Source: a virus (taxonomy: Duplodnaviria > Heunggongvirae > Uroviricota > Caudoviricetes). Taken from it: DNA of 64,000 nt. The stretch is taken from IMG/VR virus record IMGVR_UViG_3300028591_000140. The stretch is one strand, 5' to 3'. A program made the translations under genes and the position numbers. Position 1 is the first letter of the stretch, and each line of letters starts with the position of its first letter. The notes under the pieces were generated by a model. That model saw only the letters and a list, made by a program, of their open reading frames with translations, was not told the origin of the DNA and made no database searches. Shown piece by piece: positions 1 through 64,000 of this stretch.

Positions 1-8
1 ATGCGTGA

Positions 9-41
9 GGGGGGTGTATTTTTGACACCCCTCCCCCATGT
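9..41. repeat. Perfect palindrome GAGGGGGGTGT-ATTTTTG-ACACCCCTCCCC (11-bp GC-rich stem, 7-nt loop)
   Basis: Read directly from sequence; no U-run follows on either strand, so it is not a classic terminator. Confidence 0.5.
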
Positions 42-483
42 CTTCATAGCCTCAAATGGGCTATCCATTTCTGATATTTTAGTGAAAAGCGACGGAATTA
101 AGCATGAAATCAACATAAAATGAATGATTATTGTCATAAAACAGTCCATTTCAATAGTAGTATACCCAACTATAGGTATTCATCATGCTTTAAGCTTTTC
201 TAAATCAAGCAGGCTTCTTAACTTTCTTATAGTTTCCTGTAAGATTGAACTTAAGAATTTCGTCAATTGCTTGATTGACTGCAAAGTTTTGGTCGCTTGG
301 AGACAGATCCGAAGAGTCCTTGGCAATTCTGGCAAGGTAACCACAAGTGTGATAGCCATGCTGTTCATCAAAGGCAAACCAATCATCGAATTGCGTAAAA
401 GGATCATAAGGATTGTCAGTAGTTGTGAGTGCATAAATTTCGTCCATAAAGGTTCCCTCATTCATGTGAAGTCAATCCGATGG

Positions 484-1087
484 CTCAAATATCTTATACT
501 TGTCCATGAACATAGCTTCATAAGGTGTATAGAAGGGAACAGATACTTGAAAAGCTGCTTAAAGAGGGTGGGGTATGGTATTTGATTAAGCCTCATGGGG
601 ATGGCTGAGCTGACGGGACCAAGAACGTCTTATCGGTAGAGCAAGACAAGAAGTGCTTGAAAACCTAGACAAGTCAGGCAAATACTTGTCCATTCTCAAA
701 GTTGAGCGCTCCATATGTCATATAGGGGATGGTATGGGTATGCTCTCTAAATATCTTATAGATACATACTTTGTTCACTCAGCAGTAAAGGGGCCACAAA
801 AGTAGCCAAAGAGGCAGGGTCTAAATATCTTATGTCCCACCGGAGTAACTTGACAGAATCCAGGCAATGAATCTATGTCAGAGAGGCATCACACGTATTT
901 GGAGGACCAGAACTCTGTAGTTACTCGAGGAGTGAGGCTCTCTAAAAAGCCTTCCAAATATCTTATTCCCTTCGAGCCTATATAGAGTCTCTATAAGCTT
1001 CTCTCAGGAAGCCTTTATACAGAGGCTCAGAGGCCGATTGATAATCCCTATTGATAAGTGCCTCAGGAAGAACACTAAATATCTTAT
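484..1087. repeat. Non-coding array of 5 direct repeats with core CTNAATATCTTAT (484-498, 745-760, 821-833, 955-967, 1075-1087); candidate iterons or protein-binding sites
   Basis: Repeated 13-mer at 75-130 bp spacing in a region without credible ORFs. Weaker copies of AATATCTT occur inside the adjacent 901-aa gene (about 1678, 1817, 2436, 3060). Confidence 0.6.
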
Positions 1088-1093
1088 TGATGT

Positions 1094-3799
1094 TTAGTCG
1101 TTGATCTCACGATTCAGAGTTGAAACGGACACGCCAAGAGTGTCAGCCACTTCCGCATAGGTATAGCCTTTGCTAAGAAGAGTCTTTGCTCTTGCGACAG
1201 AAGCAGCACTCAGTGTTTTACTTGCACGAGGAGTTGCTCTTGCCTTCAAATCGTCGATATTTGTGAATCGGAGAATATCCATCAGCATATTGTCGCTGAT
1301 AGCACCAGCTTGAATGGCTGTCCATTCACGATCGCTAATTGATATTGCGATGTTATCCGGATTGTTCGGATTTCTGCTTCTGGTGCCAACAGCTTGACGG
1401 GCTCTGGCAATTTCCTGAGAGCGAATCTTTTTCTTATCGTCTTTATCGAGATTCGGGTTTGCATTGATACGAGCCGAACTCTTAACGCTCGCAATCAATT
1501 GAGCCTGACGCTCAAGAGGCGAATTTTTCTTTGCAATATTCAGTTTAGCAAGCAAAGACGCTCTTTCATTTGCATAAGCTTCTTTGGCAGAAGCATTCTG
1601 CTGAAGACGGCCAGTTCGGATCTGTTCCTTTCTGGCAGCATTACCAAGCGCCTTAAGCTTGTTGGCGTGTTCAGCGTAAATATCTTCTATGATGGTACCG
1701 GAAGAAAGATCATAAGCATTACCGCCGCGATTAAATGTTTCGGTCATCTTATCGCTCTTGATGGTCTTAGGCTCGTAGCTTCCATCTTTCTTCTTTGACA
1801 TCTTGCCAGTATTCCTAAATATCTTTTGGCCAGACAGGTAAAGCTGTTGCTCTTCCGGAGTCATTTTACTTAAGCTCCGAACTTCAGTTCTGTCAGGGAC
1901 ATACTCAGGAGACTTGGCTCTGGATATCAAGGTAGAAGCACCGCCATTGGCTTTGCCCTGATACTTTTTATTCAGCTCTTTGATGCCGTTATCCTTTTCG
2001 GATGCTCTCCAGTCAAGATTGTGCTTTTCAGCATCAATCACGACCATGGAGTGTTTAACGGCACGAGCAATTTCTTGCTCAGTAGCATTTCGAATCGTCA
2101 TATCGGTAATCAGATTCGAAACCTTCCCCATTTGCATCTGCTTATGGAATCCAGTCTCAGGACCGGTTTTCGGCATACCTTCATAAGCAGAATATCTTGT
2201 CTTGGGATCGAAGCCTTCCAGATCCTCGAGATATTTGGCAGTACGGATCTTGACACCCTTTGTCGGAATGACAGTTACCGTATCGCCATCAAAGTCTGCG
2301 CCGGAAAGCTGAGCGGCAACATGTGAATTGATGCCGACCGCGGTTTTGGCATTACCGAGAAGTCTTCGGCCTTCCTCATTATTGTTATTTACACGCAAAC
2401 GAGGCATCTCGAAAGGACCGGCGTGAGGATATCTTATTAGAACAACCTCTTCGCCATTTTCATAGTTCGGAGCATAGATCTCCGTGTCCTTAAGAGAACC
2501 GATCGGAAGAATGACGTGTGCAGCCTGACGAGGAAGAGCCGCAGCTTTCAGATGAATAGCGGCAGAATCGCAATCATCAGCAAAAGACTCAAGAAGCTTG
2601 CGCTTAATCGTCGGGTTTGTGAGAGCACAGATTTCATCGAATTCCTGTTTCTTCTCTTTGTAGGTAATATCAAGTTGCTTTTTGGCAAGCTGAGGCGGCT
2701 GCTTGGATAGAAACTGAGAGGCCAGATTCTTAGACCATTTCTGCCAGTCCTCATCCTCATTGACAATGTTGAGAGCTCCGCGCTGATCCTTAATAGATGC
2801 GCCGAAGGGATTCTCAGGATCATCCTTCATCTTCTTCAGAACATCCATCTTCGGAGTGCCTCTTGGTTTGTTGGTATTAAATATAATGTCAACCCCATCC
2901 GGCATCTCTTTCGGATCGCCATACATTGCCATGCCTTTTAGGTAGTGGGTTCCATCGACAGCGATACGAACTTGAGCATATCGACTTGCACCAATGTTCA
3001 GATCGGAAACTCCTTCACGAATCTCAATGACGCCGTCTTTGTCAATGCCACCATCTTCAGAATATCTTATTTTGACACGGTCAGAATCAATACTCTGAGG
3101 GGTTTGCATCTTCTTGACATAGTCACCATAGTCCTCAAACTTAACACCTTCGGGAGAAGAAATCTGATCACGATTCTTATAAACTTCTTCGTAAGGAACA
3201 TCGCCCTTTGTCAGAACGACAACATTGGTTTTCTGAGTCGGATCAGATGCTTGAGGGACTGAGATTCGATGGTACTTGTAGCCTTCCTGTTTCAGAAGCT
3301 CGGTAGCTGCTTTAAGCTGTTCTTTGCTCACATTGAGCTGAATGTTAACGCCTTCGCCAACATCCAAATATTTTCTCTTTTCAACCTGCTCTTTCAGCTC
3401 ATCAGCCAGAATCGTTGCACGATCCCGACGGACTTGAAACTCAGGCTTGAGATAGTTTCGAACAGTCGATTCAGGAATGCCAAGCTCTTTGGAGATAGCT
3501 GTTTTTGAATTACCGGCATCATAAAGAGTCTGCACACGACGGATCATATCCTTCTTCTGTTCATTAACAGCAAGAGTGTGCATAGCTCGATATTGACCGG
3601 TGCTCATCTTGAAAGCCTCAGCAATCTGTTTGTCAGTAAGACCTTGTTTCTTCAGATCATTAGCTCTCGAAAGAAAGTTTCGGTTTCTCTGAGGATTCTT
3701 ACCTGAACCCCATGGGTATCTGCCGGAATGGCGAGGAGTGCCATAATGCGAAGCATCTCTGTCAGAGTCCGGAAAATATCCAGAGTAACTCTTTTCCAT
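1094..3799 (-). CDS. 901-aa protein with beta-prime-like DPBB catalytic signature (RYPHAGP ... GADFDGDTVTV, compare NADFDGD of RNAP beta-prime). Candidate YonO-like or crAss-gp66-like single-subunit non-canonical RNA polymerase. Several HTH-like segments. N-terminus carries the shared HYG..GRYPWGSG motif
   Basis: SD AAGGAGCG 7 nt upstream of ATG. Motif spacing (R-x-P-x-x-H, about 32 aa, ADFDGD) mirrors bacterial and archaeal beta-prime. A TOPRIM (FDGD) primase is the less likely alternative. Confidence 0.45.
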   Translation of the reverse strand: MEKSYSGYFPDSDRDASHYGTPRHSGRYPWGSGKNPQRNRNFLSRANDLKKQGLTDKQIAEAFKMSTGQYRAMHTLAVNEQKKDMIRRVQTLYDAGNSKTAISKELGIPESTVRNYLKPEFQVRRDRATILADELKEQVEKRKYLDVGEGVNIQLNVSKEQLKAATELLKQEGYKYHRISVPQASDPTQKTNVVVLTKGDVPYEEVYKNRDQISSPEGVKFEDYGDYVKKMQTPQSIDSDRVKIRYSEDGGIDKDGVIEIREGVSDLNIGASRYAQVRIAVDGTHYLKGMAMYGDPKEMPDGVDIIFNTNKPRGTPKMDVLKKMKDDPENPFGASIKDQRGALNIVNEDEDWQKWSKNLASQFLSKQPPQLAKKQLDITYKEKKQEFDEICALTNPTIKRKLLESFADDCDSAAIHLKAAALPRQAAHVILPIGSLKDTEIYAPNYENGEEVVLIRYPHAGPFEMPRLRVNNNNEEGRRLLGNAKTAVGINSHVAAQLSGADFDGDTVTVIPTKGVKIRTAKYLEDLEGFDPKTRYSAYEGMPKTGPETGFHKQMQMGKVSNLITDMTIRNATEQEIARAVKHSMVVIDAEKHNLDWRASEKDNGIKELNKKYQGKANGGASTLISRAKSPEYVPDRTEVRSLSKMTPEEQQLYLSGQKIFRNTGKMSKKKDGSYEPKTIKSDKMTETFNRGGNAYDLSSGTIIEDIYAEHANKLKALGNAARKEQIRTGRLQQNASAKEAYANERASLLAKLNIAKKNSPLERQAQLIASVKSSARINANPNLDKDDKKKIRSQEIARARQAVGTRSRNPNNPDNIAISISDREWTAIQAGAISDNMLMDILRFTNIDDLKARATPRASKTLSAASVARAKTLLSKGYTYAEVADTLGVSVSTLNREIND

Positions 3800-3802
3800 A
3801 AT

Positions 3803-4360
3803 TTACGCTCCTTCATCCTGAACCTGAGACAGCCGCTTATCAAAGAAGATGATCTTCTCCATGATTGCCAGAATATCCACTGGGTCCGGATTAAACACAT
3901 TGACTTCGTCTGATTGGTAAATTCTCAACTCAATATCAATCTTGTTGGGATCGACACCATACTCCAGACAAAAGAGTGCAGCGTAGATCATTAACTGCTC
4001 CATATGAGCAGGCATGGCACCAGTTTTCAAATCGTGAATTCTCAGAATGTCGTTTCGAAAGCAAATAGCATCTGCTGTGCCAAAACAATTTTCTGAATAA
4101 TATAAAGGCTGTTCTGGTGTCATTTGAAAACCTATTGCATCGTTTACATACATGTTCAAGGTTTTCTTGGATTTCGGAAGCTTGATACCAAGCTCAATAG
4201 CTCGACGAGCGAAATCATGCAGCTCAGTTCCTCGTTGAGTTGCCAATGCATTACGAAATGCGGATATCAATTTCTCTTCATCATAGTTGAGCCAGTGATA
4301 CTTGGAAGCGCTTAGAAAAGCATGTCTTCCTTCAAGATTTGAATGCCGATTGAAGATCAT
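3803..4360 (-). CDS. PD-(D/E)xK nuclease (RecB/Cas4/YqaJ-like exonuclease)
   Basis: Motifs GTADAICF ... IHDLKTG ... QLMIYA match the D / ExK / Y pattern of RecB-family nucleases. Confidence 0.55.
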   Translation of the reverse strand: MIFNRHSNLEGRHAFLSASKYHWLNYDEEKLISAFRNALATQRGTELHDFARRAIELGIKLPKSKKTLNMYVNDAIGFQMTPEQPLYYSENCFGTADAICFRNDILRIHDLKTGAMPAHMEQLMIYAALFCLEYGVDPNKIDIELRIYQSDEVNVFNPDPVDILAIMEKIIFFDKRLSQVQDEGA

Positions 4361-4631
4361 TTAATACCTCCGCTCTGTTTTCGGGGTAAATAAAACGAGC
4401 AAAGGACATTTTGTCTCCTTGCTCGATGTAGTGATCCTGATTCGGTTGATGCTTTTCATGGGCTGATTTCTTGCATTCAAGTAATGCCCAATGTTTTCCA
4501 TAAAGGACTGTAAGGTCAGGAATTCCCTGAATGTAATTCGGATCATTCTTAAAAACCATACAACCTGGAAAGCGTGCCTTAATCTCCTTAATCAGTTCAC
4601 TTTGAAACCGGTTTTCTTTCAAATTTGCCAC
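4332..4631 (-). CDS. VRR-NUC domain nuclease
   Basis: GIPDLTVLYGKHWALLECK fits the VRR-NUC PD-(D/E)xK core; about 100 aa is typical for phage VRR-NUC proteins. Confidence 0.55.
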   Translation of the reverse strand: MANLKENRFQSELIKEIKARFPGCMVFKNDPNYIQGIPDLTVLYGKHWALLECKKSAHEKHQPNQDHYIEQGDKMSFARFIYPENRAEVLNDLQSAFKS

Positions 4632-4696
4632 ACTCCTAAAAGGTCAAGGAAATGCGATATCTCCTCTATTATAAGGAATGTATTTCTTGCGAATTT

Positions 4697-5941
4697 CTAC
4701 TTCGAAAGAAAACGACTCTCATTGAAGTTTTTCTTTTGCTGAAGTGCTCTTGCGATGGCTAAATCCAAGGGACAACTTGATTTCAGTCGGTAATAATATA
4801 AATCCGTAAATGGAGTGTTCATTCGATCTATGCGACCGGCAGATTGAACCATGACTTTGTAGGAGTAATTGAGAGAATAGAAAATAATTGTGTCAGTCTC
4901 GATACAGTTCCAACCTTCAGCACCCGCAAAGTATTGAACAAGGTATACCCATTTGTCAGCAATGGGAATTGGCTCGTGCTTTTGACCATTCCACTCCGCA
5001 ACTTTAACATCATCACCATAAGGAAGACTGCGGAGAATATCCAGCTCGTAGTTGTAGTTATAGAAGATGATTGTTTTTGGATGAGTCTTTCTTAACTCAA
5101 GAATGGCATCTCCACGACTCGGGTCAGAGTTGATCGCCTTCCTGGCCACATAGCACAACTCAACCGCATTAGCTATTGGAATATCTTGATAGATGTCCCA
5201 CCTGGTTGCCATGATCCGTTTATAGAGCTCTCGATCATACTTGACAGATACCGTTTCATGATGAGCTGTTGTTGGCCGTGTGTAATCCATGTTTACAAGA
5301 ATCTTCTCACGAAGTCGCCAAAGTCGCCCTTGTTCCAAATATCTATCTACTTGAGGAAACTTGGCGAAACGCTTATACACTACATGCTGTCGGATGAAAT
5401 CGGTCTTGTTTCGATAGAAACCATTTGCCACAAAGACCGGCATGTAGTCCATCCAAGTGTCACCTGGAGTAGCACTCAACAATATCCAGTGATTTGCCGC
5501 TGAAATCTTCCAAAAGGATTTTGTCCATTCACCGGTTCCTACAACTCGCTGTTCGTCAAATATAAAGAACGCATTCTGAACAGTTACATACTTTTTGATG
5601 TTATTCCATGAATCGACATGGACCTCCATAAGACCATGGTAGATCGAATCCTCATCACCAGATATCAAGAACGGAATCAATTCTTTTTCCCATTCTTTTG
5701 TATCCCGTTTCCGAGCGGTTGTGATGATGTACAGGCTTTTAGGATGAGCCATTGGTACATAGTCATCATCAAAACCATGAAGAGTCCCATCCAGCATTCC
5801 GTCGCATTCTTTGCAAAAATAATAGGCAATTGCGGTTCTGGACTTTCCAGAGCCAACCTTGCCACAAAGGATTGAGCCGTTTCTCAATCTCTCAATTGCA
5901 TCCCATTGGTAGTCATAGAGTGCGACCAATCTATTTTCCAC
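4697..5941 (-). CDS. Superfamily-2 DNA helicase (DEAD/DExH-like)
   Basis: Walker A GKVGSGKS, motif II FDEQ, motif III LLSATPGDTW, helicase-C-like C-terminus. Confidence 0.6.
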   Translation of the reverse strand: MENRLVALYDYQWDAIERLRNGSILCGKVGSGKSRTAIAYYFCKECDGMLDGTLHGFDDDYVPMAHPKSLYIITTARKRDTKEWEKELIPFLISGDEDSIYHGLMEVHVDSWNNIKKYVTVQNAFFIFDEQRVVGTGEWTKSFWKISAANHWILLSATPGDTWMDYMPVFVANGFYRNKTDFIRQHVVYKRFAKFPQVDRYLEQGRLWRLREKILVNMDYTRPTTAHHETVSVKYDRELYKRIMATRWDIYQDIPIANAVELCYVARKAINSDPSRGDAILELRKTHPKTIIFYNYNYELDILRSLPYGDDVKVAEWNGQKHEPIPIADKWVYLVQYFAGAEGWNCIETDTIIFYSLNYSYKVMVQSAGRIDRMNTPFTDLYYYRLKSSCPLDLAIARALQQKKNFNESRFLSK

Positions 5942-6001
5942 CTCCGCAAAATATCAAAAAAGGAGCCACCCTTATAAAAGAGCAGCTCCTTGTCAGTCAT
6001 A

Positions 6002-6490
6002 TCAGAACGGGAGATCCTCACCGATATCTTCCTCATCGAGATTCCGATACTTCTTCTCGAACTCATTCTCAGCGATGGTGACATACATGTTCTTGACATA
6101 TGCCTTCACACCACTCTTGCCATTGACCTCCCAAACATAGGGACGGACGATGACATCTACGTTTTCGATCTCGGCATAATCCAGAACTGAAATGGTATCC
6201 TCAGTCAGTTCGGTCTTCTTGCCTCCGGTAATCAGCCAAATCTTCGGCGGGAAGTTGTCAAAGGCAACGGCAACCTGAAGGTATGCCTGTGGAACATCAT
6301 CAGGATCACGCGGAGAGAGATACTTAATGTTCCAGCCAATATCTTTCAGGTCCTCGGCAACATCATTGTCAAGAACCAGGCAGAAGTTTCTCTTTCCCTT
6401 TGCATTGAACTTGCTCTCCTTGCCAGCAAAATTGCGGAAGATGATTCTCGCATTCTCCACCGAAATATTAGGAATTCTCTGATTAGCCAT
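6002..6490 (-). CDS. Probable single-stranded DNA-binding protein (phage SSB-like)
   Basis: Acidic C-terminal tail ending EEDIGEDLPF, like the SSB DDDIPF tip; sits between the helicase and the polymerase. Confidence 0.45.
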   Translation of the reverse strand: MANQRIPNISVENARIIFRNFAGKESKFNAKGKRNFCLVLDNDVAEDLKDIGWNIKYLSPRDPDDVPQAYLQVAVAFDNFPPKIWLITGGKKTELTEDTISVLDYAEIENVDVIVRPYVWEVNGKSGVKAYVKNMYVTIAENEFEKKYRNLDEEDIGEDLPF

Positions 6491-6526
6491 TTGTATAGAC
6501 TCCTTTCAAAATATAAATGACAACAA

Positions 6527-9500
6527 TTAAGAGGCGAAAGCCTCAAAGTCTCCATAAGCGGAGATTGAAGTAATCGCCTCATCGACCATGGCCGCATAGT
6601 ATCTGCGGTCAATATCTTTTTCTTTACCGAGAGTTCGAACAATCTCGGCTTCCAGCCAACGATAGCCTTTGGTTCCCGTAGCGGCTGCATACTTTCCGTT
6701 CTTCTCTCTCAGAAGAACACCGCCGCCACAGTCAGGCATGACAGGACAAAAAGACCCAGCCTTACCTACGAAGTGATAGTCATGACCCTTAGCAATCTCC
6801 TCATCCAAGCGCCAATGCTCACGGACCAAATCATTTGAACGTTGAATGGTCTCAATATCAATGCCAGTTTCATCGACATCTCGAGATCCAATGACCTTTA
6901 AGTTCTGTTGCCAGTTCTTACCCCAAATATCCATAAGCTCCCGCTCAACTTTGACCAACTGTTTCTCAAAACCGCTTACATCGGGCAGACTTTCATTCAT
7001 GTCCAAATATAAAGCAGAGGTTACAGTCTTGGTTTCGCACATGTCTCTGAACTTAATCGGAGACTGGCTAAACAGAGTCTTGAATACATACGGAACCTGA
7101 AACTGAGTGCCAGTTGCAGTCCACGGGGTCATGATCTTCTCGCCGGTCGAAAGCTCAAACTCATGAGGACCGTCATTGTACTTAGCAATATATACAGCAT
7201 CGTTCACAAGGCACATCTTCTCATAGGTTGCCTCATGCTCAAAAGTATAGCCATACTCCTTGCCATACTTCATAACGAAGTCAATAATTTCCGGAGTAGC
7301 ATCCGGAATCTTTATGGAGTCCGTCTTAATATGAGCAACAGTATAGCCAAGTTCCTGAACCTTATGCTTCAGATTAATCATAAATAGAGCGCCACGCTTG
7401 GCAACAATGTTGTCTACATTACGTGGATCCCTAAAGGGATTCTCAAAGTTAGCCGAAGTCAACCCGTAGACGCTGTTAATGGCTATCTTAAGAGCATAGG
7501 ACAAAGCTTTCGCCTGTTCGTTACTGGTCAGGTATTTGGCAAGCTTTCCATTGAACATTTTGCCTGCGGCCTCGAAATCTTTATGCTTAATATAAATTCG
7601 CGCCTGCTTGATGTCGCTGAAATTCTGAGTGTAAGGCCCAAACAGATTCAGGCATTCAATGCTTGTCGGGTGCATAGATGCAATATCCAGCAAAGCAACA
7701 TTGGAGTAGATGCCAGGCTCTGAATAGACATAACCACCTTCACCGGTTTCTTCGCCCCAGTACGTACTCTTACCATTCTCAAACTTATACCCGGGAAACA
7801 TTTCCGACAGATCAGTATAGTTAAACTGAGACTGAGGCTTCTTCTCAGAACCGAATATAATTCTGGTTGTGTGCATGTTAGTTGTGGCATTCACATTCAA
7901 ACCAGAAATGTCTGCCAGAATCTCTCTTGCTATAAAGTCTGCCTGACGGGCATTGAAAACTGCTTCACATGCGATTACATCGTTATCACAGTATTCGGCA
8001 ACCTTCTCCCAGAGTTCTTCCGGAACAGGCTGATCCCAAGGAAGGCCAAGCTCCTGATGGTGAATATCAAGCTCGATCTCCCATTTCTTCAGGCTCTGTT
8101 TCTTTGCACAGAAGTCATAAACATCCGTATATGAAACGTCATAAGCTTCTCCAAACAAGGCATTTGGACTGCCATTAACAATCCTTTGAGAAAGTTCATA
8201 GATCTGCTCGACAGAATATCCAATCATTCTGGCATACAGAATGTGGTTATCGTATCTCCGGCAGTTAAACCCGACCAGTTTAAGACGAAGAAGATTCTCA
8301 ATCTCATTCGGACTGGGATTGATCATACGAACTACCGGATTTCCTTCTCCAGCTTTCTTCCAGTTAACCAGAAGCAGATTTGGGAAAACTTCAACGTCGA
8401 AGAATATAATGACATCGTCATCCGGCTCCATAGATTCGGAAGGATCCTCGGACTTAAACTGCATCTCATTCACCATCTTGATGCAGTCGGTAGCATGATG
8501 AGAGCTCTTAGCCGCGAATGTCAAAATATAAGGACGAAGATCCGTCACATCATAGTGCATTCCGCTTTCATAAGCATCATTCAGAATCTTTAAAATAAAT
8601 TGACAGCTTGTGACAGTAGCATGCGGAGCATACTCTTTCGCCAAGCTGCGCTTTATAATTGTTCTGATTGCTTTTTCATTCTTGATAGAGTCAAAGTTAA
8701 CCATCTTTGTCTCCACCTTAAACGGAAGACCCGACGATATCGTGCCAATCGGGTTTGACGTGCACTGGGTGAGCTTTCTTCGCAGCGAGCTTTTTCCAGT
8801 GAACACCTTCACCTCGATCCCGTCTTCGTAAATCCGGCTTAATCTGTCCGGGTCTCCTCCCGTATAAATATAATGCAGATGAATCCCTTGACCGGACTTG
8901 CTCAGTTCGGCATAAGTCGGTGGCCAATGAGATGCTGCCTCGATATTCTTTTCTAATGACTTTTCACCGCTTTCATCTTTTAGATCGAAGTCAATTACAA
9001 TGTGGTTCTCAGGCACTCGGACATAATGGAGCTTACTTGTGTCAAGCTTTCCAAGTACAGTCTTAACCTCATCCCACTTTTTCCAAGGCCCCTCGGTGTC
9101 CTCTCGAGCATATTGAGCTGGTGCATCCGCCATCTGAATATCAAACACCGATTTCTGGTCTGCAAAGTGAAGCCAATTTCCATCTTCAGCCACAGATTCA
9201 GAGGAAGCTTCATCGGAGGATCCATCTCCATCAGTTCCGGAAATATCATGCTTCTCTTCCTCCATTCCAAACTTGCTTAGTTTTAAGCCTTGGTAATAAT
9301 TCCAGACTTGGTTTCCAGCACTGTCTCTTGTCCGCTCATGGAATTCGTGAAAATAGTTTCTCAGCTCAGTCTTAAATAACCTCTTGCTATATGGATATGG
9401 AACTTTTGCCTCATCGCAAAACTCTTTGTATTTAGACCAAGCTTGCTGAAGAGTGACGCCCTCTCTAAACTCCACAAAATTCTCTTCCATGAAATTATAG

Positions 9501-10549
9501 AAGTCATTAGTGTCACCAAGCATCGTTCTCGGAATATAATTCTCATAGCATAAGGGATCTTCTTTATACACCTGAAGACAATGATAAGCGATTGCTCCGA
9601 GTTCAAACTTGATCTTCTTCATCAAAGTCTGATACCGATTGAATGGAATCTTGTTCTCTGTCGGTGAAACATCAATAAGTCTTCGAAGAATACCAGACTT
9701 ACTATCGGTAATGCGTACCGGATTATTTGTTCCCATGAACAGCATCGTAGAAAATCTTGTCGAATACTGTGACTTAAATTTTTCGTTTACAGTCATCTCT
9801 TCATGAGACACCAAACTATTCAGACGGGTATTCACTTCAATCTTACTCAGATCACCGTCATGCTGAATGGCAACAAGAGGATTCTTCTTAAATGCTTCCA
9901 GAGCAAACGCATCTGTTGAAGAGGCCAGAGCCTTTGCATCAAAAACTGTCCAATATCCTTCGAACAATTCTTGGATCACATTCAGAATCGTTGATTTACC
10001 AGTACCGGCAGAACCATAGAAAACAAGAAACTTTTGTAGAGTCTTCGAATCACCGCTAACAACTGCTCCGATTGCCCATTCAATCTTGTGACGCTCTTCC
10101 TCGGAATATAATGTTCCGACAAGTTCATCCCAAGCGCTATAGTCTCCTTCTTCAAGAGCATAGGGCAATCTCTTAGATGAGTAATCCTCGCGTTTCGCTT
10201 CTGTGTTTGCGAATATCAATTTCTCATCTAAGTTGTGATAGTTGTCTTGCATCTGTTTCTGACAGAACTTACGCCATTTATCTATCACACCGCTATCAGC
10301 ATTCCACATATAGAGAATACTGGCGTCCTTCAATGCGGGATTATTCTTTTTGAAATTATCCAGCTCAGCATCAATCATGTCGATGACATCATCTTGATTC
10401 TGCGACCACGCATTTTTGCGCTCATCCCATATAGCATAAAAGTCACCACCACGGATCATGAGATCCTTTGACGACTTCGTAATGAAGACTGGATAAATTT
10501 CTTGTCCGCCGCGTTTACTATTCCGTAACGCCACTTTCAGAAAATCCAC
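6527..10549 (-). CDS. Fused replicative protein: SF3 (D5/P4-alpha-like) helicase, then AEP primase-polymerase, then family-B DNA polymerase with 3'-5' exonuclease
   Basis: Walker A FYGSAGTGKST. AEP motifs IVIDFDLKDE and SGQGIHLHYIY. Exo I FFDVEVF, Exo II YCDNDV. PolB motif B KIAINSVYGLTS and motif C-like HIKTDSI. GTG start 9 nt after AGGAGG. Confidence 0.8.
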   Translation of the reverse strand: MDFLKVALRNSKRGGQEIYPVFITKSSKDLMIRGGDFYAIWDERKNAWSQNQDDVIDMIDAELDNFKKNNPALKDASILYMWNADSGVIDKWRKFCQKQMQDNYHNLDEKLIFANTEAKREDYSSKRLPYALEEGDYSAWDELVGTLYSEEERHKIEWAIGAVVSGDSKTLQKFLVFYGSAGTGKSTILNVIQELFEGYWTVFDAKALASSTDAFALEAFKKNPLVAIQHDGDLSKIEVNTRLNSLVSHEEMTVNEKFKSQYSTRFSTMLFMGTNNPVRITDSKSGILRRLIDVSPTENKIPFNRYQTLMKKIKFELGAIAYHCLQVYKEDPLCYENYIPRTMLGDTNDFYNFMEENFVEFREGVTLQQAWSKYKEFCDEAKVPYPYSKRLFKTELRNYFHEFHERTRDSAGNQVWNYYQGLKLSKFGMEEEKHDISGTDGDGSSDEASSESVAEDGNWLHFADQKSVFDIQMADAPAQYAREDTEGPWKKWDEVKTVLGKLDTSKLHYVRVPENHIVIDFDLKDESGEKSLEKNIEAASHWPPTYAELSKSGQGIHLHYIYTGGDPDRLSRIYEDGIEVKVFTGKSSLRRKLTQCTSNPIGTISSGLPFKVETKMVNFDSIKNEKAIRTIIKRSLAKEYAPHATVTSCQFILKILNDAYESGMHYDVTDLRPYILTFAAKSSHHATDCIKMVNEMQFKSEDPSESMEPDDDVIIFFDVEVFPNLLLVNWKKAGEGNPVVRMINPSPNEIENLLRLKLVGFNCRRYDNHILYARMIGYSVEQIYELSQRIVNGSPNALFGEAYDVSYTDVYDFCAKKQSLKKWEIELDIHHQELGLPWDQPVPEELWEKVAEYCDNDVIACEAVFNARQADFIAREILADISGLNVNATTNMHTTRIIFGSEKKPQSQFNYTDLSEMFPGYKFENGKSTYWGEETGEGGYVYSEPGIYSNVALLDIASMHPTSIECLNLFGPYTQNFSDIKQARIYIKHKDFEAAGKMFNGKLAKYLTSNEQAKALSYALKIAINSVYGLTSANFENPFRDPRNVDNIVAKRGALFMINLKHKVQELGYTVAHIKTDSIKIPDATPEIIDFVMKYGKEYGYTFEHEATYEKMCLVNDAVYIAKYNDGPHEFELSTGEKIMTPWTATGTQFQVPYVFKTLFSQSPIKFRDMCETKTVTSALYLDMNESLPDVSGFEKQLVKVERELMDIWGKNWQQNLKVIGSRDVDETGIDIETIQRSNDLVREHWRLDEEIAKGHDYHFVGKAGSFCPVMPDCGGGVLLREKNGKYAAATGTKGYRWLEAEIVRTLGKEKDIDRRYYAAMVDEAITSISAYGDFEAFAS

Positions 10550-10731
10550 ACATAGTTACCTCCTTTCTGGGCTTTTATGACTTTACGCCTTTTTCGCCCA
10601 ATATTCGCCTTTGTGATGTTGTGATAAAAATTTTTCTATATTTATATATAAAAAATTAATTTTCTATATTAAGTAAAAAAAAACTATCACAAACATCACA
10701 AACCCAAAATTTCGACATTTTTTCTCTCAAA

Positions 10732-11277
10732 TTATTCACACCGATTTTTCATGTAAAAATTGAGCTGATACCACAATTCGACCCGTCTCAGATCGCCTCG
10801 AAATCCTCGAATCACGAACGGTCCTCCTTGTCCATCAGCCTTGTATTTTCGATCGAGAAATCGTCTCACAACGTACTCAAAATCGTCCTCATCAAAGCAC
10901 CAATCATCGAGTCCATCCAAGCCCAAATTCTCGATCATTTCCCAAAACCAAACGCCGGTTCGGTCCCCTTCATCCGGGTCATACATGATCTCATTTTCAC
11001 AATCTTGAGCCAGCGCAACGAGCACTTCAAGCACCGAACAAGGCCCCGTTTTTTCGCATTCAAATCCGGTTTCCTGCTCAAATATCCATCTCAAATGCTC
11101 GCCGTCTCCAGCCCGATTTCCATCATTTTTGACCAGCCAATAGAAGTCTTCCGAATATAATCCAAGCAATAATTTCTGATACATGTCACGCTGTTCAGCA
11201 TCAGGAATTGCGATTTCAGACAGCCAATTGAGGTAATTTCCGCCATTTTTACCCCAAATTCGCCTATTTTTAGCCAA
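10732..11277 (-). CDS. Hypothetical protein (acidic, 181 aa)
   Basis: Long ORF packed tightly among minus-strand genes. Confidence 0.55.
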   Translation of the reverse strand: MAKNRRIWGKNGGNYLNWLSEIAIPDAEQRDMYQKLLLGLYSEDFYWLVKNDGNRAGDGEHLRWIFEQETGFECEKTGPCSVLEVLVALAQDCENEIMYDPDEGDRTGVWFWEMIENLGLDGLDDWCFDEDDFEYVVRRFLDRKYKADGQGGPFVIRGFRGDLRRVELWYQLNFYMKNRCE

Positions 11278-11279
11278 TT

Positions 11280-12041
11280 TTACTCATTTTCAGGGGAAAT
11301 ACTTGCGAAATCACGATACTGCCGAATTACCTCATAGTCGGTACTCTGCTGCTCATTTCGCACATAAACCACGTCCGGTTCATACTCCCCAATCCTTCCC
11401 AAAGCATCATGGCCGACGGTCGTGGCAATGTTCGTAATGATCTCATCTTCCTCCGAACAAAGCACTCCATCATCATACAGATATAGCGTGACCTTCTCAA
11501 AATACGGCTGCTCATTCACGAATTTTTCGGCTGCCGTAGACAGCTCATCCGTCTCCAAAACATAGGGTCCGGGAGCGTCCTCAGCAGGTGTTGTATCTAC
11601 AATTTCGAGGTCTTCTCCCTCGTCAATTCCGTTGTGAATATCCACAGCTTTGGGCGGTTTTGAGAACAGATTATACTCGGTTTTATGGGTATCTACATAC
11701 CCATTTTCTTCCATTTTTCGCCGGTAACTTTCGATATCCGCAGCCTTCCTCCGAGCGTTTTCTTCGGCTAATTTTTTCGCTTTTTCGGGGTCATTTTCCG
11801 AATTTTCTGTGATACTTTTTGTGATAGTTTTGCTTTTTTTGCCCTCAAAACTATCACAATTTCTATCACATTTTGGAAAAACTATCACATTTTTCTTCTC
11901 AGAATAGGCTTTTTTGACCTCCGCGACCTCTTCATCGAGGCGTTTTTGGTACTTTTTCTCCATCACGACCCACATTCCGAGGGCTCCACCGACCACACCG
12001 CCGATGAAATATAACAATTTTCCGTTCATTTTTCTCTCCAA
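11280..12041 (-). CDS. Hypothetical membrane-anchored coiled-coil protein
   Basis: N-terminal TM segment LLYFIGGVVGGALGMWVVM followed by charged coiled-coil. Part of the ACTATCACA repeat array lies inside the ORF. Confidence 0.5.
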   Translation of the reverse strand: MERKMNGKLLYFIGGVVGGALGMWVVMEKKYQKRLDEEVAEVKKAYSEKKNVIVFPKCDRNCDSFEGKKSKTITKSITENSENDPEKAKKLAEENARRKAADIESYRRKMEENGYVDTHKTEYNLFSKPPKAVDIHNGIDEGEDLEIVDTTPAEDAPGPYVLETDELSTAAEKFVNEQPYFEKVTLYLYDDGVLCSEEDEIITNIATTVGHDALGRIGEYEPDVVYVRNEQQSTDYEVIRQYRDFASISPENE

Positions 12042-12426
12042 TCCAAATCTCTTGCAATAATTTTTGCCGTCATCACGCTTCCAACGCTCCGATTCATGTG
12101 CTCACGAATATAAATCAGCACTTTTTGCTCGTCGATCATCTCATTTTTCGTGTTTTTGGCGACAAAATTCAGCAAATCTAATGCATTAATCATGGTTTTC
12201 TCCTTGTGATACTTTTTATTTTTCAAAACTATCACAAAAACTATCACAAAATTTTGTCTATTTGAGCCTCTCAGAGCCCATTTAATAGACGAAAATATCA
12301 CATTTTATCTCATTTTAGGTATTTCCACTCGTCGAAACGGAAGCTTTCTGTGCGTTCAAACGGGATAAATCGCTCAAAACTATCACAAAATTCCTCCGAA
12401 TCGACGCTAAAATATCCATTTTTCCT

Positions 12427-13353
12427 TCAAATCATGTCCCAAATCTGGCCATCGACATTGAAATTGAGGTGAATATTTCTCCGGCAGAGGTCGCTATCGA
12501 GCTGATAATCTCTCATAAAGGAGTCCATATAGCCGAAATCAACACAATCGTCACCGGCTCCTTTGTACCAACCACAGACTGCACCGGCCGGAGTACGAGC
12601 CATTCCGAGAGCATCCAGCACCTCATTCATGAATACGTGACCCCTCTTCTGGAGCATGTCATTGAAGAAATTCTGTGTCTGACGAAGGAATGCTTCCGTG
12701 TAATCAGGGTTCGGATTCCAGGTCAAAGGGGCTGTATGACGGTTGAAGTCGAACTCATACGGGGACTTTTTGTGGTCTTTGATGACTAAATTGTTTCCGG
12801 AAGCCTTGGTCACAGTCCCATCTTCTCCTTCAACCATGATTCCTTTCTCAACTTTGCCACCGGCGAGAAGCACTTTCTCAGCATCCTCGCCAATAACCTC
12901 TGCAACACGCCCTCTGTAGCCCAGGAAAGCCTCCTGAAGGGCAGCATAAGCCGCTGTGGTGTTCAGATATCTTTGCTTCAGAACACCGTGAGAGAGCAGG
13001 AAAAGGGCAATAGAGGCGATTTCCAGGCCGATTGCAGGGGCCAGAGCACGAGCAATCTTCCAGACCATGCGATTATATGCCTTCCAGTTCATCTCTTTTA
13101 CGTCTTTCTCGAGAGGAACCGGCCAGTTATTCTCTTTAGCCTCTTCGACCTTCTTCTGAATATCATCCAGATCCTTGTGGCAGTCTTCAACAGCCTTGGT
13201 CACATGCTTGGCACAGAGGCATCCGGCGACCACAGCACCGATTCCACAGGCAATACCACCTGCAAGAGCCAGTTCAGGGCTGATTTTACGCAGTTTCATA
13301 TATCCTTTGATGGCCAGAGTCTTAGCCGCATTCGTATTAATAGGGAGTTTCAT
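12427..13353 (-). CDS. Two-TM membrane protein, member 1 of a 3-paralog family (with 27655..28569 and 28832..29635)
   Basis: Two N-terminal TM helices, A/E/K-rich linker, conserved C-terminal W/Y-rich domain shared with the two paralogs. Confidence 0.55.
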   Translation of the reverse strand: MKLPINTNAAKTLAIKGYMKLRKISPELALAGGIACGIGAVVAGCLCAKHVTKAVEDCHKDLDDIQKKVEEAKENNWPVPLEKDVKEMNWKAYNRMVWKIARALAPAIGLEIASIALFLLSHGVLKQRYLNTTAAYAALQEAFLGYRGRVAEVIGEDAEKVLLAGGKVEKGIMVEGEDGTVTKASGNNLVIKDHKKSPYEFDFNRHTAPLTWNPNPDYTEAFLRQTQNFFNDMLQKRGHVFMNEVLDALGMARTPAGAVCGWYKGAGDDCVDFGYMDSFMRDYQLDSDLCRRNIHLNFNVDGQIWDMI

Positions 13354-13411
13354 GGTAAATATAATTCCTTTCCTTGAATTTTTGTCCTAAAATATAGCAA
13401 TTTGCTATGTA

Positions 13412-14143
13412 TTAACGCTCCAACTGCATACATTTGGGGAGCTGAATGGTGTATCCTCTGCTCGGAGAACCAGTCACACGGCATCCACGCAGGTCAGTCC
13501 AACCGTACTTATTATCGGTGAACTCGGTTGAAACACCTGCCAGATCATAAAAATCGGCTACGGAGACCTGCTTATAGTCGTTGAGAATCTCCATCATGCC
13601 GTCCAAGACCATCTCAGCCTCGCCGCGAGACTCAAAAGCAATATCTTCAAAGTCATGCGCGACTCTGCTACGGCCACCACGAGGCAGTCTTTCGGTCCTC
13701 TGGCCACCATTGAACATGCCATTGTAGTTGACTTTAGAGCCAGTTCCGCCCTGACGACGCACTACTCTCCGGCTTGCCTCACCGAAAAAGAGCATACTGA
13801 CTGCGGAATTGATGAGTTCTGCGATGTTTTCTTTGACTGCTGGGACCAAAACATCGTAAACAAGGTAGGTTTTCACGTCACCGACATCTTCGTCAATGAA
13901 AATATCAAAGAAGCGCCTGCCCAGACTCCTCTTTTTCTTCACCGCAGCCCCCTGAATGACCTTTTCAGCCTTCTTTTGAGGCACTGCGATCACTTCACCG
14001 GTGCTCTGATCAATGCCCTCACCACCGGTCGCAGCCATTTCTTCATGGTATTTCCTCGAATTTGGCTTGAAATCTTCCATATTCACTTCTGCCATTGGGT
14101 TGTTCCTCCTTAAAATAAGTAAGAGAGGCTGGGAATATCCCAA
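13412..14143 (-). CDS. Hypothetical protein
   Basis: 243-aa ORF; no recognisable motif. Confidence 0.5.
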   Translation of the reverse strand: MGYSQPLLLILRRNNPMAEVNMEDFKPNSRKYHEEMAATGGEGIDQSTGEVIAVPQKKAEKVIQGAAVKKKRSLGRRFFDIFIDEDVGDVKTYLVYDVLVPAVKENIAELINSAVSMLFFGEASRRVVRRQGGTGSKVNYNGMFNGGQRTERLPRGGRSRVAHDFEDIAFESRGEAEMVLDGMMEILNDYKQVSVADFYDLAGVSTEFTDNKYGWTDLRGCRVTGSPSRGYTIQLPKCMQLER

Positions 14144-14150
14144 TCCTCTC

Positions 14151-14180
14151 CATTTAAAAAGCTGTTTTTCTTGCGATTAA
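14151..14180 (-). promoter_or_regulatory. Promoter-like motif copy (degenerate -10)
   Basis: Minus-strand sense TTAATCGCAAGAAAAACAGCTTTTTAAATGG. Confidence 0.35.
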
Positions 14181-14188
14181 GTGCTATT

Positions 14189-14434
14189 TTATATGAATTC
14201 CACGCTTAATATAATCTCTCCGAGGGTGTTTACGGTCTTTTCGATGAGAAACAGGAAGTCGTCATCATGAAAATAGCACCAAATGTTATCGTAATAGGTG
14301 ACAACAAAGTGCCCGAGTTCGTTTTCGATGGCCTCTTTAGGGTAACCACAGACCTCAAAAGCCTCGTAAGCCAGATCTTCCAGTGCATCTGCCTGAATTG
14401 TGCCACCTTCCAAGTCTTCAAACGCAGATATCAT
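14189..14434 (-). CDS. Hypothetical small acidic protein
   Basis: 81-aa ORF in operon context. Confidence 0.4.
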   Translation of the reverse strand: MISAFEDLEGGTIQADALEDLAYEAFEVCGYPKEAIENELGHFVVTYYDNIWCYFHDDDFLFLIEKTVNTLGEIILSVEFI

Positions 14435-14979
14435 TCTTTCTTCTCCTTATACTGTATGAAGCTCATAATGTTCTCTGCAAAGCCCTCGGGTGTCCAGCAA
14501 GGTTTTGTTTCGATCATAGAAAAGTCCACATCAAAGTCAAAAGTGCTCTGATCGAACCACTTTCGATCCATTTCCAGACGCCTCTCAATGGCCTCAGGAT
14601 CGTCTCCACGGGCTTCCATTCTTTTCCTACGAATCTCCTCGGAAATATCCAAAAAGACCGTCACAAGCCCTTTATGGCCCTTATAATGCTGTTTTAGGTA
14701 CGATACACCGGGTGGGTCAATCACATAAATATCATTCTGGTCGATAATCTCCGAGGTGACACCATAACGATAGCCATTATACTCAGTGTAAGCGCACATC
14801 TCACCGAGCCGATTGAATTCTTCGTCAGATACAAATATATGTCCTTCTTCGCCTTCAAACCGAGGCGGGCGAGTGGTATATGACCAGACTGTTTTCAGAC
14901 CGTGGTCACGTGCCAGAAGCTCTGTAACAGTCGTCTTGCCACTCCCGCTCGCTCCGACAATGAGATAAATGTTTTTCAT
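14431..14979 (-). CDS. Guanylate kinase-like nucleotide kinase
   Basis: P-loop GASGSGKTT plus the TTRPPR signature of guanylate kinases. Confidence 0.65.
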   Translation of the reverse strand: MKNIYLIVGASGSGKTTVTELLARDHGLKTVWSYTTRPPRFEGEEGHIFVSDEEFNRLGEMCAYTEYNGYRYGVTSEIIDQNDIYVIDPPGVSYLKQHYKGHKGLVTVFLDISEEIRRKRMEARGDDPEAIERRLEMDRKWFDQSTFDFDVDFSMIETKPCWTPEGFAENIMSFIQYKEKKE

Positions 14980-14982
14980 GGA

Positions 14983-15249
14983 TCAATCCCCACCCAATTT
15001 CCACCATGTAACAAATTCCTTAGCACATCCATTGCAAATATCAAAGGGGCTGTGAAAAGACTGAGAGCTGTAATCGCCAATTGCCAAAGTAGAAAGCGGT
15101 CTTCCATCAAATGCAATTCGTTCGCTATTATTTGGTTCATACAACTTCCCGCAGCGATCACACTTGTAGGCTTTACTCATTTTCGGTTCCTTTCTTGAAT
15201 ATCCTTCTGTATTCCCACTTGTCATCATCGACATAATCGCCAAATCCAT
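14983..15249 (-). CDS. Small zinc-ribbon protein
   Basis: CDRCG ... CNGC cysteine pairs. Confidence 0.4.
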   Translation of the reverse strand: MDLAIMSMMTSGNTEGYSRKEPKMSKAYKCDRCGKLYEPNNSERIAFDGRPLSTLAIGDYSSQSFHSPFDICNGCAKEFVTWWKLGGD

Positions 15250-16639
15250 AGTGGTCTGCGATCTGACCGGACTTGGCGTTCTCTTTCAGATTGTTCCACT
15301 GAAGTTCATTGAATCTGGAATTCTCAGGACTGTTGAACCAGTCAAGCGCCTTCTGAATATTGCGAGAAGTTGCACCAGTCCCTCTATATTTAGGATCAGT
15401 GGCAAGAGCAATGTCGGCTCGTCCATCACCAATATCCCAAATCTCGAGCATAGAGATTGGAATATCGCCGTCATACTCCAGGAAAGTCTTGGCTATATTG
15501 GAGGCTCGATCGGTTCTCGTCTCATCCGGAATCCACTTATCATCGCCAGAAGAAACTCCAAGTTCTTTCTGTTCAATTTCAGAGAGCGTACTTACAATTC
15601 TATTAACGTCATCAATATTTTTAAGTTCACGAACAACTCTTCGTCTATAGTATTCCCGCTCTTTACCTTTATCGGTTCTGGTCCCATCTTCATTTTGAAA
15701 CCTTCTAACGCCCCATTTCTGTCCTTTAATCCCATGGTGTTCGAGATGGTCATCCTTATTGGAAATATAATTCTTAAATCGATTCTCATTCCCAATGTTC
15801 ATCTCATCCAGATCAACGCCATACTCCTTAGCACGTTCCAGAATAGCCTCGGCCAATTCTTTTTCATACTTTGGATCAATATAATTGAAGAAGCGAATTG
15901 CGGATCTTACATGATCAGCATCAGGCATGGGGTATTTCTTGATCTCCGGGACGCCAAACTTCTTGGGATTGTCTTCCTCCATGCCTTCATCACTGTGTCC
16001 AATCTCCTCAGGCACATGCTGAATCTCCGTGGCAATCTCTTTTACACCATCAGGGGGCAGTGGGTCACGATCGTTGGGCTGGGGCTTGTCCTTCTCAGTC
16101 ACCAGAATTTTCTTCATCTCTTCGAGGATCTTCTCGACAGCCTTCCGGGTCTTCTTATGGAGCTGAATATAATCCTTATGCTCATCCCACCACTTGAAGA
16201 TCTCAGTCAGATCGCCTTTGCGCCAGCTAAAAGACCACCAGTCGCAGATCATTTCGAAAATATAAGCAAGGGGCATTTCGATGCATCTGCTCGGTTCGCC
16301 CTTATTGTCCGTGCTCATAACCCAATACTGCCAATGGTGTGGGTTACGATGCATGTGCATGAGAAAAGCCCGATGGAAATTATCAACCACCTCAGATGAA
16401 CGATTGTCCTTGCGAAGATAGAAATAATCATCATAGAAGTAGTATTCGTCCGGCTCAATTTTGGAACGGTCATGCTCAGCGACAAGTTTCTCAACATCAA
16501 AAATATCAAACTCATCAGCCTTATAGTTGGCCTTGATCCAATCCATCAGTCGAGGCATCAGATTGGTCTTCATCCACTGCCAACCCTTCTGAACAGCACC
16601 TACATGCTCATTCAGGTATTCATCGTATTCAATACTCAT
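15173..16639 (-). CDS. 488-aa protein carrying the shared HHGIKGQKWGVRRFQNEDG motif internally (about aa 305), flanked by unrelated domains
   Basis: Motif identical in core to those in 56658..57218, 57446..58798, 60260..60799 and 60882..61493. Confidence 0.55.
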   Translation of the reverse strand: MSIEYDEYLNEHVGAVQKGWQWMKTNLMPRLMDWIKANYKADEFDIFDVEKLVAEHDRSKIEPDEYYFYDDYFYLRKDNRSSEVVDNFHRAFLMHMHRNPHHWQYWVMSTDNKGEPSRCIEMPLAYIFEMICDWWSFSWRKGDLTEIFKWWDEHKDYIQLHKKTRKAVEKILEEMKKILVTEKDKPQPNDRDPLPPDGVKEIATEIQHVPEEIGHSDEGMEEDNPKKFGVPEIKKYPMPDADHVRSAIRFFNYIDPKYEKELAEAILERAKEYGVDLDEMNIGNENRFKNYISNKDDHLEHHGIKGQKWGVRRFQNEDGTRTDKGKEREYYRRRVVRELKNIDDVNRIVSTLSEIEQKELGVSSGDDKWIPDETRTDRASNIAKTFLEYDGDIPISMLEIWDIGDGRADIALATDPKYRGTGATSRNIQKALDWFNSPENSRFNELQWNNLKENAKSGQIADHYGFGDYVDDDKWEYRRIFKKGTENE

Positions 16640-16654
16640 AAATATCAGTCTCCT

Positions 16655-17167
16655 TTATTCAGTAAAACCCCTCAGAGCATCTTTCACAATTTCAGGAGGG
16701 GCTTTTTCTTCATCTATTTCAATCCTAAATGTTTCTTTTTCGGTTAAAGGATGCTTAAATGGAACTGCCTTGAATTCCGCCTCAATTGTATAGTCTGGTT
16801 GACTAATTCGATAACAGGGTCGGTCATCGACCCAAAACGTTGTCGGCTCGCTCTCAATTCGTTCATCGACGGAATATAATGAGAGCTTCATCAGATTGAT
16901 CTTGCCAGTCCTTCGATCACGAATCTTGACAAATGTCGGTCTTGTTACATCAAAACAAGCCCAATCAAGAAAGACTGCTCCACAGTATGGGCAGTAACTC
17001 TTCTCAATTGGCGCACCACAGTTTGGACAATTCAGAATATCACGCATAAATGAATCACCTTTCTCTAACTGGTAATCAGAATTGCGGCAAAGTAAATTAA
17101 CATTGCTATCCCAAAACCGAGAATAAATGCAATGGCTGTCGTCCGAAACCCTCTTAAGAGAGCACAT
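16655..17167 (-). CDS. Zinc-ribbon protein (CPNCGAP ... CPYCGAVF); likely true start MRDILNCPNCG
   Basis: Double CxxC zinc ribbon; motif paralog of 46062..46700. Confidence 0.5.
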   Translation of the reverse strand: MCSLKRVSDDSHCIYSRFWDSNVNLLCRNSDYQLEKGDSFMRDILNCPNCGAPIEKSYCPYCGAVFLDWACFDVTRPTFVKIRDRRTGKINLMKLSLYSVDERIESEPTTFWVDDRPCYRISQPDYTIEAEFKAVPFKHPLTEKETFRIEIDEEKAPPEIVKDALRGFTE

Positions 17168-17457
17168 ATAAGAAAGAGGATCGCAAAAGCCAAGATTAGC
17201 AACAAATAGCCTGCTAATTTTCTCATGATGTTTACCACCCCCTCTCTAAAAATATAATTTCAGATTGGATAAGACTGTAAATAGAAAAGCTTCAATATTG
17301 AAACCTAAATTGCCAAGCCATTTAGGAACTTTATGTCCATAGAGTGTTGGACAATAATATTTGCATCTCTCACATCCAGAAGACGTACAAAAGCCATTGC
17401 CACAAGAATTGCCCATGAACGTTTTCATCAATATTACTCCTCTCTGTAAATGAAAAT

Positions 17458-17534
17458 TGGTCCAAGTGGCGAGACTCGAACTCACGGCCTCTTGATCCCA
17501 AATCAAGCGCTCTAACCAACTGAGCTACACCTGG
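17458..17534 (-). tRNA. tRNA-Pro (anticodon UGG), CCA encoded
   Basis: Hand-folded cloverleaf: acceptor CCAGGTG/CACTTGG with the C1:G72 pair typical of bacterial tRNA-Pro. D-arm GCTC-AGTTGGTTA-GAGC, anticodon arm CTTGA-TTTGGGA-TCAAG, T-arm GTGAG-TTCGAGT-CTCGC, discriminator A, CCA. Confidence 0.8.
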
Positions 17535-17544
17535 AGATTATGAG

Positions 17545-17787
17545 TCAGCTACCGGTACATTTATGATCCCCAAGATCCCAGTTTGTTATCGTCCACTTTG
17601 CATCTCGCCATGCTTGCAGAATATCATGTCCGCAGCACCACACTTTCCATCCACGATAAACAAAGTTGATTTCATATCCACAGTCTTTTCTTTTCCAGCC
17701 AGGCTCATGAATAAATGCTTCTTTCGTAATTTGAATGCCATTTCGCATACATTCTCGTCTTAGTCGTTTTGCAATTTTTCTTCGCAT
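17545..17787 (-). CDS. Hypothetical small basic protein
   Basis: 80-aa ORF. Confidence 0.4.
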   Translation of the reverse strand: MRRKIAKRLRRECMRNGIQITKEAFIHEPGWKRKDCGYEINFVYRGWKVWCCGHDILQAWRDAKWTITNWDLGDHKCTGS

Positions 17788-17838
17788 ATATAATCCTCCA
17801 TTTCACCATACCTCAATAAAAAAGAAAAGGCGGGGGTA

Positions 17839-18147
17839 TTATTCCCCGTCCTTCTCCTCTGATGTTTCATTACTTACAGCTTCAGGTTCTTTCTGTTTCA
17901 GAACATCGACATAATTATTGATCTCGTTCACGACAGCCTCGACATTATCAAACGTTTCGTTGACAGCATTGTCCACAGCCTTGGATACGACTCCCGCTGC
18001 AATCCAGCTCCCGACCTTGACTGCGGTCTTATAAACCACACTCACTTCCGGGGGCATGATAGCAGTGATAACCCCTCCAACGACCATCTGGACAGTTGCA
18101 GTCCCGAGAAGTTGTGCGCCGATCTTGCATGTATCAAGTACCTTCAT
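17839..18147 (-). CDS. Small membrane protein (holin-like topology)
   Basis: Hydrophobic segments with an acidic C-tail; followed by promoter-like motif copy at 18196-18220. Confidence 0.45.
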   Translation of the reverse strand: MKVLDTCKIGAQLLGTATVQMVVGGVITAIMPPEVSVVYKTAVKVGSWIAAGVVSKAVDNAVNETFDNVEAVVNEINNYVDVLKQKEPEAVSNETSEEKDGE

Positions 18148-18195
18148 TTGCCAATTTCTCCTTTCGAAATATCATCACTATGAAGTAAATCCCTT

Positions 18196-18220
18196 CATTA
18201 TAAGCCGTGTTTTTCTTGCG
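18196..18220 (-). promoter_or_regulatory. Conserved promoter-like motif copy
   Basis: Plus strand cattataagccgtgtttttcttgcg; minus sense CGCAAGAAAAACACGGCTTATAATG. Confidence 0.5.
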
Positions 18221-18230
18221 TCCGTAGCAT

Positions 18231-18611
18231 TTATGTATAGTCGAGCATCATCAGATACTCCTGCTTTAGAGTTTTCGCAAGATCACCCCATGTCACACGC
18301 CCTTCTGCGACTTCGTGCTGGAGTTTTACGACCTCTTTCCACGTAGTATCCATATCCACGGCTCCCGGGTGCTTGTCCAGAAGTGTATTGAACCAGATCA
18401 AATCAGCACATTTTAGACCGAGTTGCAGCCCACTGGCAAAGGATTGATCCACGTCTCGCTGGGACTTTGGCTGGCTTTTAGGATTCGTCCGCTTCTTTTT
18501 ACTTTTGCTCATAGGTGTCATCTTCCTTCTCGTCTCGAGTGAAGTAAAATATAATAGCTGGGATAAACAGGATTTCAATCCATTTGAGTAGCATGTTTTC
18601 TCTTCTCCCAC
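18231..18611 (-). CDS. Hypothetical protein (true start possibly the internal MTPMSKSKKKR)
   Basis: ORF overlapping the next ORF; start uncertain. Confidence 0.35.
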   Translation of the reverse strand: MGEEKTCYSNGLKSCLSQLLYFTSLETRRKMTPMSKSKKKRTNPKSQPKSQRDVDQSFASGLQLGLKCADLIWFNTLLDKHPGAVDMDTTWKEVVKLQHEVAEGRVTWGDLAKTLKQEYLMMLDYT

Positions 18612-18880
18612 TGTCTTTTGGCTTTCTGACGAGCTTTACGCATAATTCGTCTGACACGTCTCCAAGCCCTACTGCTGGAAATATCAATAGCGAATGTGGC
18701 GGAGAGGTCTCTTTTGAGCTGCTTGAATTCTTCCCGATCTCGCTCATTGGCCTTTTCATCGTCTATGTCCAGCACAATTTCGCTTAAATCAATCCCGCTC
18801 AGAAAACGAATGGGCTCTGTAGAATCGGAGGATGGAGCAAAATATAATGCCCCACCCTCCATAGTCATCTTGGATTCCAT
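18575..18880 (-). CDS. Hypothetical protein
   Basis: 101-aa ORF. Confidence 0.35.
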   Translation of the reverse strand: MESKMTMEGGALYFAPSSDSTEPIRFLSGIDLSEIVLDIDDEKANERDREEFKQLKRDLSATFAIDISSSRAWRRVRRIMRKARQKAKRQWEKRKHATQMD

Positions 18881-19752
18881 CAGAACTCATTCAGCAGGAT
18901 CTGCATGGCCTGCTCGGAATTGAAGCCCTGGTCGATCAGAGACTGATAGAAAGTATGTCTCTTCCATGCCAGCTTGTCCAGATCTCTCCGGATAGCATCC
19001 ATCTCAGCATCATTCTTGAGATCCTCGATGGCTTTCTGGCGATCAGCCTCCAGCTCGGCCTGCTTGGCACTGGCGTCAAGGTTGATCTGGTCAAGAGTCT
19101 TCTTCTGTTCAGCGGTGAAATTCATAGTATCGTCTCCTTTATTAAATATAATGTGATTGGTATAGTCCTGGTTATTAACCGGCTGTGGATCAATTCGTCT
19201 GACAATCATGTCGGCCAAGTCATCCACAGCGCCTCTCGGGTACATGTCGATCGGTCGAATTTTAATCTCTGCACGCTTTTTCAAGCATGCGGTTAGAGAC
19301 TCTAATTCTTCCTGCTTCTTCTCAGAGAACTTGGTATAGTCGATTACATCGGGCCAGAAGCGAGCATCCAGCATATCTACCTTTTTGGGCAAATATAAGT
19401 CTCGATACCAACCTATCGGCAAATCGAGAGGAATGGGATGCATGCTTTCATTGCCAAGAGTGTCATTCAGGGCCTGGGTCATCTTGGAGATCTGGTATGC
19501 AAACTCATCTATAGACGTGCCATAGTCGAAAGTATGGCTCTTGGTCGTAACGATAGAGATGCAGTGTGGATGACTTTTCGGCGGTTTATCGGTGCTGATT
19601 TCCAGATTGAGTTGGAGCGTTTTATGATATGGATCGTCGTCACATGACACAGACAGAATATAATGTGAAAACTCTTCTTTCAGCCCGGCCGCAGCGAATA
19701 GATCCGCGATATAGTCGTGAATGCGCTCCAGATTAATGTCGGCTCTCATCAT
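18880..19752 (-). CDS. Hypothetical protein (290 aa)
   Basis: Long ORF; no motif recognised. Confidence 0.55.
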   Translation of the reverse strand: MMRADINLERIHDYIADLFAAAGLKEEFSHYILSVSCDDDPYHKTLQLNLEISTDKPPKSHPHCISIVTTKSHTFDYGTSIDEFAYQISKMTQALNDTLGNESMHPIPLDLPIGWYRDLYLPKKVDMLDARFWPDVIDYTKFSEKKQEELESLTACLKKRAEIKIRPIDMYPRGAVDDLADMIVRRIDPQPVNNQDYTNHIIFNKGDDTMNFTAEQKKTLDQINLDASAKQAELEADRQKAIEDLKNDAEMDAIRRDLDKLAWKRHTFYQSLIDQGFNSEQAMQILLNEF

Positions 19753-19968
19753 GGTTTATGATCCTTTCAGGTTTTCTGAATCTCTCATACTTACAAGCGG
19801 AAAATGATGCCGACATTCAATTCGTGCAAGAAACACGTTTTTATTGTCGGTAACTCCTCCGGTGCCATCAGCATTTGTGATCTTGTCGATATAGTCTCTC
19901 ATCTGAGCTGTATACTTGCAGACGGCACGATGATCACATTTCGTGCATTCATCTTTGATAACGACCAT

Positions 19969-20202
19969 TTACTCCAGTCCTTTCTGTTTCTTGATTTCAT
20001 AGACGGCAGCTCTCAGATGGTTCCCAAGCTCGGCGCTGCATGTCGGGCAAATGGCAGATCCTTTCTTAAATATAAATCGAGGTCCGGCAATGAATTTCTG
20101 CCACTTCATCCACGAATCATCAACGCCTTGCTGGGCCTCAGTGAAGAATCGACTTTCCCCGCAAATATCGCAGGTTAGCATCACGCCTTCAGAAATACTC
20201 AT
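19969..20202 (-). CDS. Small zinc-ribbon protein
   Basis: CDICG ... CPTC. Confidence 0.4.
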   Translation of the reverse strand: MSISEGVMLTCDICGESRFFTEAQQGVDDSWMKWQKFIAGPRFIFKKGSAICPTCSAELGNHLRAAVYEIKKQKGLE

Positions 20203-20348
20203 TTATGGCTCCTTTTTGGAATATGGCCGGTTACATAGATGCGATCGTTATAAACTTCAAGAGGTACATAACTTCCATCGTCCTCATATTGCCACAGAAG
20301 CATTCCCGTATTTTCATCGAGAACGATGCGTCCAGGTCTTTCTTCCAT

Positions 20349-21332
20349 TTACTTCGCCTCCCCGGGATTCAGAGAAATCATGTAGTTGCCGTCTTCGCTC
20401 AGCACAGTACCGGGTAACTCACCATTCCACTGCTTGATCCAATAGTAGGATACGAGTTCATTGGTCAGGCTCTTGCTGATTCTCTGGTTCATCTCGGCCT
20501 CGCGCTCACCTGCATAAAGGGCTGCCTCTGCCTGGACCTTGACAACCTCCAGATCAGCGTTGGCTGCGATGAGGGCCTGGTCGGCTTCTGCCTGTGCTTT
20601 AATTTTGGCACGTTCGGCTTCCTGCTTAGATTCCATTGTCTTCTGTGCCTGTTCGGTCTCAGCTCTTAATTTGTTCTGAAGAGCGACCTGTTTTGCTTCG
20701 ACAGCCGCTGTGAATTCAGGCTCAAATTCGATATTAGAAATAGCAAGATCTTCAACGACTATGCCATAGACCTGCATCTCGGCTTTGAACAATTCTTTAA
20801 CTTCCTTGGATAGTGTTTCACGTTCTTCAATCAGCCCATCCGCAATCTTTTTACCGATTACGATTTTGCTGTCTTCTTGGAGACGCTGAATCATAATCCG
20901 ATCAAAATAATCTACACCAACTGTTTTGTAGAGTTCGCGTGCCGCAGCCGGTGTGATGGACCATGTAATGGCCATATGAAAACTGGTGTTCTGTGTATCC
21001 TTAGTGAATGCTTCATCATCGTATTCTTTCTTCTGGGTTCGATTATCCATCGTAACAATATTCTGCCATGGCTTAATGAAATTAAGACCGGCATCAATAG
21101 TTCTCGCTTCCACACGTCCGAATGAGGTCAGAATGCCAGTAAAGCCTGTCGGTACTGTGGCCAAGCATGAAGCCACCAATATAATGGCTGACAGGACGAT
21201 TGCGATCAGGAGAGGCCAAAAGACAAAGTGAGCTTTCTCCTCATCGTTTCTTTCAGCTCTGAGTCTTCCGATGATGTTGCCAATCACGATACCGGCAACC
21301 ACAGCAATGATAGAGAATATAATTGCGAACAT
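20349..21332 (-). CDS. SPFH/band-7 (stomatin/prohibitin/HflKC-like) membrane protein
   Basis: N-terminal TM region followed by a PHB-like domain and a long A/E/Q-rich coiled coil. Confidence 0.6.
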   Translation of the reverse strand: MFAIIFSIIAVVAGIVIGNIIGRLRAERNDEEKAHFVFWPLLIAIVLSAIILVASCLATVPTGFTGILTSFGRVEARTIDAGLNFIKPWQNIVTMDNRTQKKEYDDEAFTKDTQNTSFHMAITWSITPAAARELYKTVGVDYFDRIMIQRLQEDSKIVIGKKIADGLIEERETLSKEVKELFKAEMQVYGIVVEDLAISNIEFEPEFTAAVEAKQVALQNKLRAETEQAQKTMESKQEAERAKIKAQAEADQALIAANADLEVVKVQAEAALYAGEREAEMNQRISKSLTNELVSYYWIKQWNGELPGTVLSEDGNYMISLNPGEAK

Positions 21333-21335
21333 GGT

Positions 21336-21812
21336 TTAATTTTCCTTTCTTTTATTACGTTTTAGTGACTCAAAGTCCACATGTTCACCAGTTGTGTGAA
21401 TAAGGGAAAGGGTTCCATCTTGGATAACAGATCCGTCATTCAAATATAAGCCATCAAAGAACCCCGTCATGATTCCTGTTCCGTCTGGACCATAATAGAT
21501 CCTTGTTACCATGAAAATGGCGTCAGGATCCTGCGGGTAATAGCAAATATCACCTACTTGAATGGGATCAACATGTATGGTATTTGAAGAGGCGATCATC
21601 TCCATATGATTGAAGTCAATTTTACCTTCACTAACAAGGTAATCGAACTTTGCCAAAGCTTCCTCTTCGGAATCGGCATAGACATTAAAATAGTCTACAA
21701 AAGTTTCTTCATGCCGAATTTTATATATCATGCGTTGTCCTTTCTTATTCTGTATGTTTAGGGAATGTTGCGACGTACTTAAAAACACACTGGGACATGA
21801 ATTTTGCATCAC
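21336..21812 (-). CDS. Hypothetical protein; paralog of 22082..22549
   Basis: N-terminal YFNVYADSEEEALAKFDYLVSEGKIDFNHMEMIASS versus YFEVEADNEAEAMDAYQHLVQEAKIDYGDMEMVDSS. Confidence 0.5.
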   Translation of the reverse strand: MMQNSCPSVFLSTSQHSLNIQNKKGQRMIYKIRHEETFVDYFNVYADSEEEALAKFDYLVSEGKIDFNHMEMIASSNTIHVDPIQVGDICYYPQDPDAIFMVTRIYYGPDGTGIMTGFFDGLYLNDGSVIQDGTLSLIHTTGEHVDFESLKRNKRKEN

Positions 21813-22140
21813 CAGGCCAATCCTGATACTCTCGATAACGCTTTATGGTAAATATCTCTTCGCCATTTCGAAAGTATTGACAGAAATCGCCCTGGGTGTT
21901 TTCGCGTTTGGAGAATTCTTCTGGATGCTCTGAAACATAATCGGGAGTTAATCCACATTGTTCCAGGCATTCCTTTAAGAATTCGTCGTATTTCTTGGCA
22001 ACATCTTGAGCATAAGCTTGAATGAAATCCTGAAGCTGCTCCAGTTCAGTGATGTCAGGCTGATAGGAGTCCAGTAGTCTCTTATCCATTAATTTTGATA
22101 GGCCACACTTTTTCTGTTCCAAACATGAATATGGAGGCAT
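21745..22140 (-). CDS. Hypothetical protein
   Basis: 131-aa ORF. Confidence 0.4.
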   Translation of the reverse strand: MPPYSCLEQKKCGLSKLMDKRLLDSYQPDITELEQLQDFIQAYAQDVAKKYDEFLKECLEQCGLTPDYVSEHPEEFSKRENTQGDFCQYFRNGEEIFTIKRYREYQDWPGDAKFMSQCVFKYVATFPKHTE

Positions 22141-22549
22141 CTGAACCTCTGGTGAAAACTAAAGCTGGATAAGTTCGACCGGTTCTCCAGATACGATCGG
22201 GCGAAAGCACTTCCTTTTGAATAACCGTTCCATCATGTCGAATTGCGTCGAATTCCATCCAGGACTTCATGTTTCCATCTTCGCCATTTGAAAATCGTCT
22301 CCGAATGCTGGTGATGATAAAGTGACGATCTTCTGGATGAATTTTATCGGCAGCCCAGAAGCATTCTTGTCCGACTTCAAAATTCTCTCGGATCAACTTG
22401 TCGGATGAATCCACCATCTCCATATCACCGTAGTCGATCTTTGCTTCTTGGACCAAATGCTGATAAGCATCCATGGCTTCTGCCTCATTATCGGCCTCGA
22501 CTTCAAAATATCCGACCAGTTCCTCTCTGTGTTCAATTTTAAATTTCAA
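22082..22549 (-). CDS. Hypothetical protein; paralog of 21336..21812
   Basis: See the paralog entry. Confidence 0.5.
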   Translation of the reverse strand: MKFKIEHREELVGYFEVEADNEAEAMDAYQHLVQEAKIDYGDMEMVDSSDKLIRENFEVGQECFWAADKIHPEDRHFIITSIRRRFSNGEDGNMKSWMEFDAIRHDGTVIQKEVLSPDRIWRTGRTYPALVFTRGSDASIFMFGTEKVWPIKING

Positions 22550-22980
22550 TTTCTTCCCTCCTTAAAAAACCCAGCTAAGAGAATCTTCCAGTCATCCCAA
22601 TCAGGTTCCGCGGAAAAATAAAAAGGCGATTCACTAAACCATTTATCCTTCTTCTCCTCAGAAATATCATGGAAATCGTGGAAGACATCTGGCAAGGTCT
22701 TGGATTTTGGACAGGGAGGAGGCGGAACCCAGTCTTTGTCGTGAAGAGCATAATAAACAACATCGACCCCTTCTGCTAATTCTTCATTTGCATAGAGGCC
22801 CATGCCGGAAATATAATGTTCCTCGTCGATGGCTATCTTCAGAGGTTTCCATCTGGATTCTCCGAGATCGCAATCAGCTAATCCTGGACGAATATGAATG
22901 ATTCCATGGCGTTCGAGAGAACCATCAACTGGGTATTTGATTAATAAACGCGACTGGTCTAAAACTTTCATCTCGCTCAT
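22546..22980 (-). CDS. Hypothetical protein
   Basis: 144-aa ORF. Confidence 0.45.
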   Translation of the reverse strand: MSEMKVLDQSRLLIKYPVDGSLERHGIIHIRPGLADCDLGESRWKPLKIAIDEEHYISGMGLYANEELAEGVDVVYYALHDKDWVPPPPCPKSKTLPDVFHDFHDISEEKKDKWFSESPFYFSAEPDWDDWKILLAGFFKEGRN

Positions 22981-23096
22981 CTCCTTTCTGAATCAAAAAA
23001 AAATAAAGAGAGGTTAAAAACTTAGCCTCTCTTTTGGTTGCTTTACAGGGTCTTCTTCATTTTGCTCACCTCCTCCTTAAATCAAAAATATAGGAT

Positions 23097-24530
23097 TTAC
23101 CAGGTGTACTCGCTGATCTTCTTCTCGAGAGATCCGACACCTTCCTCAGCCAGGAGGATGAAGTCGAAGACCTTCTCAGACCAGCCGGCGATGATATTAG
23201 TCTTTTTGCCGTAGAACTGCTGGGTGCCATAACCCTGAAGATCCACAGCGTGAACCCAAATATCATTTCCGGTCTCCCGACGATACCGATCAGCCAGAGA
23301 CTGAACAGGAGCTCTCCAACTGGAGTTGCACTCGTTGTCGGAAAGGATGATGATACGGTCAGCCTTGATCTTCTGCTGGGTCATGGCCATGAACGGAAGC
23401 TCCATATAGGTTCCTCCGCCGCATCTGCTGGACGATACTGCCTCCAGAATGCTGACTCGCTTCGGAACAGTGACGTTCTTGATCTGGTTATTGAACGTGT
23501 AGACGACAGCGTCCTCACAGATCCGATTAGCGATCAGACCGAGCATGAAGGAAATATCACAGCAGCGGACATCGGATTTGTCGCTGACAGGATCGCTCAT
23601 AGATCCGGAAATATCAATCGCAATGACCGTCTTTCCCGGAATCTTGGGCAGGTTGGAGATCGAAGCGTCCAGAGCATCCTCAAGCACATCATAGGTCTTG
23701 CTGGTGCCGAGGCCCTCATTCTTCAGAGTCCTGTATGCCGACAGGAATCGGAACGGGAGCTGCTTGGACTTCCTGACCGCCACAGGATCACGAAGTTTGG
23801 CGTAGACATCATCCAGGTTATACGGATCAGCCTTAATGATGTTGCGCAGGTTTCTCATCATAGCCATGTAACCGAGCTTCTTGCCTTCGATGAGATCCTC
23901 CCAAACCTCTTTCTTGTTTCCTCTGGCGCTGAGCTGAGTCTCCCAGGTTTCAGGGATCTCCATGGTTCCCTCAATGCAGCGCTTCCAGAGTGCAGCCTGC
24001 TCACCATTCATAGGCTTGGGACGGCAGAGACACAGGAGGTCACGCATCTTGACGGACTTGGAATCACCCTTATACTTGGCGAGGCTGTACTCATCCAGGG
24101 TCTTGAGGACATCGCCGATTCCCTTCTTCAGAGAGTTGGGGATGGGCTTGCCGAAGGTTGCGAGGTAGTAAGACATGATCTCAGTGATGTCGTCTGCTCT
24201 CACGGCAACACCTTTGACTGTCTGGCGCACGAAAGGTTTACCCTCAGGTGCATGGGCGAGATGGGCCGTCAGGACATGAGAAATGGACCTCATGTTAAAC
24301 TCCCGTCTGGCAAAGACAGCGAGATTGCTGACAAACTCGGGATCAGCCTTGATGACTCGATCCAGAGTCTCCAGAATATCATCGCTGTTGTCCCCATAAA
24401 ACTTCTTCTCGTTGAAGAAGCTGGTGAGGACCTGAGTGACGAGCTTGGATTTGTCGGCCATAGAGTATGCGACATGTCCTTCGTGGTTGGTCGTGCGAAT
24501 GGTGGGTCTCGGGGAATTGAACTTAGCCAT
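23097..24530 (-). CDS. rsr: Ro60/Rsr-like protein: TROVE domain plus C-terminal vWA domain with MIDAS motif
   Basis: vWA MIDAS DISGSM (VIAIDISGSMSD). Size about 477 aa from ATG at 24530 with SD GGAGGTG. Long helical TROVE-like N-terminal region. Sits immediately upstream of the Y-RNA-like array. Confidence 0.6.
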   Translation of the reverse strand: MAKFNSPRPTIRTTNHEGHVAYSMADKSKLVTQVLTSFFNEKKFYGDNSDDILETLDRVIKADPEFVSNLAVFARREFNMRSISHVLTAHLAHAPEGKPFVRQTVKGVAVRADDITEIMSYYLATFGKPIPNSLKKGIGDVLKTLDEYSLAKYKGDSKSVKMRDLLCLCRPKPMNGEQAALWKRCIEGTMEIPETWETQLSARGNKKEVWEDLIEGKKLGYMAMMRNLRNIIKADPYNLDDVYAKLRDPVAVRKSKQLPFRFLSAYRTLKNEGLGTSKTYDVLEDALDASISNLPKIPGKTVIAIDISGSMSDPVSDKSDVRCCDISFMLGLIANRICEDAVVYTFNNQIKNVTVPKRVSILEAVSSSRCGGGTYMELPFMAMTQQKIKADRIIILSDNECNSSWRAPVQSLADRYRRETGNDIWVHAVDLQGYGTQQFYGKKTNIIAGWSEKVFDFILLAEEGVGSLEKKISEYTW

Positions 24531-24689
24531 AGTTTGGCACCTCCGAAAAATTTTTATAGTAGGGAAAATATGATGGACCTCCCGTCTAAACAGAGAAAAG
24601 CAAAGTCGGATAAATGGTTTTTGGAAAAGTGGTGCAGACACTTTTAAAAATATGTTCATCTTGAAGTAACCGACTTTAACACTACTGTC

Positions 24690-24836
24690 CAGACAGGAGG
24701 TACCAAAACAAACCGAGAATTTCTGAAGCGCTTTAAAAGACAGTCCGGGATGGGCTGTTTATAGGATTCGAACCTATTAAAAACGAGTATTAATCATTTT
24801 ATTAACCGAAGTAAGCGCATCATACACTGCGGTAGT
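24690..24836 (-). ncRNA. Y-RNA-like (YrlA-like) tRNA-mimic module Y5
   Basis: Minus-strand order: GCAGUGUAUGAUGCGCUUACUUC, then T-arm AUAGG-UUCGAAU-CCUAU, then acceptor-like hairpin (AAACAG ... CUGUCUUU), then GCGCUUCAG-AAAUUCUCGG tail. Boundaries approximate. Confidence 0.4.
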
Positions 24837-25049
24837 TTTGCAGAATATAAATAGGTCTTAGATGCGATGAATTCGAGAGCGGTTAAAAATCGTCACGGTG
24901 AACGAGAAGCCGCGGCGATTAAAAAGCAGCGGACTCAAGAGAAAGGCAAAGACTTAAGCCGCCGAAAAAGTACAAGGAGGTCTTGTATGAAAATCATCAT
25001 CTTGAAGTAACCGACCTCTGCAATGCACATCTAAGACCTTGTGGAGAAT

Positions 25050-25173
25050 GCGGAGAATATCTGAAACGGTTTAATTTTGCTTTTTGCTCTACCGACTGAG
25101 CTACATCTCAAAATGAGAAGATAAGATTCGAACTTACGACAGAAAAGGAAGTAACCGTTTCATTCACTACCGC
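25050..25173 (-). ncRNA. Y-RNA-like (YrlA-like) tRNA-mimic module Y2
   Basis: Minus strand: GCGGUAGUGAAUGAAACGGUUACUUCC (GGUAGUGA matches the conserved Ro-binding-stem sequence of Y RNAs); T-arm GUAAG-UUCGAAU-CUUAU; closed acceptor hairpin CUUCUCA-UUU-UGAGAUG; D-arm UA-GCUC-AGUCGGUA-GAGC; then AAACCGUUUCAG, complementary to UGAAACGGUU of the 5' part. Confidence 0.5.
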
Positions 25174-25178
25174 ATAGT

Positions 25179-25310
25179 TGGCGAGGATGACCGGAATCGA
25201 ACCAGTGTCGTCGGCAATTACAGTGCGAAGTAACCATTTCATACACTTCAAATATAATTGAGGAAAACTGAAAAGGTACATTACGCCGTTCTACCACTGA
25301 ACTACATCCT
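25179..25310 (-). tRNA. tRNA-like gene with about 58-nt internal insertion: perfect 7-bp acceptor GAGGAUG/CAUCCUC, D-arm, T-arm, encoded GCCA; anticodon-like loop CUGUAAU (GUA, Tyr-like)
   Basis: 5' half GAGGATG-TA-GTTC-AGTGGTA-GAAC-G at 25286-25310; 3' half ACTGG-TTCGATT-CCGGT-CATCCTC-G-CCA ending 25179. Between them lies GCGTAATGTACCTTTTCAG ... GAAGTGTATGAAATGGTTACTTC, the same helix element as in the Y-RNA-like modules. Insertion position (D-arm/anticodon-stem junction) is non-canonical. Confidence 0.5.
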
Positions 25311-25384
25311 CGAAATATAGGCCGAGCAATTCAAATTCGCTTTTAAATTCAATAAATTAGCATAATATATCATGCTTTGCGTAA

Positions 25385-25470
25385 CCACACGCCTGTATAC
25401 AAATACAGATAGGAGTCGAACCTATGAACTCGTTGAAGTAAGCGGATCTCTCACTACGGCCTGAATTGTA
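25385..25470 (-). ncRNA. Y-RNA-like module Y3 (more degenerate)
   Basis: GGCCGUAGUGAGAG ... CUUACUUC, T-arm AUAGG-UUCGACU-CCUAU, acceptor hairpin CUGUAU-UUGU-AUACAG, D-arm-like GCGUGUGGUUACGC. Confidence 0.35.
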
Positions 25471-25499
25471 GGAAGGAGGAGCCGAGAAAACCAAAGTCA

Positions 25500-25612
25500 G
25501 ATAAAAACTTGAAGGGGTGATGTAACAAGACAGCCTTCAAGGGTCGAGTAACTAACTCTAAATTATGGCAGTTGAAGTATCTGGCTTCTGCACTACGGCT
25601 CTTATGGATTAA
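25500..25612 (-). ncRNA. Y-RNA-like stem element Y4 without tRNA-like domain; ends in a hairpin plus U-run
   Basis: GAGCCGUAGUGCAGAAGCC ... CUUCAACUGCC, then CUUGAAGG/CCUUCAAG 8-bp hairpin followed by UUUUUAUCUG (intrinsic terminator-like). Confidence 0.35.
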
Positions 25613-25821
25613 AAATATGATCCCAAATACGATAAAATTGATCTCGGTTGAGGTGTATTGATGGAAAAGGAGATCAAAGAATGGATGAAGGGAGACGACC
25701 TTTCTTTAGTCTCTAAGGTCATAAAGAGTCCGCAAAGCCAAGGAGGTACGTCAAATTTTATGTTCTTCGAAGTAACCGAGCTCTGCAATGCGTATTCGGG
25801 ATCAAGGGTGGATCTGCGGAG

Positions 25822-25947
25822 AAAAAGCTGAAACGGTACATATAGCGCTCTATCCGACTGAGCTACCACTCTGAACGAGTAGACTGGATTCGAACCAATG
25901 ACCTCTTCATCCCTAATGAAGTAACCGTTTCATACACTGCCGCAGCG
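25822..25947 (-). ncRNA. Y-RNA-like (YrlA-like) tRNA-mimic module Y1
   Basis: Minus strand: GCGGCAGUGUAUGAAACGGUUACUUCA; variable-arm-like hairpin CUUCA-UUAGGGA-UGAAG; T-arm AUUGG-UUCGAAU-CCAGU; closed acceptor-like stem CUACUCG-UUC-AGAGUGG; D-arm UA-GCUC-AGUCGGAUA-GAGC; GUACCGUUUCAGC pairing with UGAAACGGUUAC (10 bp, one bulged U); then UUUUU. Confidence 0.5.
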
Positions 25948-25950
25948 GAA

Positions 25951-26112
25951 TTATTCAGGTTTGGATTTCATTCCGTACTTCTTGCCGTCCGAAGCGACAA
26001 AAATATACTTATGCGGGATCAAAGTATCTGCTCCCACAAGGCAGGCGCAGATCAGATAGGTAACACCGATGCTTCCGAGACTTTTGGCAATGGCTACCGC
26101 AACGTCTTTCAT
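25951..26112 (-). CDS. Possible 53-aa small membrane protein (MKDVAVAIAKSLGSIGVTYLICACLVGADTL ...)
   Basis: ATG with upstream GGA-rich SD; hydrophobic core. Not in the supplied ORF track (below 60 aa); lies inside the ncRNA array. Confidence 0.3.
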   Translation of the reverse strand: MKDVAVAIAKSLGSIGVTYLICACLVGADTLIPHKYIFVASDGKKYGMKSKPE

Positions 26113-26254
26113 TTGTGTTCCATCCTTTCTAAATTACAGAAAAATATAGAGCGGAGAATATCTGATGTGGTCTAAATTCAAACAGCTTTCGAAGTAACCA
26201 CCTCATACACTTCCGCTCTCTATCATAAAAGCTGTATTTTTTGCGAATTTGCGC

Positions 26255-26545
26255 TTACTCTTCGATTTCGTCTACCGGCATGTCCGGGCAGTCAATCTCA
26301 TCGACTTTGTTGAGAAACTCCTCGGCAATATCAATCCAGATGTCTGCACATTTGCTCCAGCCGGCAGCCATGACCATAACATAACGCCAGATTCCGTCTG
26401 GTTCGGCATGAATGAATTTCTTGGCAAGATTGAGATAGAATCTACCCTTTTTATCACATCGGCCAGACAGCTTATGTGCTTTCTTTCCGATTCTATAGAA
26501 CCAGTCTCTCTGATTCTTGGACCAGCCACCGGAAATATCAGCCAA
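26255..26545 (-). CDS. Hypothetical protein
   Basis: 96-aa ORF. Confidence 0.45.
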   Translation of the reverse strand: MADISGGWSKNQRDWFYRIGKKAHKLSGRCDKKGRFYLNLAKKFIHAEPDGIWRYVMVMAAGWSKCADIWIDIAEEFLNKVDEIDCPDMPVDEIEE

Positions 26546-26948
26546 CGCGCTTCACCTCATCCATATACTTTTTCGCAAGGGACTTGATGCCGAGATCGTA
26601 CTTAGCCTTCAGGACATCGAGGAAATATCTCTGGCTATCCAGGATGACGAGAAGGAACTTCAAGATGCGGACGAGCTCATCATGAGACGCATTCTGCATC
26701 ACTGCATATTCGAAAAGGCGCTCCGTGAAATAGGGGCTCTCGAAGCGCTCGAGGTTTTTCTGCTTGTACTCGATGGGATCCATGGCGTAGGTGCCTTTGT
26801 AATCCCAGGTCTGAAGCTCCGGCCAAGTGGGATTGACGCCGTTCTTCATATCATAGAGCAGGCCACTGAGAAACTCTTTGTGTCTCTCTTTCTGCTGCTC
26901 GGGGGTCAGGGGTTCGGGCTTTTCATTTCTCTTCTTGAAGTCGCTCAT
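26538..26948 (-). CDS. Hypothetical protein
   Basis: 136-aa ORF. Confidence 0.45.
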   Translation of the reverse strand: MSDFKKRNEKPEPLTPEQQKERHKEFLSGLLYDMKNGVNPTWPELQTWDYKGTYAMDPIEYKQKNLERFESPYFTERLFEYAVMQNASHDELVRILKFLLVILDSQRYFLDVLKAKYDLGIKSLAKKYMDEVKRVG

Positions 26949-26977
26949 TGTTTGTGTTTCCTTTCAAATATCAGTAT

Positions 26978-27130
26978 TTAGAAACCATACTTATAGTAAT
27001 GGTCTCGGGCTCTGGTTTTTCCTTGTTCAGAGGCATAGCCGTAGACGAAGCTGACCGAATAGGTAGCGGCCAGAATACAAATGCTTTGCAGGAGACCTTT
27101 GCCGAAGCCTTTCATGAATGCACCGTTCAT
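26978..27130 (-). CDS. Small membrane protein (start taken at the internal MNGAFMKGFG)
   Basis: Hydrophobic segment ICILAATYSVSFVYGY; SD before the internal ATG. Confidence 0.4.
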   Translation of the reverse strand: MNGAFMKGFGKGLLQSICILAATYSVSFVYGYASEQGKTRARDHYYKYGF

Positions 27131-27217
27131 TTGCAGTTCCTCTCTTTCATAATTACAGAAATATAAAAGGAAGAGACCATAGTAATTTACTACGATCTCA
27201 TCCTTTTTCACTTGGTC

Positions 27218-27514
27218 TTATGCTACTTCAGAATCAACCACAACGGGCTCCGGTTCTTCCTCAGCAACCTCATCCGGCTGCGGGAGCATCACGGGTTCCT
27301 CGGGTTCGGGCAGGTAAGCAGGAGTGGACTCGTCCTCAGTCGAGACGCTCATAGCTGCCGCGACAAGCAGTCCTCCTACACAGAATGCTGCTATGCCGAC
27401 GACGACCTTCGCGCCGTTGACCAGGATCGTCTTCCGCTTGGCCTTCTTCTCCTCGAGTTCCTTTTTCTGTTCCTCAGTCAGTTCGGGTTTCTCCTTAGAT
27501 TTAAAAAGCTTCAT
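27218..27514 (-). CDS. Small single-TM protein with acidic proline-rich tail (holin- or spanin-like topology)
   Basis: TM VVVGIAAFCVGGLLVAAAMSV flanked by K/E-rich N-terminus and PEPEEP tail. Confidence 0.45.
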   Translation of the reverse strand: MKLFKSKEKPELTEEQKKELEEKKAKRKTILVNGAKVVVGIAAFCVGGLLVAAAMSVSTEDESTPAYLPEPEEPVMLPQPDEVAEEEPEPVVVDSEVA

Positions 27515-27554
27515 TTCTTTCGATTCCTTTCTTTACTTAATTAAGACCTCCGTC

Positions 27555-27580
27555 TCACTATAAGGCATGTAAATTTTGCG
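27555..27580 (-). promoter_or_regulatory. Conserved promoter-like motif copy
   Basis: cactataaggcatgtaaattttgcgg. Confidence 0.45.
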
Positions 27581-27654
27581 GTTTAGATAGCAATTACCGC
27601 AATAATCGCCACAGCCAGGAGAATATAAGTGATCGTGATGAGTCTCATTTATGG

Positions 27655-28569
27655 TTACCTCCACTTCATATCGGTTTCGTCATCATCCAGCTCATAGTCC
27701 AGACGCTGAGCATCTTCGCCATTACTGTCCTCAAGATTGAGATGCCACTTCGGAGCGCCAGACTTCGTGAAGCCGATCACATGGGCCACACTATCATCGG
27801 ACAATTGAATGGCCGTGATCTTCAGCTCAATCGGGCAATTGAACCAGCCGAAGTCCTTACCGATCTTAACGCCATTCGGAAGAGTATCATCTGCATTGAT
27901 GTGCTCATCACTCGCCGGCAGATCCAGATATTCACGCCAAGTATCGTAACAGACTGCGGACTTTCTCATACCCCAGCGAGTATGAGTCATTTCCAGATTG
28001 AGTTTTTCGGTCATTTTCCGAATGAAGTCCAGATCAGACCAGTAATAGTCGTGAAGGATCGGGTCATAGCATAGTGTGTTACCATGGCCGGTGTTGATGA
28101 CCGTCGCATAGTTGACCGGATGAGACTTCACATCATCTTTCGCCATCTCATCCTTCATTTTCTCATACTCTTTCGGCCCATACTTCTCGATGACTTTCTT
28201 CTCGAGTTTCTCGGCCTCCTCTGTTTTGGTTGCCAATGCTGCCGTGGCGATGGCTGCCTGAGCATACTTGATCTTATAGCCGGCAAATATCATCGCACCA
28301 CCGCCAATGACCATTGCTGTCGGGATGCCAAGATGAAATGCCAGAATCTTTCCTTTCTCGATCAGGTACTCCTTATGAGAAAGTCCCTCCTTAGCATCGA
28401 GGGTAGCAAGCTCTGTCACCATCTTAGGCGTCTCTATGCCGGTCTTGACTGCGCCTCCTGCCATCATGCAGACACCAAATATCACTCCGACAGTCGGGGC
28501 AGCCTTGATAAGTGCTTTACCTGTGAGTTTCGCAGTTGTCTGGATTGTTTTCAGATTCAATGGAACCAT
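27655..28569 (-). CDS. Two-TM membrane protein, family member 2 (paralog of 12427..13353 and 28832..29635)
   Basis: Same architecture and conserved linker and C-terminal blocks. Confidence 0.55.
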   Translation of the reverse strand: MVPLNLKTIQTTAKLTGKALIKAAPTVGVIFGVCMMAGGAVKTGIETPKMVTELATLDAKEGLSHKEYLIEKGKILAFHLGIPTAMVIGGGAMIFAGYKIKYAQAAIATAALATKTEEAEKLEKKVIEKYGPKEYEKMKDEMAKDDVKSHPVNYATVINTGHGNTLCYDPILHDYYWSDLDFIRKMTEKLNLEMTHTRWGMRKSAVCYDTWREYLDLPASDEHINADDTLPNGVKIGKDFGWFNCPIELKITAIQLSDDSVAHVIGFTKSGAPKWHLNLEDSNGEDAQRLDYELDDDETDMKWR

Positions 28570-28575
28570 GAAATA

Positions 28576-28731
28576 TCATTCCTCCACTTCTTTGGGTTCA
28601 TCATTGTTTGAATGCCGTTCCACATAGCTGACATGCGGTTCAGTCATGATGCCATACATGCAGATAGCACCGGCGATGAACGACGTTGAGACCATAATGC
28701 CTCCGACCATTGTTGCGAGAATATACCTCAT
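28576..28731 (-). CDS. Small membrane peptide (MRYILATMVGGIMVSTSFIAGAICMYGIM ...)
   Basis: Internal ATG with SD AAAGGAG; a TM helix. The longer 117-aa ORF-track version has no RBS. Confidence 0.4.
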   Translation of the reverse strand: MRYILATMVGGIMVSTSFIAGAICMYGIMTEPHVSYVERHSNNDEPKEVEE

Positions 28732-28802
28732 GCTGAATCTCCTTTCTGCTTTCAAAGCGAAAATATAAAAGAGAGGCCAGATTTTGCTCCGAGCCTCCCT
28801 CT

Positions 28803-28829
28803 CTATTATAGTGAATGCAAAACCTGCGA
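28803..28829 (-). promoter_or_regulatory. Conserved promoter-like motif copy
   Basis: ctattatagtgaatgcaaaacctgcga. Confidence 0.5.
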
Positions 28830-28831
28830 TT

Positions 28832-29635
28832 TCAGAATGGCAGTGGTCCCGAATCCTTGAGATACGAAATATCATTCGGATGAATCCCGTACTCCAACTG
28901 ATAGAAATGGCTGCCATCCGGATTGTCAATGATCTGAGGAGCTAACTCGATCCAAGCGCCACCATAGTAGCCAGCGCCCTCAGTGAACATCTCATCGTCA
29001 TAGCTCCAGCCAAGATGCATTGATTTGGAATTGCCTTTGAGACCAAACATGTGAAGAATACTGTCCAGATACACGGTATCCATTTGCAGGAGTCTCTTGT
29101 TAGCACAAAGTTCAACCCAGAGAATATCCTTCAGATCTGCGTAGATCCATTGCTCGCTATAGGGTTCCCAGATCTTGAACTTCTCGGATGTATTCAGGGC
29201 ATACTTATCAACTTTTTGACGGAGCTCTTTTTCTTCGGCAATTTCCTTCTTGACTTCTTTGACTGCATTCTCTCCATACTTCTCGCTGAATTTCTTCTCG
29301 AGATCCTCGCTTGCAGTCTTATAAGCCAACGCCGCAGCGGTCAGAGCAGTCTCATTGCTGACATGCCACTTATGTGCACCAATCGCACAACCCATTGTGA
29401 ATAAAGCCATCAATCCGGCCGGAATATACTTTTTCCAGTTCTTTCTGACTACTTTGCGGACTGTCTGCTTTACCGGAATATCACTGTCTTCCACAAATAG
29501 AACAGCCTCAGTGGTATCCGATAAGCAATCCAGGGTTGCCGTATAGGTTAAGTAACCCGTAGTGACAACCCCGGAACAGACAAAGCCAGTCAGAAGCGCC
29601 GGACCGTTTTTAAGGGCCCAGGTTTTCAGACTCAT
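28832..29635 (-). CDS. Two-TM membrane protein, family member 3
   Basis: Paralog of 12427..13353 and 27655..28569. Confidence 0.55.
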   Translation of the reverse strand: MSLKTWALKNGPALLTGFVCSGVVTTGYLTYTATLDCLSDTTEAVLFVEDSDIPVKQTVRKVVRKNWKKYIPAGLMALFTMGCAIGAHKWHVSNETALTAAALAYKTASEDLEKKFSEKYGENAVKEVKKEIAEEKELRQKVDKYALNTSEKFKIWEPYSEQWIYADLKDILWVELCANKRLLQMDTVYLDSILHMFGLKGNSKSMHLGWSYDDEMFTEGAGYYGGAWIELAPQIIDNPDGSHFYQLEYGIHPNDISYLKDSGPLPF

Positions 29636-29638
29636 AGC

Positions 29639-30664
29639 TTACACCTTGCTCGCCACGTCAAGGACGAACTTGCCATAGCGATATGCCAGATAGCCAGCCG
29701 GGATCGCCGGAAGCGCTCCGACAAATATCACACAGCCCTTGGTCCAGCCATGCTCCTTCAGCCACCAGGCCAGCTTCTCAGCGGCAGGGGTATCGGAGGC
29801 GATGGAGAGGGATCTGGAGTAGTCATTGGCATCCTGGAGTCTGACCAGCTCTTCATTGTCATGGGCCATCAGAATGCAGTCGGCTTCCTCCTCAGTCCTC
29901 TTCGCCTGAATATCATGGAGCATCTTTGCTTTGGCTTCGTCAAACTCCCGTTCGAGAGAATCGACATTGCGCGCTGTCTTCTCGTCCAGCCGCCGTTTCT
30001 CCTTGGCAATCTTCTCCTCCATGCCACGGACAGAGTCTCTGCGTTTCCGATCGAATTTCTCCTTCTCAGCCGCAAGCTGTTTCTCAAGGGCCTCTTTCTT
30101 GCCCTTTGCCTCGCCGACGATCTTGTTCTTGGTATCCTCAGCGATATGCTTGAGCTTGGCTGCATCCTCGGAGATTGTCTCGTCAACGTTCTCATACATC
30201 TTGCGCTGGATCTCCCACTTCTCAGTGGCATCAGCAATTTCACGATCCAGAGCTTCCACCGTCTCGTCATAGTTGACAGAGACCTTGAACGCCGCGATGG
30301 AGTCCTCCATATCCTTCTGGATCTCAGCGAGCTTGGCGTCGTAATCCAGACTCTTCTTGAATTCCTCAAGAGCACGGGCGCCATCAGCGTAGAAGGCATT
30401 CTTTTTAGAGTCAAAGCCGGATGTACGCTTCCACTCTTTGATGGCGATCTTCAAATCCTTACCTTCACGAGATAGGACAGCGTCCCGGAGAGCAATATCA
30501 TTCTTTGCCTTCATGTACTTAGCCAGATCGTCCGAAGAGTTTTCGGCGACGGCCAGTTCCAGCGCCTTGACCTTCTCAAATTTCTCATCGGCAATATAAT
30601 TACCGATTTTGAAGGTGCCGATAAGACCTGCCATGACGAATTCAGAGATAAGTTTGGTGTTCAT
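29639..30664 (-). CDS. Long coiled-coil protein with C-terminal TM anchor
   Basis: E/K/A-rich heptad-like sequence; C-terminal hydrophobic CVIFVGALPAIPAGYLAY. Confidence 0.5.
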   Translation of the reverse strand: MNTKLISEFVMAGLIGTFKIGNYIADEKFEKVKALELAVAENSSDDLAKYMKAKNDIALRDAVLSREGKDLKIAIKEWKRTSGFDSKKNAFYADGARALEEFKKSLDYDAKLAEIQKDMEDSIAAFKVSVNYDETVEALDREIADATEKWEIQRKMYENVDETISEDAAKLKHIAEDTKNKIVGEAKGKKEALEKQLAAEKEKFDRKRRDSVRGMEEKIAKEKRRLDEKTARNVDSLEREFDEAKAKMLHDIQAKRTEEEADCILMAHDNEELVRLQDANDYSRSLSIASDTPAAEKLAWWLKEHGWTKGCVIFVGALPAIPAGYLAYRYGKFVLDVASKV

Positions 30665-30689
30665 TTCTTTTTAGTTCCTTTCTTTTTTA

Positions 30690-31577
30690 TTAAAACAGCA
30701 GACTTGCAGTGCTGTCCCATTTGGTGTAAAGTTTGCAATTCGGTCTCAGGACCAAATATTTGAGTTCGGCTTTGGCCTGCGTAGACATGCAGTCATCATC
30801 CAGAACAGTAGAAATCCCATCTACATCATATCTAGTCTGACCAAATGCCAGAATCTCAAGAGGCCGACCATGCTCCCGAATATAATTCTTGATGCTCTCT
30901 ATATACTCGGGAGTGGCTGCGTGTTCTTTGATCCACTGATTCTGAGGACAATCCGGATTGGACTGATCAGAATATAACACTCTGAATGTGATTTGATCAG
31001 CATTAAGTACATGTTTGACATGCTGAAATATCTTCTCTGGCTTAGGCTGAGATTGTCCAGGCAGAATTTGGTCAGTCATATTTAGCGAGATTCGAAGATT
31101 CAGACCAGAACTCTTGATCATTTCACATAACTTGGAAATATCAATACGCTCTTTTGCTCCTGTGTATTTCCAATTAATTAGGTGAGATAGCGAGCTGATA
31201 CTGAGGCTCACCGTATTAACCCCGACATGATCACGCAGAAACTCAATATAATTCTGATCCAGGAAAGCTCCGGCCGTCTGAATCGAAATATGTCGGAACG
31301 GCTTGCTCAGGCTCTCGTTCAGTAGACCAAAGAGAGTGAGAAAAGCTCGATTCTGTGTGGGTTCGGCATCACCGGTCAGCATGACAGCGTTGCAATTGTT
31401 ATCACGGGCATAGGCCAGACGCTTTTTGTAATCCTCAATTGCCTTGTGAATCTCAGGATTATTAAACGCCATCCGATTCTGCCCGTAATCTTCACTGTGT
31501 TGTTTGCTCACACAGAACGCGCAGTCATTCACGCACTTTTCAGTGGGAACAACAATTGAAAGTGACTGAATTTGCAT
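30690..31577 (-). CDS. Radical-SAM enzyme (QueE or activase-like); function unassigned
   Basis: CVNDCAFC CxxxCxxC cluster near the N-terminus. Confidence 0.55.
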   Translation of the reverse strand: MQIQSLSIVVPTEKCVNDCAFCVSKQHSEDYGQNRMAFNNPEIHKAIEDYKKRLAYARDNNCNAVMLTGDAEPTQNRAFLTLFGLLNESLSKPFRHISIQTAGAFLDQNYIEFLRDHVGVNTVSLSISSLSHLINWKYTGAKERIDISKLCEMIKSSGLNLRISLNMTDQILPGQSQPKPEKIFQHVKHVLNADQITFRVLYSDQSNPDCPQNQWIKEHAATPEYIESIKNYIREHGRPLEILAFGQTRYDVDGISTVLDDDCMSTQAKAELKYLVLRPNCKLYTKWDSTASLLF

Positions 31578-31794
31578 AGTTCCTCTCCTTTCAAATATCA
31601 GTCATCGTCAGTGGGCTCCATGCTATTGCGGTTCAGAACCCCACTAACAATCTTCCCACAGAGATAAGTTGCCTGCTTTTCATTGAATCCGACCTTCAGA
31701 AAACTCTGATGTTGCATCCACATGAATTCTGCCAGAGCTCCTGTAGCGGTCATCAGCTTCTGAATCATTTCATTCGGATCTGGATTTGCCATTT

Positions 31795-32061
31795 TTAGCT
31801 CCTTTCAAATATCTTGGTCACAAGTTCTTTAAGCATGGCCGCTTCTGACAGTCCTCTCTGTGCAGCCATAGCTTTAAGTCTTCGTCTATGCTCAGTGTTG
31901 AGACGAATATGATAGGTATGCTCGTAGCCCTTTCTCTGCTTATCCTTCGATTTCGGCTGAAAACAATTCAGATAGGGCTCACTGGTATCGCATACAGAAC
32001 AGGGTTTGCCGTCCTTAGCACTCGGTGGCCAGTATACGCATCTTCTTCCGCATTCAGGCAT
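31795..32061 (-). CDS. Small Cys-rich protein with RHH-like C-terminus
   Basis: CGRRC ... CSVC, then RRRLKAMAAQRGLSEAAMLKELV. Confidence 0.4.
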   Translation of the reverse strand: MPECGRRCVYWPPSAKDGKPCSVCDTSEPYLNCFQPKSKDKQRKGYEHTYHIRLNTEHRRRLKAMAAQRGLSEAAMLKELVTKIFERS

Positions 32062-32425
32062 CTTTTTGACTCATCTCCTTATTTCGATCTACCTCATCGA
32101 AGACTTCTCGTAGCTCTTTTCGTTTCTCAAGCTGCTTCTTCTTTTCTGCCTCTCGATCTAAATGCATAGAGAACAATTCATAGCGAATATAATCGAAAAA
32201 GCTAAACCGAACATAGTGACAATTGCCTTTGTAACAGAATTCGGCATAGCCATCTTTCAAAGTCCATTTGTATGGATCAAGTCCGTAGCATACTTTGAAT
32301 TCATTGTAGGATATCTTGGTAGACCAGCTTTGTCGAGTTCTAACCCACTGCACGAATAAGGCGATTAGAAACATCACGCCAAAGATAGCAGTCATCCCAC
32401 CAAGAATGGATAGTAAGGAAAGCAT
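32054..32425 (-). CDS. Small N-terminally TM-anchored protein
   Basis: TM LSILGGMTAIFGVMFLIALFV. Confidence 0.4.
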   Translation of the reverse strand: MLSLLSILGGMTAIFGVMFLIALFVQWVRTRQSWSTKISYNEFKVCYGLDPYKWTLKDGYAEFCYKGNCHYVRFSFFDYIRYELFSMHLDREAEKKKQLEKRKELREVFDEVDRNKEMSQKDA

Positions 32426-32557
32426 AACTTAATACATCCTTTCCATAATTTCTCGATCATAAATCACAGACTCACCGACTTTCCATACACACTGGCGGCC
32501 AAGGTTTTTAGTCGATTGCATGGACCAGAGATCAAATATCCACGCTCAGGATGGCGC

Positions 32558-33322
32558 TTAACCTGCTGTCTCCACCGTCTCTGCTTGCGGTTGAGTCGGC
32601 GAAACATTCGACTTGGCATCTGAATGATTGTTCTTTCCATTGGTTTCTCCTTTCAACATATAAGGCAGTGACATTTCTATACATCTCTTATTTTTAGAAA
32701 GCCTCTCGTACTCCGGATCAACACCGTCTATCAAATATGTCGCATAGCGCATACCATTTCTCATGCCTACGCTATACTCATCGTTGCCATTGGTGTACTC
32801 AATAGCATTCTTGAGCATATGGAGAGGTGTGGTGAAGTCACAGTCGTAGAAATGAAACTGGAGCCAGTAAATATAACTTTTCAGGTTATAGTCCAGCTCG
32901 GCAGGCTGAATGACTGGGATCTTAGCTTCACGGGCTTCTTTGATCATTTCAGGAATCTTGTCCCAAAAGTCCTGAACATGCTTGAGTGCTCGGAGATCTT
33001 TAGAGTCTTTGCTTTGATCGTAGCGAGCTTGAAGACGTGCAATCCACTGTTCCTTCCACTCAAACTTTGGGCAAAATATCACTACGGGGATTTTTGAGGG
33101 ATTAGAAGCCAGATACTTTCTGACTTCTCGATGCGTGGAAACAAAGACTGTGAATCCCTGCTCTGCCAACTGAATGGCGGTTTTGACATATATGGGAATC
33201 CAGTTCATCATGCCCATTTCCTGTGAAAAGGTGCTGCTCTCCAAGTCAATTGCACCATTCCAGCCGGCACAGGAGCTTTTCCCTATTCCAGGATATCCAC
33301 AGATGATGAGACCCTTGCTCAT
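32558..33322 (-). CDS. P-loop NTPase or kinase-like protein (start taken at MSKGLIICGYPGIGKS)
   Basis: Walker A GYPGIGKS; SD GGAGGAAGG before the internal ATG at 33322. Confidence 0.5.
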   Translation of the reverse strand: MSKGLIICGYPGIGKSSCAGWNGAIDLESSTFSQEMGMMNWIPIYVKTAIQLAEQGFTVFVSTHREVRKYLASNPSKIPVVIFCPKFEWKEQWIARLQARYDQSKDSKDLRALKHVQDFWDKIPEMIKEAREAKIPVIQPAELDYNLKSYIYWLQFHFYDCDFTTPLHMLKNAIEYTNGNDEYSVGMRNGMRYATYLIDGVDPEYERLSKNKRCIEMSLPYMLKGETNGKNNHSDAKSNVSPTQPQAETVETAG

Positions 33323-33533
33323 AATCCTTCCTCCGTGAGCTCCATGTTGGTAATGCCCAGAATGTTCATGAGAAACAGGGTCTGGCGCAGATGCTCCTTG
33401 CAAAAATACTTGGGATTTGGATCGTTCGGACCGCCAGCAAGAGAACGTACCTCGCTCATGTTACCGCCATTGTCTTTCAGCTTGGCAAAGTCAATGGCTG
33501 GATTGATCCCTTTTCCGCAGATAAAGCAGCGAT

Positions 33534-34061
33534 TCATAATTCTGATTTCCTTTCTTGTAATTTCTGCATGAGTTTATCGTATGACTTCATATAAAGTTCG
33601 TACTGGCACTCACAGTCATATTTAATCTCAATGATGGACTCATCGAGGGTTTGACATATTTGATTGTAAACGTTAAGAGGTAAGGGCTTGGACTTCTTTC
33701 TGGTAGCAATGCAAGTCCAATTATCGCCACCCTCAGCTTCAGGAACATAAGGACTATAAGCGTTAGTAGCTGCAAATATCACTTTTCCAGAATAGTTAGT
33801 CTCGATTGCCTTAAAAAATCTTGGCTGAGGATAAACATCATGTAAAACAATGACATCAGGATCTTTTTCGAAGATTTTCTGAACATAATGAAGGATCGTG
33901 GACTTACCGGTTGCAGGAGGACCATAGATCAGGTAATTACGCTTAAGCCCTTCCTCCCGATTGTGTAAGAGCGCACCTATAGCGCACTCGATTTGCATTC
34001 TCTCAGCATCCTTAAATAATGTGCCGAGGAGAAAATCCCAGGTGACTGATACTCTGCTCAT
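33534..34061 (-). CDS. 175-aa stand-alone paralog of the SF3 helicase P-loop region of the 6527..10549 protein
   Basis: ERMQIECAIGALL ... LIYGPPATGKSTILHYVQKIFE versus ERHKIEWAIGAVV ... LVFYGSAGTGKSTILNVIQELFE. Confidence 0.55.
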   Translation of the reverse strand: MSRVSVTWDFLLGTLFKDAERMQIECAIGALLHNREEGLKRNYLIYGPPATGKSTILHYVQKIFEKDPDVIVLHDVYPQPRFFKAIETNYSGKVIFAATNAYSPYVPEAEGGDNWTCIATRKKSKPLPLNVYNQICQTLDESIIEIKYDCECQYELYMKSYDKLMQKLQERKSEL

Positions 34062-34265
34062 GTAGTATCATCCTTTCTTACTGAATCAGGTTAGGAATTG
34101 GATCTGACGGATACTTGGGAGTTGCTTTGATCCAATTCTGAAACTTAAAATAACACTCGTTGCAAAGGTACATTTCTGGAGCTGCCGTTTCATAGCGAGT
34201 CAATTGAAGCTTGATGACTGGTTTTTCAAGTGGCTTATAGCATCGGTAGCAATGAAAGGAAGGTT

Positions 34266-34697
34266 TCATGTGAGTCGCATCGCCTTTCCAGTTTCATTAT
34301 CAACTATAAAGACTGATTTGTTTGCTGCTTTGGACACACGTAAAATATCCTCAATTGAAAAAGAGTCCCGTACCAATTTATTATTCAGATACTCTTTTGT
34401 AGTTCCGATTCGATCTGCCGTCTCTTGAACGGTCAGACCACCCTCACGCATAAGCCATTTAATCAGATTGCTTCTTCTGCGGTTTTTGTATGTCGCAGAG
34501 ACAATAGGAACAACTGGAACGTCCGTATACGGCATAAATATCACTTTCCTCTCATGCCGGTGGATCTCCCTTATAAAGCTGTACCGCTGTAAGCTTTTGT
34601 CTGGAGACCTTGAACTTGCGATGGCATACATGACACTCCGATCGGCCATTACCATTCCAGAAGACTGCATTTTTGTGCCTGCAATAAGGGCACACAA
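34266..34697 (-). CDS. HTH DNA-binding protein
   Basis: LTVQETADRIGTTKEYLNNKL helix-turn-helix. Confidence 0.45.
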   Translation of the reverse strand: MCALIAGTKMQSSGMVMADRSVMYAIASSRSPDKSLQRYSFIREIHRHERKVIFMPYTDVPVVPIVSATYKNRRRSNLIKWLMREGGLTVQETADRIGTTKEYLNNKLVRDSFSIEDILRVSKAANKSVFIVDNETGKAMRLT

Positions 34698-34740
34698 TCA
34701 ATCCAAAACAGGGTTTGTTCGCCATAAATATCATCCTTTC

Positions 34741-36015
34741 TTATCCGTAACTTACTTCAGATTTATCATCTCTAAGTCGTACGAAGACTGGGAATTGAAG
34801 ACTTCGAAGTCCCGTAATCATGTCGGCCGAGACTTCCTTGTACTTGACTTCGCATAAAGTCCCGATCAGGTCCTTTCGGCGTTTCCAGTAAATATCACGT
34901 TGCTCATCACTGAAGCCAGATCCAACCTTAACCTCATTATTCATAAATTCTAAGACAAAAGCCCCAAGCGTTCCTTTCAAACGCCCTGAGCCTTCTTCGC
35001 ATCTAACTATGGGCAAATCCATCGAATAGAATTGCTTCACTTTGAGGATCCCTTTATGCCGAGTCCGTCTGTAGGGGCATTCTGTATTGACCATCAAGCC
35101 CTCTTTGTCTTCGGCGATCATTTTATCAAGAAGCCTCCAAATCATTGACTGGTCTTCTCCATGATACAAGACCGGGACAATGGTCGCTGCATCATTCGGG
35201 AGCTTCAAAATATCACCGAAATGATCCAGCAGGGAACGACGATCGCTATAAAGCATACACGGAGTATCATTCTCAAAGTCCTCCAGAGGAATCAGATCAA
35301 ATATCATATATCGAATTTGACGTTTCGCCTCCAGATCATCGCCGTTAATAATCCCGGTTGCCATCCTGAATGCTTCATTGTCGCTGAGGTCACCTTTATC
35401 TCTGAGAATCAGTTCACCGTCCAAGACCAAGTCAGCATCATTGGCTCGATCACCGACTGCCTTGATGATGTGATCCAGACCCTCATAGACCTGCCCGCTT
35501 CGAGCAATCAGTTGGCCTTTATACATTGTTGCCCGGACGCCGTTAAGCTTTTGCGTCAACCAGAATTCAGTGCCTTCATCAAGCGGATACTTATTGATCG
35601 GATACGCCTGCTGAACTTCCCACTCAGGAATGAGACCCGGAATGATTTTATTGACTGATTTTGCAGTAACGCCGAGTCGAAGTGTCTTTGCTAAGAGCTG
35701 AATATAAATCTCTTGGGTATGTGGATCATAAAGAGATAGAAGGGTCCCAACTTCTCTCGAGACCTCTTCATTAACTCCATGAAGTCTGGAAAGAAAGTCG
35801 CAGCAGTCAAATATATTGTCGAAGTGAACCAGCTCAACTCTGCTCTTACGGACTAACGCACGTAATGTCTTTTCAGAGAAGTGATAGGAGAGAAGCGGGT
35901 TTAAGGCATACCAAAGAAACTTTTTGAAGTAAATATCATCACGGTATTTCTGAATCACTTCAGCTTTGGCATTTCCTCCGACAACTGACTGAAGCTCCAT
36001 GACGGCGTCAATCAT
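34741..36015 (-). CDS. ATP-dependent DNA ligase-like nucleotidyltransferase (variant motif I KLNGVR)
   Basis: Motif I TQKLNGVRA (Asn where Asp is expected), motif III DGELIL, motif IV EGLMV, motif V LKVKQF, OB-fold C-terminus. Confidence 0.6.
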   Translation of the reverse strand: MIDAVMELQSVVGGNAKAEVIQKYRDDIYFKKFLWYALNPLLSYHFSEKTLRALVRKSRVELVHFDNIFDCCDFLSRLHGVNEEVSREVGTLLSLYDPHTQEIYIQLLAKTLRLGVTAKSVNKIIPGLIPEWEVQQAYPINKYPLDEGTEFWLTQKLNGVRATMYKGQLIARSGQVYEGLDHIIKAVGDRANDADLVLDGELILRDKGDLSDNEAFRMATGIINGDDLEAKRQIRYMIFDLIPLEDFENDTPCMLYSDRRSLLDHFGDILKLPNDAATIVPVLYHGEDQSMIWRLLDKMIAEDKEGLMVNTECPYRRTRHKGILKVKQFYSMDLPIVRCEEGSGRLKGTLGAFVLEFMNNEVKVGSGFSDEQRDIYWKRRKDLIGTLCEVKYKEVSADMITGLRSLQFPVFVRLRDDKSEVSYG

Positions 36016-36075
36016 AATACAAATGCTCCTTTAGCTTAAAAATAAAAAGGGCCCACCATTTCTGATGAGCTCTCT

Positions 36076-36101
36076 CACTATAAGAGTTGTGTTTCCTGCG
36101 A
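36076..36101 (-). promoter_or_regulatory. Conserved promoter-like motif copy
   Basis: cactataagagttgtgtttcctgcga. Confidence 0.5.
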
Positions 36102-36113
36102 TTGGAGAAAATA

Positions 36114-36395
36114 TCAGCAGACCATAACCAATCGCCAGATGAGAGGGTGCTTCTTTGCGAAGTTATAGATGTCTCTGAGAATTGCATAGTTGACAGCCTG
36201 AAAGTTTCCAGTGTCAATCACATAACCATCATGTGAAATGAAGAGTGACTGATAAAAGGCACTGAGGAGAATATACTCTTTTAGATAATCAGCCTTGTAG
36301 GGTTCTGCTCGGTAGAGTTCTTCATATTGATTTAAAGCTTCCTCAGCTCTTTTATAATCCGGAACACCTGAAAAAACATTGTGATAGAATATCAT
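36114..36395 (-). CDS. Hypothetical small protein
   Basis: 93-aa ORF in a tight operon. Confidence 0.4.
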   Translation of the reverse strand: MIFYHNVFSGVPDYKRAEEALNQYEELYRAEPYKADYLKEYILLSAFYQSLFISHDGYVIDTGNFQAVNYAILRDIYNFAKKHPLIWRLVMVC

Positions 36396-36673
36396 TTAGA
36401 CAATGCCTCCGCCAAACTGCTCCACATTCTCAGATTATCAGCATTGACTTCATCATGACCGAGAATATAATAGGTGAATTCTTTTTCGGGATCGGTCATG
36501 GTATCGAATACGGCTCTTAATTGGGCACTCTCAAGCTCATTTGCTTTTGTTCTATTTAATTTGTGGCGAAGAACCGACTTAACAAAATTTTGTTTTTCGG
36601 GCTCCATGGCAAACCAGACTTCACGAAGCGGGACACCGCCACTGCCGATAAAATCAAATATGCCTTTCATCAT
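36392..36673 (-). CDS. Hypothetical small protein
   Basis: 93-aa ORF. Confidence 0.4.
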   Translation of the reverse strand: MMKGIFDFIGSGGVPLREVWFAMEPEKQNFVKSVLRHKLNRTKANELESAQLRAVFDTMTDPEKEFTYYILGHDEVNADNLRMWSSLAEALSK

Positions 36674-36942
36674 GGATAGAGGATGTTCCTCTCCTTTCCA
36701 AAGTCATGATAGAATTTTTGCTCCAGTTCATCGAGGATTCTCGCAATCAATTCGTCTCGTTTGATAGGATCTTGGCCCTCAAAAAATTCCCATTCACGGA
36801 AGTCAACAAGGTATGTAGCGTATTGCCGATCTCGATAGAGCTTGATTTTCATACTTGGGCCTGCAATAAAATATGATTCAAAGGCAACAGAGAAGCCTTT
36901 CCTGGCCAGATCATAAAACTTATCAAACATCCAGAGTCCCAC
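36670..36942 (-). CDS. Hypothetical small protein; tandem paralog of 36923..37219
   Basis: Shared F.L...GF....ES ... KL...DRY...LV pattern. Confidence 0.45.
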   Translation of the reverse strand: MGLWMFDKFYDLARKGFSVAFESYFIAGPSMKIKLYRDRQYATYLVDFREWEFFEGQDPIKRDELIARILDELEQKFYHDFGKERNILYP

Positions 36943-37219
36943 CTTTTGTTAAAATTGCAGGAATATCAGGCCCATGAACAACTTCGAGATCTCCAAAGGC
37001 GAGTTGAAAATCACGGGTCAACATAGTGAGAAGCTCCATAGTGATTAATTCATGAGTCGCCGGATCAGTTTTATTCCAATGTTCCGTTCGACTCTTTTTA
37101 ACGAGATGAACTACATATCTATCATACTTTGAGAGTTTAACTTGAATATAATCCGGGCCAAAGGATTCCAAAGAAAGTTTAAAGCCAAGATTGGTCAGTT
37201 CAAACAGTTTCTCAAGCAT
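36923..37219 (-). CDS. Hypothetical small protein; tandem paralog of 36670..36942
   Basis: See the paralog entry. Confidence 0.45.
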   Translation of the reverse strand: MLEKLFELTNLGFKLSLESFGPDYIQVKLSKYDRYVVHLVKKSRTEHWNKTDPATHELITMELLTMLTRDFQLAFGDLEVVHGPDIPAILTKGGTLDV

Positions 37220-37883
37220 TCAGATTCCACTCCTTATGCTTCGTAATAAGTGTATCCTGATACTCAGGAGGCTGTTCATTCCAGAGGACGAGGGCAACCT
37301 CAACAATACGTCCTTCCGTCACCTTACCGTCTCCCCATTTAAGGCAATTCGCTTTGATGGAGAGTGTCTTAACTAAACCCTGCTGGATTAATGCTTTGGC
37401 ATTACGAATATGCTCATTTTCTTCGAGGAACCATCCATAGAAATATAATCCGCCAGGCCGATCTTCAAGTAAACCGCATCCGAGAACACAGTCGGAATTA
37501 TGGTTCCAAGTAACAGGCACTTTTCTCCCGTCTTGATTTGAAAATGCCCCTTTGACGATATTACAGTCTTTGAAACCATACATACCGTCAATCACGGCCC
37601 AGCCCTCAAAGTCGCATTCTCTATCAGGTACAGCATCCGGCCAAGCCCACATCCAATGCATAGTGATGAGCTTTTCCTCTTTTTCGAGTCGGATCAACTT
37701 CAAAGCCATCTTATATGCCTGGAGATCTGTATCACCTGTGGTATCAAGAATATGGCCATGGTAATGAGTGCGGAGATAATATGATTTAGGCTTATGCCAG
37801 CCGGTCGTATTTCCTCTCTCAAACTTGTCACAGCCGAGTTTCTGAAGTTCGCGCTTGATCCGCTTAATGAATTTTCGTTTCAT
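37212..37883 (-). CDS. Hypothetical protein with His-rich HYHGH cluster (possible metal-dependent hydrolase)
   Basis: 223-aa ORF; only a weak motif. Confidence 0.45.
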   Translation of the reverse strand: MKRKFIKRIKRELQKLGCDKFERGNTTGWHKPKSYYLRTHYHGHILDTTGDTDLQAYKMALKLIRLEKEEKLITMHWMWAWPDAVPDRECDFEGWAVIDGMYGFKDCNIVKGAFSNQDGRKVPVTWNHNSDCVLGCGLLEDRPGGLYFYGWFLEENEHIRNAKALIQQGLVKTLSIKANCLKWGDGKVTEGRIVEVALVLWNEQPPEYQDTLITKHKEWNLNA

Positions 37884-37895
37884 TTCTTGTCCTTT

Positions 37896-38225
37896 CTATG
37901 CCGGTGTGAATCCATGATTGAGAAACCATTCTCGATTGACATTATGCGGAATGGAATCTAAGAGTCTTACCAGATTCGCATATGCCTTATAAGCTGAAAC
38001 TCTATAAGAGCATCTCTTAAATATCTCTACGCCAGTGTCATCTGCTCCCCAAGCATTGAGGAGGACATAGTAGCCGTTAAAATAATTAAGGGAGACTCTG
38101 CAATGTACAAAGCCTCCCTCAAAGCACGGATGCCAGTCGTCCGTAACATGGATCATACGCTCTTTGGTTTTGATGTTGAGCTTATTCTTCATGCGGAACC
38201 TCCGAACAAAGTTATAAAAGCCCAA
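37896..38225 (-). CDS. Hypothetical protein
   Basis: 109-aa ORF. Confidence 0.4.
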   Translation of the reverse strand: MGFYNFVRRFRMKNKLNIKTKERMIHVTDDWHPCFEGGFVHCRVSLNYFNGYYVLLNAWGADDTGVEIFKRCSYRVSAYKAYANLVRLLDSIPHNVNREWFLNHGFTPA

Positions 38226-38837
38226 GGAATAACAAAGTCAATGAACACGACAAATATCACGGCTACGAGTATGAGTATATTCGCGGCAATGAAAGAATCT
38301 AAAAAGCTGCTACCGGGATTGTTCATAAAAGCTGCAATGACTAAGCTTACAAATATCCACAGGACAATTCCAGCAAGTATTTTAGACATCATTCCTCATT
38401 ATTCTCCATTTCCTCGAGCCAGTCTCTAAAATCATCAAAGCACTCCGGACAAAGATCCATTCTTTTACTTGAAGTACCGAGATAGACAATTGTCTGGATT
38501 AGGTAACGGCGTTCATTAAGCTTTTTCTTGCATCTAACGCACTTAATTTCCATAAATATCACTCTCCCTTCTCTGCCAATGACTCTCCATCCTTTTTCGA
38601 TGGTTCAAAATCTTCGCAAAGGTAAGCAAGGATTTCCCTATCAACCCCACGAAAAGCACAATACTTATATCCACAGTTTTTGCAGTTCATTACTGTATAT
38701 TGATCTTCAGTGAGTTGAACCATATTCATTTCAAAATCCTTCCATCTTTTGTGCATTTACGCCACTGGATTCCGTCAAAGCACCTCCAGCCGAATGACTC
38801 TCCGGCTGCCACAGGGTACGGCCTGAATGGAATTACT

Positions 38838-39584
38838 TCAGAGAGTTTCTTGAGCATTATTATCCTCCAAAGTAATAATCTCAGAATACGGCAGGCTACG
38901 GATCCAATCACAGAGGCCATGCCATTCGTCAAGTTTATGGTTGTGGCGCTCACGGTAGATCTTACTGAGTGCTTCGTAGGAGAACATGTACGTCCTCCGC
39001 TGATTGTAAGAAGAGGGGAGAAGCTGGATCATCTGCCACCAGTATGTTTTATCCTTAGTCTCGAGGAATTTGGCACGGTACTTGTTCAGCGCTTTACAGA
39101 TAATATCTAACTGGCCATCAGGTGTATAGAAGCAGGTACTTCCATCAACGTCGATAGAGCAAAGCCCAACATCAAGGCCAAGATCGTCAATCGTGAGAAG
39201 GTGCTCATGACTGAAATCATCAGGCGTGAATTCCTTCGAGTGGATCTTATGCATCGTGCTACAGGAGTTCTTCTCAACGCCCATGCGGTAGGTGTCAAGC
39301 TCCTTAAGCATGTATAGCGGAGCAATGATGTCCACATAGCAAATAATCATTCTTCTAAACTTGGCATCAGTAGAACCGGCTTTGCACAACCGCATCATGA
39401 GGTCATGGTCATTAGGGCCGACTCTGAATCCAGAAGCGATCGTTACCGGTGTATCATCCTCGTCAAATGTGTTCTCAGTAGGATGCCAGGCACTATCCGA
39501 TTTGGCCCAGCTATTCATAGGATTTCTCATGCCCCTAATAGCAGCTTCCCATCCAACGACTTCCGTATTTTCAATTTTCAGCAT
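38838..39584 (-). CDS. Possible divergent ThyX-like (flavin-dependent thymidylate synthase family) protein
   Basis: Size and a degenerate R-x ... S-x-x-H segment (YRMGVEKNSCSTMHKI) loosely resemble the ThyX RHR/S motif region. Neighbourhood includes SHMT and dCTP deaminase. Weak call. Confidence 0.3.
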   Translation of the reverse strand: MLKIENTEVVGWEAAIRGMRNPMNSWAKSDSAWHPTENTFDEDDTPVTIASGFRVGPNDHDLMMRLCKAGSTDAKFRRMIICYVDIIAPLYMLKELDTYRMGVEKNSCSTMHKIHSKEFTPDDFSHEHLLTIDDLGLDVGLCSIDVDGSTCFYTPDGQLDIICKALNKYRAKFLETKDKTYWWQMIQLLPSSYNQRRTYMFSYEALSKIYRERHNHKLDEWHGLCDWIRSLPYSEIITLEDNNAQETL

Positions 39585-40161
39585 TCAAATATCATCCTTT
39601 CATTCAGGGAGACCTAAGTATTGCTTTCCTGTCCATTTATACATGGCTCCGCAGTTAAAGCATTCAGTTGTAACAATAGTCTGTGCCGTAATAATCAATT
39701 CAGATGGAATATAAGCACTCCATCCGCAATACGGGCATCTTGGAGTCATAGGTTATCCTTTCTCCCAGTATCGGTCTTCACCATTTACTTCATGTTTCTC
39801 AAAACGCTCAGGGTAATTCCAGGGATCGCCGCAGAACCTGTTCTTAGCAAATTCAGCATTTTCTGTATGGCTGCATTCGCCTTGGCCTCGGAGAGCACAA
39901 TAAGCATATACTTTTTTCTCGCACTGCTTACCGTTACACAAATATGCGATTCTCATTTCAGTTCTCTTCCCATGAAGTTGATGCCAAGATTCATCCACTC
40001 TTGGGCACAGGCAGGGCAAAGAGTCACATACTTACCCTGGACAGTTGCATGTGTCTGCCAATCTGGGTCATCTTCGAAGTTGGCAACTTGAGTAAATCCG
40101 CCATCTAACCCCGTATCACCAAGATACTTGAGAAATCGAGTTTTCTGGCAGCGATCACAGG

Positions 40162-40698
40162 TTAGGAGTTTTCCTTTGGCTTCTGCCATAAATTCAACAC
40201 CTTCTCTCTTTGTTGACGAATATGATCTTTTACTCGACATTCAAACCAACTATCATACGCTGCATAACAAATTGCGACATCCTTTTCATCAAAATAATGA
40301 ATGCCATTGGAGCACCTTAGAACAGGGCTCATATCAAAAGCATCGGCCGTAACATGACGCCCTTTGTGATACACAGTCTCAAGATCAAAAGCCGCTACTG
40401 CTAAAGGAGTATTTTGAGCTTCCCGAAGAGCATATGGATCATCAGCCAACAGATCTTGATCCAATAACCAAATATCATTAACGTCTACTGCCGAAGCTCG
40501 TCCTAACTTACGAAGAGAATAGCGTCCGTACTTTGTTTGGCATAGACACTTAAACTCGATTCTTGCTGCGTAGGCCGGAAGCTTAAGTTCAATCAGAGCT
40601 GGTTTAGACTCTGGGGTTATAGCAACTTTATAAACGATCTTGTCTGTGGTTGCAGTAAATTCATTCATCGGCTTCATCCATATAGGTGGCCATCTCAT
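40162..40698 (-). CDS. Hypothetical protein
   Basis: 178-aa ORF. Confidence 0.45.
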   Translation of the reverse strand: MRWPPIWMKPMNEFTATTDKIVYKVAITPESKPALIELKLPAYAARIEFKCLCQTKYGRYSLRKLGRASAVDVNDIWLLDQDLLADDPYALREAQNTPLAVAAFDLETVYHKGRHVTADAFDMSPVLRCSNGIHYFDEKDVAICYAAYDSWFECRVKDHIRQQREKVLNLWQKPKENS

Positions 40699-41425
40699 CC
40701 GCTATATGCAGGAAGAAAGCCAGAGAGTTGGCTCCATAGACTTTGCCGACACTCTGAACATCATCATGCTTCCAGGAGCTCATATGGTAACGAATGGCCT
40801 GTGCTTCTTCGTCCGTCAACTTCATGAATTTGTTAATGAGATAGACGCTCTTCTCACCATGTCCAAAGATGAAGTCTTCTTTAATCTCATAGCTCTGGAC
40901 GGTCTCCCAAATGTAATCGCCCATACTGTCATGTTTGATCAGATTCTTATCGGCAGCTTCGACCTTTGCCTTGTCATAGGTCTTCTGATTTCGCTGAGTC
41001 GGCTTATACATGTTTACCTTGCAAATATCATGCAGGAGAGACACGATAGCGATAGACTCATGCGGCAACAAAGTAGATTCATCGCAGTCAGGGTTTGCAT
41101 CAAGAACCTCGTCACTCAGAATATCACCAGTGAATGTGCCAGTCAGAGCACACAGCCGGTAATAGACATTTAGGCTGTGCTGAAGAAGACCTCCAGGAAC
41201 TGCCAAATGATACCGAGAACTGGCCGGGGCAGTAAAGAAGTCATTTTCCTCCAACCATTTCAGAAGCTCATCGGCACCAAGGCGTTTAATTTGAATCTTG
41301 AATATTTCGCCGAATGATTTCTTAAGAAGCTCAACATCAAGCATTAGTTTCCTCTCCTTCCAGCTCAACAGTGAGTTTATACTCAGTGTTGTCATAGTAG
41401 ATGAACCAGTCACCCAGAATATCAA
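40661..41425 (-). CDS. HD-domain phosphohydrolase
   Basis: H ... HD motifs (YHLAVPGGLLQHSLN; SLLHDICK). Confidence 0.6.
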   Translation of the reverse strand: MIFWVTGSSTMTTLSINSLLSWKERKLMLDVELLKKSFGEIFKIQIKRLGADELLKWLEENDFFTAPASSRYHLAVPGGLLQHSLNVYYRLCALTGTFTGDILSDEVLDANPDCDESTLLPHESIAIVSLLHDICKVNMYKPTQRNQKTYDKAKVEAADKNLIKHDSMGDYIWETVQSYEIKEDFIFGHGEKSVYLINKFMKLTDEEAQAIRYHMSSWKHDDVQSVGKVYGANSLAFFLHIADEMATYMDEADE

Positions 41426-41825
41426 TCATGGGCATGCCGCGGCCGATCATGGTATGTGCCTCATCAGAATCCAGAAGCTCACAAATGAGGCAACATTGAT
41501 CCTGCATCTCCGGATCACGAAGAATCACGATTTCAATTCTCCGGCCATCTGTGAAATCCGTGGTGGCGAAGACTTCACGTCGAATATCTGCTGCCATGTC
41601 TGCCTGTCTCTCTTTCACCAGATCTACCAGATTCTGAGAAACCTTGAGGTGCTCATAGAATCCCTGAGTGATCTCCATGCAGTAGTCCAAGCGGCCACGG
41701 ACATTAAAGGCGTCACCGAATTTGGACTCCTCCCATGCTTTGTCGCAGGCAGTCTTGGAGTCCTCTGCCTCAATTGCTCTCTCGAATTCACCCTGCACGG
41801 TCATTCCGATGATAAATTTGCTCAT
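41337..41825 (-). CDS. Hypothetical protein
   Basis: 162-aa ORF. Confidence 0.45.
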   Translation of the reverse strand: MSKFIIGMTVQGEFERAIEAEDSKTACDKAWEESKFGDAFNVRGRLDYCMEITQGFYEHLKVSQNLVDLVKERQADMAADIRREVFATTDFTDGRRIEIVILRDPEMQDQCCLICELLDSDEAHTMIGRGMPMIDILGDWFIYYDNTEYKLTVELEGEETNA

Positions 41826-42046
41826 TTAAGTAATTTTCCTTTCTTATATTTTAGATTAGGAATCGTATCCTCATGAATCCAATGCTCTTGGCCAATCTTT
41901 AACGTGGTAATTTTGCCACGAGAAATATACTGTCGCACAGCAGGAATAGTTACTCCGAGCTTTTTAGCATACTCAGCGATTGTTAAGTAACTTACCGGTC
42001 GTCCATCTTGGATTTCTACATATACATGAATCATTCCGATATACAC
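41822..42046 (-). CDS. Small HTH DNA-binding protein (excisionase/MerR-like)
   Basis: LTIAEYAKKLGVTIPAVRQYISRGKI. Confidence 0.45.
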   Translation of the reverse strand: MYIGMIHVYVEIQDGRPVSYLTIAEYAKKLGVTIPAVRQYISRGKITTLKIGQEHWIHEDTIPNLKYKKGKLLK

Positions 42047-42590
42047 TCTACTTTCTCATACTCACCCTGAATAGCCATTCCGATTTAATTTGCTAAGGTT
42101 TCGTTTGTCGTTCTTTTAATCTCGACATCGGTTAATGTTTCAAGCTCGTCAAGACGCTCATTAAGAAATGTCCTGTACTCGTCGGAATTGATAACCTTCA
42201 TTCTTTCTGCCTCAGAGAAAAGGAACAGGAGATAAAGGGCAGTGTTATCCATTATTTACCTCCTCTGCTTCCTTGAAGACTGCTGCACCGGCCTTGCCAC
42301 GCTCCTTCTTCGGAGTGCCGTCCTTCGCATGGCGTTTACGGTTTTTCTTGGTCACCTTTGTTCCGGCATCCACAAAAGTAACCACACCATCATCTGCCAC
42401 AATTCGTCTCATTCCAGTGAAATTGCTCATTTGCCAACCGCTCCTTTCATTTACTTAAATATCGGTTTCGTAGGCCGCAAGTTCTCTTCTGGCTTCTTCC
42501 ATCGTGTCAGCCGAAAAGAGAAAAGTGCCATGCAAATATACTTCAACATGGCCTCGGACATTTCTGAAGTCGTACATTAGTCGTGCCTCC

Positions 42591-43013
42591 CTATAGTTTT
42601 AAGCAGAATTCATCACACATGGTTTCCCACTCAACATCTTCGATCAGGCCACAATCGTACTGTTCTTCTAAGTTGTGATAGCATTGCCAGAAATAATGAT
42701 CAGTGTGCCAATCATAGAAAATATCCTCGAAAGTCACCTCGATATTCTCCGGAAAAGAGCCCATAGCATCGCACCATCTTCCGAACTCATACCATTCACA
42801 GGCATAGGTTCCACGCTGGAGCATCTCAAATATCACCAAACGTGCATACGCCCAGAAATGCTCGATCGGAAAGTCCATGATTCGATTAACTAATGCTTCT
42901 CTCGGAGTCCCATTTACTGCAATTCTTCTGGCGATCTCGCAGCAGTCTCTCCACTGTCTGGACAGGATTTTGTCCGGCAACACATGGATCATTTCTTTAT
43001 GCCAGATTCTCAA
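42591..43013 (-). CDS. Hypothetical protein
   Basis: 140-aa ORF. Confidence 0.45.
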   Translation of the reverse strand: MRIWHKEMIHVLPDKILSRQWRDCCEIARRIAVNGTPREALVNRIMDFPIEHFWAYARLVIFEMLQRGTYACEWYEFGRWCDAMGSFPENIEVTFEDIFYDWHTDHYFWQCYHNLEEQYDCGLIEDVEWETMCDEFCLKL

Positions 43014-44099
43014 ATATCATCCGCTCCTTTCAGTTCGCATGTCGAACTCACTAATAAATAGAGAGAAGACCCAGAATTACTCCAGATCTCCTCTCTACTT
43101 ATACGGATGTAATTTTAGCGGACTTTTCCGACAAAGATCCACGAGGGATTTTTCGCCTTTGGATTTAGATTTGAATCGGTCAGAAGCTCTTGCTTGGATA
43201 ACGGCCGTTCTTTGGTGTAGACTGAATGGTTTTCGTACTTAGCCTCGACCAAATCGTCCTTCACACGCTGAACAATCAAGTAATCGGGCATGCTGTGATG
43301 ATTTCGTACAGAGAAATTATTTCTGTAGAATCGGTCACCTTTGTAAATATCAGCCATTAGCCTTTCTCCTTGAAATGAATGGGCTTGGCGGTTCCTTCAT
43401 TCATGCCATACTCCAAACATTCACAGCAAGGATCTTTCCAATCCTCTTTCTTTTCGTGCTCGCAAAGAGGGCAATACTTCTTAAAATCTACCTCTTTATA
43501 GTTTTCATTCATGGGTCTAATCTCCTTTTTTCAGGACCCAGCCTGATTTGGTGCAAGAATAGTTGAGGGTTGCTCCGGTCTTAAGAAAAATGTCAATTGA
43601 GCCATCTTTCTTTGAGGTGAATTTAATTACGTCCGGAACAAACCAGGGAAACTCTTCGCTGAAACGATTATAGAGTCTCTTAGGTGTCATGCTTATCCTC
43701 CTCTTCCATCGGGCCGTAATAAGGACCTGAGAAAGCATCCACCTTTTTCTCTATGCGTTCGAGATCCTTTCTTAAAATGACAAAATGGTCATGCTGAGAA
43801 CCAGAAGCATGCAATTTGAGAAACGTAAGCATCTCATGACAATCCATAAGCCTCTGATAAATGTCAGAAAGCAACTTCATTAATGAATTCACTGGTCGAT
43901 CCACTATTCTGCCTCCTTTGCCTCAATCTCATTCGGATAAGGCTTGCCATCCAGCATTGACCGAATATAATTTGCCGGAACACCAGCCTCCAGTGCATTC
44001 TTGACATACTTCATCTCTGAGGTGGCGTCCGAAGCAGCTTTCATCATATTATAGAAATCGCTGAATTTGACCTCTACTCGATCCTCAGCGCCAAATGCA

Positions 44100-44585
44100 T
44101 CAGCAAGTCCCATTGTCGGATTCCTCCTTGTTGTCTGATTTTTCTTGGACGACATGAATATGCTCCTCCTCGCATAAGACCTGATAGCCAATAGCATTGC
44201 CTGTTGGATCGAAATAGAATCTATGCGGATTCTTGAAGATTTGCAGATACTTCTCAGCCAGTTCGTCGCTCAGAGAAATGCAATCCTCTTCTCCAAGACC
44301 ACAGATAAAGAAAGTACCGGCGATAATATCCCAAACATGGCCATTCTCATCTGTCATAGCTCGATTCAAGGGCAATTGGTTAATCTTGCCCTCTTCATTG
44401 CAGACGATGGCCACAGGATCATCATAGGGATAGACCATCTGGATATAACCACCGACTACATGTTGATAGCTTTCCAGACTGCTTTCAATTTCGTCGATCT
44501 TTGCAAACTTGCCGGGTTCAACAATAATGACTTTCATCTTTCTCCTTTCTGAAAATCCTTCCATGACATAGAGGACTGAACACAA
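44100..44585 (-). CDS. Hypothetical protein
   Basis: 161-aa ORF. Confidence 0.4.
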   Translation of the reverse strand: MCSVLYVMEGFSERRKMKVIIVEPGKFAKIDEIESSLESYQHVVGGYIQMVYPYDDPVAIVCNEEGKINQLPLNRAMTDENGHVWDIIAGTFFICGLGEEDCISLSDELAEKYLQIFKNPHRFYFDPTGNAIGYQVLCEEEHIHVVQEKSDNKEESDNGTC

Positions 44586-45088
44586 CGGTTATTCTGGTAT
44601 TTGCCATTGTATCCCTGGCTACGATCATAGACCTCGTCCGTAGCCCTCTCGATTGGCTGAAAATATACCTGGCCTATTTCCATACCCGGATATACAATTG
44701 TAGGATGTACAACGGTGATCTCCATTGTCCAGCATCCGCAGAATCCATCGTCGCCATATCCTGCTGTGATATGGATGGCAATGCCGAGACGCCCAGTGGA
44801 AGATCGACCGTCAATACCCGGGAAGAAATCATAGGTACCGCTGACTTCATCCGTTCGGCCCAAATATAAGATACCGGGCTGGAGTGTCATACCTTTTTCT
44901 GGGATTTTCAGAGCAATCGTCGGATTGTCTTTTTTCGGGTCGAGGGGAAAATATGCCGGATCATAGATCAGGAGTTCATCTGCCAGCTTGATGTTATAGG
45001 AATTGGGATTGAGCTGATCTTCGTTGAAAGGTTCAAATATAATGTTGCCCTTCTTCATTTCTTCTTTGATACGTGCTTTTGACAGCAT
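44534..45088 (-). CDS. dcd: dCTP deaminase (dUTPase superfamily)
   Basis: GRSSTGRLGIAIH and GYGDDGFCGCWTMEI blocks typical of Dcd. Confidence 0.7.
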   Translation of the reverse strand: MLSKARIKEEMKKGNIIFEPFNEDQLNPNSYNIKLADELLIYDPAYFPLDPKKDNPTIALKIPEKGMTLQPGILYLGRTDEVSGTYDFFPGIDGRSSTGRLGIAIHITAGYGDDGFCGCWTMEITVVHPTIVYPGMEIGQVYFQPIERATDEVYDRSQGYNGKYQNNRCVQSSMSWKDFQKGER

Positions 45089-45091
45089 AGA

Positions 45092-45523
45092 TTAGGTTCC
45101 TTTCTTTTCAGGAATAGGTTGAGACATATGGATCAAGCACCCTTCACAGCTATAGTGACGTTCTGTAGCAGTGAAGAACTTGGATTTTGATTTAACTACT
45201 TTAGATCTGACTTGTCCGCCACAAATAGGACATTTAAAGCTTGCTCGGTTAATGTCCTTGTCAATTTCCCGTTGAAAACTGATCACACCGGCAGAGAGTT
45301 TCGTATAGGGTGCAAAGCCAATAAGCTTAAAGAAGTTCTCCAGTTCTTTGATACCTGAGGACTGATGAATCGCATAGCCTTCCGGAGTGAGTTCCAAATT
45401 TGCGATCAATAGTCTTCTATATTCCAGAACACCATTTAAGATCACGGCTGCCACCAGATTATTTAGTGCCTCTTCGGCAGTTACTGCTCGTGATGAATCT
45501 GTATACTCAAGCTCCTTTGACAT
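45092..45523 (-). CDS. Hypothetical zinc-finger protein
   Basis: CPICGG ... CEGC. Confidence 0.4.
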   Translation of the reverse strand: MSKELEYTDSSRAVTAEEALNNLVAAVILNGVLEYRRLLIANLELTPEGYAIHQSSGIKELENFFKLIGFAPYTKLSAGVISFQREIDKDINRASFKCPICGGQVRSKVVKSKSKFFTATERHYSCEGCLIHMSQPIPEKKGT

Positions 45524-45769
45524 CTTCGGGTTCCTCCAGTTCTCTCAGTTCATCGAGTTTTGCATAGTAAGCCTTATGACGTTCGTAGACATTCTTATCA
45601 TTTACCGCCGGGACATAGACACGTTCTCCACAAATGCGGCAGAGAGCTCTTGTCTCTAAGAACTTGAAGGAGACCTCTTGTACAGAAGTCTCCTCCATAG
45701 ATGACTCAAGCTTGTAAGGAACTTTGACGCCGCATTTGGTGCAATAGACCTCGGGCCGCAAAGTCATGG

Positions 45770-46102
45770 TTACCAGTCCTCCAGAACAACATTCGATGAA
45801 TGAACCAAATAGTTGATGCCGTCAATTTTGACCTGAATCTGGTCGCCGTCCTCATAATCTTTCCAGGACTGCACATCGCCCTCGACAATATCACCATTCG
45901 GGAGCTGGATGATGGCATAGTCATAGGAGTAGTTGTCAAAGACCTGACGATTACAGCCGGTCAGAGAGATCACAAAGACTCCCAGAGCCAGTGCCAGGAT
46001 GACAAAGCTGATGATTCGGACAATGTCGTGCTTCATTTTTGCGTTCATTTTGAATTTCCTCCTAAGCATGATATGATTTGAATGCATTAATGACTTCTTC
46101 AT
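45770..46102 (-). CDS. Putative lipoprotein
   Basis: Signal-peptide-like N-terminus with LTGC lipobox. Confidence 0.45.
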   Translation of the reverse strand: MKKSLMHSNHIMLRRKFKMNAKMKHDIVRIISFVILALALGVFVISLTGCNRQVFDNYSYDYAIIQLPNGDIVEGDVQSWKDYEDGDQIQVKIDGINYLVHSSNVVLEDW

Positions 46103-46700
46103 AGAGTTCTTCTATACGCTTGGTGTTTTCAAGTTTTACTTGGAGCAGGTTTGCATCTGGTTTGGCTTTGTGAGTAAATCGCGTGTCACAGTAAGGGCAA
46201 ACAGAATCGAAAACAGGAGCCCCACAGTTTGGACAATTTTGTGGAAGCTCCTCATTTTCAATAGATTCAATTGGGTCAACTGGCTTTAGACCGATTTTTT
46301 GACGATACTCATTCGGAGTCATGACTCCTTGCTCAATTAGAGATTTCAAAGTATCGAGCTGATCCCGTTCCATCTTTTCAAATACGTCCGAAACAGTTTC
46401 AGACTCAGAAAGTTCCCAATAATTTTGGACACGTATGTAGTGGTCATTTCCTATAACTGCTCGATCACCTTCTTTAATAGTTTCTTCAGGAATATCACGA
46501 AGATGCTCGGCGTGGTACTCAGTAAGCTCGTCCTTAGTCTTTTGAATCTGCTCGGAGCATTCCTCAATTCTTCTCAGATAATTCCGTTGCAGTCTTTTGG
46601 CATTCAAATGAGCAAGATACATGAGCCAAACAAAAATGCAGCAAAGAATCGTAGGTATAATAACCGATTCTTGCAGGACAAAATCGAGAAAATCTCTCAT
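46062..46700 (-). CDS. N-terminal-TM protein with C-terminal double zinc ribbon (CPNCGAPVFDSVCPYCDTRF)
   Basis: Ribbon motif shared with 16655..17167. Confidence 0.5.
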   Translation of the reverse strand: MRDFLDFVLQESVIIPTILCCIFVWLMYLAHLNAKRLQRNYLRRIEECSEQIQKTKDELTEYHAEHLRDIPEETIKEGDRAVIGNDHYIRVQNYWELSESETVSDVFEKMERDQLDTLKSLIEQGVMTPNEYRQKIGLKPVDPIESIENEELPQNCPNCGAPVFDSVCPYCDTRFTHKAKPDANLLQVKLENTKRIEELYEEVINAFKSYHA

Positions 46701-47425
46701 CGCCTCATTCCTTCATAGATCTCTTGCGTGATCAGAGCATCATAAAGGGAATTATGCTTCTCGCCGGTAGGGAGTTTGCCTTTGAGATTTATGACGAGTT
46801 TTTCCCGGTCCAAGTCAAAGGCATCGAACATGCACTCGGTATCAGGGTACCAGTAGACTTTATCGTTATGGAGCATATTCGGGTACTTGCCGTCATAATC
46901 AACCCGAGGGCATATATCCTGACAAATATCATATGCACATGGGTTGACGCAGGACGGAAGTTTCCTCGATCCACCGAAGAGATTGGCCAGCAGGACCATA
47001 TCGTAATGGCAGACATCACCGACAAGCTGAATTCGTTTGTCTTCAGAAATATCTGCCTGATCTTCGAGCCACTCTTCGAGAATACCCCGAATGTAAGCAG
47101 AATCTCCAACTACATAAGTCTCGCTATCAATGACAGAGACTCGGTTGGAGATCCTTCCTCTCATATGATCTTGTCGGAGATTGGCGATGACATTTTCAAA
47201 GGTCCAGTCATCACAGAGCAATTCATTGAAATCAGTGAACTCGGCATAGAACCGTTCGTCCTTCTCAGTGACCATGCCAATGCTGATGAGTGTCGTGCCG
47301 GGAACCAGCCCAGTGAATTCAGTGTCAAAATATACGTTCATGCGATAGACTCCTTTTCTTTCTTCATTTTGTGCAGTTCTTCGATAAAATCCTGAGATCT
47401 CCAGCCGAACCGGTTCAGTTCGCAA
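46697..47425 (-). CDS. DEDDh 3'-5' exonuclease (DnaQ/RNase T-like)
   Basis: Exo I FDTEFTG, Exo III HNSLYDALIT. Confidence 0.65.
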   Translation of the reverse strand: MRTEPVRLEISGFYRRTAQNEERKGVYRMNVYFDTEFTGLVPGTTLISIGMVTEKDERFYAEFTDFNELLCDDWTFENVIANLRQDHMRGRISNRVSVIDSETYVVGDSAYIRGILEEWLEDQADISEDKRIQLVGDVCHYDMVLLANLFGGSRKLPSCVNPCAYDICQDICPRVDYDGKYPNMLHNDKVYWYPDTECMFDAFDLDREKLVINLKGKLPTGEKHNSLYDALITQEIYEGMRR

Positions 47426-48369
47426 TATCGGACAACATCCTCACTATTGATGATGCCAGCCCAGTAGAGTTTCCCAAGAAGTTCTTCAATGGATTTGTAG
47501 CCGAGATTCCGAACTTGACACAGACTCCCTTCCTCAAGACGACTCAAGAGTTCCCGTATAGAGTAAATCTGCCCTCGATACAGACAATTCCGGGTTCGGA
47601 CAGTCAACTCGGAAATATAAAACTCGATAGGCTGGTCGTAAGGATCTTTTTCTTTGGCAGGATTTGTCCAGTCGATTGTTGACGCCTCGGCCAAAGTAGA
47701 TCTCTCCTTAATCAATTGCTTGTGCGCATAGGAGATCCGATCACGTTCTTCGTCGATTTTCTTGGCTCCCTCAATGCCATCCAGAATCAGACGATTTCTC
47801 GAAGGATGACGCAACTTACGAACAGCCTTATGGACAACTTGACGTACTCTGTCTGGACTGCGCCCGACAGCTTCGGAGACGGTTGCCAGCGTATTACCAT
47901 CCTTATAAATAAGAAGCAGCCAGTCCTTCTCTCGAGGTTGAAGCATGTTCAGGGCTTCTTCCAGTCCGTTCATATGATCCTCGTCCATGATAAAACCAAT
48001 AGGCTCAAGGAAAATATCATCGAGCAGGTTGTAAGGCCAAACCGCTAAATACCCCGCCGGGATTTTTCTGGGTTTCGTTTCAATACTCTTTTCATAAGAG
48101 CACCTTACTAACCCGGTGAAGTATTCGGGAAAGGCAGACCAGACATCAGAAAGATCGTCTTTAGCAACCCGGCCGCAGAGAAGATCCGTTGTCACACCGA
48201 AATAATCAGCCAAGGCCATGATTGCATCAATGGACGGTGGATAGCGTTTGGTAATGATTTTGTTCAAGGTGGAGTGGCCAATGCCGGTATCCTGTGCGAT
48301 CGCATTGATTGACTTTCCACTCTCTTGGATAAGCAGATTGAGAATATCAGGAGTCCATACTTTTTCCAT
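47338..48369 (-). CDS. Composite transcription regulator: N-terminal XRE-type HTH, sigma-70 region-4-like segment, and RNAP alpha-CTD-like helix-hairpin-helix
   Basis: SINAIAQDTGIGHSTLNKI (HTH); RSPDRVRQVVHKAVRKLRHP (sigma region-4-like); TVRTRNCLYRGQIYSIRELLS ... VRNLGYKSIEEL (alpha-CTD-like). Confidence 0.5.
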   Translation of the reverse strand: MEKVWTPDILNLLIQESGKSINAIAQDTGIGHSTLNKIITKRYPPSIDAIMALADYFGVTTDLLCGRVAKDDLSDVWSAFPEYFTGLVRCSYEKSIETKPRKIPAGYLAVWPYNLLDDIFLEPIGFIMDEDHMNGLEEALNMLQPREKDWLLLIYKDGNTLATVSEAVGRSPDRVRQVVHKAVRKLRHPSRNRLILDGIEGAKKIDEERDRISYAHKQLIKERSTLAEASTIDWTNPAKEKDPYDQPIEFYISELTVRTRNCLYRGQIYSIRELLSRLEEGSLCQVRNLGYKSIEELLGKLYWAGIINSEDVVRYCELNRFGWRSQDFIEELHKMKKEKESIA

Positions 48370-48525
48370 TGCAGATTATCCTTTCTTACAGTCTTTAATA
48401 GCCTTCGCTATTGAACAAAGGCCAATTCCTATAGCCGCAGCTATGTACGCATATGAATTTGTATTGCTTCCGATCATGCAAGCCATTGCAGTCCCGAAGA
48501 AGATGCAAAATCCTATGTACTCCAT

Positions 48526-48876
48526 TTACTCGTTCGCCTCCGAGATTTCATAGATCGGTTCATTAGGGATAGAATCCGAATGCCTACGCCAAATCACCGT
48601 ATCTACTGGCAACTCGTAAAATGGTGTTGGGATTGGAATAACCGAAACTGCATTGATCCACCAGTTAGAAAGAGGTCCGATCAAGCATCCATTAGGCGTG
48701 CATGAAGCAACACATCTGAGGTCGTCATCATAATTCTCTAAAGGAATTACGTTGTCGGCATTACAGATTAAACTCATCGTTCCTCCATCAGCGCTCACTC
48801 CGTCACGAATAACGAAGTATTCATCTCCAGAACTCAGGGTAACAATCATCCCGGTTTCTAATTCACTTAGTTTCAT
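48526..48876 (-). CDS. Hypothetical protein
   Basis: 116-aa ORF. Confidence 0.4.
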   Translation of the reverse strand: MKLSELETGMIVTLSSGDEYFVIRDGVSADGGTMSLICNADNVIPLENYDDDLRCVASCTPNGCLIGPLSNWWINAVSVIPIPTPFYELPVDTVIWRRHSDSIPNEPIYEISEANE

Positions 48877-49125
48877 GTTTTATCTCCTTTTATTAGCCTA
48901 TAAATTGACCCGCCTATGTCAATCAGACCTAAGACGGGCCAAGCTAAGGCAATAACTTCGAGGTAAACCAAGACGAGAATCACAGCAACAGTCACACGTC
49001 CAGGCATTTCGTTCATGCCCGTCTTTACAATCGCTGCAAACTCAGTCAGCTTCTCTTTGCACTCTACACTAATATAGTAGTGCATGTAGAGATCACCGAT
49101 GATCCAGAGAATAGGTACAAGCCAA

Positions 49126-49530
49126 TTAGTCATGAATTGTTTTTTCCTCCTTCTCGTAAGTTACAATCAGAATATAACTGTGATCATCTGTCACTCTATC
49201 AAGACGAACCTTGAGAACTTTGGCTGGATCATATCGAATGAATTTGATGTTTTCCAGCCATTCAATGGTATCTGTGATGCCAACTGGTAAAGCATAGAGC
49301 TGATGCATAATTGTTTCAGGACTTAGATAGCTCGTGCATGCCAACATCTCATTCAGATAGGCTTCTATTGCCTCGAGGAAGCGTTCCATATACGTCTCAT
49401 CAATACTCCACATAGGCGACCGCTCTGAAATCACAAGCTCTTTTCCGAGTAATTGACTTTCCATTTTGAATTCTCCTTTCATAAATAAAAAGAAACTCCA
49501 AGCCTTTTTCAGCTCAGAGTCTCCTCTCAT
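49126..49530 (-). CDS. Hypothetical protein
   Basis: 134-aa ORF; preceded by promoter-like motif at 49528-49553. Confidence 0.45.
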   Translation of the reverse strand: MRGDSELKKAWSFFLFMKGEFKMESQLLGKELVISERSPMWSIDETYMERFLEAIEAYLNEMLACTSYLSPETIMHQLYALPVGITDTIEWLENIKFIRYDPAKVLKVRLDRVTDDHSYILIVTYEKEEKTIHD

Positions 49531-49553
49531 TAATAGCCGTGTTTTTCTTGCGA
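49528..49553 (-). promoter_or_regulatory. Conserved promoter-like motif copy
   Basis: cattaatagccgtgtttttcttgcga. Confidence 0.5.
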
Positions 49554-49873
49554 AGATGAAAGGTTTTAAAATAGAAAAAGGACCCTCAATACTGAGAGTC
49601 CTTCATTACAGTCTTATTCAGTTTCAGCCTTCTCCGCCGAACTCGCCAGATACGTCAGTCGGGCCATAGATGTCTTCATAGTCCTGATCTTCGGCTTCGG
49701 ATGATTCGATGATGTAGCCGTCCTCATCTTTGTAAACTTCTACGTACATCCCATCTTCGTAATAGGCATCTACAAATTCTTTGCTCATCTCACTGACTCC
49801 TTTCAAGACAGATTGGAGCCAGTATAGCACATCTTTATGAAAAAAGAAAGAAGCGGAGGTGTTAATTCCGCTT

Positions 49874-50242
49874 TTAATGGTTGTGATGGTGATGCTGTTG
49901 TTGTTTCTTCTTTTTCATCATAGCCTCATAGATCTTATGATGCTTGAAGTTCTTCATGTCCTTCTTGCAGACTTCCTCCATCTTGCCAACCGCAAGCTCA
50001 AACTGAGCCGCCGCTTCTTTCCAACGTTTTTCTTCTTCAATTTCTTTCTTTTTCTTGGCTTCCAGGATCTGATCTACCATGTCAATAATCCATTCATTGC
50101 CTGGTTTCGCATTCGCCTCGACGACGGGCTGTGCGGCTACTACGATTCCACCTGCCATAGCAGCACATCCAATCATCTTAGGGTATTTGATTACCTGATT
50201 GATTAAATTCATATTAAGCATTATAGCTTCAACTCCCTTCAC
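49874..50242 (-). CDS. Small membrane protein (true start probably an internal ATG; track start is GTG)
   Basis: TM MIGCAAMAGGIVVAAQPVV; promoter-like motif 50240-50264 immediately upstream. Confidence 0.4.
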   Translation of the reverse strand: MKGVEAIMLNMNLINQVIKYPKMIGCAAMAGGIVVAAQPVVEANAKPGNEWIIDMVDQILEAKKKKEIEEEKRWKEAAAQFELAVGKMEEVCKKDMKNFKHHKIYEAMMKKKKQQQHHHHNH

Positions 50243-50264
50243 TATAAGGGATGCGTATCTTGCG
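50240..50264 (-). promoter_or_regulatory. Conserved promoter-like motif copy
   Basis: cactataagggatgcgtatcttgcg. Confidence 0.5.
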
Positions 50265-50267
50265 TTT

Positions 50268-50597
50268 TTATAAGTATTCTTCCCAAAACTCCTTTGGAAG
50301 AGGCTTCATACGTAATGCCCACATAACTTTTCGTACTTGAAATATAGGATAGTTTTCGTCCGTAGCATTGGCCGAAAAGTAGTCGGGAAACTTGGGATGC
50401 AGATAAATATCGTTCGCTAACCATGGATCAAGAGCATCCCAGTAGACATACTTAGCAGTGAATCGTTTTTGAGTAATGATTAAGCCACTTCCATTTTGAA
50501 TGAACAGCGTCCCCATCTTATAGACCGGATGATCCAAAATGATCGGTTCACCATAGATAGGAGCCGCGACTTCTGGCTTTTCATAAAAGTATTTCAT
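50268..50597 (-). CDS. Hypothetical protein
   Basis: 109-aa ORF. Confidence 0.4.
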   Translation of the reverse strand: MKYFYEKPEVAAPIYGEPIILDHPVYKMGTLFIQNGSGLIITQKRFTAKYVYWDALDPWLANDIYLHPKFPDYFSANATDENYPIFQVRKVMWALRMKPLPKEFWEEYL

Positions 50598-50779
50598 AAG
50601 AATAAAAAGAAGCGGAGGTGTTAATTCCGCTTGAGTAGCTCTCTTAGTTTCTCCACTTCTTTTATAAGTTCCTGTTTCTCCTGTTTGCTATGCCTGAGTT
50701 CATTGAGTGCAACTCCGAGTGCGATTCCACACAAAGCTTCACCAATACAAAATTGTACATTCATTTAAAACACTCCCTT

Positions 50780-50809
50780 CATTATAAGCTGTGCGAAAGT
50801 TGCGAAAAA
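50780..50809 (-). promoter_or_regulatory. Conserved promoter-like motif copy
   Basis: cattataagctgtgcgaaagttgcgaaaaa; drives a 47-aa membrane peptide ORF starting about 50765. Confidence 0.55.
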
Positions 50810-51040
50810 TAAGTGGAGGTGTTAATTCCACTTATTTCTGATAATTATTTTGCTTATGTGACATTTAATTTATTGGTGCCATCGTCTAAGATTTGGCTGA
50901 GATTTTCTCTATGCCGGCGATATATGGTGCGTAATTCAAGAATTACCATTGCACCGCCAGCACCTAAGAAAAAGCCACCGCCAAGACTTCTTAAAACTAA
51001 TTTTTTCATAATTTCTGGTGTCATCATATACAACTCCTTT

Positions 51041-51070
51041 CATTATAAGCTATGCGAAAGTTGCGAAAAA
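51041..51070 (-). promoter_or_regulatory. Conserved promoter-like motif copy
   Basis: cattataagctatgcgaaagttgcgaaaaa (near-identical to the copy at 50780). Confidence 0.55.
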
Positions 51071-51105
51071 GAAAAGCCACTGTAGTAGTGGCAATTCTTT
51101 ATGCT

Positions 51106-51474
51106 TCAGCCTTTTCTGAAAAGGTTCTTCAGGCCCATCAGGACACCTCCACGGATCAAATTCCACCCGATGTAGAATGCAAGTTTGCTGTCGGGAATGA
51201 GGTAGGAGCGTTCCTCGTACTCGGCATCATCGCAAGGCATCGTAGTAAAGCCGTCGAGATCCATCTGAATGGCTGCTCGCTTGGTGTCATCAAACTGCAC
51301 TACTCCGAGAAGGCAGCTCTTGATCGGACGAAAAGGACCATCCATGAGATTTTTCTTTTCCATAACATACCTTTCCTTTCTGAAATATATAAAGAAGGAG
51401 CCATGTTTCAGACTCCTTCCTTGCTTATAAGACGAAATGGTCGAAGGTCTCCGAATCCACGAAGATCTTGTCAT
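51106..51474 (-). CDS. Hypothetical protein (likely start at the internal MEKKNLMDG)
   Basis: ORF following promoter-like motif 51041-51070. Confidence 0.4.
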   Translation of the reverse strand: MTRSSWIRRPSTISSYKQGRSLKHGSFFIYFRKERYVMEKKNLMDGPFRPIKSCLLGVVQFDDTKRAAIQMDLDGFTTMPCDDAEYEERSYLIPDSKLAFYIGWNLIRGGVLMGLKNLFRKG

Positions 51475-51820
51475 GACCTTTCAGCTCATCTCCAAATATA
51501 CGGTCGGCCGCTTCCTTCTTGATAACGACCCATTTTCCAGTTGGATAGATTCCGTACTGAATCTCTGGCTGGTTATTGAAGACTGGCTTAACGGATCCCT
51601 CCATCACAGTAACTCCAAGAGCCATGTTGCCTTTACACGTATCGCAAGGATCATAGTCGAGTAACATGTTTCTTGGAGCTTCGATGTCTTCTCCTTTTCG
51701 CCCATCTCCGATATGGCCCAGCAAGGCAATTTCATTCTTCTCCTGTCCACACCAGAAACAGATCGGTATTGTTGGATTGACTCCATACTTCTTAGATAGC
51801 CGAATATCATTCTTGCCCAT
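51425..51820 (-). CDS. Hypothetical Cys-containing protein
   Basis: CFWCG ... CDTC. Confidence 0.4.
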   Translation of the reverse strand: MGKNDIRLSKKYGVNPTIPICFWCGQEKNEIALLGHIGDGRKGEDIEAPRNMLLDYDPCDTCKGNMALGVTVMEGSVKPVFNNQPEIQYGIYPTGKWVVIKKEAADRIFGDELKGHDKIFVDSETFDHFVL

Positions 51821-51880
51821 AGATCGTCAGCTCCTTTCAGACTAATCTCGTCTATTCAAAGAGCTGTTTTTCATGCGTGC

Positions 51881-52528
51881 TCAAAAAGCTTCGACGTTTT
51901 TAACCTGAAATTTGATTTCAACTTCTGGACTTCGGAGAGTGACGATCTCAACTGGCTTATAAAAGTCCAAGCTTCCGATCGATTTCATCATTCTGCTATG
52001 CTCGGGAATTTGGTACATCGCCCACCTAACGAGATCCATCTTATGGCTTTTAACGAATAGTCGACGCTCATCAAAACTATGATAGGATGCAAGCAGCACT
52101 CTCACAGAGAATCCGCTACTATAGATGTCGATATCATTTGCGAGTCCAACTACGTACTCTCGAAACTGATCATCCATTTTTTCAAATTGCGCCGAAAGTC
52201 TTTCACATTTCTCATGCTTTTTTCGAAGACGTTCCGCCAAGTGTCTTATGTTTTCTTCGGCTTCCTCAACAGGCTTATTGACAAATGGATCAAGAATTGT
52301 TCTGCAAATAAATCGGTCATCAAACCTTTTATTCTCATATCCAAGGGTTTTAAACCATTCTATGATTTTACTTTTTTGATCTATTGATGAGTCTTTATAA
52401 GCAGAACCTGTTAGTTTAGAAACTTGCCTAATACATCCATTCTTGACTATATAGTAAACGTTAAAATATCTGTGATCCATCCAACGGAGATCAGTATAGA
52501 TCACATCATTTTCTTTCCAAAAAGCCAT
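51881..52528 (-). CDS. Hypothetical protein
   Basis: 215-aa ORF. Confidence 0.45.
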   Translation of the reverse strand: MAFWKENDVIYTDLRWMDHRYFNVYYIVKNGCIRQVSKLTGSAYKDSSIDQKSKIIEWFKTLGYENKRFDDRFICRTILDPFVNKPVEEAEENIRHLAERLRKKHEKCERLSAQFEKMDDQFREYVVGLANDIDIYSSGFSVRVLLASYHSFDERRLFVKSHKMDLVRWAMYQIPEHSRMMKSIGSLDFYKPVEIVTLRSPEVEIKFQVKNVEAF

Positions 52529-52550
52529 CTGAAGAAGCTCCTTTCAGACT

Positions 52551-53780
52551 TTAGAGAGCTTTAATAATTTCATCAATCATATGAGCGACCTTGATGAAGT
52601 CTACCTCTTTGTACCCGCGAGTCGTCATGGCCGGCGTACCGATTCGGACACCAGAAGTTTGCATAGGAGATCTCTTTTCACCAGGCACACAATTTTTGTT
52701 CAGGGTGATACCGTGCTTATCACAGGCTTCCTGAACCATTTTGCCGGTGACATTGGGATGGGTCTCTGAGAAGTCCAGCAAAAAGAGATGGTTGTCCGTG
52801 CCGCCAGTGATGACATGATAACCCATATACATGAATTCATTTGCCATGGCCTCGGCATTACGCTTGACTTGATGAATATACTCACGATACTCAGGAGTCA
52901 GAGCTTCCTCGGCCGCAACCGCTTTGCCAGCAATGATGTTCTGAATAGGACCGCCCTGGCATCCGGGGAAGACTGCCGAGTCAACCTTTTTGGCAAGTTC
53001 CGGACGACAGAAAATCATGCCACCTCTTGGGCCACGAAGAGTCTTATGAGTCGTGGTGGTTACAATATCGGCGTAGCCAAAGGGCGTCGGATGATCTCCA
53101 GCAGCGATAAGACCCGCAATATGCGCCATATCTACCATGAAATATGGCCGATCTATACCATCAGGCCACGGCGAGAACGGAGGATTTTCATCTTCGGTCA
53201 CCATTGCAGCAGTGTCTTTGACGATGTGATAGATTTGCTCGAAGTTGATGATTCGAGAATAAGCGCTTGCCCCGGCGAGGACAAGTTTTGGCTTGTGATA
53301 ATAGATCTTCTGCTGGAGATCCTGATAGTCGATTCTTCCATTTTGATCTACGCCATAGAAGACCATGTTATAGAGTTTTCCGGAGAAGTTGACAGGGCTG
53401 CCGTGACTTAAATGCCCGCCGTTGTCCAAACTCATAGCCAGAATTGTATCGCCCGGCTTGAGGACAGACATATATGCGGCCATGTTTGCCTGGCTCCCGC
53501 TGTGAGGCTGCACGTTGACGTGATAGCTCGTGCAGAAGACTTCCTGCCACTTATCAGCACAATACTGCTCCAGCTTATCGTAGAATTCACAGCCGCCGTA
53601 GTACCGCCCCTTATTACCCGACTTATGATCAGCCGGGTAACCTTCGGTATATTTGTTCGTCAGAATGGATCCGACAGCTCTAAGAACATCATCGGAGACA
53701 AAGTTCTCACTGGCAATCAGTTCAATGGCATTTGCCTGACGGATTTTTTCACCCTCGATGAATTCGAATACTTTGGACAT
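52551..53780 (-). CDS. glyA: Serine hydroxymethyltransferase (GlyA) carrying an extra insertion
   Basis: IELIASENFVS ... PHSGSQAN ... TTTTHKTLRGPRGG SHMT blocks. About 20-aa insert (TEDENPPFSPWPDGIDRPYFM) before the conserved VDMAHIAGL segment. Confidence 0.8.
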   Translation of the reverse strand: MSKVFEFIEGEKIRQANAIELIASENFVSDDVLRAVGSILTNKYTEGYPADHKSGNKGRYYGGCEFYDKLEQYCADKWQEVFCTSYHVNVQPHSGSQANMAAYMSVLKPGDTILAMSLDNGGHLSHGSPVNFSGKLYNMVFYGVDQNGRIDYQDLQQKIYYHKPKLVLAGASAYSRIINFEQIYHIVKDTAAMVTEDENPPFSPWPDGIDRPYFMVDMAHIAGLIAAGDHPTPFGYADIVTTTTHKTLRGPRGGMIFCRPELAKKVDSAVFPGCQGGPIQNIIAGKAVAAEEALTPEYREYIHQVKRNAEAMANEFMYMGYHVITGGTDNHLFLLDFSETHPNVTGKMVQEACDKHGITLNKNCVPGEKRSPMQTSGVRIGTPAMTTRGYKEVDFIKVAHMIDEIIKAL

Positions 53781-54122
53781 TTACTTTTCTCCTTCTGTGA
53801 TTAATTCAATGTATCGCTCAAGAAGACGCCCCACACATTTTGGGCCAAGTTCGACCTGAACTGTTTTCAGGGACGCCGAATAGATCTGACCATGTTTACG
53901 GATCTCTAATCGGGTGGGTGTCCGTGCAAGGTAGTAGGTCTTGTCCATAGGGATTTCTTTGATGATCGGAAACTTCGGATCTGTTTGACCTTTAACATAA
54001 TCCTGCATGGCCGGAAACTTTGGATCAGTTTGACCTTTAACTTGATCCTGAAGCTCAAACACAGCATCAATAAACATAATGCAGCGCGTATAAAGCCCGG
54101 TGTCAGCGATTCGTGCGTTCAC
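53781..54122 (-). CDS. Hypothetical protein with internal tandem peptide repeat (VKGQTDPKFP twice)
   Basis: Encoded by an approximately 45-bp imperfect tandem DNA repeat at about 53965-54053. Confidence 0.4.
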   Translation of the reverse strand: MNARIADTGLYTRCIMFIDAVFELQDQVKGQTDPKFPAMQDYVKGQTDPKFPIIKEIPMDKTYYLARTPTRLEIRKHGQIYSASLKTVQVELGPKCVGRLLERYIELITEGEK

Positions 54123-54236
54123 TTTCTTTTCCTCTTTTCTTTATGCTTTACCCAAACCGAACAATTCTTGCATTCCATGTTGCACTCTCGTAAGAAGCAC
54201 TCACAGAAAGGCTTTTTCTTCTGTTTGGTTTTCATA

Positions 54237-54719
54237 TCACACCACCGCAGAATTGCAGTATGTCAGAACCATCTCAATGGGGACATCGGGATTACACTGA
54301 GTCAGCATGTCGTTCATCATGTTTTCTCCAAGCTTGCCAAGATCGCAGACATGGCATTTGAGGATCATGTTCTGAAACCCACCTTCATTCCAATGCTCAA
54401 AGATCTCCATGCCTTCCCAATTCGGAATGCCAAGGTTATTGTTCTGCATAGTTTCCTTAATTGCGCCGCATATAGCATCGAGTTCTTTGGCCGGATTCTT
54501 CTTCCGCTTTAAAAGAATTACAGTAGCCGTGATTCCGACTACTGCAACTCCACCGATGATAAGTTCTTTCTTATGATCTTTTGCAAACTGCCGCAGATTC
54601 ATGAGTTTTTTCTCCCTTCCATTTAGCTTCCACATACCGTGTATATAGGGCATACTTTTCGAAAAGTTTCTGAGTATCCATGCCAGCGATTTTGCCGATA
54701 ATGTTATACCATTTCTCAT
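54237..54719 (-). CDS. Single-TM protein; paralog of 54860..55189
   Basis: N-termini nearly identical: MN(L/F)(R/K)QFAKDHKKELIIGGV. Confidence 0.5.
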   Translation of the reverse strand: MRNGITLSAKSLAWILRNFSKSMPYIHGMWKLNGREKKLMNLRQFAKDHKKELIIGGVAVVGITATVILLKRKKNPAKELDAICGAIKETMQNNNLGIPNWEGMEIFEHWNEGGFQNMILKCHVCDLGKLGENMMNDMLTQCNPDVPIEMVLTYCNSAVV

Positions 54720-54859
54720 CTACTTCGATGGCGAAGCAACCCATATGAGAGCCGTCATTATACGGGGTAAACTCGGAGTCAAGAGTATGCTTCATTAGGA
54801 GTTTGATTCCGAGCCGTTCTCGAAGTCTCAGCTTTACTTCCATTTTGAATTCTCCTTTC

Positions 54860-55189
54860 TTATGCCACGATGACCTGCGGAACGTCCGGAACATGCGCAA
54901 TGATGAACTGGATGAGATCATTCGGATCAGCGTTGTTGTGTTCGACCATATACTGACCAATTTCGCCAAGATTGGCGATACGGCCGTTTCCAGTGACCAT
55001 CTGGGTGACGCCGAGATCATCCCAATTACGCAGCATCGTATTCATGATCTCCTGAAAGTTTTCTCCCGTCGGCATGACAGCGGCAAGATGCTTCTTATGA
55101 AGAATGATGCCGACCGTGACTCCGGTAACAATAACTCCACCGATGATGAGTTCCTTCTTGTGATCCTTTGCGAATTGTTTGAAATTCAT
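54860..55189 (-). CDS. Single-TM protein; paralog of 54237..54719
   Basis: See the paralog entry. Confidence 0.5.
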   Translation of the reverse strand: MNFKQFAKDHKKELIIGGVIVTGVTVGIILHKKHLAAVMPTGENFQEIMNTMLRNWDDLGVTQMVTGNGRIANLGEIGQYMVEHNNADPNDLIQFIIAHVPDVPQVIVA

Positions 55190-55208
55190 GGTTAGTTTCT
55201 CCTTTCAT

Positions 55209-55514
55209 TTATAGACAGGTCCATGCCTGTGCTTCCAGAATATTGTTTATCGTCTCTACTCCATAGCAGAAACGTGGAACCGCCTTGAAGAAATAACGAG
55301 CCTGATCCGGCAGAGTCTTGAACAGGTACCACATTAATTTGTCTGTAGAAATTTCAAGCCGGACATCATCTGACAGATGCCAATGCATAATGCCATCTCG
55401 AAGACACTCATTCTTCTTCCTGAAGTTGGCATTCTCAATGTCGTGAATACCAAGTGCCAGTCGGCCAGACTCAGTAGATTCCCAACTTGCTCGAATCTTA
55501 TCCTGATACTTCAT
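55209..55514 (-). CDS. Hypothetical protein
   Basis: 101-aa ORF. Confidence 0.4.
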   Translation of the reverse strand: MKYQDKIRASWESTESGRLALGIHDIENANFRKKNECLRDGIMHWHLSDDVRLEISTDKLMWYLFKTLPDQARYFFKAVPRFCYGVETINNILEAQAWTCL

Positions 55515-55568
55515 AAGCAGTCCTCCTAAAAAATATAGAAGCCAGTCCTTTTCGTCGGCTTCTCGCTT

Positions 55569-55595
55569 CTATTATAATGACTGCAAAACCTGCGA
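55569..55595 (-). promoter_or_regulatory. Conserved promoter-like motif copy
   Basis: ctattataatgactgcaaaacctgcga. Confidence 0.5.
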
Positions 55596-56112
55596 TTAGA
55601 AATACTGATTGAATCGTTGCAGCTCTAATTTGGTTCCCCAGACGGTATAGCGATTCGGGAGATTTTTGTCATCTCGCTTCTGTCTCGTTACTTTGAGATG
55701 ATTCGCTTCGCAATATGCTGAGACTCGCAAAGCATCTTCATCTGTAAGTTTGAGGATTACAGAATATAATGTGCAGCCCATTAGTTCTGGCCCTCATCAC
55801 AATTATCTCGGATGCTCTCTAACAACTCTATAGCATACTCATAGAGTGCTTTTTGTCTCATACCAGCAGTAGAGTGACGATACCAGGGATCTTGCACGTT
55901 CCAGTCATCCATCATTTTCTTATGACGCTCGATTTCGTTTTCAACATGTTCAAATGCTTTCATCTGAATCATTCCTTTCCAAAAATTAGAAGGATTGTAC
56001 GCTTCGAACGTACGTCTCTCAAATTACTTTGAGTGTTCTACCATTAAACTATTAGCGTGGTTATGGCGTCTCAGCCACCGCCTGGCATAACCCAGCGAAT
56101 TCCACTTTCCTT

Positions 56113-56145
56113 CATTATAGGCTATGTTAAACTTGCGAAAAAAAA
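56113..56145 (-). promoter_or_regulatory. Conserved promoter-like motif copy
   Basis: cattataggctatgttaaacttgcgaaaaaaaa. Confidence 0.5.
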
Positions 56146-56313
56146 TGAAGCTGGTGGGATTCGACTCACCCACAATGTCTTGTGCTCGACTTTACCTGAT
56201 TCATTCCTTAGATCCGTTTCCAGATCGTGGTGTCCGTCTACAATTAGTCTCCCAGAACGCGCTACACGCTCAACCGTGCCATAAGGTTTAGGTTGCTGGG
56301 TCTTCAGCTCCTC

Positions 56314-56343
56314 ACTATAAAGACTGTTTTTCTTGCGAAAAAT
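56314..56343 (-). promoter_or_regulatory. Conserved promoter-like motif copy
   Basis: cactataaagactgtttttcttgcgaaaaa. Confidence 0.5.
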
Positions 56344-56381
56344 GAAAGCCCATGCATAATACACAAGCTTCCATTTTGAAT

Positions 56382-56597
56382 TTAGACAAGATCCTTAACC
56401 AGTTTGCCAAGATCCTCTTTGGACATCTTTGCATTGACATTCAGGTGGACAAGAGCCTGCTCACCATCGAATTGAACGCTGATCGGATCGTTGAAGTTGA
56501 GATCCAAATTCACCCCAATCTTCTTCGATACGGCCTTCTTCACCACTCTGGCGAGAATACTTTGCACAAAGCCCGTTTCAATAATCATTTGGTCCAT
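56382..56597 (-). CDS. Hypothetical small protein
   Basis: 71-aa ORF between two promoter-like motif copies. Confidence 0.4.
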   Translation of the reverse strand: MDQMIIETGFVQSILARVVKKAVSKKIGVNLDLNFNDPISVQFDGEQALVHLNVNAKMSKEDLGKLVKDLV

Positions 56598-56631
56598 TTA
56601 CCTTTCTCCTTTCAAATGACTAATTTCTTGT

Positions 56632-56656
56632 CATTATAAGGAATGCGAATCTTGCG
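56632..56656 (-). promoter_or_regulatory. Conserved promoter-like motif copy
   Basis: cattataaggaatgcgaatcttgcg. Confidence 0.5.
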
Positions 56657-56657
56657 C

Positions 56658-57218
56658 TTAGAAACCGGCCTTATGAAGAAAGTCCTGAACAGCCCATTTA
56701 CCCGTGGTCGAAGCCCAGAATACAGCATCTTTTGCGGCAGTAGCTGCATACTGGCCGATCTTCTGATCCAGACCTGTCACATGTGCAACAGTATAAAGAG
56801 CCGCTGCACTGGCTGAAGCTCTTGCAATGTTGCCGGTAGCCGCATTGATCAGGCCACGACCAGTCTTCTCGACTTTATTGACTGTGTCTTTCCGCGTACG
56901 CTCAGCTCTTGCCTTAGCTGCATGTTTGCCCATGTCCTGAAGAGCGAGCTGACGTTCAAACTCTTCCTTGTACAGAGGATCCGTGCTCCGCTGCTTTACG
57001 GTCTCCCGAATGAGCTTGCGGCGAGTGCCAGCGCCTTCACCATAGAACATCTTGGCTCTGGCGTACTCTTTGGCGTCCTTCGCAGCAGCGCGTTTTGTCG
57101 AGTTCGGGATCTTGTGACCCAGTTCCTCAGGAGTTCGACGGACGCCCCATTTCATGCCCTTGATGCCAAAGTGAAGCATGTCCTCAAGTGTGTTGAATTC
57201 ATACCCATAGTAGTTCAT
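56658..57218 (-). CDS. Shared-motif protein 1 (N-terminal YGYEF ... HFGIKGMKWGVRR), 186 aa
   Basis: N-terminal motif shared by six proteins in this window; the rest is an A/K-rich low-complexity domain. Confidence 0.55.
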   Translation of the reverse strand: MNYYGYEFNTLEDMLHFGIKGMKWGVRRTPEELGHKIPNSTKRAAAKDAKEYARAKMFYGEGAGTRRKLIRETVKQRSTDPLYKEEFERQLALQDMGKHAAKARAERTRKDTVNKVEKTGRGLINAATGNIARASASAAALYTVAHVTGLDQKIGQYAATAAKDAVFWASTTGKWAVQDFLHKAGF

Positions 57219-57410
57219 ATGACAACCTCCTTAAAATATAAAAAGAAGAAAGAGCCTTGCCTAAGCTCCTTCTTCTCTTACAGTTAGTTGATGTGTACGC
57301 TGTCAAGAATGTACACGATCGGGAGAACAACCGTAGCGACTAAGGATATTAAAATCAAGTCTGCCACAGTGTCTCTAAGATCCTGCCTCTCTGACATATC
57401 TCCACCTCCT

Positions 57411-57437
57411 TCTATTAAGAAGGCTGTAAATCGTGCG
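57411..57437 (-). promoter_or_regulatory. Conserved promoter-like motif copy (variant)
   Basis: ctattaagaaggctgtaaatcgtgcgg. Confidence 0.4.
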
Positions 57438-57445
57438 GGCCTGCA

Positions 57446-58798
57446 TTACTGATTACGATAATAGTTTCGAACAATATCGTTGTAGGAAAGATTCGTATTC
57501 GGGTGTTCTTTTCTATAATCAGCAACAATTTTATCACGCTGTTTCGTCGTCATAGCAGAACTCGCCACTTTTGCGCCAACAGCCATGCCGCCATAAAGTG
57601 CAGCCTGGGGAGCAATTGCTTTCAGAGACACGTCCAGCATGGCGCTTTGAGCATGCTTATTGATGGTGTCTTGCCCAAGTTTGGTGACTTTATCAACAGA
57701 TACTTTTCCGGAATTCAGCACAATGACTGGAGTCTTAGTCATAAAGCCAGAATACTTCTTGTCATTAAAGTCCATAATAGCGTCATAGCCCTTATTCCGC
57801 ATTGTCTGATAAAAAGCTTGTGTAGTTTTTGCATTCTGGTCGGCAAGCGTAATATTAAAAGCTTTATACACAGCGGAGTCAACTTTACCAGATTTCAGAT
57901 GATTAAGAGCCTTATCAAGCGCTACTCTCTGAGCGCCAGTAGTACCCATTCTGGCCATATTAATTTCGTCCATCAAATCTTTCTTGAATCCACTATCTTT
58001 TGCCATCTCTGCGAGAGCACTGGTTGCAGACTTCGTGGAAGCCATCTTAAGCTGCTGCGTAGTATTCAGTGTTTTCTGATAAACAGATTTACCTTGTCCA
58101 GAAAGCTGCTGCGCATAATAGCCAGTATACTTTTTGACATCCATTTTGTTCTTCGAGAAAACAGCATAGAAGCCATCTCGTACAGAGGCTGAATCAGAGG
58201 TAGCAACACGAGACATAGATGTTCCAGTGTCAATAAGTTTATCAAAGTTATACTCTTTGTACTTTGCAGCGCCATATGCCACAGCCGCAGTTACTGCTAC
58301 AGCGCCAGCCACCTTGAGCATTTTCTCAGTTCGCTCTCGCTTATAAGCAGCGATCTCAGCCTCTTCTTGATTCATGCCCTTCTCTTTATACTGCTCAATC
58401 AGCTTCTCACGTCTGGCACTGATCTTGTCTTCTTTGTTCAGCTTTTCCTTAATACCTTCGTCTTTAAGATCCTCTTTGGCAAAAGTAGTTTCATTCTTAG
58501 CCTTAATAAGTTTCTTTTGCGCCTCTTCGTTATATACCATGCCACCAGCAGTTTTCCGATTATACTCACCTTTGGCTGCCTTTTCCAAAAGTTTGGCATT
58601 TTCGAGTCGAGCTTTTGCACCAGCCTTATCTACTGGATGATAGTTTTCGCCAGTGCCCTTACCGAAATAACGTTCTTTACCTGCTGCATTAAACGATCCA
58701 TCTTCATTCTGCCATCTACGAACGCCCCAATGCATTCCTTTAATGCCATGGTGAGTAATGTCGCTTTCGCAAGCAAATGCGTATCCATACATTTCCAT
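57446..58798 (-). CDS. Shared-motif protein 2 (MEMYGYAF ... HHGIKGMHWGVRRWQNEDGS), 450 aa
   Basis: Same N-terminal motif; large C-terminal domain of unknown function. Confidence 0.55.
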   Translation of the reverse strand: MEMYGYAFACESDITHHGIKGMHWGVRRWQNEDGSFNAAGKERYFGKGTGENYHPVDKAGAKARLENAKLLEKAAKGEYNRKTAGGMVYNEEAQKKLIKAKNETTFAKEDLKDEGIKEKLNKEDKISARREKLIEQYKEKGMNQEEAEIAAYKRERTEKMLKVAGAVAVTAAVAYGAAKYKEYNFDKLIDTGTSMSRVATSDSASVRDGFYAVFSKNKMDVKKYTGYYAQQLSGQGKSVYQKTLNTTQQLKMASTKSATSALAEMAKDSGFKKDLMDEINMARMGTTGAQRVALDKALNHLKSGKVDSAVYKAFNITLADQNAKTTQAFYQTMRNKGYDAIMDFNDKKYSGFMTKTPVIVLNSGKVSVDKVTKLGQDTINKHAQSAMLDVSLKAIAPQAALYGGMAVGAKVASSAMTTKQRDKIVADYRKEHPNTNLSYNDIVRNYYRNQ

Positions 58799-58865
58799 TT
58801 TGAAATCTCCTATAAAAAAAAGAAAAGCCGCTGTAGAGCGACCCTTCTTTTATGGTGAGATCTAT

Positions 58866-59078
58866 TTACTTCGATTTTTCAGCAAGAATTTGTTCGATAA
58901 GCTGCTTAGTAATTGCTATATCCGGATGCTTTTGCTGATACTCCTGAATAAGCTTCATCTGTTCATCAAAGAAACCCTCAGCAAGTCCGGGGCTACAATA
59001 CATCGGTTGAGTCTTTAGCTTGATGATAGGGCCTACAACGGGCAGATGTGTGAGAAGGAAATAGGTGGTTTTCTTCAT
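58866..59078 (-). CDS. Hypothetical small protein
   Basis: 70-aa ORF. Confidence 0.35.
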   Translation of the reverse strand: MKKTTYFLLTHLPVVGPIIKLKTQPMYCSPGLAEGFFDEQMKLIQEYQQKHPDIAITKQLIEQILAEKSK

Positions 59079-59869
59079 CTTAACTCCTCCAATCCAGTCT
59101 CAATTTCTTTATAGATCTTGAGTAAATATGGATCAAAGTATAGCTTGACCCGATGCTGCATCCAAGAAGGAACCCCATAGAAAGCTCCGGCAATACTACC
59201 AGTAATGCAGGCCAGAGTATCGCTGTCTCCACCAACACTCACGGCTGTTCGAATGGCATCCTCAAAACTCTCGGATTCAAAGAATGCTTCGAGTGCCTGA
59301 GGAACAGTATACTGGCAAGTTTCATTGAATTGATAGAAAGGCCGAATCTCATCTATCGTGAAGTCTAAATCGTAATAGGTCTTTGCGAGGTCGAGCAGTT
59401 CTTCTTTTGTCCAGCCATGCAAAGCACCCCAGACAAGACATGCCGTAGCTTCGGCGCCTTTTAGTCCTTCCGGATGATTGTGAGTTACACCAGTTACAAT
59501 AGCGCTGAGCTCTTTTACCTCGTCCATGGTAGCTGCAAAATATCCTACCAGACTTACACGCATCGCCGCACCGTTGCCATAGCTGTAATATGGCTGCGGA
59601 TTATCCGAGTACATCCATCTGTAAAAACGACCACCAAATCCACAAGCAGGATACGGACGACCTATCTCTTGCATCATCTCAACCGTATGCTTGGCCAAGT
59701 CCAAATCAGGATTCTTTCTCCAGTCCAGAAGAGCTTTGCCTACAGCCAGAGTCATGATGCTGTCATCAGTAATCGAACAGTTTCTTGCGAAAATATCGAA
59801 GTCTTTCGATCTATAGTTATTAAATTCGAACCGAGAACCTGCCACATCTCCAATAATTGCTCCGAGCAA
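59075..59869 (-). CDS. ADP-ribosylglycohydrolase (ARH/DraG family)
   Basis: MLGAIIGDVAGSRFEF N-terminus and SVGGDSDTLACITGSIAGA C-terminal block characteristic of the ARH family. Confidence 0.65.
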   Translation of the reverse strand: MLGAIIGDVAGSRFEFNNYRSKDFDIFARNCSITDDSIMTLAVGKALLDWRKNPDLDLAKHTVEMMQEIGRPYPACGFGGRFYRWMYSDNPQPYYSYGNGAAMRVSLVGYFAATMDEVKELSAIVTGVTHNHPEGLKGAEATACLVWGALHGWTKEELLDLAKTYYDLDFTIDEIRPFYQFNETCQYTVPQALEAFFESESFEDAIRTAVSVGGDSDTLACITGSIAGAFYGVPSWMQHRVKLYFDPYLLKIYKEIETGLEELR

Positions 59870-59913
59870 TATGATTCCTCCCTTAAATATACAGAAGATT
59901 TGCCAAATCTTCT

Positions 59914-60141
59914 TTAGTTAGATTTATACTGACACTGTGCTTTCTTTTCACTCAGATCGCTCAACTGATACGGTTTTGCTTTCGGATACTTCTGGCAGAA
60001 GCCCTTGTCGCATCCTTTTGCTAAAACCTTGCCATTGACCTCATAGTCTTTTTCGGCGTACTTACAACCTTCACACTGACTATAAGTCTCTCGTTTCCAA
60101 AGGACTTGCTCAGTGTTATACTTTGCGTTCTTTGAATCCAT
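59914..60141 (-). CDS. Small Cys-rich protein
   Basis: CEGC ... C ... C pattern. Confidence 0.35.
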   Translation of the reverse strand: MDSKNAKYNTEQVLWKRETYSQCEGCKYAEKDYEVNGKVLAKGCDKGFCQKYPKAKPYQLSDLSEKKAQCQYKSN

Positions 60142-60259
60142 GATCTACACCTCCTCGACCATTATACCACATGCTCAATCAGTTCTACAAATACATCTTT
60201 CACTTGGAACAGCGGTGGAATGGTCTCCGGCATCTAAAGGATAATTTGAAGTCCTCTTT

Positions 60260-60799
60260 TTAAACATAGACAAATCTTTGTTCATCTACGTCCCAAACAG
60301 TATGCGCGGCTTTGTCGGCTGCTCTTTCAGCACGCTTTTTGTTGATAGCCATCTTTGCTGCTACTCCTGCTGTATAAGCGACTTTAGCGGCAGACTTTGT
60401 GGCACGACCGTCATTGAATGCAAAGTCAATTGTCACGTCCAATGCGGCTTTTGTTAGCATTCGTTTGACAATTTGACGGCCCTTTTCTGCACGAACAGCA
60501 GCTTTATAGCTTTTACCTTTATCAAGCTTTTCTCGAATTCTTTTATAACCCTCATCACCAAATCGAATCTGATCTTTTGTTCGACGATTATACTGTTCCG
60601 CAGTAGTACGATGCCCTTCGCCATAAACTTCAGCAGTTTTTGATTCATTTCCATAGCGTCTCTGCCCCGCCGCAGTCAAAGAGCCATCTTCATTCTGAAA
60701 GCGTCGAACGCCCCATTTCATGCCCTTGATGCCATGGTGCTGGAGATCGGATTCGCATGTAAAAACATAACCGTAATAGTTCATTATTAGATCCTCCAA
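60260..60799 (-). CDS. Shared-motif protein 3 (MNYYGYVF ... HHGIKGMKWGVRRFQNEDGS), 179 aa
   Basis: Same N-terminal motif. Confidence 0.55.
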   Translation of the reverse strand: MEDLIMNYYGYVFTCESDLQHHGIKGMKWGVRRFQNEDGSLTAAGQRRYGNESKTAEVYGEGHRTTAEQYNRRTKDQIRFGDEGYKRIREKLDKGKSYKAAVRAEKGRQIVKRMLTKAALDVTIDFAFNDGRATKSAAKVAYTAGVAAKMAINKKRAERAADKAAHTVWDVDEQRFVYV

Positions 60800-60881
60800 T
60801 TAGTATGCTATTGGGTTTCTGGCATAATTACTTTTGCCCATCTTATACACATTTTCGATATAAAAGGACAATTCCTGCATA

Positions 60882-61493
60882 TTAAAAATCATACTTAGTA
60901 AGATCCATTTTCATGGAAGTTAAGCCGCCCCAAACATCGTCATCTTCAGAAATTTGTTTTCCCGCCACAAATCCAAGTTTTTCATAAATATGACGTGCAT
61001 CAGGAGAATCGCCAGGAACTTCGAGAGTCATGGTCTTGTATCCTCGTTCTTTGCATTCATGAGCAGCAGCCATCAAACTGGCAGTTGCATAGCCGTTTCC
61101 TCGCTGCTTCGAATTAATACCAAGCCAAACCACATTGACGGACGTAGGTGATTCTTGATATAATTCAAGGTCACCAATTCGCTTCTCTCCAATTTTGATT
61201 TCAAAATTTTTGGTATTCATCTGCTCTTTATAAACATGTTTAGATCCACGAGCAAGAATCTTGGCAAATGTACCTTTTTCAAGCTGTTCAATCGTGATCG
61301 GTGTCCCATCTTTGCCCTTGGCACTTAAAACTGACTTCTCATAATAATTGCTATTAAGAGTCTTTTCTCGTGGCGAACGATCTTCCGGGTCTAAAGGATA
61401 GGGAGGTCCGTTTCTCTTACCCCATTTCTGGCCCAAAATCCCATGGTGCTCGAGATCTTCTTCCCGAGTAAACTCGTATCCATACATTTCCAT
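60882..61493 (-). CDS. Shared-motif protein 4: N-terminal MEMYGYEF ... HHGILGQKWGKR motif fused to a GNAT acetyltransferase domain
   Basis: GNAT acetyl-CoA-binding block QRGNGYATASLMAAAHECKERGYKTMTLEV ... YEKLGF. Confidence 0.6.
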   Translation of the reverse strand: MEMYGYEFTREEDLEHHGILGQKWGKRNGPPYPLDPEDRSPREKTLNSNYYEKSVLSAKGKDGTPITIEQLEKGTFAKILARGSKHVYKEQMNTKNFEIKIGEKRIGDLELYQESPTSVNVVWLGINSKQRGNGYATASLMAAAHECKERGYKTMTLEVPGDSPDARHIYEKLGFVAGKQISEDDDVWGGLTSMKMDLTKYDF

Positions 61494-61557
61494 TTTGAAA
61501 TCTCCTTAAAAAAGAGAAGCTAACTGTGTTTTAGTCAACTTCTCTTTTAGTATGCTA

Positions 61558-61941
61558 TTAGATTCTCGGGGTGATTGCCTTGACCCATCCAAGGCAGGTT
61601 TTGTTCAGTATTGTCGTCTCCTCGAGAGTTCCAGTCAGCACAATCGCCGCTAAGGTGCCGGTTACGGTCAGACCGATCTTGGCGAGTCCGATGACTGCTT
61701 CCATCTTGGCCTGCTTCAGTCGATCGGCGGCCTCTTTCTCAGCCAGCGCCTGCTTTGCTTCGTCGAGCTTGCGCTTCAGCTCATTATTGAGGTCGTCGTC
61801 TCTGGCCTTGCAGTCCTCATGGAATGCATTCAGCAACTCGTGATAGTTCTTCAACGCATCCGTATATTCCTTATCCGCCGGATTGAGCTCCTGGATCTTC
61901 CCAAAGATCCTCTCCAATTCCTTAAGCATTTCCTCTTGCAT
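61558..61941 (-). CDS. Coiled-coil protein with C-terminal TM helix
   Basis: E/K-rich coiled coil followed by AVIGLAKIGLTVTGTLAAIVLTG. Confidence 0.45.
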   Translation of the reverse strand: MQEEMLKELERIFGKIQELNPADKEYTDALKNYHELLNAFHEDCKARDDDLNNELKRKLDEAKQALAEKEAADRLKQAKMEAVIGLAKIGLTVTGTLAAIVLTGTLEETTILNKTCLGWVKAITPRI

Positions 61942-61973
61942 AATTCTTACAATCCCCTTTCAAATAATAGGTT

Positions 61974-62000
61974 CTACTATAAGAGGTGCAATTCTTGCGG
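61974..62000 (-). promoter_or_regulatory. Conserved promoter-like motif copy
   Basis: ctactataagaggtgcaattcttgcgg. Confidence 0.5.
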
Positions 62001-62091
62001 GTTCATTTCATAAAAATAGAGGCCCTTCCAAAATGGAAAGACCTCTTGTAGATGCTATTACTTTATCACAGGTTTTGGACCCCTGCATACG

Positions 62092-62523
62092 TTAAATTCC
62101 TTTTCTTTGACTTAATAGCCAAAAGAATTTACGATAAGCGTCATAATACATATCCTTGCCACAAGGAATCTGGTGAATGGCTTGAAGAGTTACGAAAGGA
62201 ATCCCTTCAGTTACTGCCAGCAAGAGATAATGCTTCAATTCAGAAGATGCATCGGTTGCCGCCTGTTCAACAAGTGTAATGGCTCGCTGAAGATCAACTC
62301 TTGACTCGGCCAATCTCGCTGTAGGATCAGATGGCTCAGAACCGTGCACTGTCCCAAGTTTCACGGCTTCCATTTTGATTTCAAGCTCAGACAGCATCTT
62401 TTTCCACTCAGGGTATTGCAGACAAAAGTGCTTAAGCTCGTAGTACCGATGCTTTGAAATCCAATACCTATTTTTACAAGACAATTCAGGTTTTAACTCC
62501 GGCATACTTATCGCTCCTTTCAT
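62092..62523 (-). CDS. Hypothetical protein (possible ArpU/RinA-like phage transcription regulator; weak)
   Basis: Size and position next to the HTH and integrase only. Confidence 0.3.
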   Translation of the reverse strand: MKGAISMPELKPELSCKNRYWISKHRYYELKHFCLQYPEWKKMLSELEIKMEAVKLGTVHGSEPSDPTARLAESRVDLQRAITLVEQAATDASSELKHYLLLAVTEGIPFVTLQAIHQIPCGKDMYYDAYRKFFWLLSQRKGI

Positions 62524-62792
62524 AATCCACAGATGTAACGCAAAATCTCATTTGAACAATTCGCCAGTCGCAATGCATTCGTGATGACACCGAATGGCGC
62601 TTTCTCGAATGCTTGAACTTGGTGACGGTATCTCCAGAGAGTGGAGCAATTGATTCCTAATTGAAATGCGAGATCTGATGTGGTATAATGATTGGCGCGA
62701 AGGTATTCATTTACAACTGCATCAAAACGATCCATCCGTTTTGAGAGTCGATCAGTCCGTTTAGCCTCTTCGGTTAATAAGACCTTGGGCAT
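62520..62792 (-). CDS. HTH DNA-binding regulator (Cro/excisionase-like), divergent from the integrase
   Basis: TTSDLAFQLGINCSTLWRY helix-turn-helix; inverted repeat TTGTGATG ... TTATCACAA lies in the divergent intergenic region 62793-62980. Confidence 0.5.
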   Translation of the reverse strand: MPKVLLTEEAKRTDRLSKRMDRFDAVVNEYLRANHYTTSDLAFQLGINCSTLWRYRHQVQAFEKAPFGVITNALRLANCSNEILRYICGL

Positions 62793-62980
62793 TGTTCATT
62801 ATTCCTTTCTGTTTGTGATGCCGGCTCGAATATGGTTTATCACAACGAATGCAGAAAGGCAATAAGAAAAGTTACAGAATGGTTGCAGGGGCGCACGAAT
62901 GGTTTCATTTCCGCACGTATCTGTACCAAACTTTTCAAACGAAATTTGTTCAAGTGTTACAAAAATCGAGGAGGATAGCA

Positions 62981-63991
62981 ATGAAAGTACCGACCCCTAA
63001 AAGGCTCCCATCCGGATCATGGCGCATCCAATTGATGGTGAATGGACACAAATATAGCATCACAGATAAGGACCCGAAAGTCTGCAAGCAACGAGCAAAA
63101 GAGATCTATGCCGGTATTGAGCAAGAGAAACGGACAAGTCTAACCGTTGGGCAAGCAATAGACAAATATATCGAAACCCAAGAGGGGACTCTTTCTCCAT
63201 CAACTCTGAGCGTCTACAAAAGGTATCGCCGAAATTATCTCCAGCTTTTAATGCCCTGTGCGGTTAACGACCTCACTCCAGAGCTCGTCCAATTGGCGAT
63301 CAGCAAAGACTCTCAGCAAGGAAAAAGTCCAAAGACTATCCGAAATGCCTATGGACTATTGACCGCTACTCTCAAACTTTACCGTCCAAAATTCAAGCCA
63401 GAAAGCAAACTGCCCCAGAAGGAAGTACATGAAATCGTAATTCCAACTGAGACGGAGATGAAACAAATTTGGGCTGAAGCAAAAGGGACAAAATCTGAGA
63501 TCCCAATTTTGCTTGCATCCTGGCTTGGACTTCGTATGTCTGAGGTTCGTGGACTTAAATACGCAGACTTCAAAGGGAACCAAGTCCACATTCAGAGAGC
63601 TGTCGTCCGTACAAGTGATGGAGATGTTGAGAAAAAGACGAAAAGTTACTCTGGAGATCGCTGGATTACCTGTCCAAAATACATTCTCGATTTACTTGCA
63701 GCTCAAGAGAATAAGGGCGAGTATGTGTGCAGGTATTCGGAGTCCACGATCTACAATGGGTTTGTCCGAGTCTGCGAGAGAGCTGGTATCCAGCATTACC
63801 GTTTTCATGATTTACGCCATTTCGCTGCATCTGAAGCTCATTCTCTGGGGATCCCCGACAAATATCAGATGAAACGAATGGGGCACAAGACGGATAACAT
63901 GCTTAAGAATGTATACCAGCATACAATCCGAGACAAAGAAGACGCCTTCGCAACTTTAATAGATGATCATATGACTGAACTTCTGGCTTAA
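62981..63991 (+). CDS. int: Tyrosine recombinase/integrase
   Basis: C-terminal HDLRHFAAS ... MGHKTDNMLKNVYQHT (R..HxxR..Y catalytic pattern). AGGAGG SD before ATG at 62981. The only credible plus-strand gene. Confidence 0.8.
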   Translation: MKVPTPKRLPSGSWRIQLMVNGHKYSITDKDPKVCKQRAKEIYAGIEQEKRTSLTVGQAIDKYIETQEGTLSPSTLSVYKRYRRNYLQLLMPCAVNDLTPELVQLAISKDSQQGKSPKTIRNAYGLLTATLKLYRPKFKPESKLPQKEVHEIVIPTETEMKQIWAEAKGTKSEIPILLASWLGLRMSEVRGLKYADFKGNQVHIQRAVVRTSDGDVEKKTKSYSGDRWITCPKYILDLLAAQENKGEYVCRYSESTIYNGFVRVCERAGIQHYRFHDLRHFAASEAHSLGIPDKYQMKRMGHKTDNMLKNVYQHTIRDKEDAFATLIDDHMTELLA

Positions 63992-64000
63992 TTTCACACG

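What the first reader, a model, noticed from the sequence alone, without database searches (positions are those of the whole stretch)
25179..25310. CCA-ending tRNA-like gene interrupted between D-arm and anticodon arm by a 58-nt Y-RNA-type helix insertion
A perfect 7-bp acceptor stem (GAGGAUG/CAUCCUC), D-arm, T-arm (ACUGG-UUCGAUU-CCGGU), discriminator G and encoded CCA define a tRNA in canonical 5'-to-3' order. About 58 extra nucleotides sit between position 26 and the anticodon arm (loop CUGUAAU, anticodon GUA; flanks resemble tRNA-Asn/Tyr). The insert is built from the same two complementary elements that form the putative Ro-binding stem of the neighbouring Y-RNA-like modules (GUACCUUUUCAG and GAAGUGUAUGAAAUGGUUACUUC).

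Three readings are possible: an intron at a non-canonical position, a tRNA/Y-RNA chimera that could recruit Ro60 to a tRNA, or a recombination product between repeated elements.
Basis: seen in the sequence. Interest (0 to 1): 0.75.

Follow-up and report, generated by a model that had tools for sequence, protein, structure and literature searches.

The report
Y RNA wired in tRNA order
The 133-nt element is a real, conserved phage RNA gene: a Ro60-associated "Y RNA" helix grafted onto the anticodon side of a tRNA-shaped body that keeps normal tRNA ends and an encoded CCA tail. This gene order is the reverse of all described bacterial YrlA Y RNAs, and it recurs next to Ro60 genes in several phage and bacterial lineages.

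Summary
On the minus strand (25311..25179) lie a perfect 7-bp acceptor stem, D-arm, T-arm, discriminator G and encoded CCA, with about 60 extra nt on the anticodon side. Rfam tRNA scores 43.8 bits (gathering score 29).

The insert carries the same motifs as ten Y-RNA-like modules arrayed directly upstream of a phage Ro60 (TROVE) gene.

It is best read as a circular permutation of a YrlA-type Y RNA: the ends are at the acceptor and the Y stem is closed by a hairpin.

I found the same architecture in about nine lineages. These include rumen and other phages, Polyangiales, an Anaerolinea MAG and Saccharimonadales. Seven of the nine have a Ro60 gene within a few kb.

Across 22 copies, all 7 acceptor pairs and 6 of 7 Y-helix pairs show compensatory changes.

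The "anticodon" that ARAGORN calls differs between lineages, and even between near-identical paralogs. A decoding tRNA or a spliced intron is therefore unlikely.

Normal closed YrlA-like modules are strongly enriched for N-CCA at the start of the acceptor loop. This fits the known RNase P and CCA processing of M. smegmatis YrlA.

Verdict: a real feature and a new topological variant of a known RNA class. Its function (Ro60 binding, RNase P processing) is inferred, not shown.

The parts
25179..25311 (-). Whole element: tRNA-ordered (circularly permuted) YrlA-like Y RNA, 133 nt including the encoded CCA
   Evidence: Rfam tRNA 43.8 bits. Own covariance model R1 108 bits. Ortholog L043:2163-2295 is 129/133 identical.
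25305..25311 (-). Acceptor stem 5' strand GAGGAUG (RNA positions 1-7)
   Evidence: Pairs 7/7 with 25183..25189. All 7 acceptor pairs covary across 22 copies.
25288..25302 (-). D-arm GUUC-AGUGGUA-GAAC (positions 10-24), with A14, G15, G18 and G19
   Evidence: D stem is 100% paired in the alignment.
25280..25287 (-). Junction GGCGUAAU. GGCG is the probable 5' strand of a short anticodon-proximal stem that pairs with UGCC at 25213..25216.
   Evidence: Resembles the Rfam YrlA consensus ggcguAuG that follows the D arm. A short stem at this register is present in most lineages. ARAGORN draws CGGCG/UGCCG. This pairing competes with the GCA/UGC mini-hairpin.
25270..25279 (-). Y-helix strand GUACCUUUUC (positions 33-42), equivalent to the 3' strand of normal modules
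   Evidence: Pairs with GAAAUGG-U(U)AC at 25230..25240. 6 of 7 core pairs show compensatory changes across lineages.
25241..25269 (-). Apical part of the Y arm: AG UUUUCCUC / GAAGUGUAU internal-loop motifs, closed by hairpin CCUCAA-UUAUAU-UUGAAG
   Evidence: These motifs match CAGCUUUUUCUCCGC and GCGGAAGUGUAUGA of the neighbouring modules. All 4 differences from L043 fall in this segment. RNAfold closes it as a hairpin.
25227..25240 (-). Y-helix strand GAAAUGG followed by the conserved UUACUUC motif (positions 72-85)
   Evidence: GGTTACTTC hit at 25227-25235. The motif is present in every module of the array and in the arrays of Ro60-linked loci that were fetched by protein similarity.
25207..25226 (-). 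It is followed by a variable-loop-like GACGAC ending in C48.
   Evidence: Loop size and sequence at this position vary between lineages.
25190..25206 (-). T-arm ACUGG-UUCGAUU-CCGGU
   Evidence: T stem is 100% paired, and 3 of 5 pairs covary.
25179..25189 (-). Acceptor 3' strand CAUCCUC, discriminator G, encoded CCA
   Evidence: N-CCA is also encoded in L041, L132 and L139.
24590..26220 (-). Array of ten Y-RNA-like modules flanking the element: 26220..26148, 25946..25814 (YrlA-like), 25793..25731, 25601..25479, 25461..25320 (T-arm module), 25173..25050 (YrlA-like), about 25030..24960, 24833..24712 (T-arm module), 24688..24590
   Evidence: Read. Rfam YrlA sub-threshold hits are at 25161..25060 and 25931..25827. 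Motif clustering is shown. The array is syntenic in L043.
23097..24533 (-). Phage Ro60/Rsr ortholog (478 aa), directly downstream of the array on the same strand
   Evidence: Pfam TROVE 8e-35 plus vWA_Ro60 3e-13.
20349..21332 (-). SPFH/Band_7 protein gene, three ORFs downstream of Ro60 (context only)
   Evidence: Pfam Band_7 3e-27. Conserved downstream of Ro60 in L043.

Best explanation
The element is a Ro60-associated Y RNA of the YrlA (tRNA-mimic) kind whose gene is circularly permuted relative to all described YrlAs. In a normal YrlA the 5' and 3' ends form the Ro60-binding stem and the tRNA-like acceptor stem is closed by a loop. Here the acceptor stem is open, with a tRNA-type 5' end and an encoded G-CCA 3' end, and the Y stem is closed by a hairpin and projects from the anticodon side of the tRNA-like body.

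**Proposed mechanism**
1. The array upstream of rsr is transcribed as a precursor (inferred).
2. RNase P cuts at G1. This also trims the module 8 nt upstream. 3' trimming stops at the encoded CCA. The result is a one-piece, 133-nt RNA (inferred from the 7-bp acceptor, T-arm, CCA and the M. smegmatis precedent).
3. The body folds into a tRNA L-shape. U8-A14, G15-C48, G18/G19 with the UUCGA T-loop, and G53-C61 are all present (shown by sequence).
4. The long irregular Y arm binds the phage Ro60. The tRNA-like elbow and free acceptor end engage a tRNA-binding partner, as proposed for YrlA (inferred).

Functionally it would be the single-chain equivalent of RNase P-cleaved, CCA-tailed M. smegmatis YrlA.
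For: **The tRNA body is real.** Rfam tRNA scores 43.8 bits against a gathering score of 29.

**The insert is a Y-RNA module.** It carries the Y-module motifs of ten neighbouring modules, two of which hit Rfam YrlA at E 6e-7 and 1.6e-5. A TROVE plus vWA_Ro60 gene starts 57 nt after the array on the same strand.

**The two halves look like halves of normal YrlA modules.** They match L117/L111 and L048, and the match extends beyond the tRNA arms. The flanking modules are complete in themselves, so the two halves belong to each other.

**The same open-acceptor, capped-Y-stem architecture recurs in independent lineages.**
- L037 and L041/L122
- L125/L126/L131
- L169/L189/L193
- L212/L156
- Polyangiales: L135, L146, L148, L150, L152
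- Anaerolinea L138
- L132/L139

**Covariation supports the fold.** 97% of cells are paired, against 72% in shuffles and 37-50% in slid controls. All 7 acceptor pairs, 6 of 7 Y-helix pairs and 3 of 5 T-stem pairs have changes on both sides.

**Ro60 linkage appears without being selected for.** Elements found by DNA pattern or covariance model alone lie next to Ro60 homologs. Examples: L138, L148, L126/L131 and L169/L189/L193. In L150 the order is sigma54 activator, TGGCAC-N5-CTGCA promoter, element, TROVE gene.

**CCA tails.** Four lineages encode N-CCA at positions 73-76, and the Polyangiales copies with the UUACUUC motif encode N-CC.

**An open CCA end looks like a functional state in the wider family.** Of 72 normal modules with a perfect 7-bp closed acceptor, 16 have N-CCA at the start of the acceptor loop, where about 1 is expected.

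**Literature.**
- M. smegmatis YrlA, which has a 7-bp acceptor, is cleaved by RNase P and receives CCA in vivo (PMC4201824).
- The YrlA tRNA-like domain is a true L-shaped mimic but 'lacks a free CCA end' (bioRxiv 10.1101/312249).
Against: - No expression, processing or Ro60-binding data exist for this element or any permuted copy.
- The published YrlA motif GNCGAAN0-1G is not present on the Y arm. The conserved motifs here are UUACUUC and A(G/U)UG(U/N)A(U/G), so Ro60 binding is inferred by analogy only.
- The terminal GCGG/CCGC helix of normal modules is reduced to a short capped hairpin in the window copy. This could weaken Ro60 binding.
- The unconstrained minimum-free-energy fold disrupts the D-arm, and its z-score is only -1.6.
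- The 97% identity to L043 is not specific selection. The element sits in a 94-100% identical block that includes spacers.
- Part of the homolog set was ascertained with patterns that required the D-loop, UUACUUC and T-loop, and I picked the hits that showed acceptor complementarity. Conservation of those motifs and the percentage paired are therefore partly by construction.
- The junction between the tRNA body and the Y arm has at least three competing pairings.
Confidence: 0.72

Rival explanations
1. It is a genuine decoding tRNA (tRNA-Tyr, anticodon GUA). Either the roughly 60-nt Y-type insert is an intron removed to give a 73-75-nt tRNA, or it is tolerated as an extra arm.
For: - ARAGORN in intron mode calls tRNA-Tyr(gta) with a 60-nt insert. 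It draws a canonical 5-bp anticodon stem CGGCG/UGCCG and the 7-nt loop UUGUAAU.
- The acceptor is perfect, CCA is encoded and all elbow nucleotides are present.
- Related phages carry genuine tRNAs at equivalent places in their Y arrays.
Against: - Across the class the in-silico 'anticodon' is inconsistent: gta, agc, ttt, tac, tca, gaa, taa, ctg, cta, tta, act. It differs even between near-identical Polyangium paralogs (tca, gaa, taa). The loop at that position ranges from 4 to 9 nt.
- The insert keeps every conserved Y-module motif and covaries as a helix, which is not expected of a discarded intron.
- From established knowledge, not tested here: bacterial tRNA-Tyr has a long variable arm and A73, whereas this element has a 4-6-nt variable region and G73.
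- Bacterial tRNA introns are group I (200 nt or more) and sit in the anticodon loop.
- No bacterial bulge-helix-bulge splicing endonuclease is known (this point is also made in 10.1101/312249).
- The ARAGORN fold needs a 3-bp D stem.
Confidence: 0.06
2. It is a non-functional by-product of recombination between tandem YrlA modules (3' half of one plus 5' half of the next) that merely looks like an interrupted tRNA.
For: - The array is repetitive. Junctions between tandem normal modules mimic the pattern and score up to 68 bits with the permuted model.
- The window and L043 are mosaic in this region.
- The permuted form is rare among Ro60 phage loci: 3 lineages out of about 100 loci.
Against: - Unlike tandem junctions, the two halves pair 7/7 with each other, the Y strands pair with each other, and the Y stem is capped by a short hairpin instead of two terminal strands and a spacer.
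- Both flanking modules are complete.
- CCA sits exactly at positions 74-76.
- The same design recurs in about nine sequence-diverged lineages with compensatory changes in every acceptor pair, and mostly beside Ro60.
Confidence: 0.07
3. Its main role is in cis. It acts as a tRNA-like punctuation mark that recruits RNase P and 3' processing enzymes to cut the polycistronic Y-RNA array into units, as tRNAs or mascRNA-type elements do elsewhere, and the released RNA has no function of its own.
For: - G1 lies 8 nt after the end of the upstream module, and the CCA lies 5 nt before the next module.
- Genuine tRNAs are interspersed in the Y arrays of related phages.
- In L041 the element directly follows a CCA-ending class II tRNA.
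Against: - A plain tRNA would do this job, yet the element specifically retains a covarying Y helix with the conserved Y motifs.
- In Polyangiales it is the first product of a sigma-54-type promoter and has no upstream module to release.
- This reading is compatible with the main explanation rather than exclusive of it.
Confidence: 0.12

Closest known systems
YrlA (Rfam RF02553), the tRNA-mimicking bacterial and phage Y RNAs encoded next to rsr (Chen et al. 2014, PMC4201824; Wang et al. 2018, 10.1101/312249)
   Same: - Encoded beside a Ro60 gene on the same strand.
- T-arm, acceptor stem and D-arm carry the tRNA tertiary-interaction nucleotides.
- A long irregular helix emerges from the anticodon side.
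- The junction sequences GGCGUAAUGU and UGCC-N6-[T arm] resemble the Rfam consensus ggcguAuGu and cgcc-uGUu-[T arm].
- Neighbouring modules in the same array hit the YrlA model.
   Different: - The gene order is circularly permuted: acceptor 5' strand, D-arm, Y stem (closed), T-arm, acceptor 3' strand, CCA.
- The ends are free and tRNA-like, with an encoded CCA. YrlA is described as lacking a free CCA end.
- The Rfam YrlA model does not hit the element.
- The published GNCGAAN0-1G motif is replaced by other conserved motifs (UUACUUC, AGUGUAU).
- Many family members carry an extra anticodon-like mini-hairpin.
RNase P-cleaved, CCA-tailed Mycobacterium smegmatis YrlA (Chen et al. 2014)
   Same: The end state is the same: a Ro60-bound Y stem joined to a tRNA-like body with an open 7-bp acceptor stem and a 3' CCA.
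   Different: In M. smegmatis that state is reached by cutting a closed loop. This gives a two-piece RNA, and CA is added after transcription. Here it is hard-wired as one chain with an encoded CCA.
Circularly permuted tmRNA (two-piece ssrA) genes and permuted tRNA genes of Cyanidioschyzon and archaea (from general knowledge; the permuted tRNA genes are discussed in 10.1101/312249)
   Same: They are precedents for gene-level circular permutation of a tRNA-like RNA that preserves the folded architecture.
   Different: They are different RNA families with different functions. In those cases the permuted gene is the unusual form that must be processed back. Here the unusual form is the one in canonical tRNA order.
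b7a-tRNA, the predicted Band-7-associated tRNA-like RNA of RtcB repair operons (Burroughs & Aravind 2016, known to me only through 10.1101/312249)
   Same: [quoted passage not shown] The window and L043 have an SPFH/Band_7 gene three ORFs after Ro60.
   Different: I could not obtain its sequence or structure definition. No Band_7 gene was found near the permuted elements of the other lineages. Nothing I could read says b7a-tRNA carries a Y-type helix.
Canonical tRNA (Rfam RF00005)
   Same: Acceptor, D and T arms, elbow nucleotides, discriminator and CCA. It passes the Rfam gathering score.
   Different: It has about 60 extra nt on the anticodon side. There is no conserved anticodon across homologs. 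Default ARAGORN does not call it.

Membership tests
YrlA (RF02553) | Reaches the family covariance model (gathering score 69 bits) | tested here: not met
   No YrlA hit on 25179-25311 even at E<=10. The neighbours score 43 and 38 bits.
YrlA (RF02553) | 5' and 3' ends pair to form the Ro60-binding stem, and the acceptor-like stem is closed by a loop with no free CCA | tested here: not met
   The topology is reversed. The acceptor is open with G-CCA and the Y stem is capped by a hairpin.
YrlA (RF02553) | tRNA-like domain with a T-arm, D-arm and acceptor stem that carry the tRNA tertiary nucleotides | tested here: met
   alignment. U8, A14, G15, G18, G19, the UUCGA T-loop and C48 are present. The stems covary.
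YrlA (RF02553) | GNCGAAN0-1G motif on the Ro60-binding stem (Chen 2014) | tested here: not met
   By inspection, the Y-arm strand reads GAAGUGUAUGAAAUGGUUACUUC. The only near match (GGCGUAAUG) lies on the other strand, just after the D-arm.
YrlA (RF02553) | Encoded within a few kb of a Ro60/TROVE gene on the same strand | tested here: met
   The Ro60 start at 24533 is 646 nt downstream on the same strand. The same linkage holds in 7 of 9 lineages.
YrlA (RF02553) | Bound by Ro60/Rsr in vivo | not testable with these tools
   Needs co-immunoprecipitation or a gel-shift assay.
tRNA (RF00005) | Cloverleaf that reaches the Rfam gathering score | tested here: met
   43.8 bits against 29, but only with a 70-nt local insertion in the anticodon arm.
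tRNA (RF00005) | Contiguous 5-bp anticodon stem and 7-nt loop, with an anticodon conserved among homologs | tested here: not met
   The anticodon arm is interrupted. ARAGORN -i gives different 'anticodons' in every lineage and between paralogs.
tRNA (RF00005) | Aminoacylation and decoding | not testable with these tools
   Needs a charging assay. G73 and a short variable region do not fit bacterial tRNA-Tyr identity (established knowledge).
tRNA intron (bacterial group I, or archaeal/eukaryal bulge-helix-bulge) | Group I catalytic core, or a bulge-helix-bulge motif at the exon-intron boundaries | tested here: not met
   No intron family hit in the Rfam scan of 20000-32000 at E<=10. A 58-60-nt insert is too short for a group I core (established knowledge). 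The boundaries flank a plain helix with asymmetric loops, judged by inspection. No formal bulge-helix-bulge search was run.
b7a-tRNA (Burroughs & Aravind 2016) | tRNA-like RNA encoded beside an SPFH/Band-7 gene in an RtcB-type repair operon | tested here: inconclusive
   A Band_7 gene lies about 3.8 kb downstream in the window and is conserved in L043.

The most novel reading that the evidence does not exclude
The tRNA-ordered Y RNA is a working acceptor. After RNase P processing, its encoded CCA end is aminoacylated, or at least bound by a synthetase, EF-Tu or the CCA-adding enzyme. Phage Ro60 would then be tethered to the translation or tRNA-repair machinery by a charged tRNA mimic, in a tmRNA-like manner. 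For example, it could deliver Ro60 to ribosomes, or act as a decoy or sensor for host anticodon nucleases.

A related reading is that this topology is the ancestral form, a tRNA whose anticodon arm grew a Ro60 site, from which classical YrlA arose by permutation.
Probability: 0.1. Interest if true: 0.85.

Novelty: new variant of a known kind. Interest (0 to 1): 0.66.

Why it matters
Bacterial Y RNAs of the YrlA type are established tRNA mimics, but the partner of their tRNA-like domain is unknown. They are defined as lacking a free CCA end.

A naturally one-piece version with authentic tRNA termini, recurring beside Ro60 genes in phages and in several bacterial phyla, has four consequences:

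1. **Missing Y RNAs.** Homology searches with the standard model would miss these genes. Chen et al. 2014 reported few YrlAs in delta-proteobacteria and some Ro60 genomes with no candidate. Polyangiales carry the permuted form.
2. **Support for an open-ended active state.** Together with the N-CCA enrichment in the closed acceptor loops of normal modules, it supports the idea that an open, CCA-ended acceptor is a functional state of this RNA class. It would not then be a peculiarity of M. smegmatis.
3. **A clean experimental substrate.** It gives a single-chain RNA for testing whether Y RNAs are processed by RNase P, CCA-tailed or charged, and for structural work on Ro60 with a complete tRNA-like module.
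4. **Origin of Y RNAs.** It bears on the proposed origin of Y RNAs from tRNAs.

Tried and rejected
- **GenBank phages.** blastn of the array against GenBank phages found no match.
- **Exact-protein lookup** of the window Ro60 found nothing on record.
- **Relaxed scripted scan** for D...Y5...T with 6/7 acceptor pairs was too noisy. Most hits were junctions between tandem normal modules with similar acceptors, or chance. The 'closed hairpin nearby' filter wrongly removed L037 and L041, so flanks were checked by eye.
It was useful only because the covariance model then found new elements elsewhere in those loci.
- **Thermodynamic folding alone** does not recover the cloverleaf and is not significant (z -1.6). 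Constrained folds do not settle the junction.
- **Conservation against L043** as a selection signal was rejected, because the surrounding spacers are equally conserved.
- **Promoter and terminator scan** gave nothing informative on the minus strand near the element.
- **Literature not held.** Burroughs & Aravind 2016 and the Sim/Wolin reviews are not in the library, and the supplements of Chen 2014 are not held. An earlier description of tRNA-ordered Y RNAs, or identity with b7a-tRNA, therefore cannot be excluded.
- **Plus-strand ORF** 25662-25831, antisense to a module, was considered and rejected. L043 has a 1-nt insertion just after its start codon.
Full report
**1. What is in the sequence**

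The feature lies on the minus strand, from 25311 (G1) to 25179 (A of the CCA).

Reading 5' to 3':
- GAGGAUG, acceptor 5' strand
- UA
- GUUC-AGUGGUA-GAAC, D-arm
- GGCGUAAU
- GUACCUUUUC-AG
- UUUUCCUCAAUUAUAUUUGAAGUGUAU
- GAAAUGGUUAC-UUC
- GCACUGUAAUUGCCGACGAC
- ACUGG-UUCGAUU-CCGGU, T-arm
- CAUCCUC, acceptor 3' strand
- G-CCA

Rfam's tRNA model matches it end to end at 43.8 bits (gathering score 29, E 5e-6 over the whole window), with 70 nt in place of the central anticodon arm. Default ARAGORN misses it. ARAGORN in intron mode calls tRNA-Tyr(gta) with a 60-nt insert.

**2. Surroundings**

The element sits inside a 1.65-kb array (26220..24590, minus strand) of ten modules. Each module has:
- a 5' strand of the form GCGG-N-AGUGUAUGA-N5-GGUUACUUC
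- a matching 3' strand of the form (GU)ACC-N-UUUCAG-N-UUCUCCGC

. GGTTACTTC occurs exactly seven times in the 64-kb window, all within this array, and two more copies with one mismatch also lie there.

Two modules contain a T-arm, a closed acceptor hairpin and a D-arm between the strands. They hit Rfam YrlA at 43 and 38 bits (E 6e-7 and 1.6e-5), below the gathering score of 69.

Directly downstream on the same strand is a 478-aa Ro60 ortholog with TROVE at 8e-35 and vWA_Ro60 at 3e-13. Three ORFs further on is an SPFH/Band_7 gene. The window is a phage genome, with PHROG DNA polymerase, ligase and other hits.

The modules on both sides of the element are complete in themselves. The upstream one ends 8 nt before G1, and the next one starts 5 nt after the CCA. 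The two tRNA halves therefore belong to each other.

**3. What it is: a YrlA in tRNA order**

- A normal YrlA runs Y-stem 5' strand, T-arm, acceptor (closed), D-arm, Y-stem 3' strand.
- The element runs acceptor 5' strand, D-arm, Y-stem '3' strand', cap, Y-stem '5' strand', T-arm, acceptor 3' strand, CCA.
- This is a circular permutation.

Sequence similarity supports this reading:
- The element's 5' half matches the 3' halves of normal YrlA modules in L117 and L111.
- Its 3' half matches the 5' half of the module in L048.
- The matches include junction sequence outside the tRNA arms.
- GGCGUAAUGU after the D-arm and UGCC-GACGAC before the T-arm resemble the Rfam YrlA consensus ggcguAuGu and cgcc-uGUu.

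The internal-loop motifs of the Y stem (AGUUUUCCUC and GAAGUGUAUGA) are retained. The terminal GCGG/CCGC helix of normal modules is replaced by a short hairpin, CCUCAA-UUAUAU-UUGAAG.

**4. Related sequences**

*Loci collected.* Using the Ro60 protein I fetched about 120 loci from viral and metagenome collections. All have Y-module arrays next to Ro60, often with genuine tRNAs interspersed.

*Closest ortholog.* L043 (Ro60 82% identical in protein) has a syntenic array and the element at 129/133 identity. All four differences lie in the apical part of the Y arm. This is not a specific selection signal, because the element sits in a 94-100% identical block that includes spacers.

*Other lineages with the same architecture.* Scripted scans, two DNA-pattern scans and a covariance model (R1) found these:

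| Lineage | Acceptor | Tail or context |
|---|---|---|
| L037 | GAGAGUA/UACUCUC | G-UAG |
| L041 = L122 | AGUCGGU/ACCGACU | C-CCA; directly after a class II tRNA |
| L125/L126/L131 | GGGGAGA/UCUCCCC | A-UUU |
| L169/L189/L193 | GGAGGGA/UCCCUCC | A-CAA (L169), A-CGG (L189, L193) |
| L212/L156 | UGCCAUU/AGUGGCA | A-CUU (L212), A-CAU (L156) |
| Polyangiales L135, L146, L148, L150, L152 | for example GCCAGGA/UCCUGGU | 1-3 copies found per fetched locus |
| Anaerolinea MAG L138 | GCCAAGG/CCUUGGC | GCGG/CCGC terminal stem capped by a UCCG tetraloop |
| L132/L139 (L139 is Saccharimonadales) | UUCCGAG/CUCGGAC (L132, 6 of 7 paired) | N-CCA; between tRNAs |

*Specificity.* Among about 100 Ro60-linked phage loci, only the window/L043, L041 and L037 lineages carry the permuted form. 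The next-best covariance-model hits (68 bits or less) are junctions between tandem normal modules, with closed acceptors visible on both flanks.

**5. Covariation and linkage**

On the 22-copy alignment (A4):
- 97% of cells form standard pairs, against 72% in shuffles and 37-50% when partners are slid.
- All 7 acceptor pairs, 6 of 7 Y-helix pairs and 3 of 5 T-stem pairs show changes on both sides.
- The 15-copy MAFFT alignment gives the same picture.

Caveat: several copies were ascertained with patterns that fixed the D-loop, UUACUUC and the T-loop, and I retained the hits that showed acceptor complementarity. Motif conservation and percentage paired are therefore partly by construction. The diversity of perfectly complementary acceptor sequences is not.

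Elements found without any reference to Ro60 still lie next to Ro60 homologs:
- L138: directly upstream of a TROVE gene.
- L150: sigma-54 activator, TGGCAC-N5-CTGCA promoter, element, TROVE gene.
- L148.
- L126/L131.
- L169/L189/L193.

.

Four lineages encode N-CCA at positions 73-76. The Polyangiales copies with the UUACUUC motif encode N-CC; a second set with UUACUCC ends G-CUU.

**6. Is it a decoding tRNA or an intron?**

Probably not.
- ARAGORN's intron mode finds a 'tRNA' in every copy, but the anticodon it reports differs from lineage to lineage: gta, agc, ttt, tac, tca, gaa, taa, ctg, cta, tta, act.
- It differs even between near-identical Polyangium paralogs.
- The small hairpin at that position has loops of 4-9 nt.
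- The insert is the conserved, covarying part, which is the opposite of an intron.
- From established knowledge: 60 nt is too short for a bacterial group I intron; no bacterial bulge-helix-bulge endonuclease is known; bacterial tRNA-Tyr has a long variable arm and A73, whereas this element has a short variable region and G73.

**7. The junction is unresolved**

Three pairings compete in the window copy:
- GGCG/UGCC, or CGGCG/UGCCG at the cost of G10-C25. This is homologous to the YrlA anticodon-like stem.
- GCG/CGC, which extends the Y helix.

.

Most lineages show a 3-5-bp stem at the first register, with some covariation: ACGU/ACGU, GCGU/ACGU, UAAG/CUUA, CGUGC/GCACG, AGC/GCU. In several lineages it is followed by a separate mini-hairpin. 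Many normal modules carry a full anticodon-like arm with a CU-NNN-AA loop.

**8. How it most likely works**

*Shown:*
- a tRNA-shaped body with all elbow nucleotides
- a covarying Y helix bearing the family's conserved motifs
- an encoded CCA
- linkage to Ro60

*Inferred:*
- transcription with the array
- 5' cleavage by RNase P at G1 and 3' trimming to the CCA
- binding of the Y arm by phage Ro60
- presentation of a tRNA-like elbow and acceptor end to a tRNA-binding partner

*Experimental precedent.* M. smegmatis YrlA has a 7-bp acceptor. It is cut by RNase P and receives CCA in vivo, which gives a two-piece RNA with the same open end (PMC4201824).

*Family-wide support.* Of 72 normal modules with a perfect 7-bp closed acceptor, 16 begin the loop with N-CCA, where about one is expected. 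An open, CCA-ended acceptor therefore looks like a selected state in the family. The permuted gene delivers it in one chain.

**9. Comparison with what is known, and novelty**

- Chen et al. noted few YrlAs in delta-proteobacteria and Ro60 genomes with no candidate.
- I found no description of a tRNA-ordered, CCA-ended Y RNA in the searchable library. Rfam has no family that captures it.
- Membership in YrlA in the strict sense fails on topology, on the model score and on the GNCGAA motif. The element works like a YrlA and belongs to the same broader class.

I rate it a new variant of a known kind.

**10. Verdict**

The chimera reading is right in substance, the intron reading is unlikely, and recombination is plausible only as the evolutionary origin.
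- The feature is real and recurrent, and it is of clear interest to the Ro60/Y RNA and tRNA-mimicry fields.
- Its function remains inferred.

Noticed in passing
Loci L002, L005, L013, L015, L016, L020, L032, L039, L053, L069, L071, L081, L109, L118, L133, L143 (acceptor loops of normal YrlA-like modules): Of 72 distinct normal modules with a perfect 7-bp closed acceptor stem, 16 have a loop that starts with N-CCA (for example UGUCUGA-GCCACGC-UCAGAUG). About 1 is expected by chance. This suggests the loop is opened by RNase P to leave an encoded CCA end.
   Followed up: partly
L005:5612-5768, L006:149-221, L007:5646-5729, L048:2900-3080 and 3402-3476, L041:489-574: Genuine tRNAs, several with encoded CCA, are interspersed among the Y-RNA modules next to Ro60 in related phages. 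In L041 a class II tRNA directly precedes the permuted element.
   Followed up: partly
window 20349-21332 (-), and tRNA-Pro(UGG) at 17458-17534 (-): An SPFH/Band_7 gene lies three ORFs downstream of Ro60 and is conserved in L043. The literature predicts a Band-7-associated tRNA-like RNA (b7a-tRNA) sometimes found near Rsr. Whether the element or the nearby tRNA-Pro relates to it could not be tested.
   Followed up: partly
window 25951-26112 (-): A 53-aa hydrophobic ORF (MKDVAVAIAKSLGSIGVTYLICACLVG...) with a plausible ribosome-binding site sits inside the Y-RNA array, between modules 1 and 2. It is nearly identical in L043. No Pfam hit.
   Followed up: no
L135:3880-4053 and 6230-6676, L146, L148, L150:319-3378: In Polyangiales several permuted elements sit about 16-20 nt downstream of a TGGCAC-N5-(C/T)TGC sigma-54-type promoter. 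In L150 the order is sigma-54 activator, promoter, element, TROVE gene, which resembles the RtcR-controlled rsr operon of Salmonella.
   Followed up: partly
window 25946-25179 compared with 25173-23097, against L043: The identity profile is mosaic. It is 94-100% across modules 2-5, the spacers and the element, then falls to 88% and about 64% towards Ro60, whose CDS is 78% identical in nucleotides. This suggests recent exchange of part of the array between phages.
   Followed up: yes
Normal modules such as window 25926-25895, L001:255-275, L002:5770-5790, L004:5700-5720, L007:5535-5555: Many normal modules carry a full anticodon-like arm (5-bp stem, 7-nt loop of the form CU-NNN-AA) between the UUAC motif and the T-arm. 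They are therefore complete permuted cloverleaves plus a Y stem, not just T, acceptor and D mimics.
   Followed up: partly
L139:578-2929: The Saccharimonadales contig with a permuted element also encodes an RNA ligase interrupted by an intein with a LAGLIDADG domain, about 5 kb away.
   Followed up: no
window 24291-24342 (-): Weak Rfam hit to Mu-gpT-DE RNA (22 bits, gathering score 49, E 0.19) inside the Ro60 coding sequence. Probably chance.
   Followed up: no

Follow-up and report, generated by a model that had tools for sequence, protein, structure and literature searches.

A short DUF7211 leader on diverse phage proteins as a probable address label for loading cargo into the virus particle

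The MuF polymorphic toxins of temperate phages (Jamet et al., 2017, PMC5576092; Zhang et al., 2012, PMC3482391) are presumed to be carried inside the head and then injected. Their conserved N-terminal module is encoded in the DNA-packaging module by the portal and terminase genes and precedes variable C-terminal toxin domains (ADP-ribosyltransferase (ART), deamidase, and others). A gene that may confer immunity is found alongside, and the phages are temperate phages of gut Firmicutes. The internal proteins IPI-III and Alt of phage T4 carry capsid-targeting sequences (CTS; summarised in PMC9503650). The CTS is a short N-terminal peptide of ~10 residues that is common to unrelated, mostly basic proteins, among them an ADP-ribosyltransferase, which enter the head and are later injected, and some of the cargo genes are distant from the head-gene cluster. 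The polyvalent proteins that phages and conjugative elements encode consist of multiple modules with several effector domains, and they are predicted to be delivered together with DNA (Iyer et al., 2017, PMC5512222).

In this work, a 64,000-nucleotide stretch of viral DNA (the window) was analysed, which belongs to a temperate phage of ~99 kb related to the Lactococcus phage 1706/actinophage supercluster. The window encodes proteins with a short leader, DUF7211, that is used in a very large family of phages of Gram-positive bacteria. This leader is most likely an address label through which swappable enzymes and toxins enter the virus particle and are injected alongside the DNA. The tagged proteins share the features listed above with the MuF toxins and the T4 internal proteins, and we think it rather probable that the leader serves as a docking peptide by which cargo is brought into procapsids, in analogy to both systems and unrelated to them in sequence. 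However, none of 150 tagged proteins matches a MuF Pfam model, and MuF is a folded domain of ~250 aa whereas the leader is a disordered peptide of 15-40 residues. The tagged genes are also located upstream of the portal gene at 1-8 per genome, and the tag heads non-toxic small basic proteins as well. The T4 CTS differs in that it has no sequence likeness to the leader and is cleaved by gp21. The phages in this work are siphoviruses of Gram-positive hosts with a fused protease and capsid gene, and their tag is also found internally and in tandem. Proteins with 2-5 tags, which reach 1,569 aa, resemble the polyvalent proteins, but every module has its own leader copy and the modules are usually separate small genes instead of one giant polypeptide. 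Neither the DUF7211 motif nor these phage groups are mentioned by Iyer et al. (2017).

Five proteins in the window exhibit the motif [DE]xLxHxG[IV]xG[MQ]KWG. The regular expression H.G[IVLTA].G[MQLIK][KRHQ]WG gave five matches in the window compared to none in 200 codon shuffles. An HMM constructed from 16 tags recovered exactly these five canonical proteins, with E 5e-17 to 3e-23, and detected no hidden further copies in the window. The motif matches only Pfam PF23847 (DUF7211; gathering cutoff of 27 bits), a domain family of unknown function for which no literature was found, and not an enzymatic or cell-wall-binding domain, the alternative that the preliminary description had weighed. That description had reported the motif in six proteins. 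All six were confirmed at the positions given there on the minus strand, which also carries the other genes of the main cluster described below, and the motif is canonical in five of them while the RNAP-like protein has a distinct N-terminal variant. The motif is N-terminal in 56658..57218, 57446..58798, 60260..60799, and 60882..61493, as had been proposed, with the invariant His at residue 16-21 and YGYxF upstream of the motif in all four. It is internal in 15173..16639 (aa 296-313, nt 15701-15754; DUF7211 28.9 bits), also as proposed.

The core of the leader comprises ~15 residues, and the conserved unit in Clostridia phages is longer (~35-40 residues) with the consensus [DE]xLxHxG[IV]xGMKWGVRR[YF]QNxDGSLTxAGKxRY. 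The phages that carry the family all infect Firmicutes or Actinobacteria. In one set of tagged proteins, 228 of 244 have the tag at the N-terminus, and in another 196 of 210. Since it is mostly N-terminal and yet also occurs internally and as 2-5 copies per protein at module-sized spacing (median 224 aa), the tag is a portable module and not part of one fold. An AlphaFold search for an independent fold had been suggested; in two AF2 models, the invariant tag has no fold of its own, as its pLDDT is below 50 and it lacks secondary structure, although the adjoining cargo is well folded. This disorder fits a peptide that folds upon a partner. The cargo-loading peptides of encapsulins are likewise short and disordered alone, attach to the lumenal side of a shell with the HK97 fold, and suffice to load unrelated enzymes. 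Both kinds of peptide are terminal, Gly-containing, and hydrophobic-plus-basic, but encapsulin peptides are usually C-terminal with another consensus, and the likeness is one of logic only.

The multi-copy proteins bear on the possibility that the motif is a recognition or cleavage signal of the prohead serine protease (Peptidase_S78) that marks processing junctions during head maturation. Proteins with tags at such spacing look like polyproteins. All these phages encode a Peptidase_S78 prohead protease joined to the capsid protein (S78-capsid fusion) directly 3' of the portal gene, and an extra stand-alone S78 paralog is found in the window at 37212-37883. The CTS of T4 are also cut off by the prohead protease. 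We regard this explanation as unlikely, as the invariant block of 15-40 residues far exceeds typical prohead-protease sites and cutting at a tag on residue 5-20 would free just a tiny peptide. It is compatible with virion targeting and is therefore no true alternative to it.

The cargo behind the tag is diverse, with 91 cargo clusters among 242 tagged proteins. The domains identified are Gln_amidase (eight cases), Ntox50, GNAT, 2H/LigT, and ART. Cargo that is toxin-like and acts in the cytoplasm parallels the head-packaged MuF toxins and T4 Alt. Roughly 130 of 150 cargo regions are without an enzymatic domain, basic, helical, and typically 150-250 aa long. Like the T4 internal proteins, the tagged proteins are strongly basic, with 12% K and 7% R. 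A TM-like hydrophobic helix is present in 31% of them; these could be membrane proteins that act in the producing cell, which would count against loading.

The tagged proteins of the window illustrate this diversity. The 186-aa protein (56658..57218; DUF7211 36.7 bits; phrog_6291 E 8e-50) belongs to the best-conserved cargo family, whose homologs in 150 phage genomes, including DrGrey gp11 and ReqiPepy6 gp021, are all labelled hypothetical. This family ranges from Clostridia phages to Streptomyces phages, and its gene directly precedes the portal gene in actinophages. Its AF2 model shows a helical-bundle core (pLDDT ~90) behind the disordered tag. The model of the 450-aa protein (57446..58798; DUF7211 30.4 bits) shows a disordered tag, long helices, a confident alpha/beta domain at aa 187-373, and a C-terminal helix; one helix (aa ~159-178) is hydrophobic and Ala/Gly-rich. 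The 179-aa protein (60260..60799; DUF7211 39.6 bits) has basic and helical cargo, and its PHROG matches arise through the tag alone. Its start is probably the ATG at 60784, as called in the relative L164, which would give 174 aa. The 203-aa protein (60882..61493) is a GNAT acetyltransferase (Acetyltransf_1 E 6.5e-9). Its DUF7211 score of 19.4 bits is under the cutoff, and it is recovered by the 16-tag HMM (E 4.8e-17). Its leader occupies nt 61359-61493 (approximately codons 1-45), where 61446-61448 encode the invariant His, and is of the subtype ...GILGQKWGKRNGPPYPL (also given as ...HHGILGQKWGKRNGPPYPL).

The fifth canonical protein (15173..16639, 488 aa) is a composite of DUF5662, DUF6582, the internal tag, and a GNAT-like domain. 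Three parts of it match separate tagged genes in the phages L018, L031, and L025 that are located in or beside packaging modules, and it appears, from these matches, to be a fusion of modules that other phages keep as separate tagged genes. The downstream domains had been described as unrelated to one another. This holds by sequence, as the two GNAT-containing proteins of the window align to each other in the tag only, but both do contain domains of the GNAT superfamily.

The predominance of basic helical cargo could also mean that the tagged proteins are rapidly diverging paralogs of a single structural family, located inside the head or used in ejection (pilot proteins). Their motif would then be an assembly or oligomerisation element instead of a transferable address, the enzymatic fusions occasional add-ons, and the relocated copies in the window duplicated structural genes. 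The non-enzymatic majority, the hydrophobic helices, which recall membrane-inserting ejection proteins, the fixed position in the morphogenesis module, and the 186-aa family kept from Clostridia to Streptomyces phages fit this reading. It is made improbable by the unrelated folded enzymes (GNAT, ART, deamidase, 2H, and Ntox50) and the exact cassette swap behind the same leader, by the number of cargo clusters, and by the separable, disordered tag in the models. It overlaps with loading by a docking leader in that both place the tagged proteins in the virion.

The position of the tagged genes was surveyed in 153 independent loci from viruses and genomes, which together contain 433 tagged ORFs. 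A total of 364 (84%) are located within the HNH/connector-TerL-portal interval and a further 60 are located at most 4 kb from a packaging gene, so that 98% are in or beside the terminase-portal interval. Complete connector-TerL-portal intervals contain 1-8 tagged genes (median 3), and in ReqiPepy6 all genes from TerL to portal are tagged. In the phage of the window, two tagged genes flank the connector gene next to TerL, just beyond the window edge. In the GenBank record of phage 1706 (EU081845.1), the characterising laboratory labelled orf7 and orf75 as "structural protein". The orf7 product has two DUF7211 copies above the Pfam cutoff, orf75 is the ortholog of the RNAP-like protein with its variant tag, and these are the sole tag bearers found in 1706. 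According to this database annotation, the tag bearers are present in the virion. The same label is used by the curators of ReqiPepy6. Since the untagged gp62 and gp71 of 1706 are also labelled structural, the tag is not needed by every virion protein.

The proposal of a virion-targeting tag gains considerable, though indirect, support from the TerL-portal position, the labels in 1706, and the tag disorder, but the five canonical copies of the window are all outside the morphogenesis module. The main cluster comes after integrase and HTH genes, where a long leftward gene array starts. Its expression could be early or in lysogens, a bad timing for packaging that counts against virion loading, and the terminator-like hairpins between its units also weaken that reading. 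A tag that binds a cytoplasmic host or phage factor (phage RNAP, transcription or translation machinery, or a chaperone), and that localises or regulates take-over, defence, or counter-defence effectors made post-infection or in lysogens, would agree with this typical accessory (moron) position of the cluster and of the ADP-ribosylglycohydrolase (ARH) gene, with a similar cluster outside the morphogenesis module in the phage L135, and with tags that work internally as well as N-terminally. We give this explanation little credence, as it leaves the location of 98% of the genes and the structural labels of 1706 orf7 and orf75 unexplained. Moreover, when the tags are stripped, homologs of the window's cargo domains turn up in packaging modules elsewhere.

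The main cluster also exhibits an exchange of cargo behind the leader. In comparison to the 90%-identical relative L087 (blastn), window 61375-64000 corresponds to L087 5039-7663 at 90.5% identity, homology stops ~40 codons into the tagged gene, just past the leader, and picks up again at window 60206. The variable cassette between them (60207..61374) comprises the GNAT domain and the entire 179-aa tagged gene, and is replaced by an ADP-ribosyltransferase domain in L087. The leader is thus followed by a GNAT domain in the window but by an ART toxin in L087. A second difference is an insertion in the window (57478..59084) that consists of a 70-aa ORF (58866-59078) and the 450-aa tagged gene. 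The DNA of its leader and RBS (58743-58818) shares 82% identity with the leader of the L087 ART. The fused toxin domains and the swap right behind the leader lend considerable, though indirect, support to the earlier suggestion of a leader module of a polymorphic effector family.

The ARH gene (59075..59869; ADP_ribosyl_GH E 6e-38) had been regarded as part of a packaged anti-defence cargo set. This was not borne out, as no tag was found on ARH with the 16-tag HMM and the gene adjoins the tagged ADPrib_exo_Tox in L087, so it looks like an antidote instead of cargo. ARH is probably the retained antidote partner of that ART. An untagged 75-aa Cys-rich ORF (59914..60141), kept in L087 and L164, sits between the tagged effector and ARH; Pfam and PHROG searches gave zero matches for it. 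A possible immunity gene beside toxin domains (Gln_amidase, Ntox50, and ART) with a conserved N-terminal leader, in phages of the same phyla that have type VII secretion, could suggest that the leader marks polymorphic toxins for secretion, or for release when the cell lyses, to kill competitors without immunity, comparable to LXG/WXG type VII leaders. This is very improbable: the Pfam search showed no likeness to Sec, Tat, LXG, or WXG100 leaders, the majority of the tagged proteins have no toxin domain, and the genes are in the head-assembly module and not near secretion genes. A related variant is also found at the N-terminus of an RNA polymerase of 900 aa that has DNA-binding HTH domains and for which export would be pointless.

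From the recurrence, synteny, cargo diversity, cassette swap, and predicted disorder, we infer the following route for the leader as a docking peptide. The leader, unstructured alone, would bind a conserved procapsid component while the head assembles, with three candidate partners: portal, connector, and the scaffold portion of the fused protease-capsid protein. The cargo behind it would enter the virion and reach the next host cell along with the DNA. This cargo would consist of internal or ejection-type proteins that are small and basic and in many cases contain a hydrophobic helix, of host-modifying enzymes and toxins (GNAT, ADP-ribosyltransferase, glutamine deamidase, Ntox50, and 2H phosphoesterase), and possibly, via the diverged tag, of the YonO-like RNA polymerase. 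Because leader and RBS are conserved in DNA, cargo cassettes are proposed to recombine behind the leader and turn the set polymorphic. The standard tagged genes of this phage lie beside terminase, and extra ones would have moved to two accessory regions (56.6-61.5 kb and 15.2-16.6 kb), whereas the untagged ARH would remain in the producing cell.

Virion-packaged RNA polymerases include N4 vRNAP and gp66 of crAss-like phages, a YonO/RdRP-like two-barrel enzyme. The window encodes a homolog of YonO/RdRP-like single-subunit RNA polymerases with HTH domains (1094..3799; phrog_4291 E=0; weak Pfam RdRP match) and a catalytic DFDGD motif. Like the virion enzymes, it is a phage-encoded polymerase of the YonO/RdRP-like type with a DxDGD motif, and the structural label of its ortholog in 1706 would imply injection and host-independent early transcription. 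The known enzymes are from podovirus-like phages of Gram-negatives and Bacteroidetes, whereas the putative enzyme here is from siphoviruses of Firmicutes and Actinobacteria, is only ~900 aa long, and has terminal HTH domains and an N-terminal peptide that resembles the cargo leader. This variant tag, DASHYGTPRHSGRYPWGSG (aa 15-33, nt 3701-3757), contains the RNAP-specific stretch HYGTPRHSGRYPWGSG (aa 18-33) that is kept in 55 of 55 homologs examined. It is detected neither by Pfam DUF7211 nor by the 16-tag HMM. Alignment to the canonical tag with hhalign (90%, E 1.6e-6, 16 columns) covers the first half only (acidic-L-x-H-Y-G-hydrophobic), and homology between the two tags, earlier described as a diverged form of the motif, is only half-supported. 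Co-variation of the prefixes of the RNAP tag and canonical tag within the same genome was tested and was negative. Both results weaken the virion-loading reading, and the polymerase is possibly also loaded through its diverged tag. The RNAP of this supercluster has been treated in a preprint (10.1101/842583), and ~250 phage genomes encode homologs of the RNAP-like protein at their right end.

The six ORFs that the preliminary description had reported to share one short peptide are real, and all of them lie on the minus strand. They are located at 56658-57218 (186 aa), 57446-58798 (450 aa), 60260-60799 (179 aa), 60882-61493 (a fusion to a GNAT acetyltransferase), 15173-16639, and 1094-3799 (the RNAP-like protein). 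The canonical tag is present in the first five, whereas the RNAP-like protein carries a distinct variant. The alignment of the five window copies exhibits the invariant residues H, G, G, W, and G within [DE]-x-L-x-H-x-G-[IV]-x-G-[MQ]-[KR]-W-G. A regular expression of the core motif matched five times in the window and had no match in 200 codon shuffles. The profile HMM that had been proposed for the tag was built and run on the window, where it identified exactly these five canonical bearers (E 5e-17 to 3e-23) and no cryptic extra copies.

The tag corresponds to Pfam PF23847 (DUF7211), a family of 25 positions without assigned function, for which membership was taken as a score at or above the gathering cutoff of 27 bits. 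Four minus-strand window proteins score above this cutoff, which are 56658-57218 (36.7 bits), 57446-58798 (30.4 bits), 60260-60799 (39.6 bits), and 15173-16639 (28.9 bits). The GNAT fusion at 60882-61493 scores 19.4 bits, which is under the cutoff, and was identified by our own tag HMM (E 4.8e-17). Its leader subtype, GILGQKWGxRNGPPYPL, is also found on two other contigs (L087 and L135), where it is sub-threshold as well. The His of the tag is residue 16-21 in four of the window proteins. The protein 15173-16639 instead has its tag at aa 296-313, after the DUF5662 and DUF6582 domains and before a GNAT-like domain. In two protein sets, 228 of 244 and 196 of 210 members carry the tag in their first 40 residues. 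At least 13 PHROG families match via the tag, 12 of which are annotated as "unknown function". No mention of DUF7211 or of the motif string was found in the papers searched, and neither reviews nor papers of the Aravind group describe the motif. Among the window proteins and 150 related tagged proteins, Pfam gave no support for a cell-wall-binding or secretion-signal identity.

The genes of the window are almost all on the minus strand and include those of a DNA polymerase (6527-10549), a helicase, a ligase, a methyltransferase, and HTH/sigma-like regulators, together with a plus-strand integrase (62849-63991). No structural genes were found in the window. A metagenome contig that extends past window position 1 (L007) carries a small ORF, HNH, a tagged 169-aa gene, a Phage_connect_2 connector, a tagged 165-aa gene, and TerL. 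A second contig from the same sample (L164) reaches beyond the integrase and encodes a holin and an endolysin there; the integrase was thus rejected as a prophage-host junction because the contig continues into a phage lysis cassette. Exact-match look-ups for the integrase and a 143-aa ORF gave no match. An identical copy of the 450-aa protein is located on a 98.9-kb contig. Based on both extensions, this copy, and the RNAP homologs, the window phage is a temperate member, about 99 kb in size, of a phage supercluster and has at least seven canonical tags and the RNAP variant. The preprint on this supercluster takes the RNAP-like protein as its signature and analyses the same RNAP family, and the tag motif is not mentioned there (10.1101/842583).

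The genomic position of tagged genes was surveyed in 79 viral and 74 genome loci that were fetched with the tag profile and mapped with reference sequences for TerL, portal, protease-capsid, connector, HNH, and RNAP. The loci exhibit a recurrent order, which is RNAP ... HNH - connector - tag(n) - TerL - tag(n) - portal - protease/capsid. Among 433 tagged ORFs, 364 lie within the interval from connector through TerL to portal, 60 lie at most 4 kb from a packaging gene, and nine lie elsewhere. A complete interval holds one to eight tags (median 3). In Rhodococcus phage ReqiPepy6, the tag is carried by gp013 and by all genes that lie between TerL and portal (gp015-gp021). In Streptomyces phage DrGrey, HYGVKGMKWGVRK is borne by gp06, which is directly upstream of TerL, and by gp08, gp09, gp10, and gp11, which are between TerL and portal. 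The portal gene of the surveyed phages is directly followed by a Peptidase_S78-Phage_capsid fusion, and no MuF gene was found after it. The hosts named in the genome records are mainly gut Clostridia, and Lachnospira hominis NSJ-43, Clostridiales bacterium CCNA10, and Muriventricola aceti are candidate host isolates for a phage of the window type.

The tagged gene upstream of TerL was also considered as the small terminase. This assignment is unlikely, since the tag occurs on up to eight paralogs, some with toxin domains, and orf7 of Lactococcus phage 1706 is annotated as a virion protein. A conserved small ORF upstream of HNH (phrog_4259) is a separate candidate for TerS by its position, which also counts against the tagged gene.

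The window phage has two tagged genes in its packaging module, just outside the window, and its five in-window copies are not located there. A second element of about 90 kb (L135 and L155, one contig) also has a cluster of four tags that is distant from the packaging module, and the accessory clusters of the window are therefore unusual and not unique. After removal of the tags, the cargo domains of the window matched homologs that other phages encode in their connector-TerL-portal slots (13 of 16 for the 450-aa protein).

The regions after the tag fall into 91 clusters among 242 tagged proteins. The cargo was also classified with Pfam on ORFs from the fetched loci (150 non-redundant tagged proteins). 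DUF7211 was matched in 148 of them, Gln_amidase (a papain-fold toxin domain) in eight, GNAT in two, and Ntox50, DUF6883, 2H/LigT, DUF5662, and DUF6582 in one each, while the remainder had no match. As a class, the tagged proteins are basic (12% K and 7% R), and 31% of them have a TM-like hydrophobic segment compared with 5% of core morphogenesis proteins. The family of the 186-aa protein is present in 150 isolated actinophages, where each member is labelled hypothetical.

An exhaustive search with the tag profile gave 44,271 representative clusters at E<=0.001. The best-scoring representatives have two to five tags per protein with a median spacing of 224 aa; these are in-frame tag-cargo concatenations, some with GNAT or deamidase domains, and the multi-tag proteins P0347-P0360 reach 1569 aa. 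In a separate homology search with the tag profile, the best 120 matches are all proteins or fragments of 37-81 aa, and leader-only ORFs of 37-54 aa are found on long contigs (P0003, P0014, P0054, P0067, P0084, and P0092). Both the leader-only ORFs and the multi-tag proteins suggest that tag-cargo modules undergo frequent fission and fusion.

Three further observations concern single tagged genes. ReqiPepy6 gp013 (L004 10681-12276), directly upstream of TerL, is a 2H/LigT phosphoesterase fused to an internal tag and is a candidate injected enzyme that would degrade cyclic-nucleotide immune signals. DrGrey gp10 (L001 7293-7985) is tagged and has a HExxH (zincin-like) motif and no Pfam match. 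A stretch of 74 nt in the 186-aa gene (57013-57086, coding for AKDAKEYARAKMFYGEGAGTRRK) shares 88% DNA identity with DrGrey gp11 and related Streptomyces phage genes, although the hosts belong to different phyla and the base composition differs (the window has 44% GC); extreme constraint or recent transfer could be the cause.

Exchange of cargo behind the leader is observed between the window and its 97-kb relative L087. The 186-aa protein of the window has a counterpart with 95% identity in L087, and the two loci are collinear (85-90% DNA identity). The tagged GNAT gene and the 179-aa tagged gene of the window are replaced in L087 by a single 362-aa protein with an ADPrib_exo_Tox domain, an ADP-ribosyltransferase (ART). 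The leader of this ART is almost that of the window GNAT gene (MEMYGYEFARENDLNHHGILGQKWGKRNGPPYPL vs MEMYGYEFTREEDLEHHGILGQKWGKRNGPPYPL). The DNA homology ends about 40 codons into the tagged gene (window 61375) and restarts at 60206. The segment 57478-59084, with the 450-aa gene and a 70-aa neighbour, is an insertion relative to L087. Where the insertion would lie, L087 has a 37-aa ORF; its reading as a leader remnant was rejected, as it encodes a small hydrophobic peptide. Leader DNA, including a T-rich stretch and the RBS, is common to the 450-aa gene, the GNAT gene, and the L087 ART gene, and this shared DNA therefore provides a homology block for recombination.

The ADP-ribosylglycohydrolase (ARH, 59075-59869) and a 75-aa Cys-rich ORF are found in both phages and are untagged. 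In L087, the tagged ART is followed by the 75-aa ORF and then by the ARH, an arrangement that recurs in the window behind the GNAT and 179-aa genes. The earlier view of the ARH as part of an anti-defence cargo set is not borne out, as the tag HMM finds no tag on it. The ARH is best read as a putative antidote to the tagged ART because it adjoins the tagged ART in L087. Tre1/Tri1 and DraT/DraG are known ART/ARH pairs. The ARH of the window appears to have been retained after the ART was replaced.

Strong terminator-like hairpins with T-runs and stems of 13-17 bp are located on the minus strand at 58818-58851 and 57241-57279, directly upstream of the 450-aa and 186-aa leaders, and at 62018-62046, after the 143-aa ORF. 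The tagged cluster may consist of several transcription units, or the hairpins may mark cassette boundaries. The gene directly upstream of the cluster, at 61558-61941 (minus strand), is also conserved in both L087 and L164. Its 127-aa product is a coiled-coil protein that includes a strong hydrophobic segment (KD 1.88), and its only profile matches are weak and scaffold-like.

AF2 models of the 186-aa and 450-aa proteins were built with family alignments. The cargo of the former is a predicted helical bundle (pLDDT about 90) and that of the latter a predicted alpha/beta domain (pLDDT above 90). Structure prediction had been proposed to test the tag for an independent fold, and the models exhibit no secondary structure there and a pLDDT below 50; the tag is disordered in them and therefore has no independent fold. 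In these models, it behaves like a linear motif that is ordered upon partner binding. Fold searches did not assign a function, no PDB chain contains the tag motif, and the 450-aa protein gave no informative match.

The RNAP-like protein at 1094-3799 starts with ...DRDASHYGTPRHSGRYPWGSG. It matches phrog_4291 (E=0) and Pfam RdRP (E 0.0038 across aa 493-590), contains GADFDGDTV, and has an RdRP/YonO-like catalytic core with the DxDGD loop. A comparison with solved structures gave no informative match. About 250 phage genomes carry a homolog at their extreme right end; these phages come from Arthrobacter, Gordonia, Streptomyces, Rhodococcus, Lactococcus (1706 group), and Faecalibacterium. All RNAP homologs examined keep the N-terminal peptide [DE][DE]xLxHYG[VMT][KP]R[RH]SGRYPWGSG, and the GRYP[WLYF]GSG signature is found only on RNAPs or RNAP fragments (55 of 55 occurrences). 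DUF7211 was not matched on the window protein at E<=0.1, nor was the canonical tag HMM at E<=10. Alignment of the peptide to the tag with hhalign covers the acidic-L-x-H-Y-G-hydrophobic half only (90% probability, E 1.6e-6, 16 columns). This is therefore a distinct RNAP-specific peptide, which plausibly has common ancestry or function with the canonical tag. A test for co-variation between the prefixes of RNAP tags and canonical tags of one genome was negative (mean -0.19 within the same genome vs 0.37 across genomes; 4071 of 5000 permutations reached the observed value), so that the similar prefixes seen in ReqiPepy6 and in the window phage do not represent a general signal. A 144-aa ORF at 22546-22980 (minus strand) is a free-standing, untagged paralog of one RNAP domain; its residues 1-76 match residues 231-307 of the RNAP-like protein at 36% identity (E 6e-19).

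Evidence for presence in the virion comes from the annotation of phage 1706. In its original GenBank record (EU081845.1), most ORFs are annotated as "unknown" or "putative ...", and orf6, 7, 11, 12, 17, 71, and 75 are labelled "structural protein" and orf13 "major structural protein". The protein of orf7 has two tags (DUF7211 41.8 bits, above the Pfam cutoff), and orf75 encodes the RNAP-like protein, which bears the variant tag; no further tags were found in 1706. The label is also given to two untagged 1706 proteins. The label of orf75 most likely reflects detection in the particle, because a structural role would not be inferred for an RNAP homolog whose gene lies at the genome's far end; the basis is the GenBank annotation. 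The curators of ReqiPepy6 echo this label in a note on the RNAP homolog gp106.

The preliminary description had likened the tag to virion-targeting sequences and to leaders of polymorphic effectors. This comparison is partly supported by the synteny, the 1706 labels, and the cargo swap, but not by the in-window copies, which lie outside the packaging module. The simplest account is that the leader is a putative docking peptide that loads cargo into the procapsid. The leader would dock in the procapsid, the cargo would be loaded, and it would then be injected together with the phage DNA. This account is favoured because tagged genes hold a fixed position in the head-assembly module and 1706 proteins are labelled structural, because the tag is N-terminal, portable, disordered, and invariant, and because the polymorphic cargo acts in the cytoplasm, is swapped behind the leader, and has an antidote-like untagged neighbour. 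A weakness is that the in-window clusters lie in accessory positions, behind the integrase and regulators and with terminator-like hairpins between units, and may be expressed at a time that does not suit packaging. Read as a cytoplasmic interaction motif or as an export leader, the tag would leave both the synteny and the 1706 labels unexplained. Tagged proteins as a family of structural paralogs, and the tag as a protease-processing signal, are two other explanations that overlap with docking in the procapsid.

The tag family resembles MuF toxins in the location of its genes in the packaging module by portal and terminase (364 of 433), although they are upstream and MuF is downstream of portal. 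Both also have variable C-terminal domains behind a conserved N-terminus (here Gln_amidase, Ntox50, ART, GNAT, and 2H, with the ART/GNAT swap). MuF toxins have an immunity gene downstream, and the L087 ART is followed by the 75-aa ORF and the ARH, a candidate immunity gene. However, the family does not belong to MuF toxins because no MuF domain (PF04233, PF06152, or related) was found by Pfam in the six window or 150 related tagged proteins. A short N-terminal peptide common to unrelated proteins (91 cargo clusters among 242) is likewise seen in T4 capsid-targeting sequences. The T4 internal proteins are in the virion, whereas virion presence of the tag family is indicated by the 1706 annotation (orf7 and orf75) only. 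Packaging of the RNAP, as for virion RNAPs (YonO/crAss gp66-like), is indicated here by the orf75 label and the gp106 note only.

A broader reading, which we regard as unlikely, is that the DUF7211 leader is a programmable loading peptide for HK97-fold heads that is sufficient for any protein. It would dock on a lumenal scaffold/capsid or portal surface as the phage counterpart of encapsulin targeting peptides, and tens of thousands of tagged proteins would form a polymorphic, supercluster-wide arsenal of injected effectors. An injected YonO-type RNAP would allow host-independent early transcription in siphoviruses of Gram-positive bacteria, and the untagged ARH antidote, made later from the injected genome, would render host shut-down by the ART timed and reversible.

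Virion-targeting leaders and phage-borne polymorphic effectors are already known; the DUF7211 family is very large and uncharacterised. If virion loading is true, a large blank family (44,271 representative clusters, with hypothetical genes of about 150 actinophages) would gain a role. Phages of Clostridia, lactococci, and Actinobacteria would then inject variable enzymes and toxins, possibly with their own RNAP, which has been documented so far mainly for T4-, P1-, N4-, and crAss-like phages. The portable tag of 15-40 residues would be a handle to load designed proteins into particles that target Gram-positive gut bacteria, and it would give a simple sequence rule to spot injected counter-defence or take-over proteins in metagenomes. 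This reading is directly testable in phages that are already cultured.

Several other genes of the window phage and its relatives were also observed. A stand-alone 223-aa paralog of Peptidase_S78-like prohead protease (37212-37883, minus strand) is located in the replication/accessory arm, distant from the head genes, with 36-38% identity to the protease part of the 1706, ReqiPepy6, and DrGrey protease-capsid fusions. A 175-aa ORF (33534-34061, minus strand) matches part of the 1340-aa DNA polymerase (6527-10549) at 46% identity across 59 residues and is possibly a duplicated polymerase fragment or an accessory domain. The 409-aa protein at 52551-53780 (minus strand) matches the PHROG 'methyltransferase' phrog_9968 (E 1e-141), its L164 and L087 orthologs have a precomputed Pfam SHMT match, and it may perform one-carbon chemistry for DNA or nucleotide modification. 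Just outside the window, an EcsC-like 217-aa gene (L007 16179-16832) lies between a tagged gene and TerL on the opposite strand, which is unusual for this otherwise unidirectional packaging module. L087 encodes a 353-aa AcrVA2-like protein (18621-19682; PF26125, an anti-CRISPR family) at the equivalent of about 48.5-49.5 kb of the window, which differs there; judging from this gene, the accessory arm appears to be a counter-defence island.
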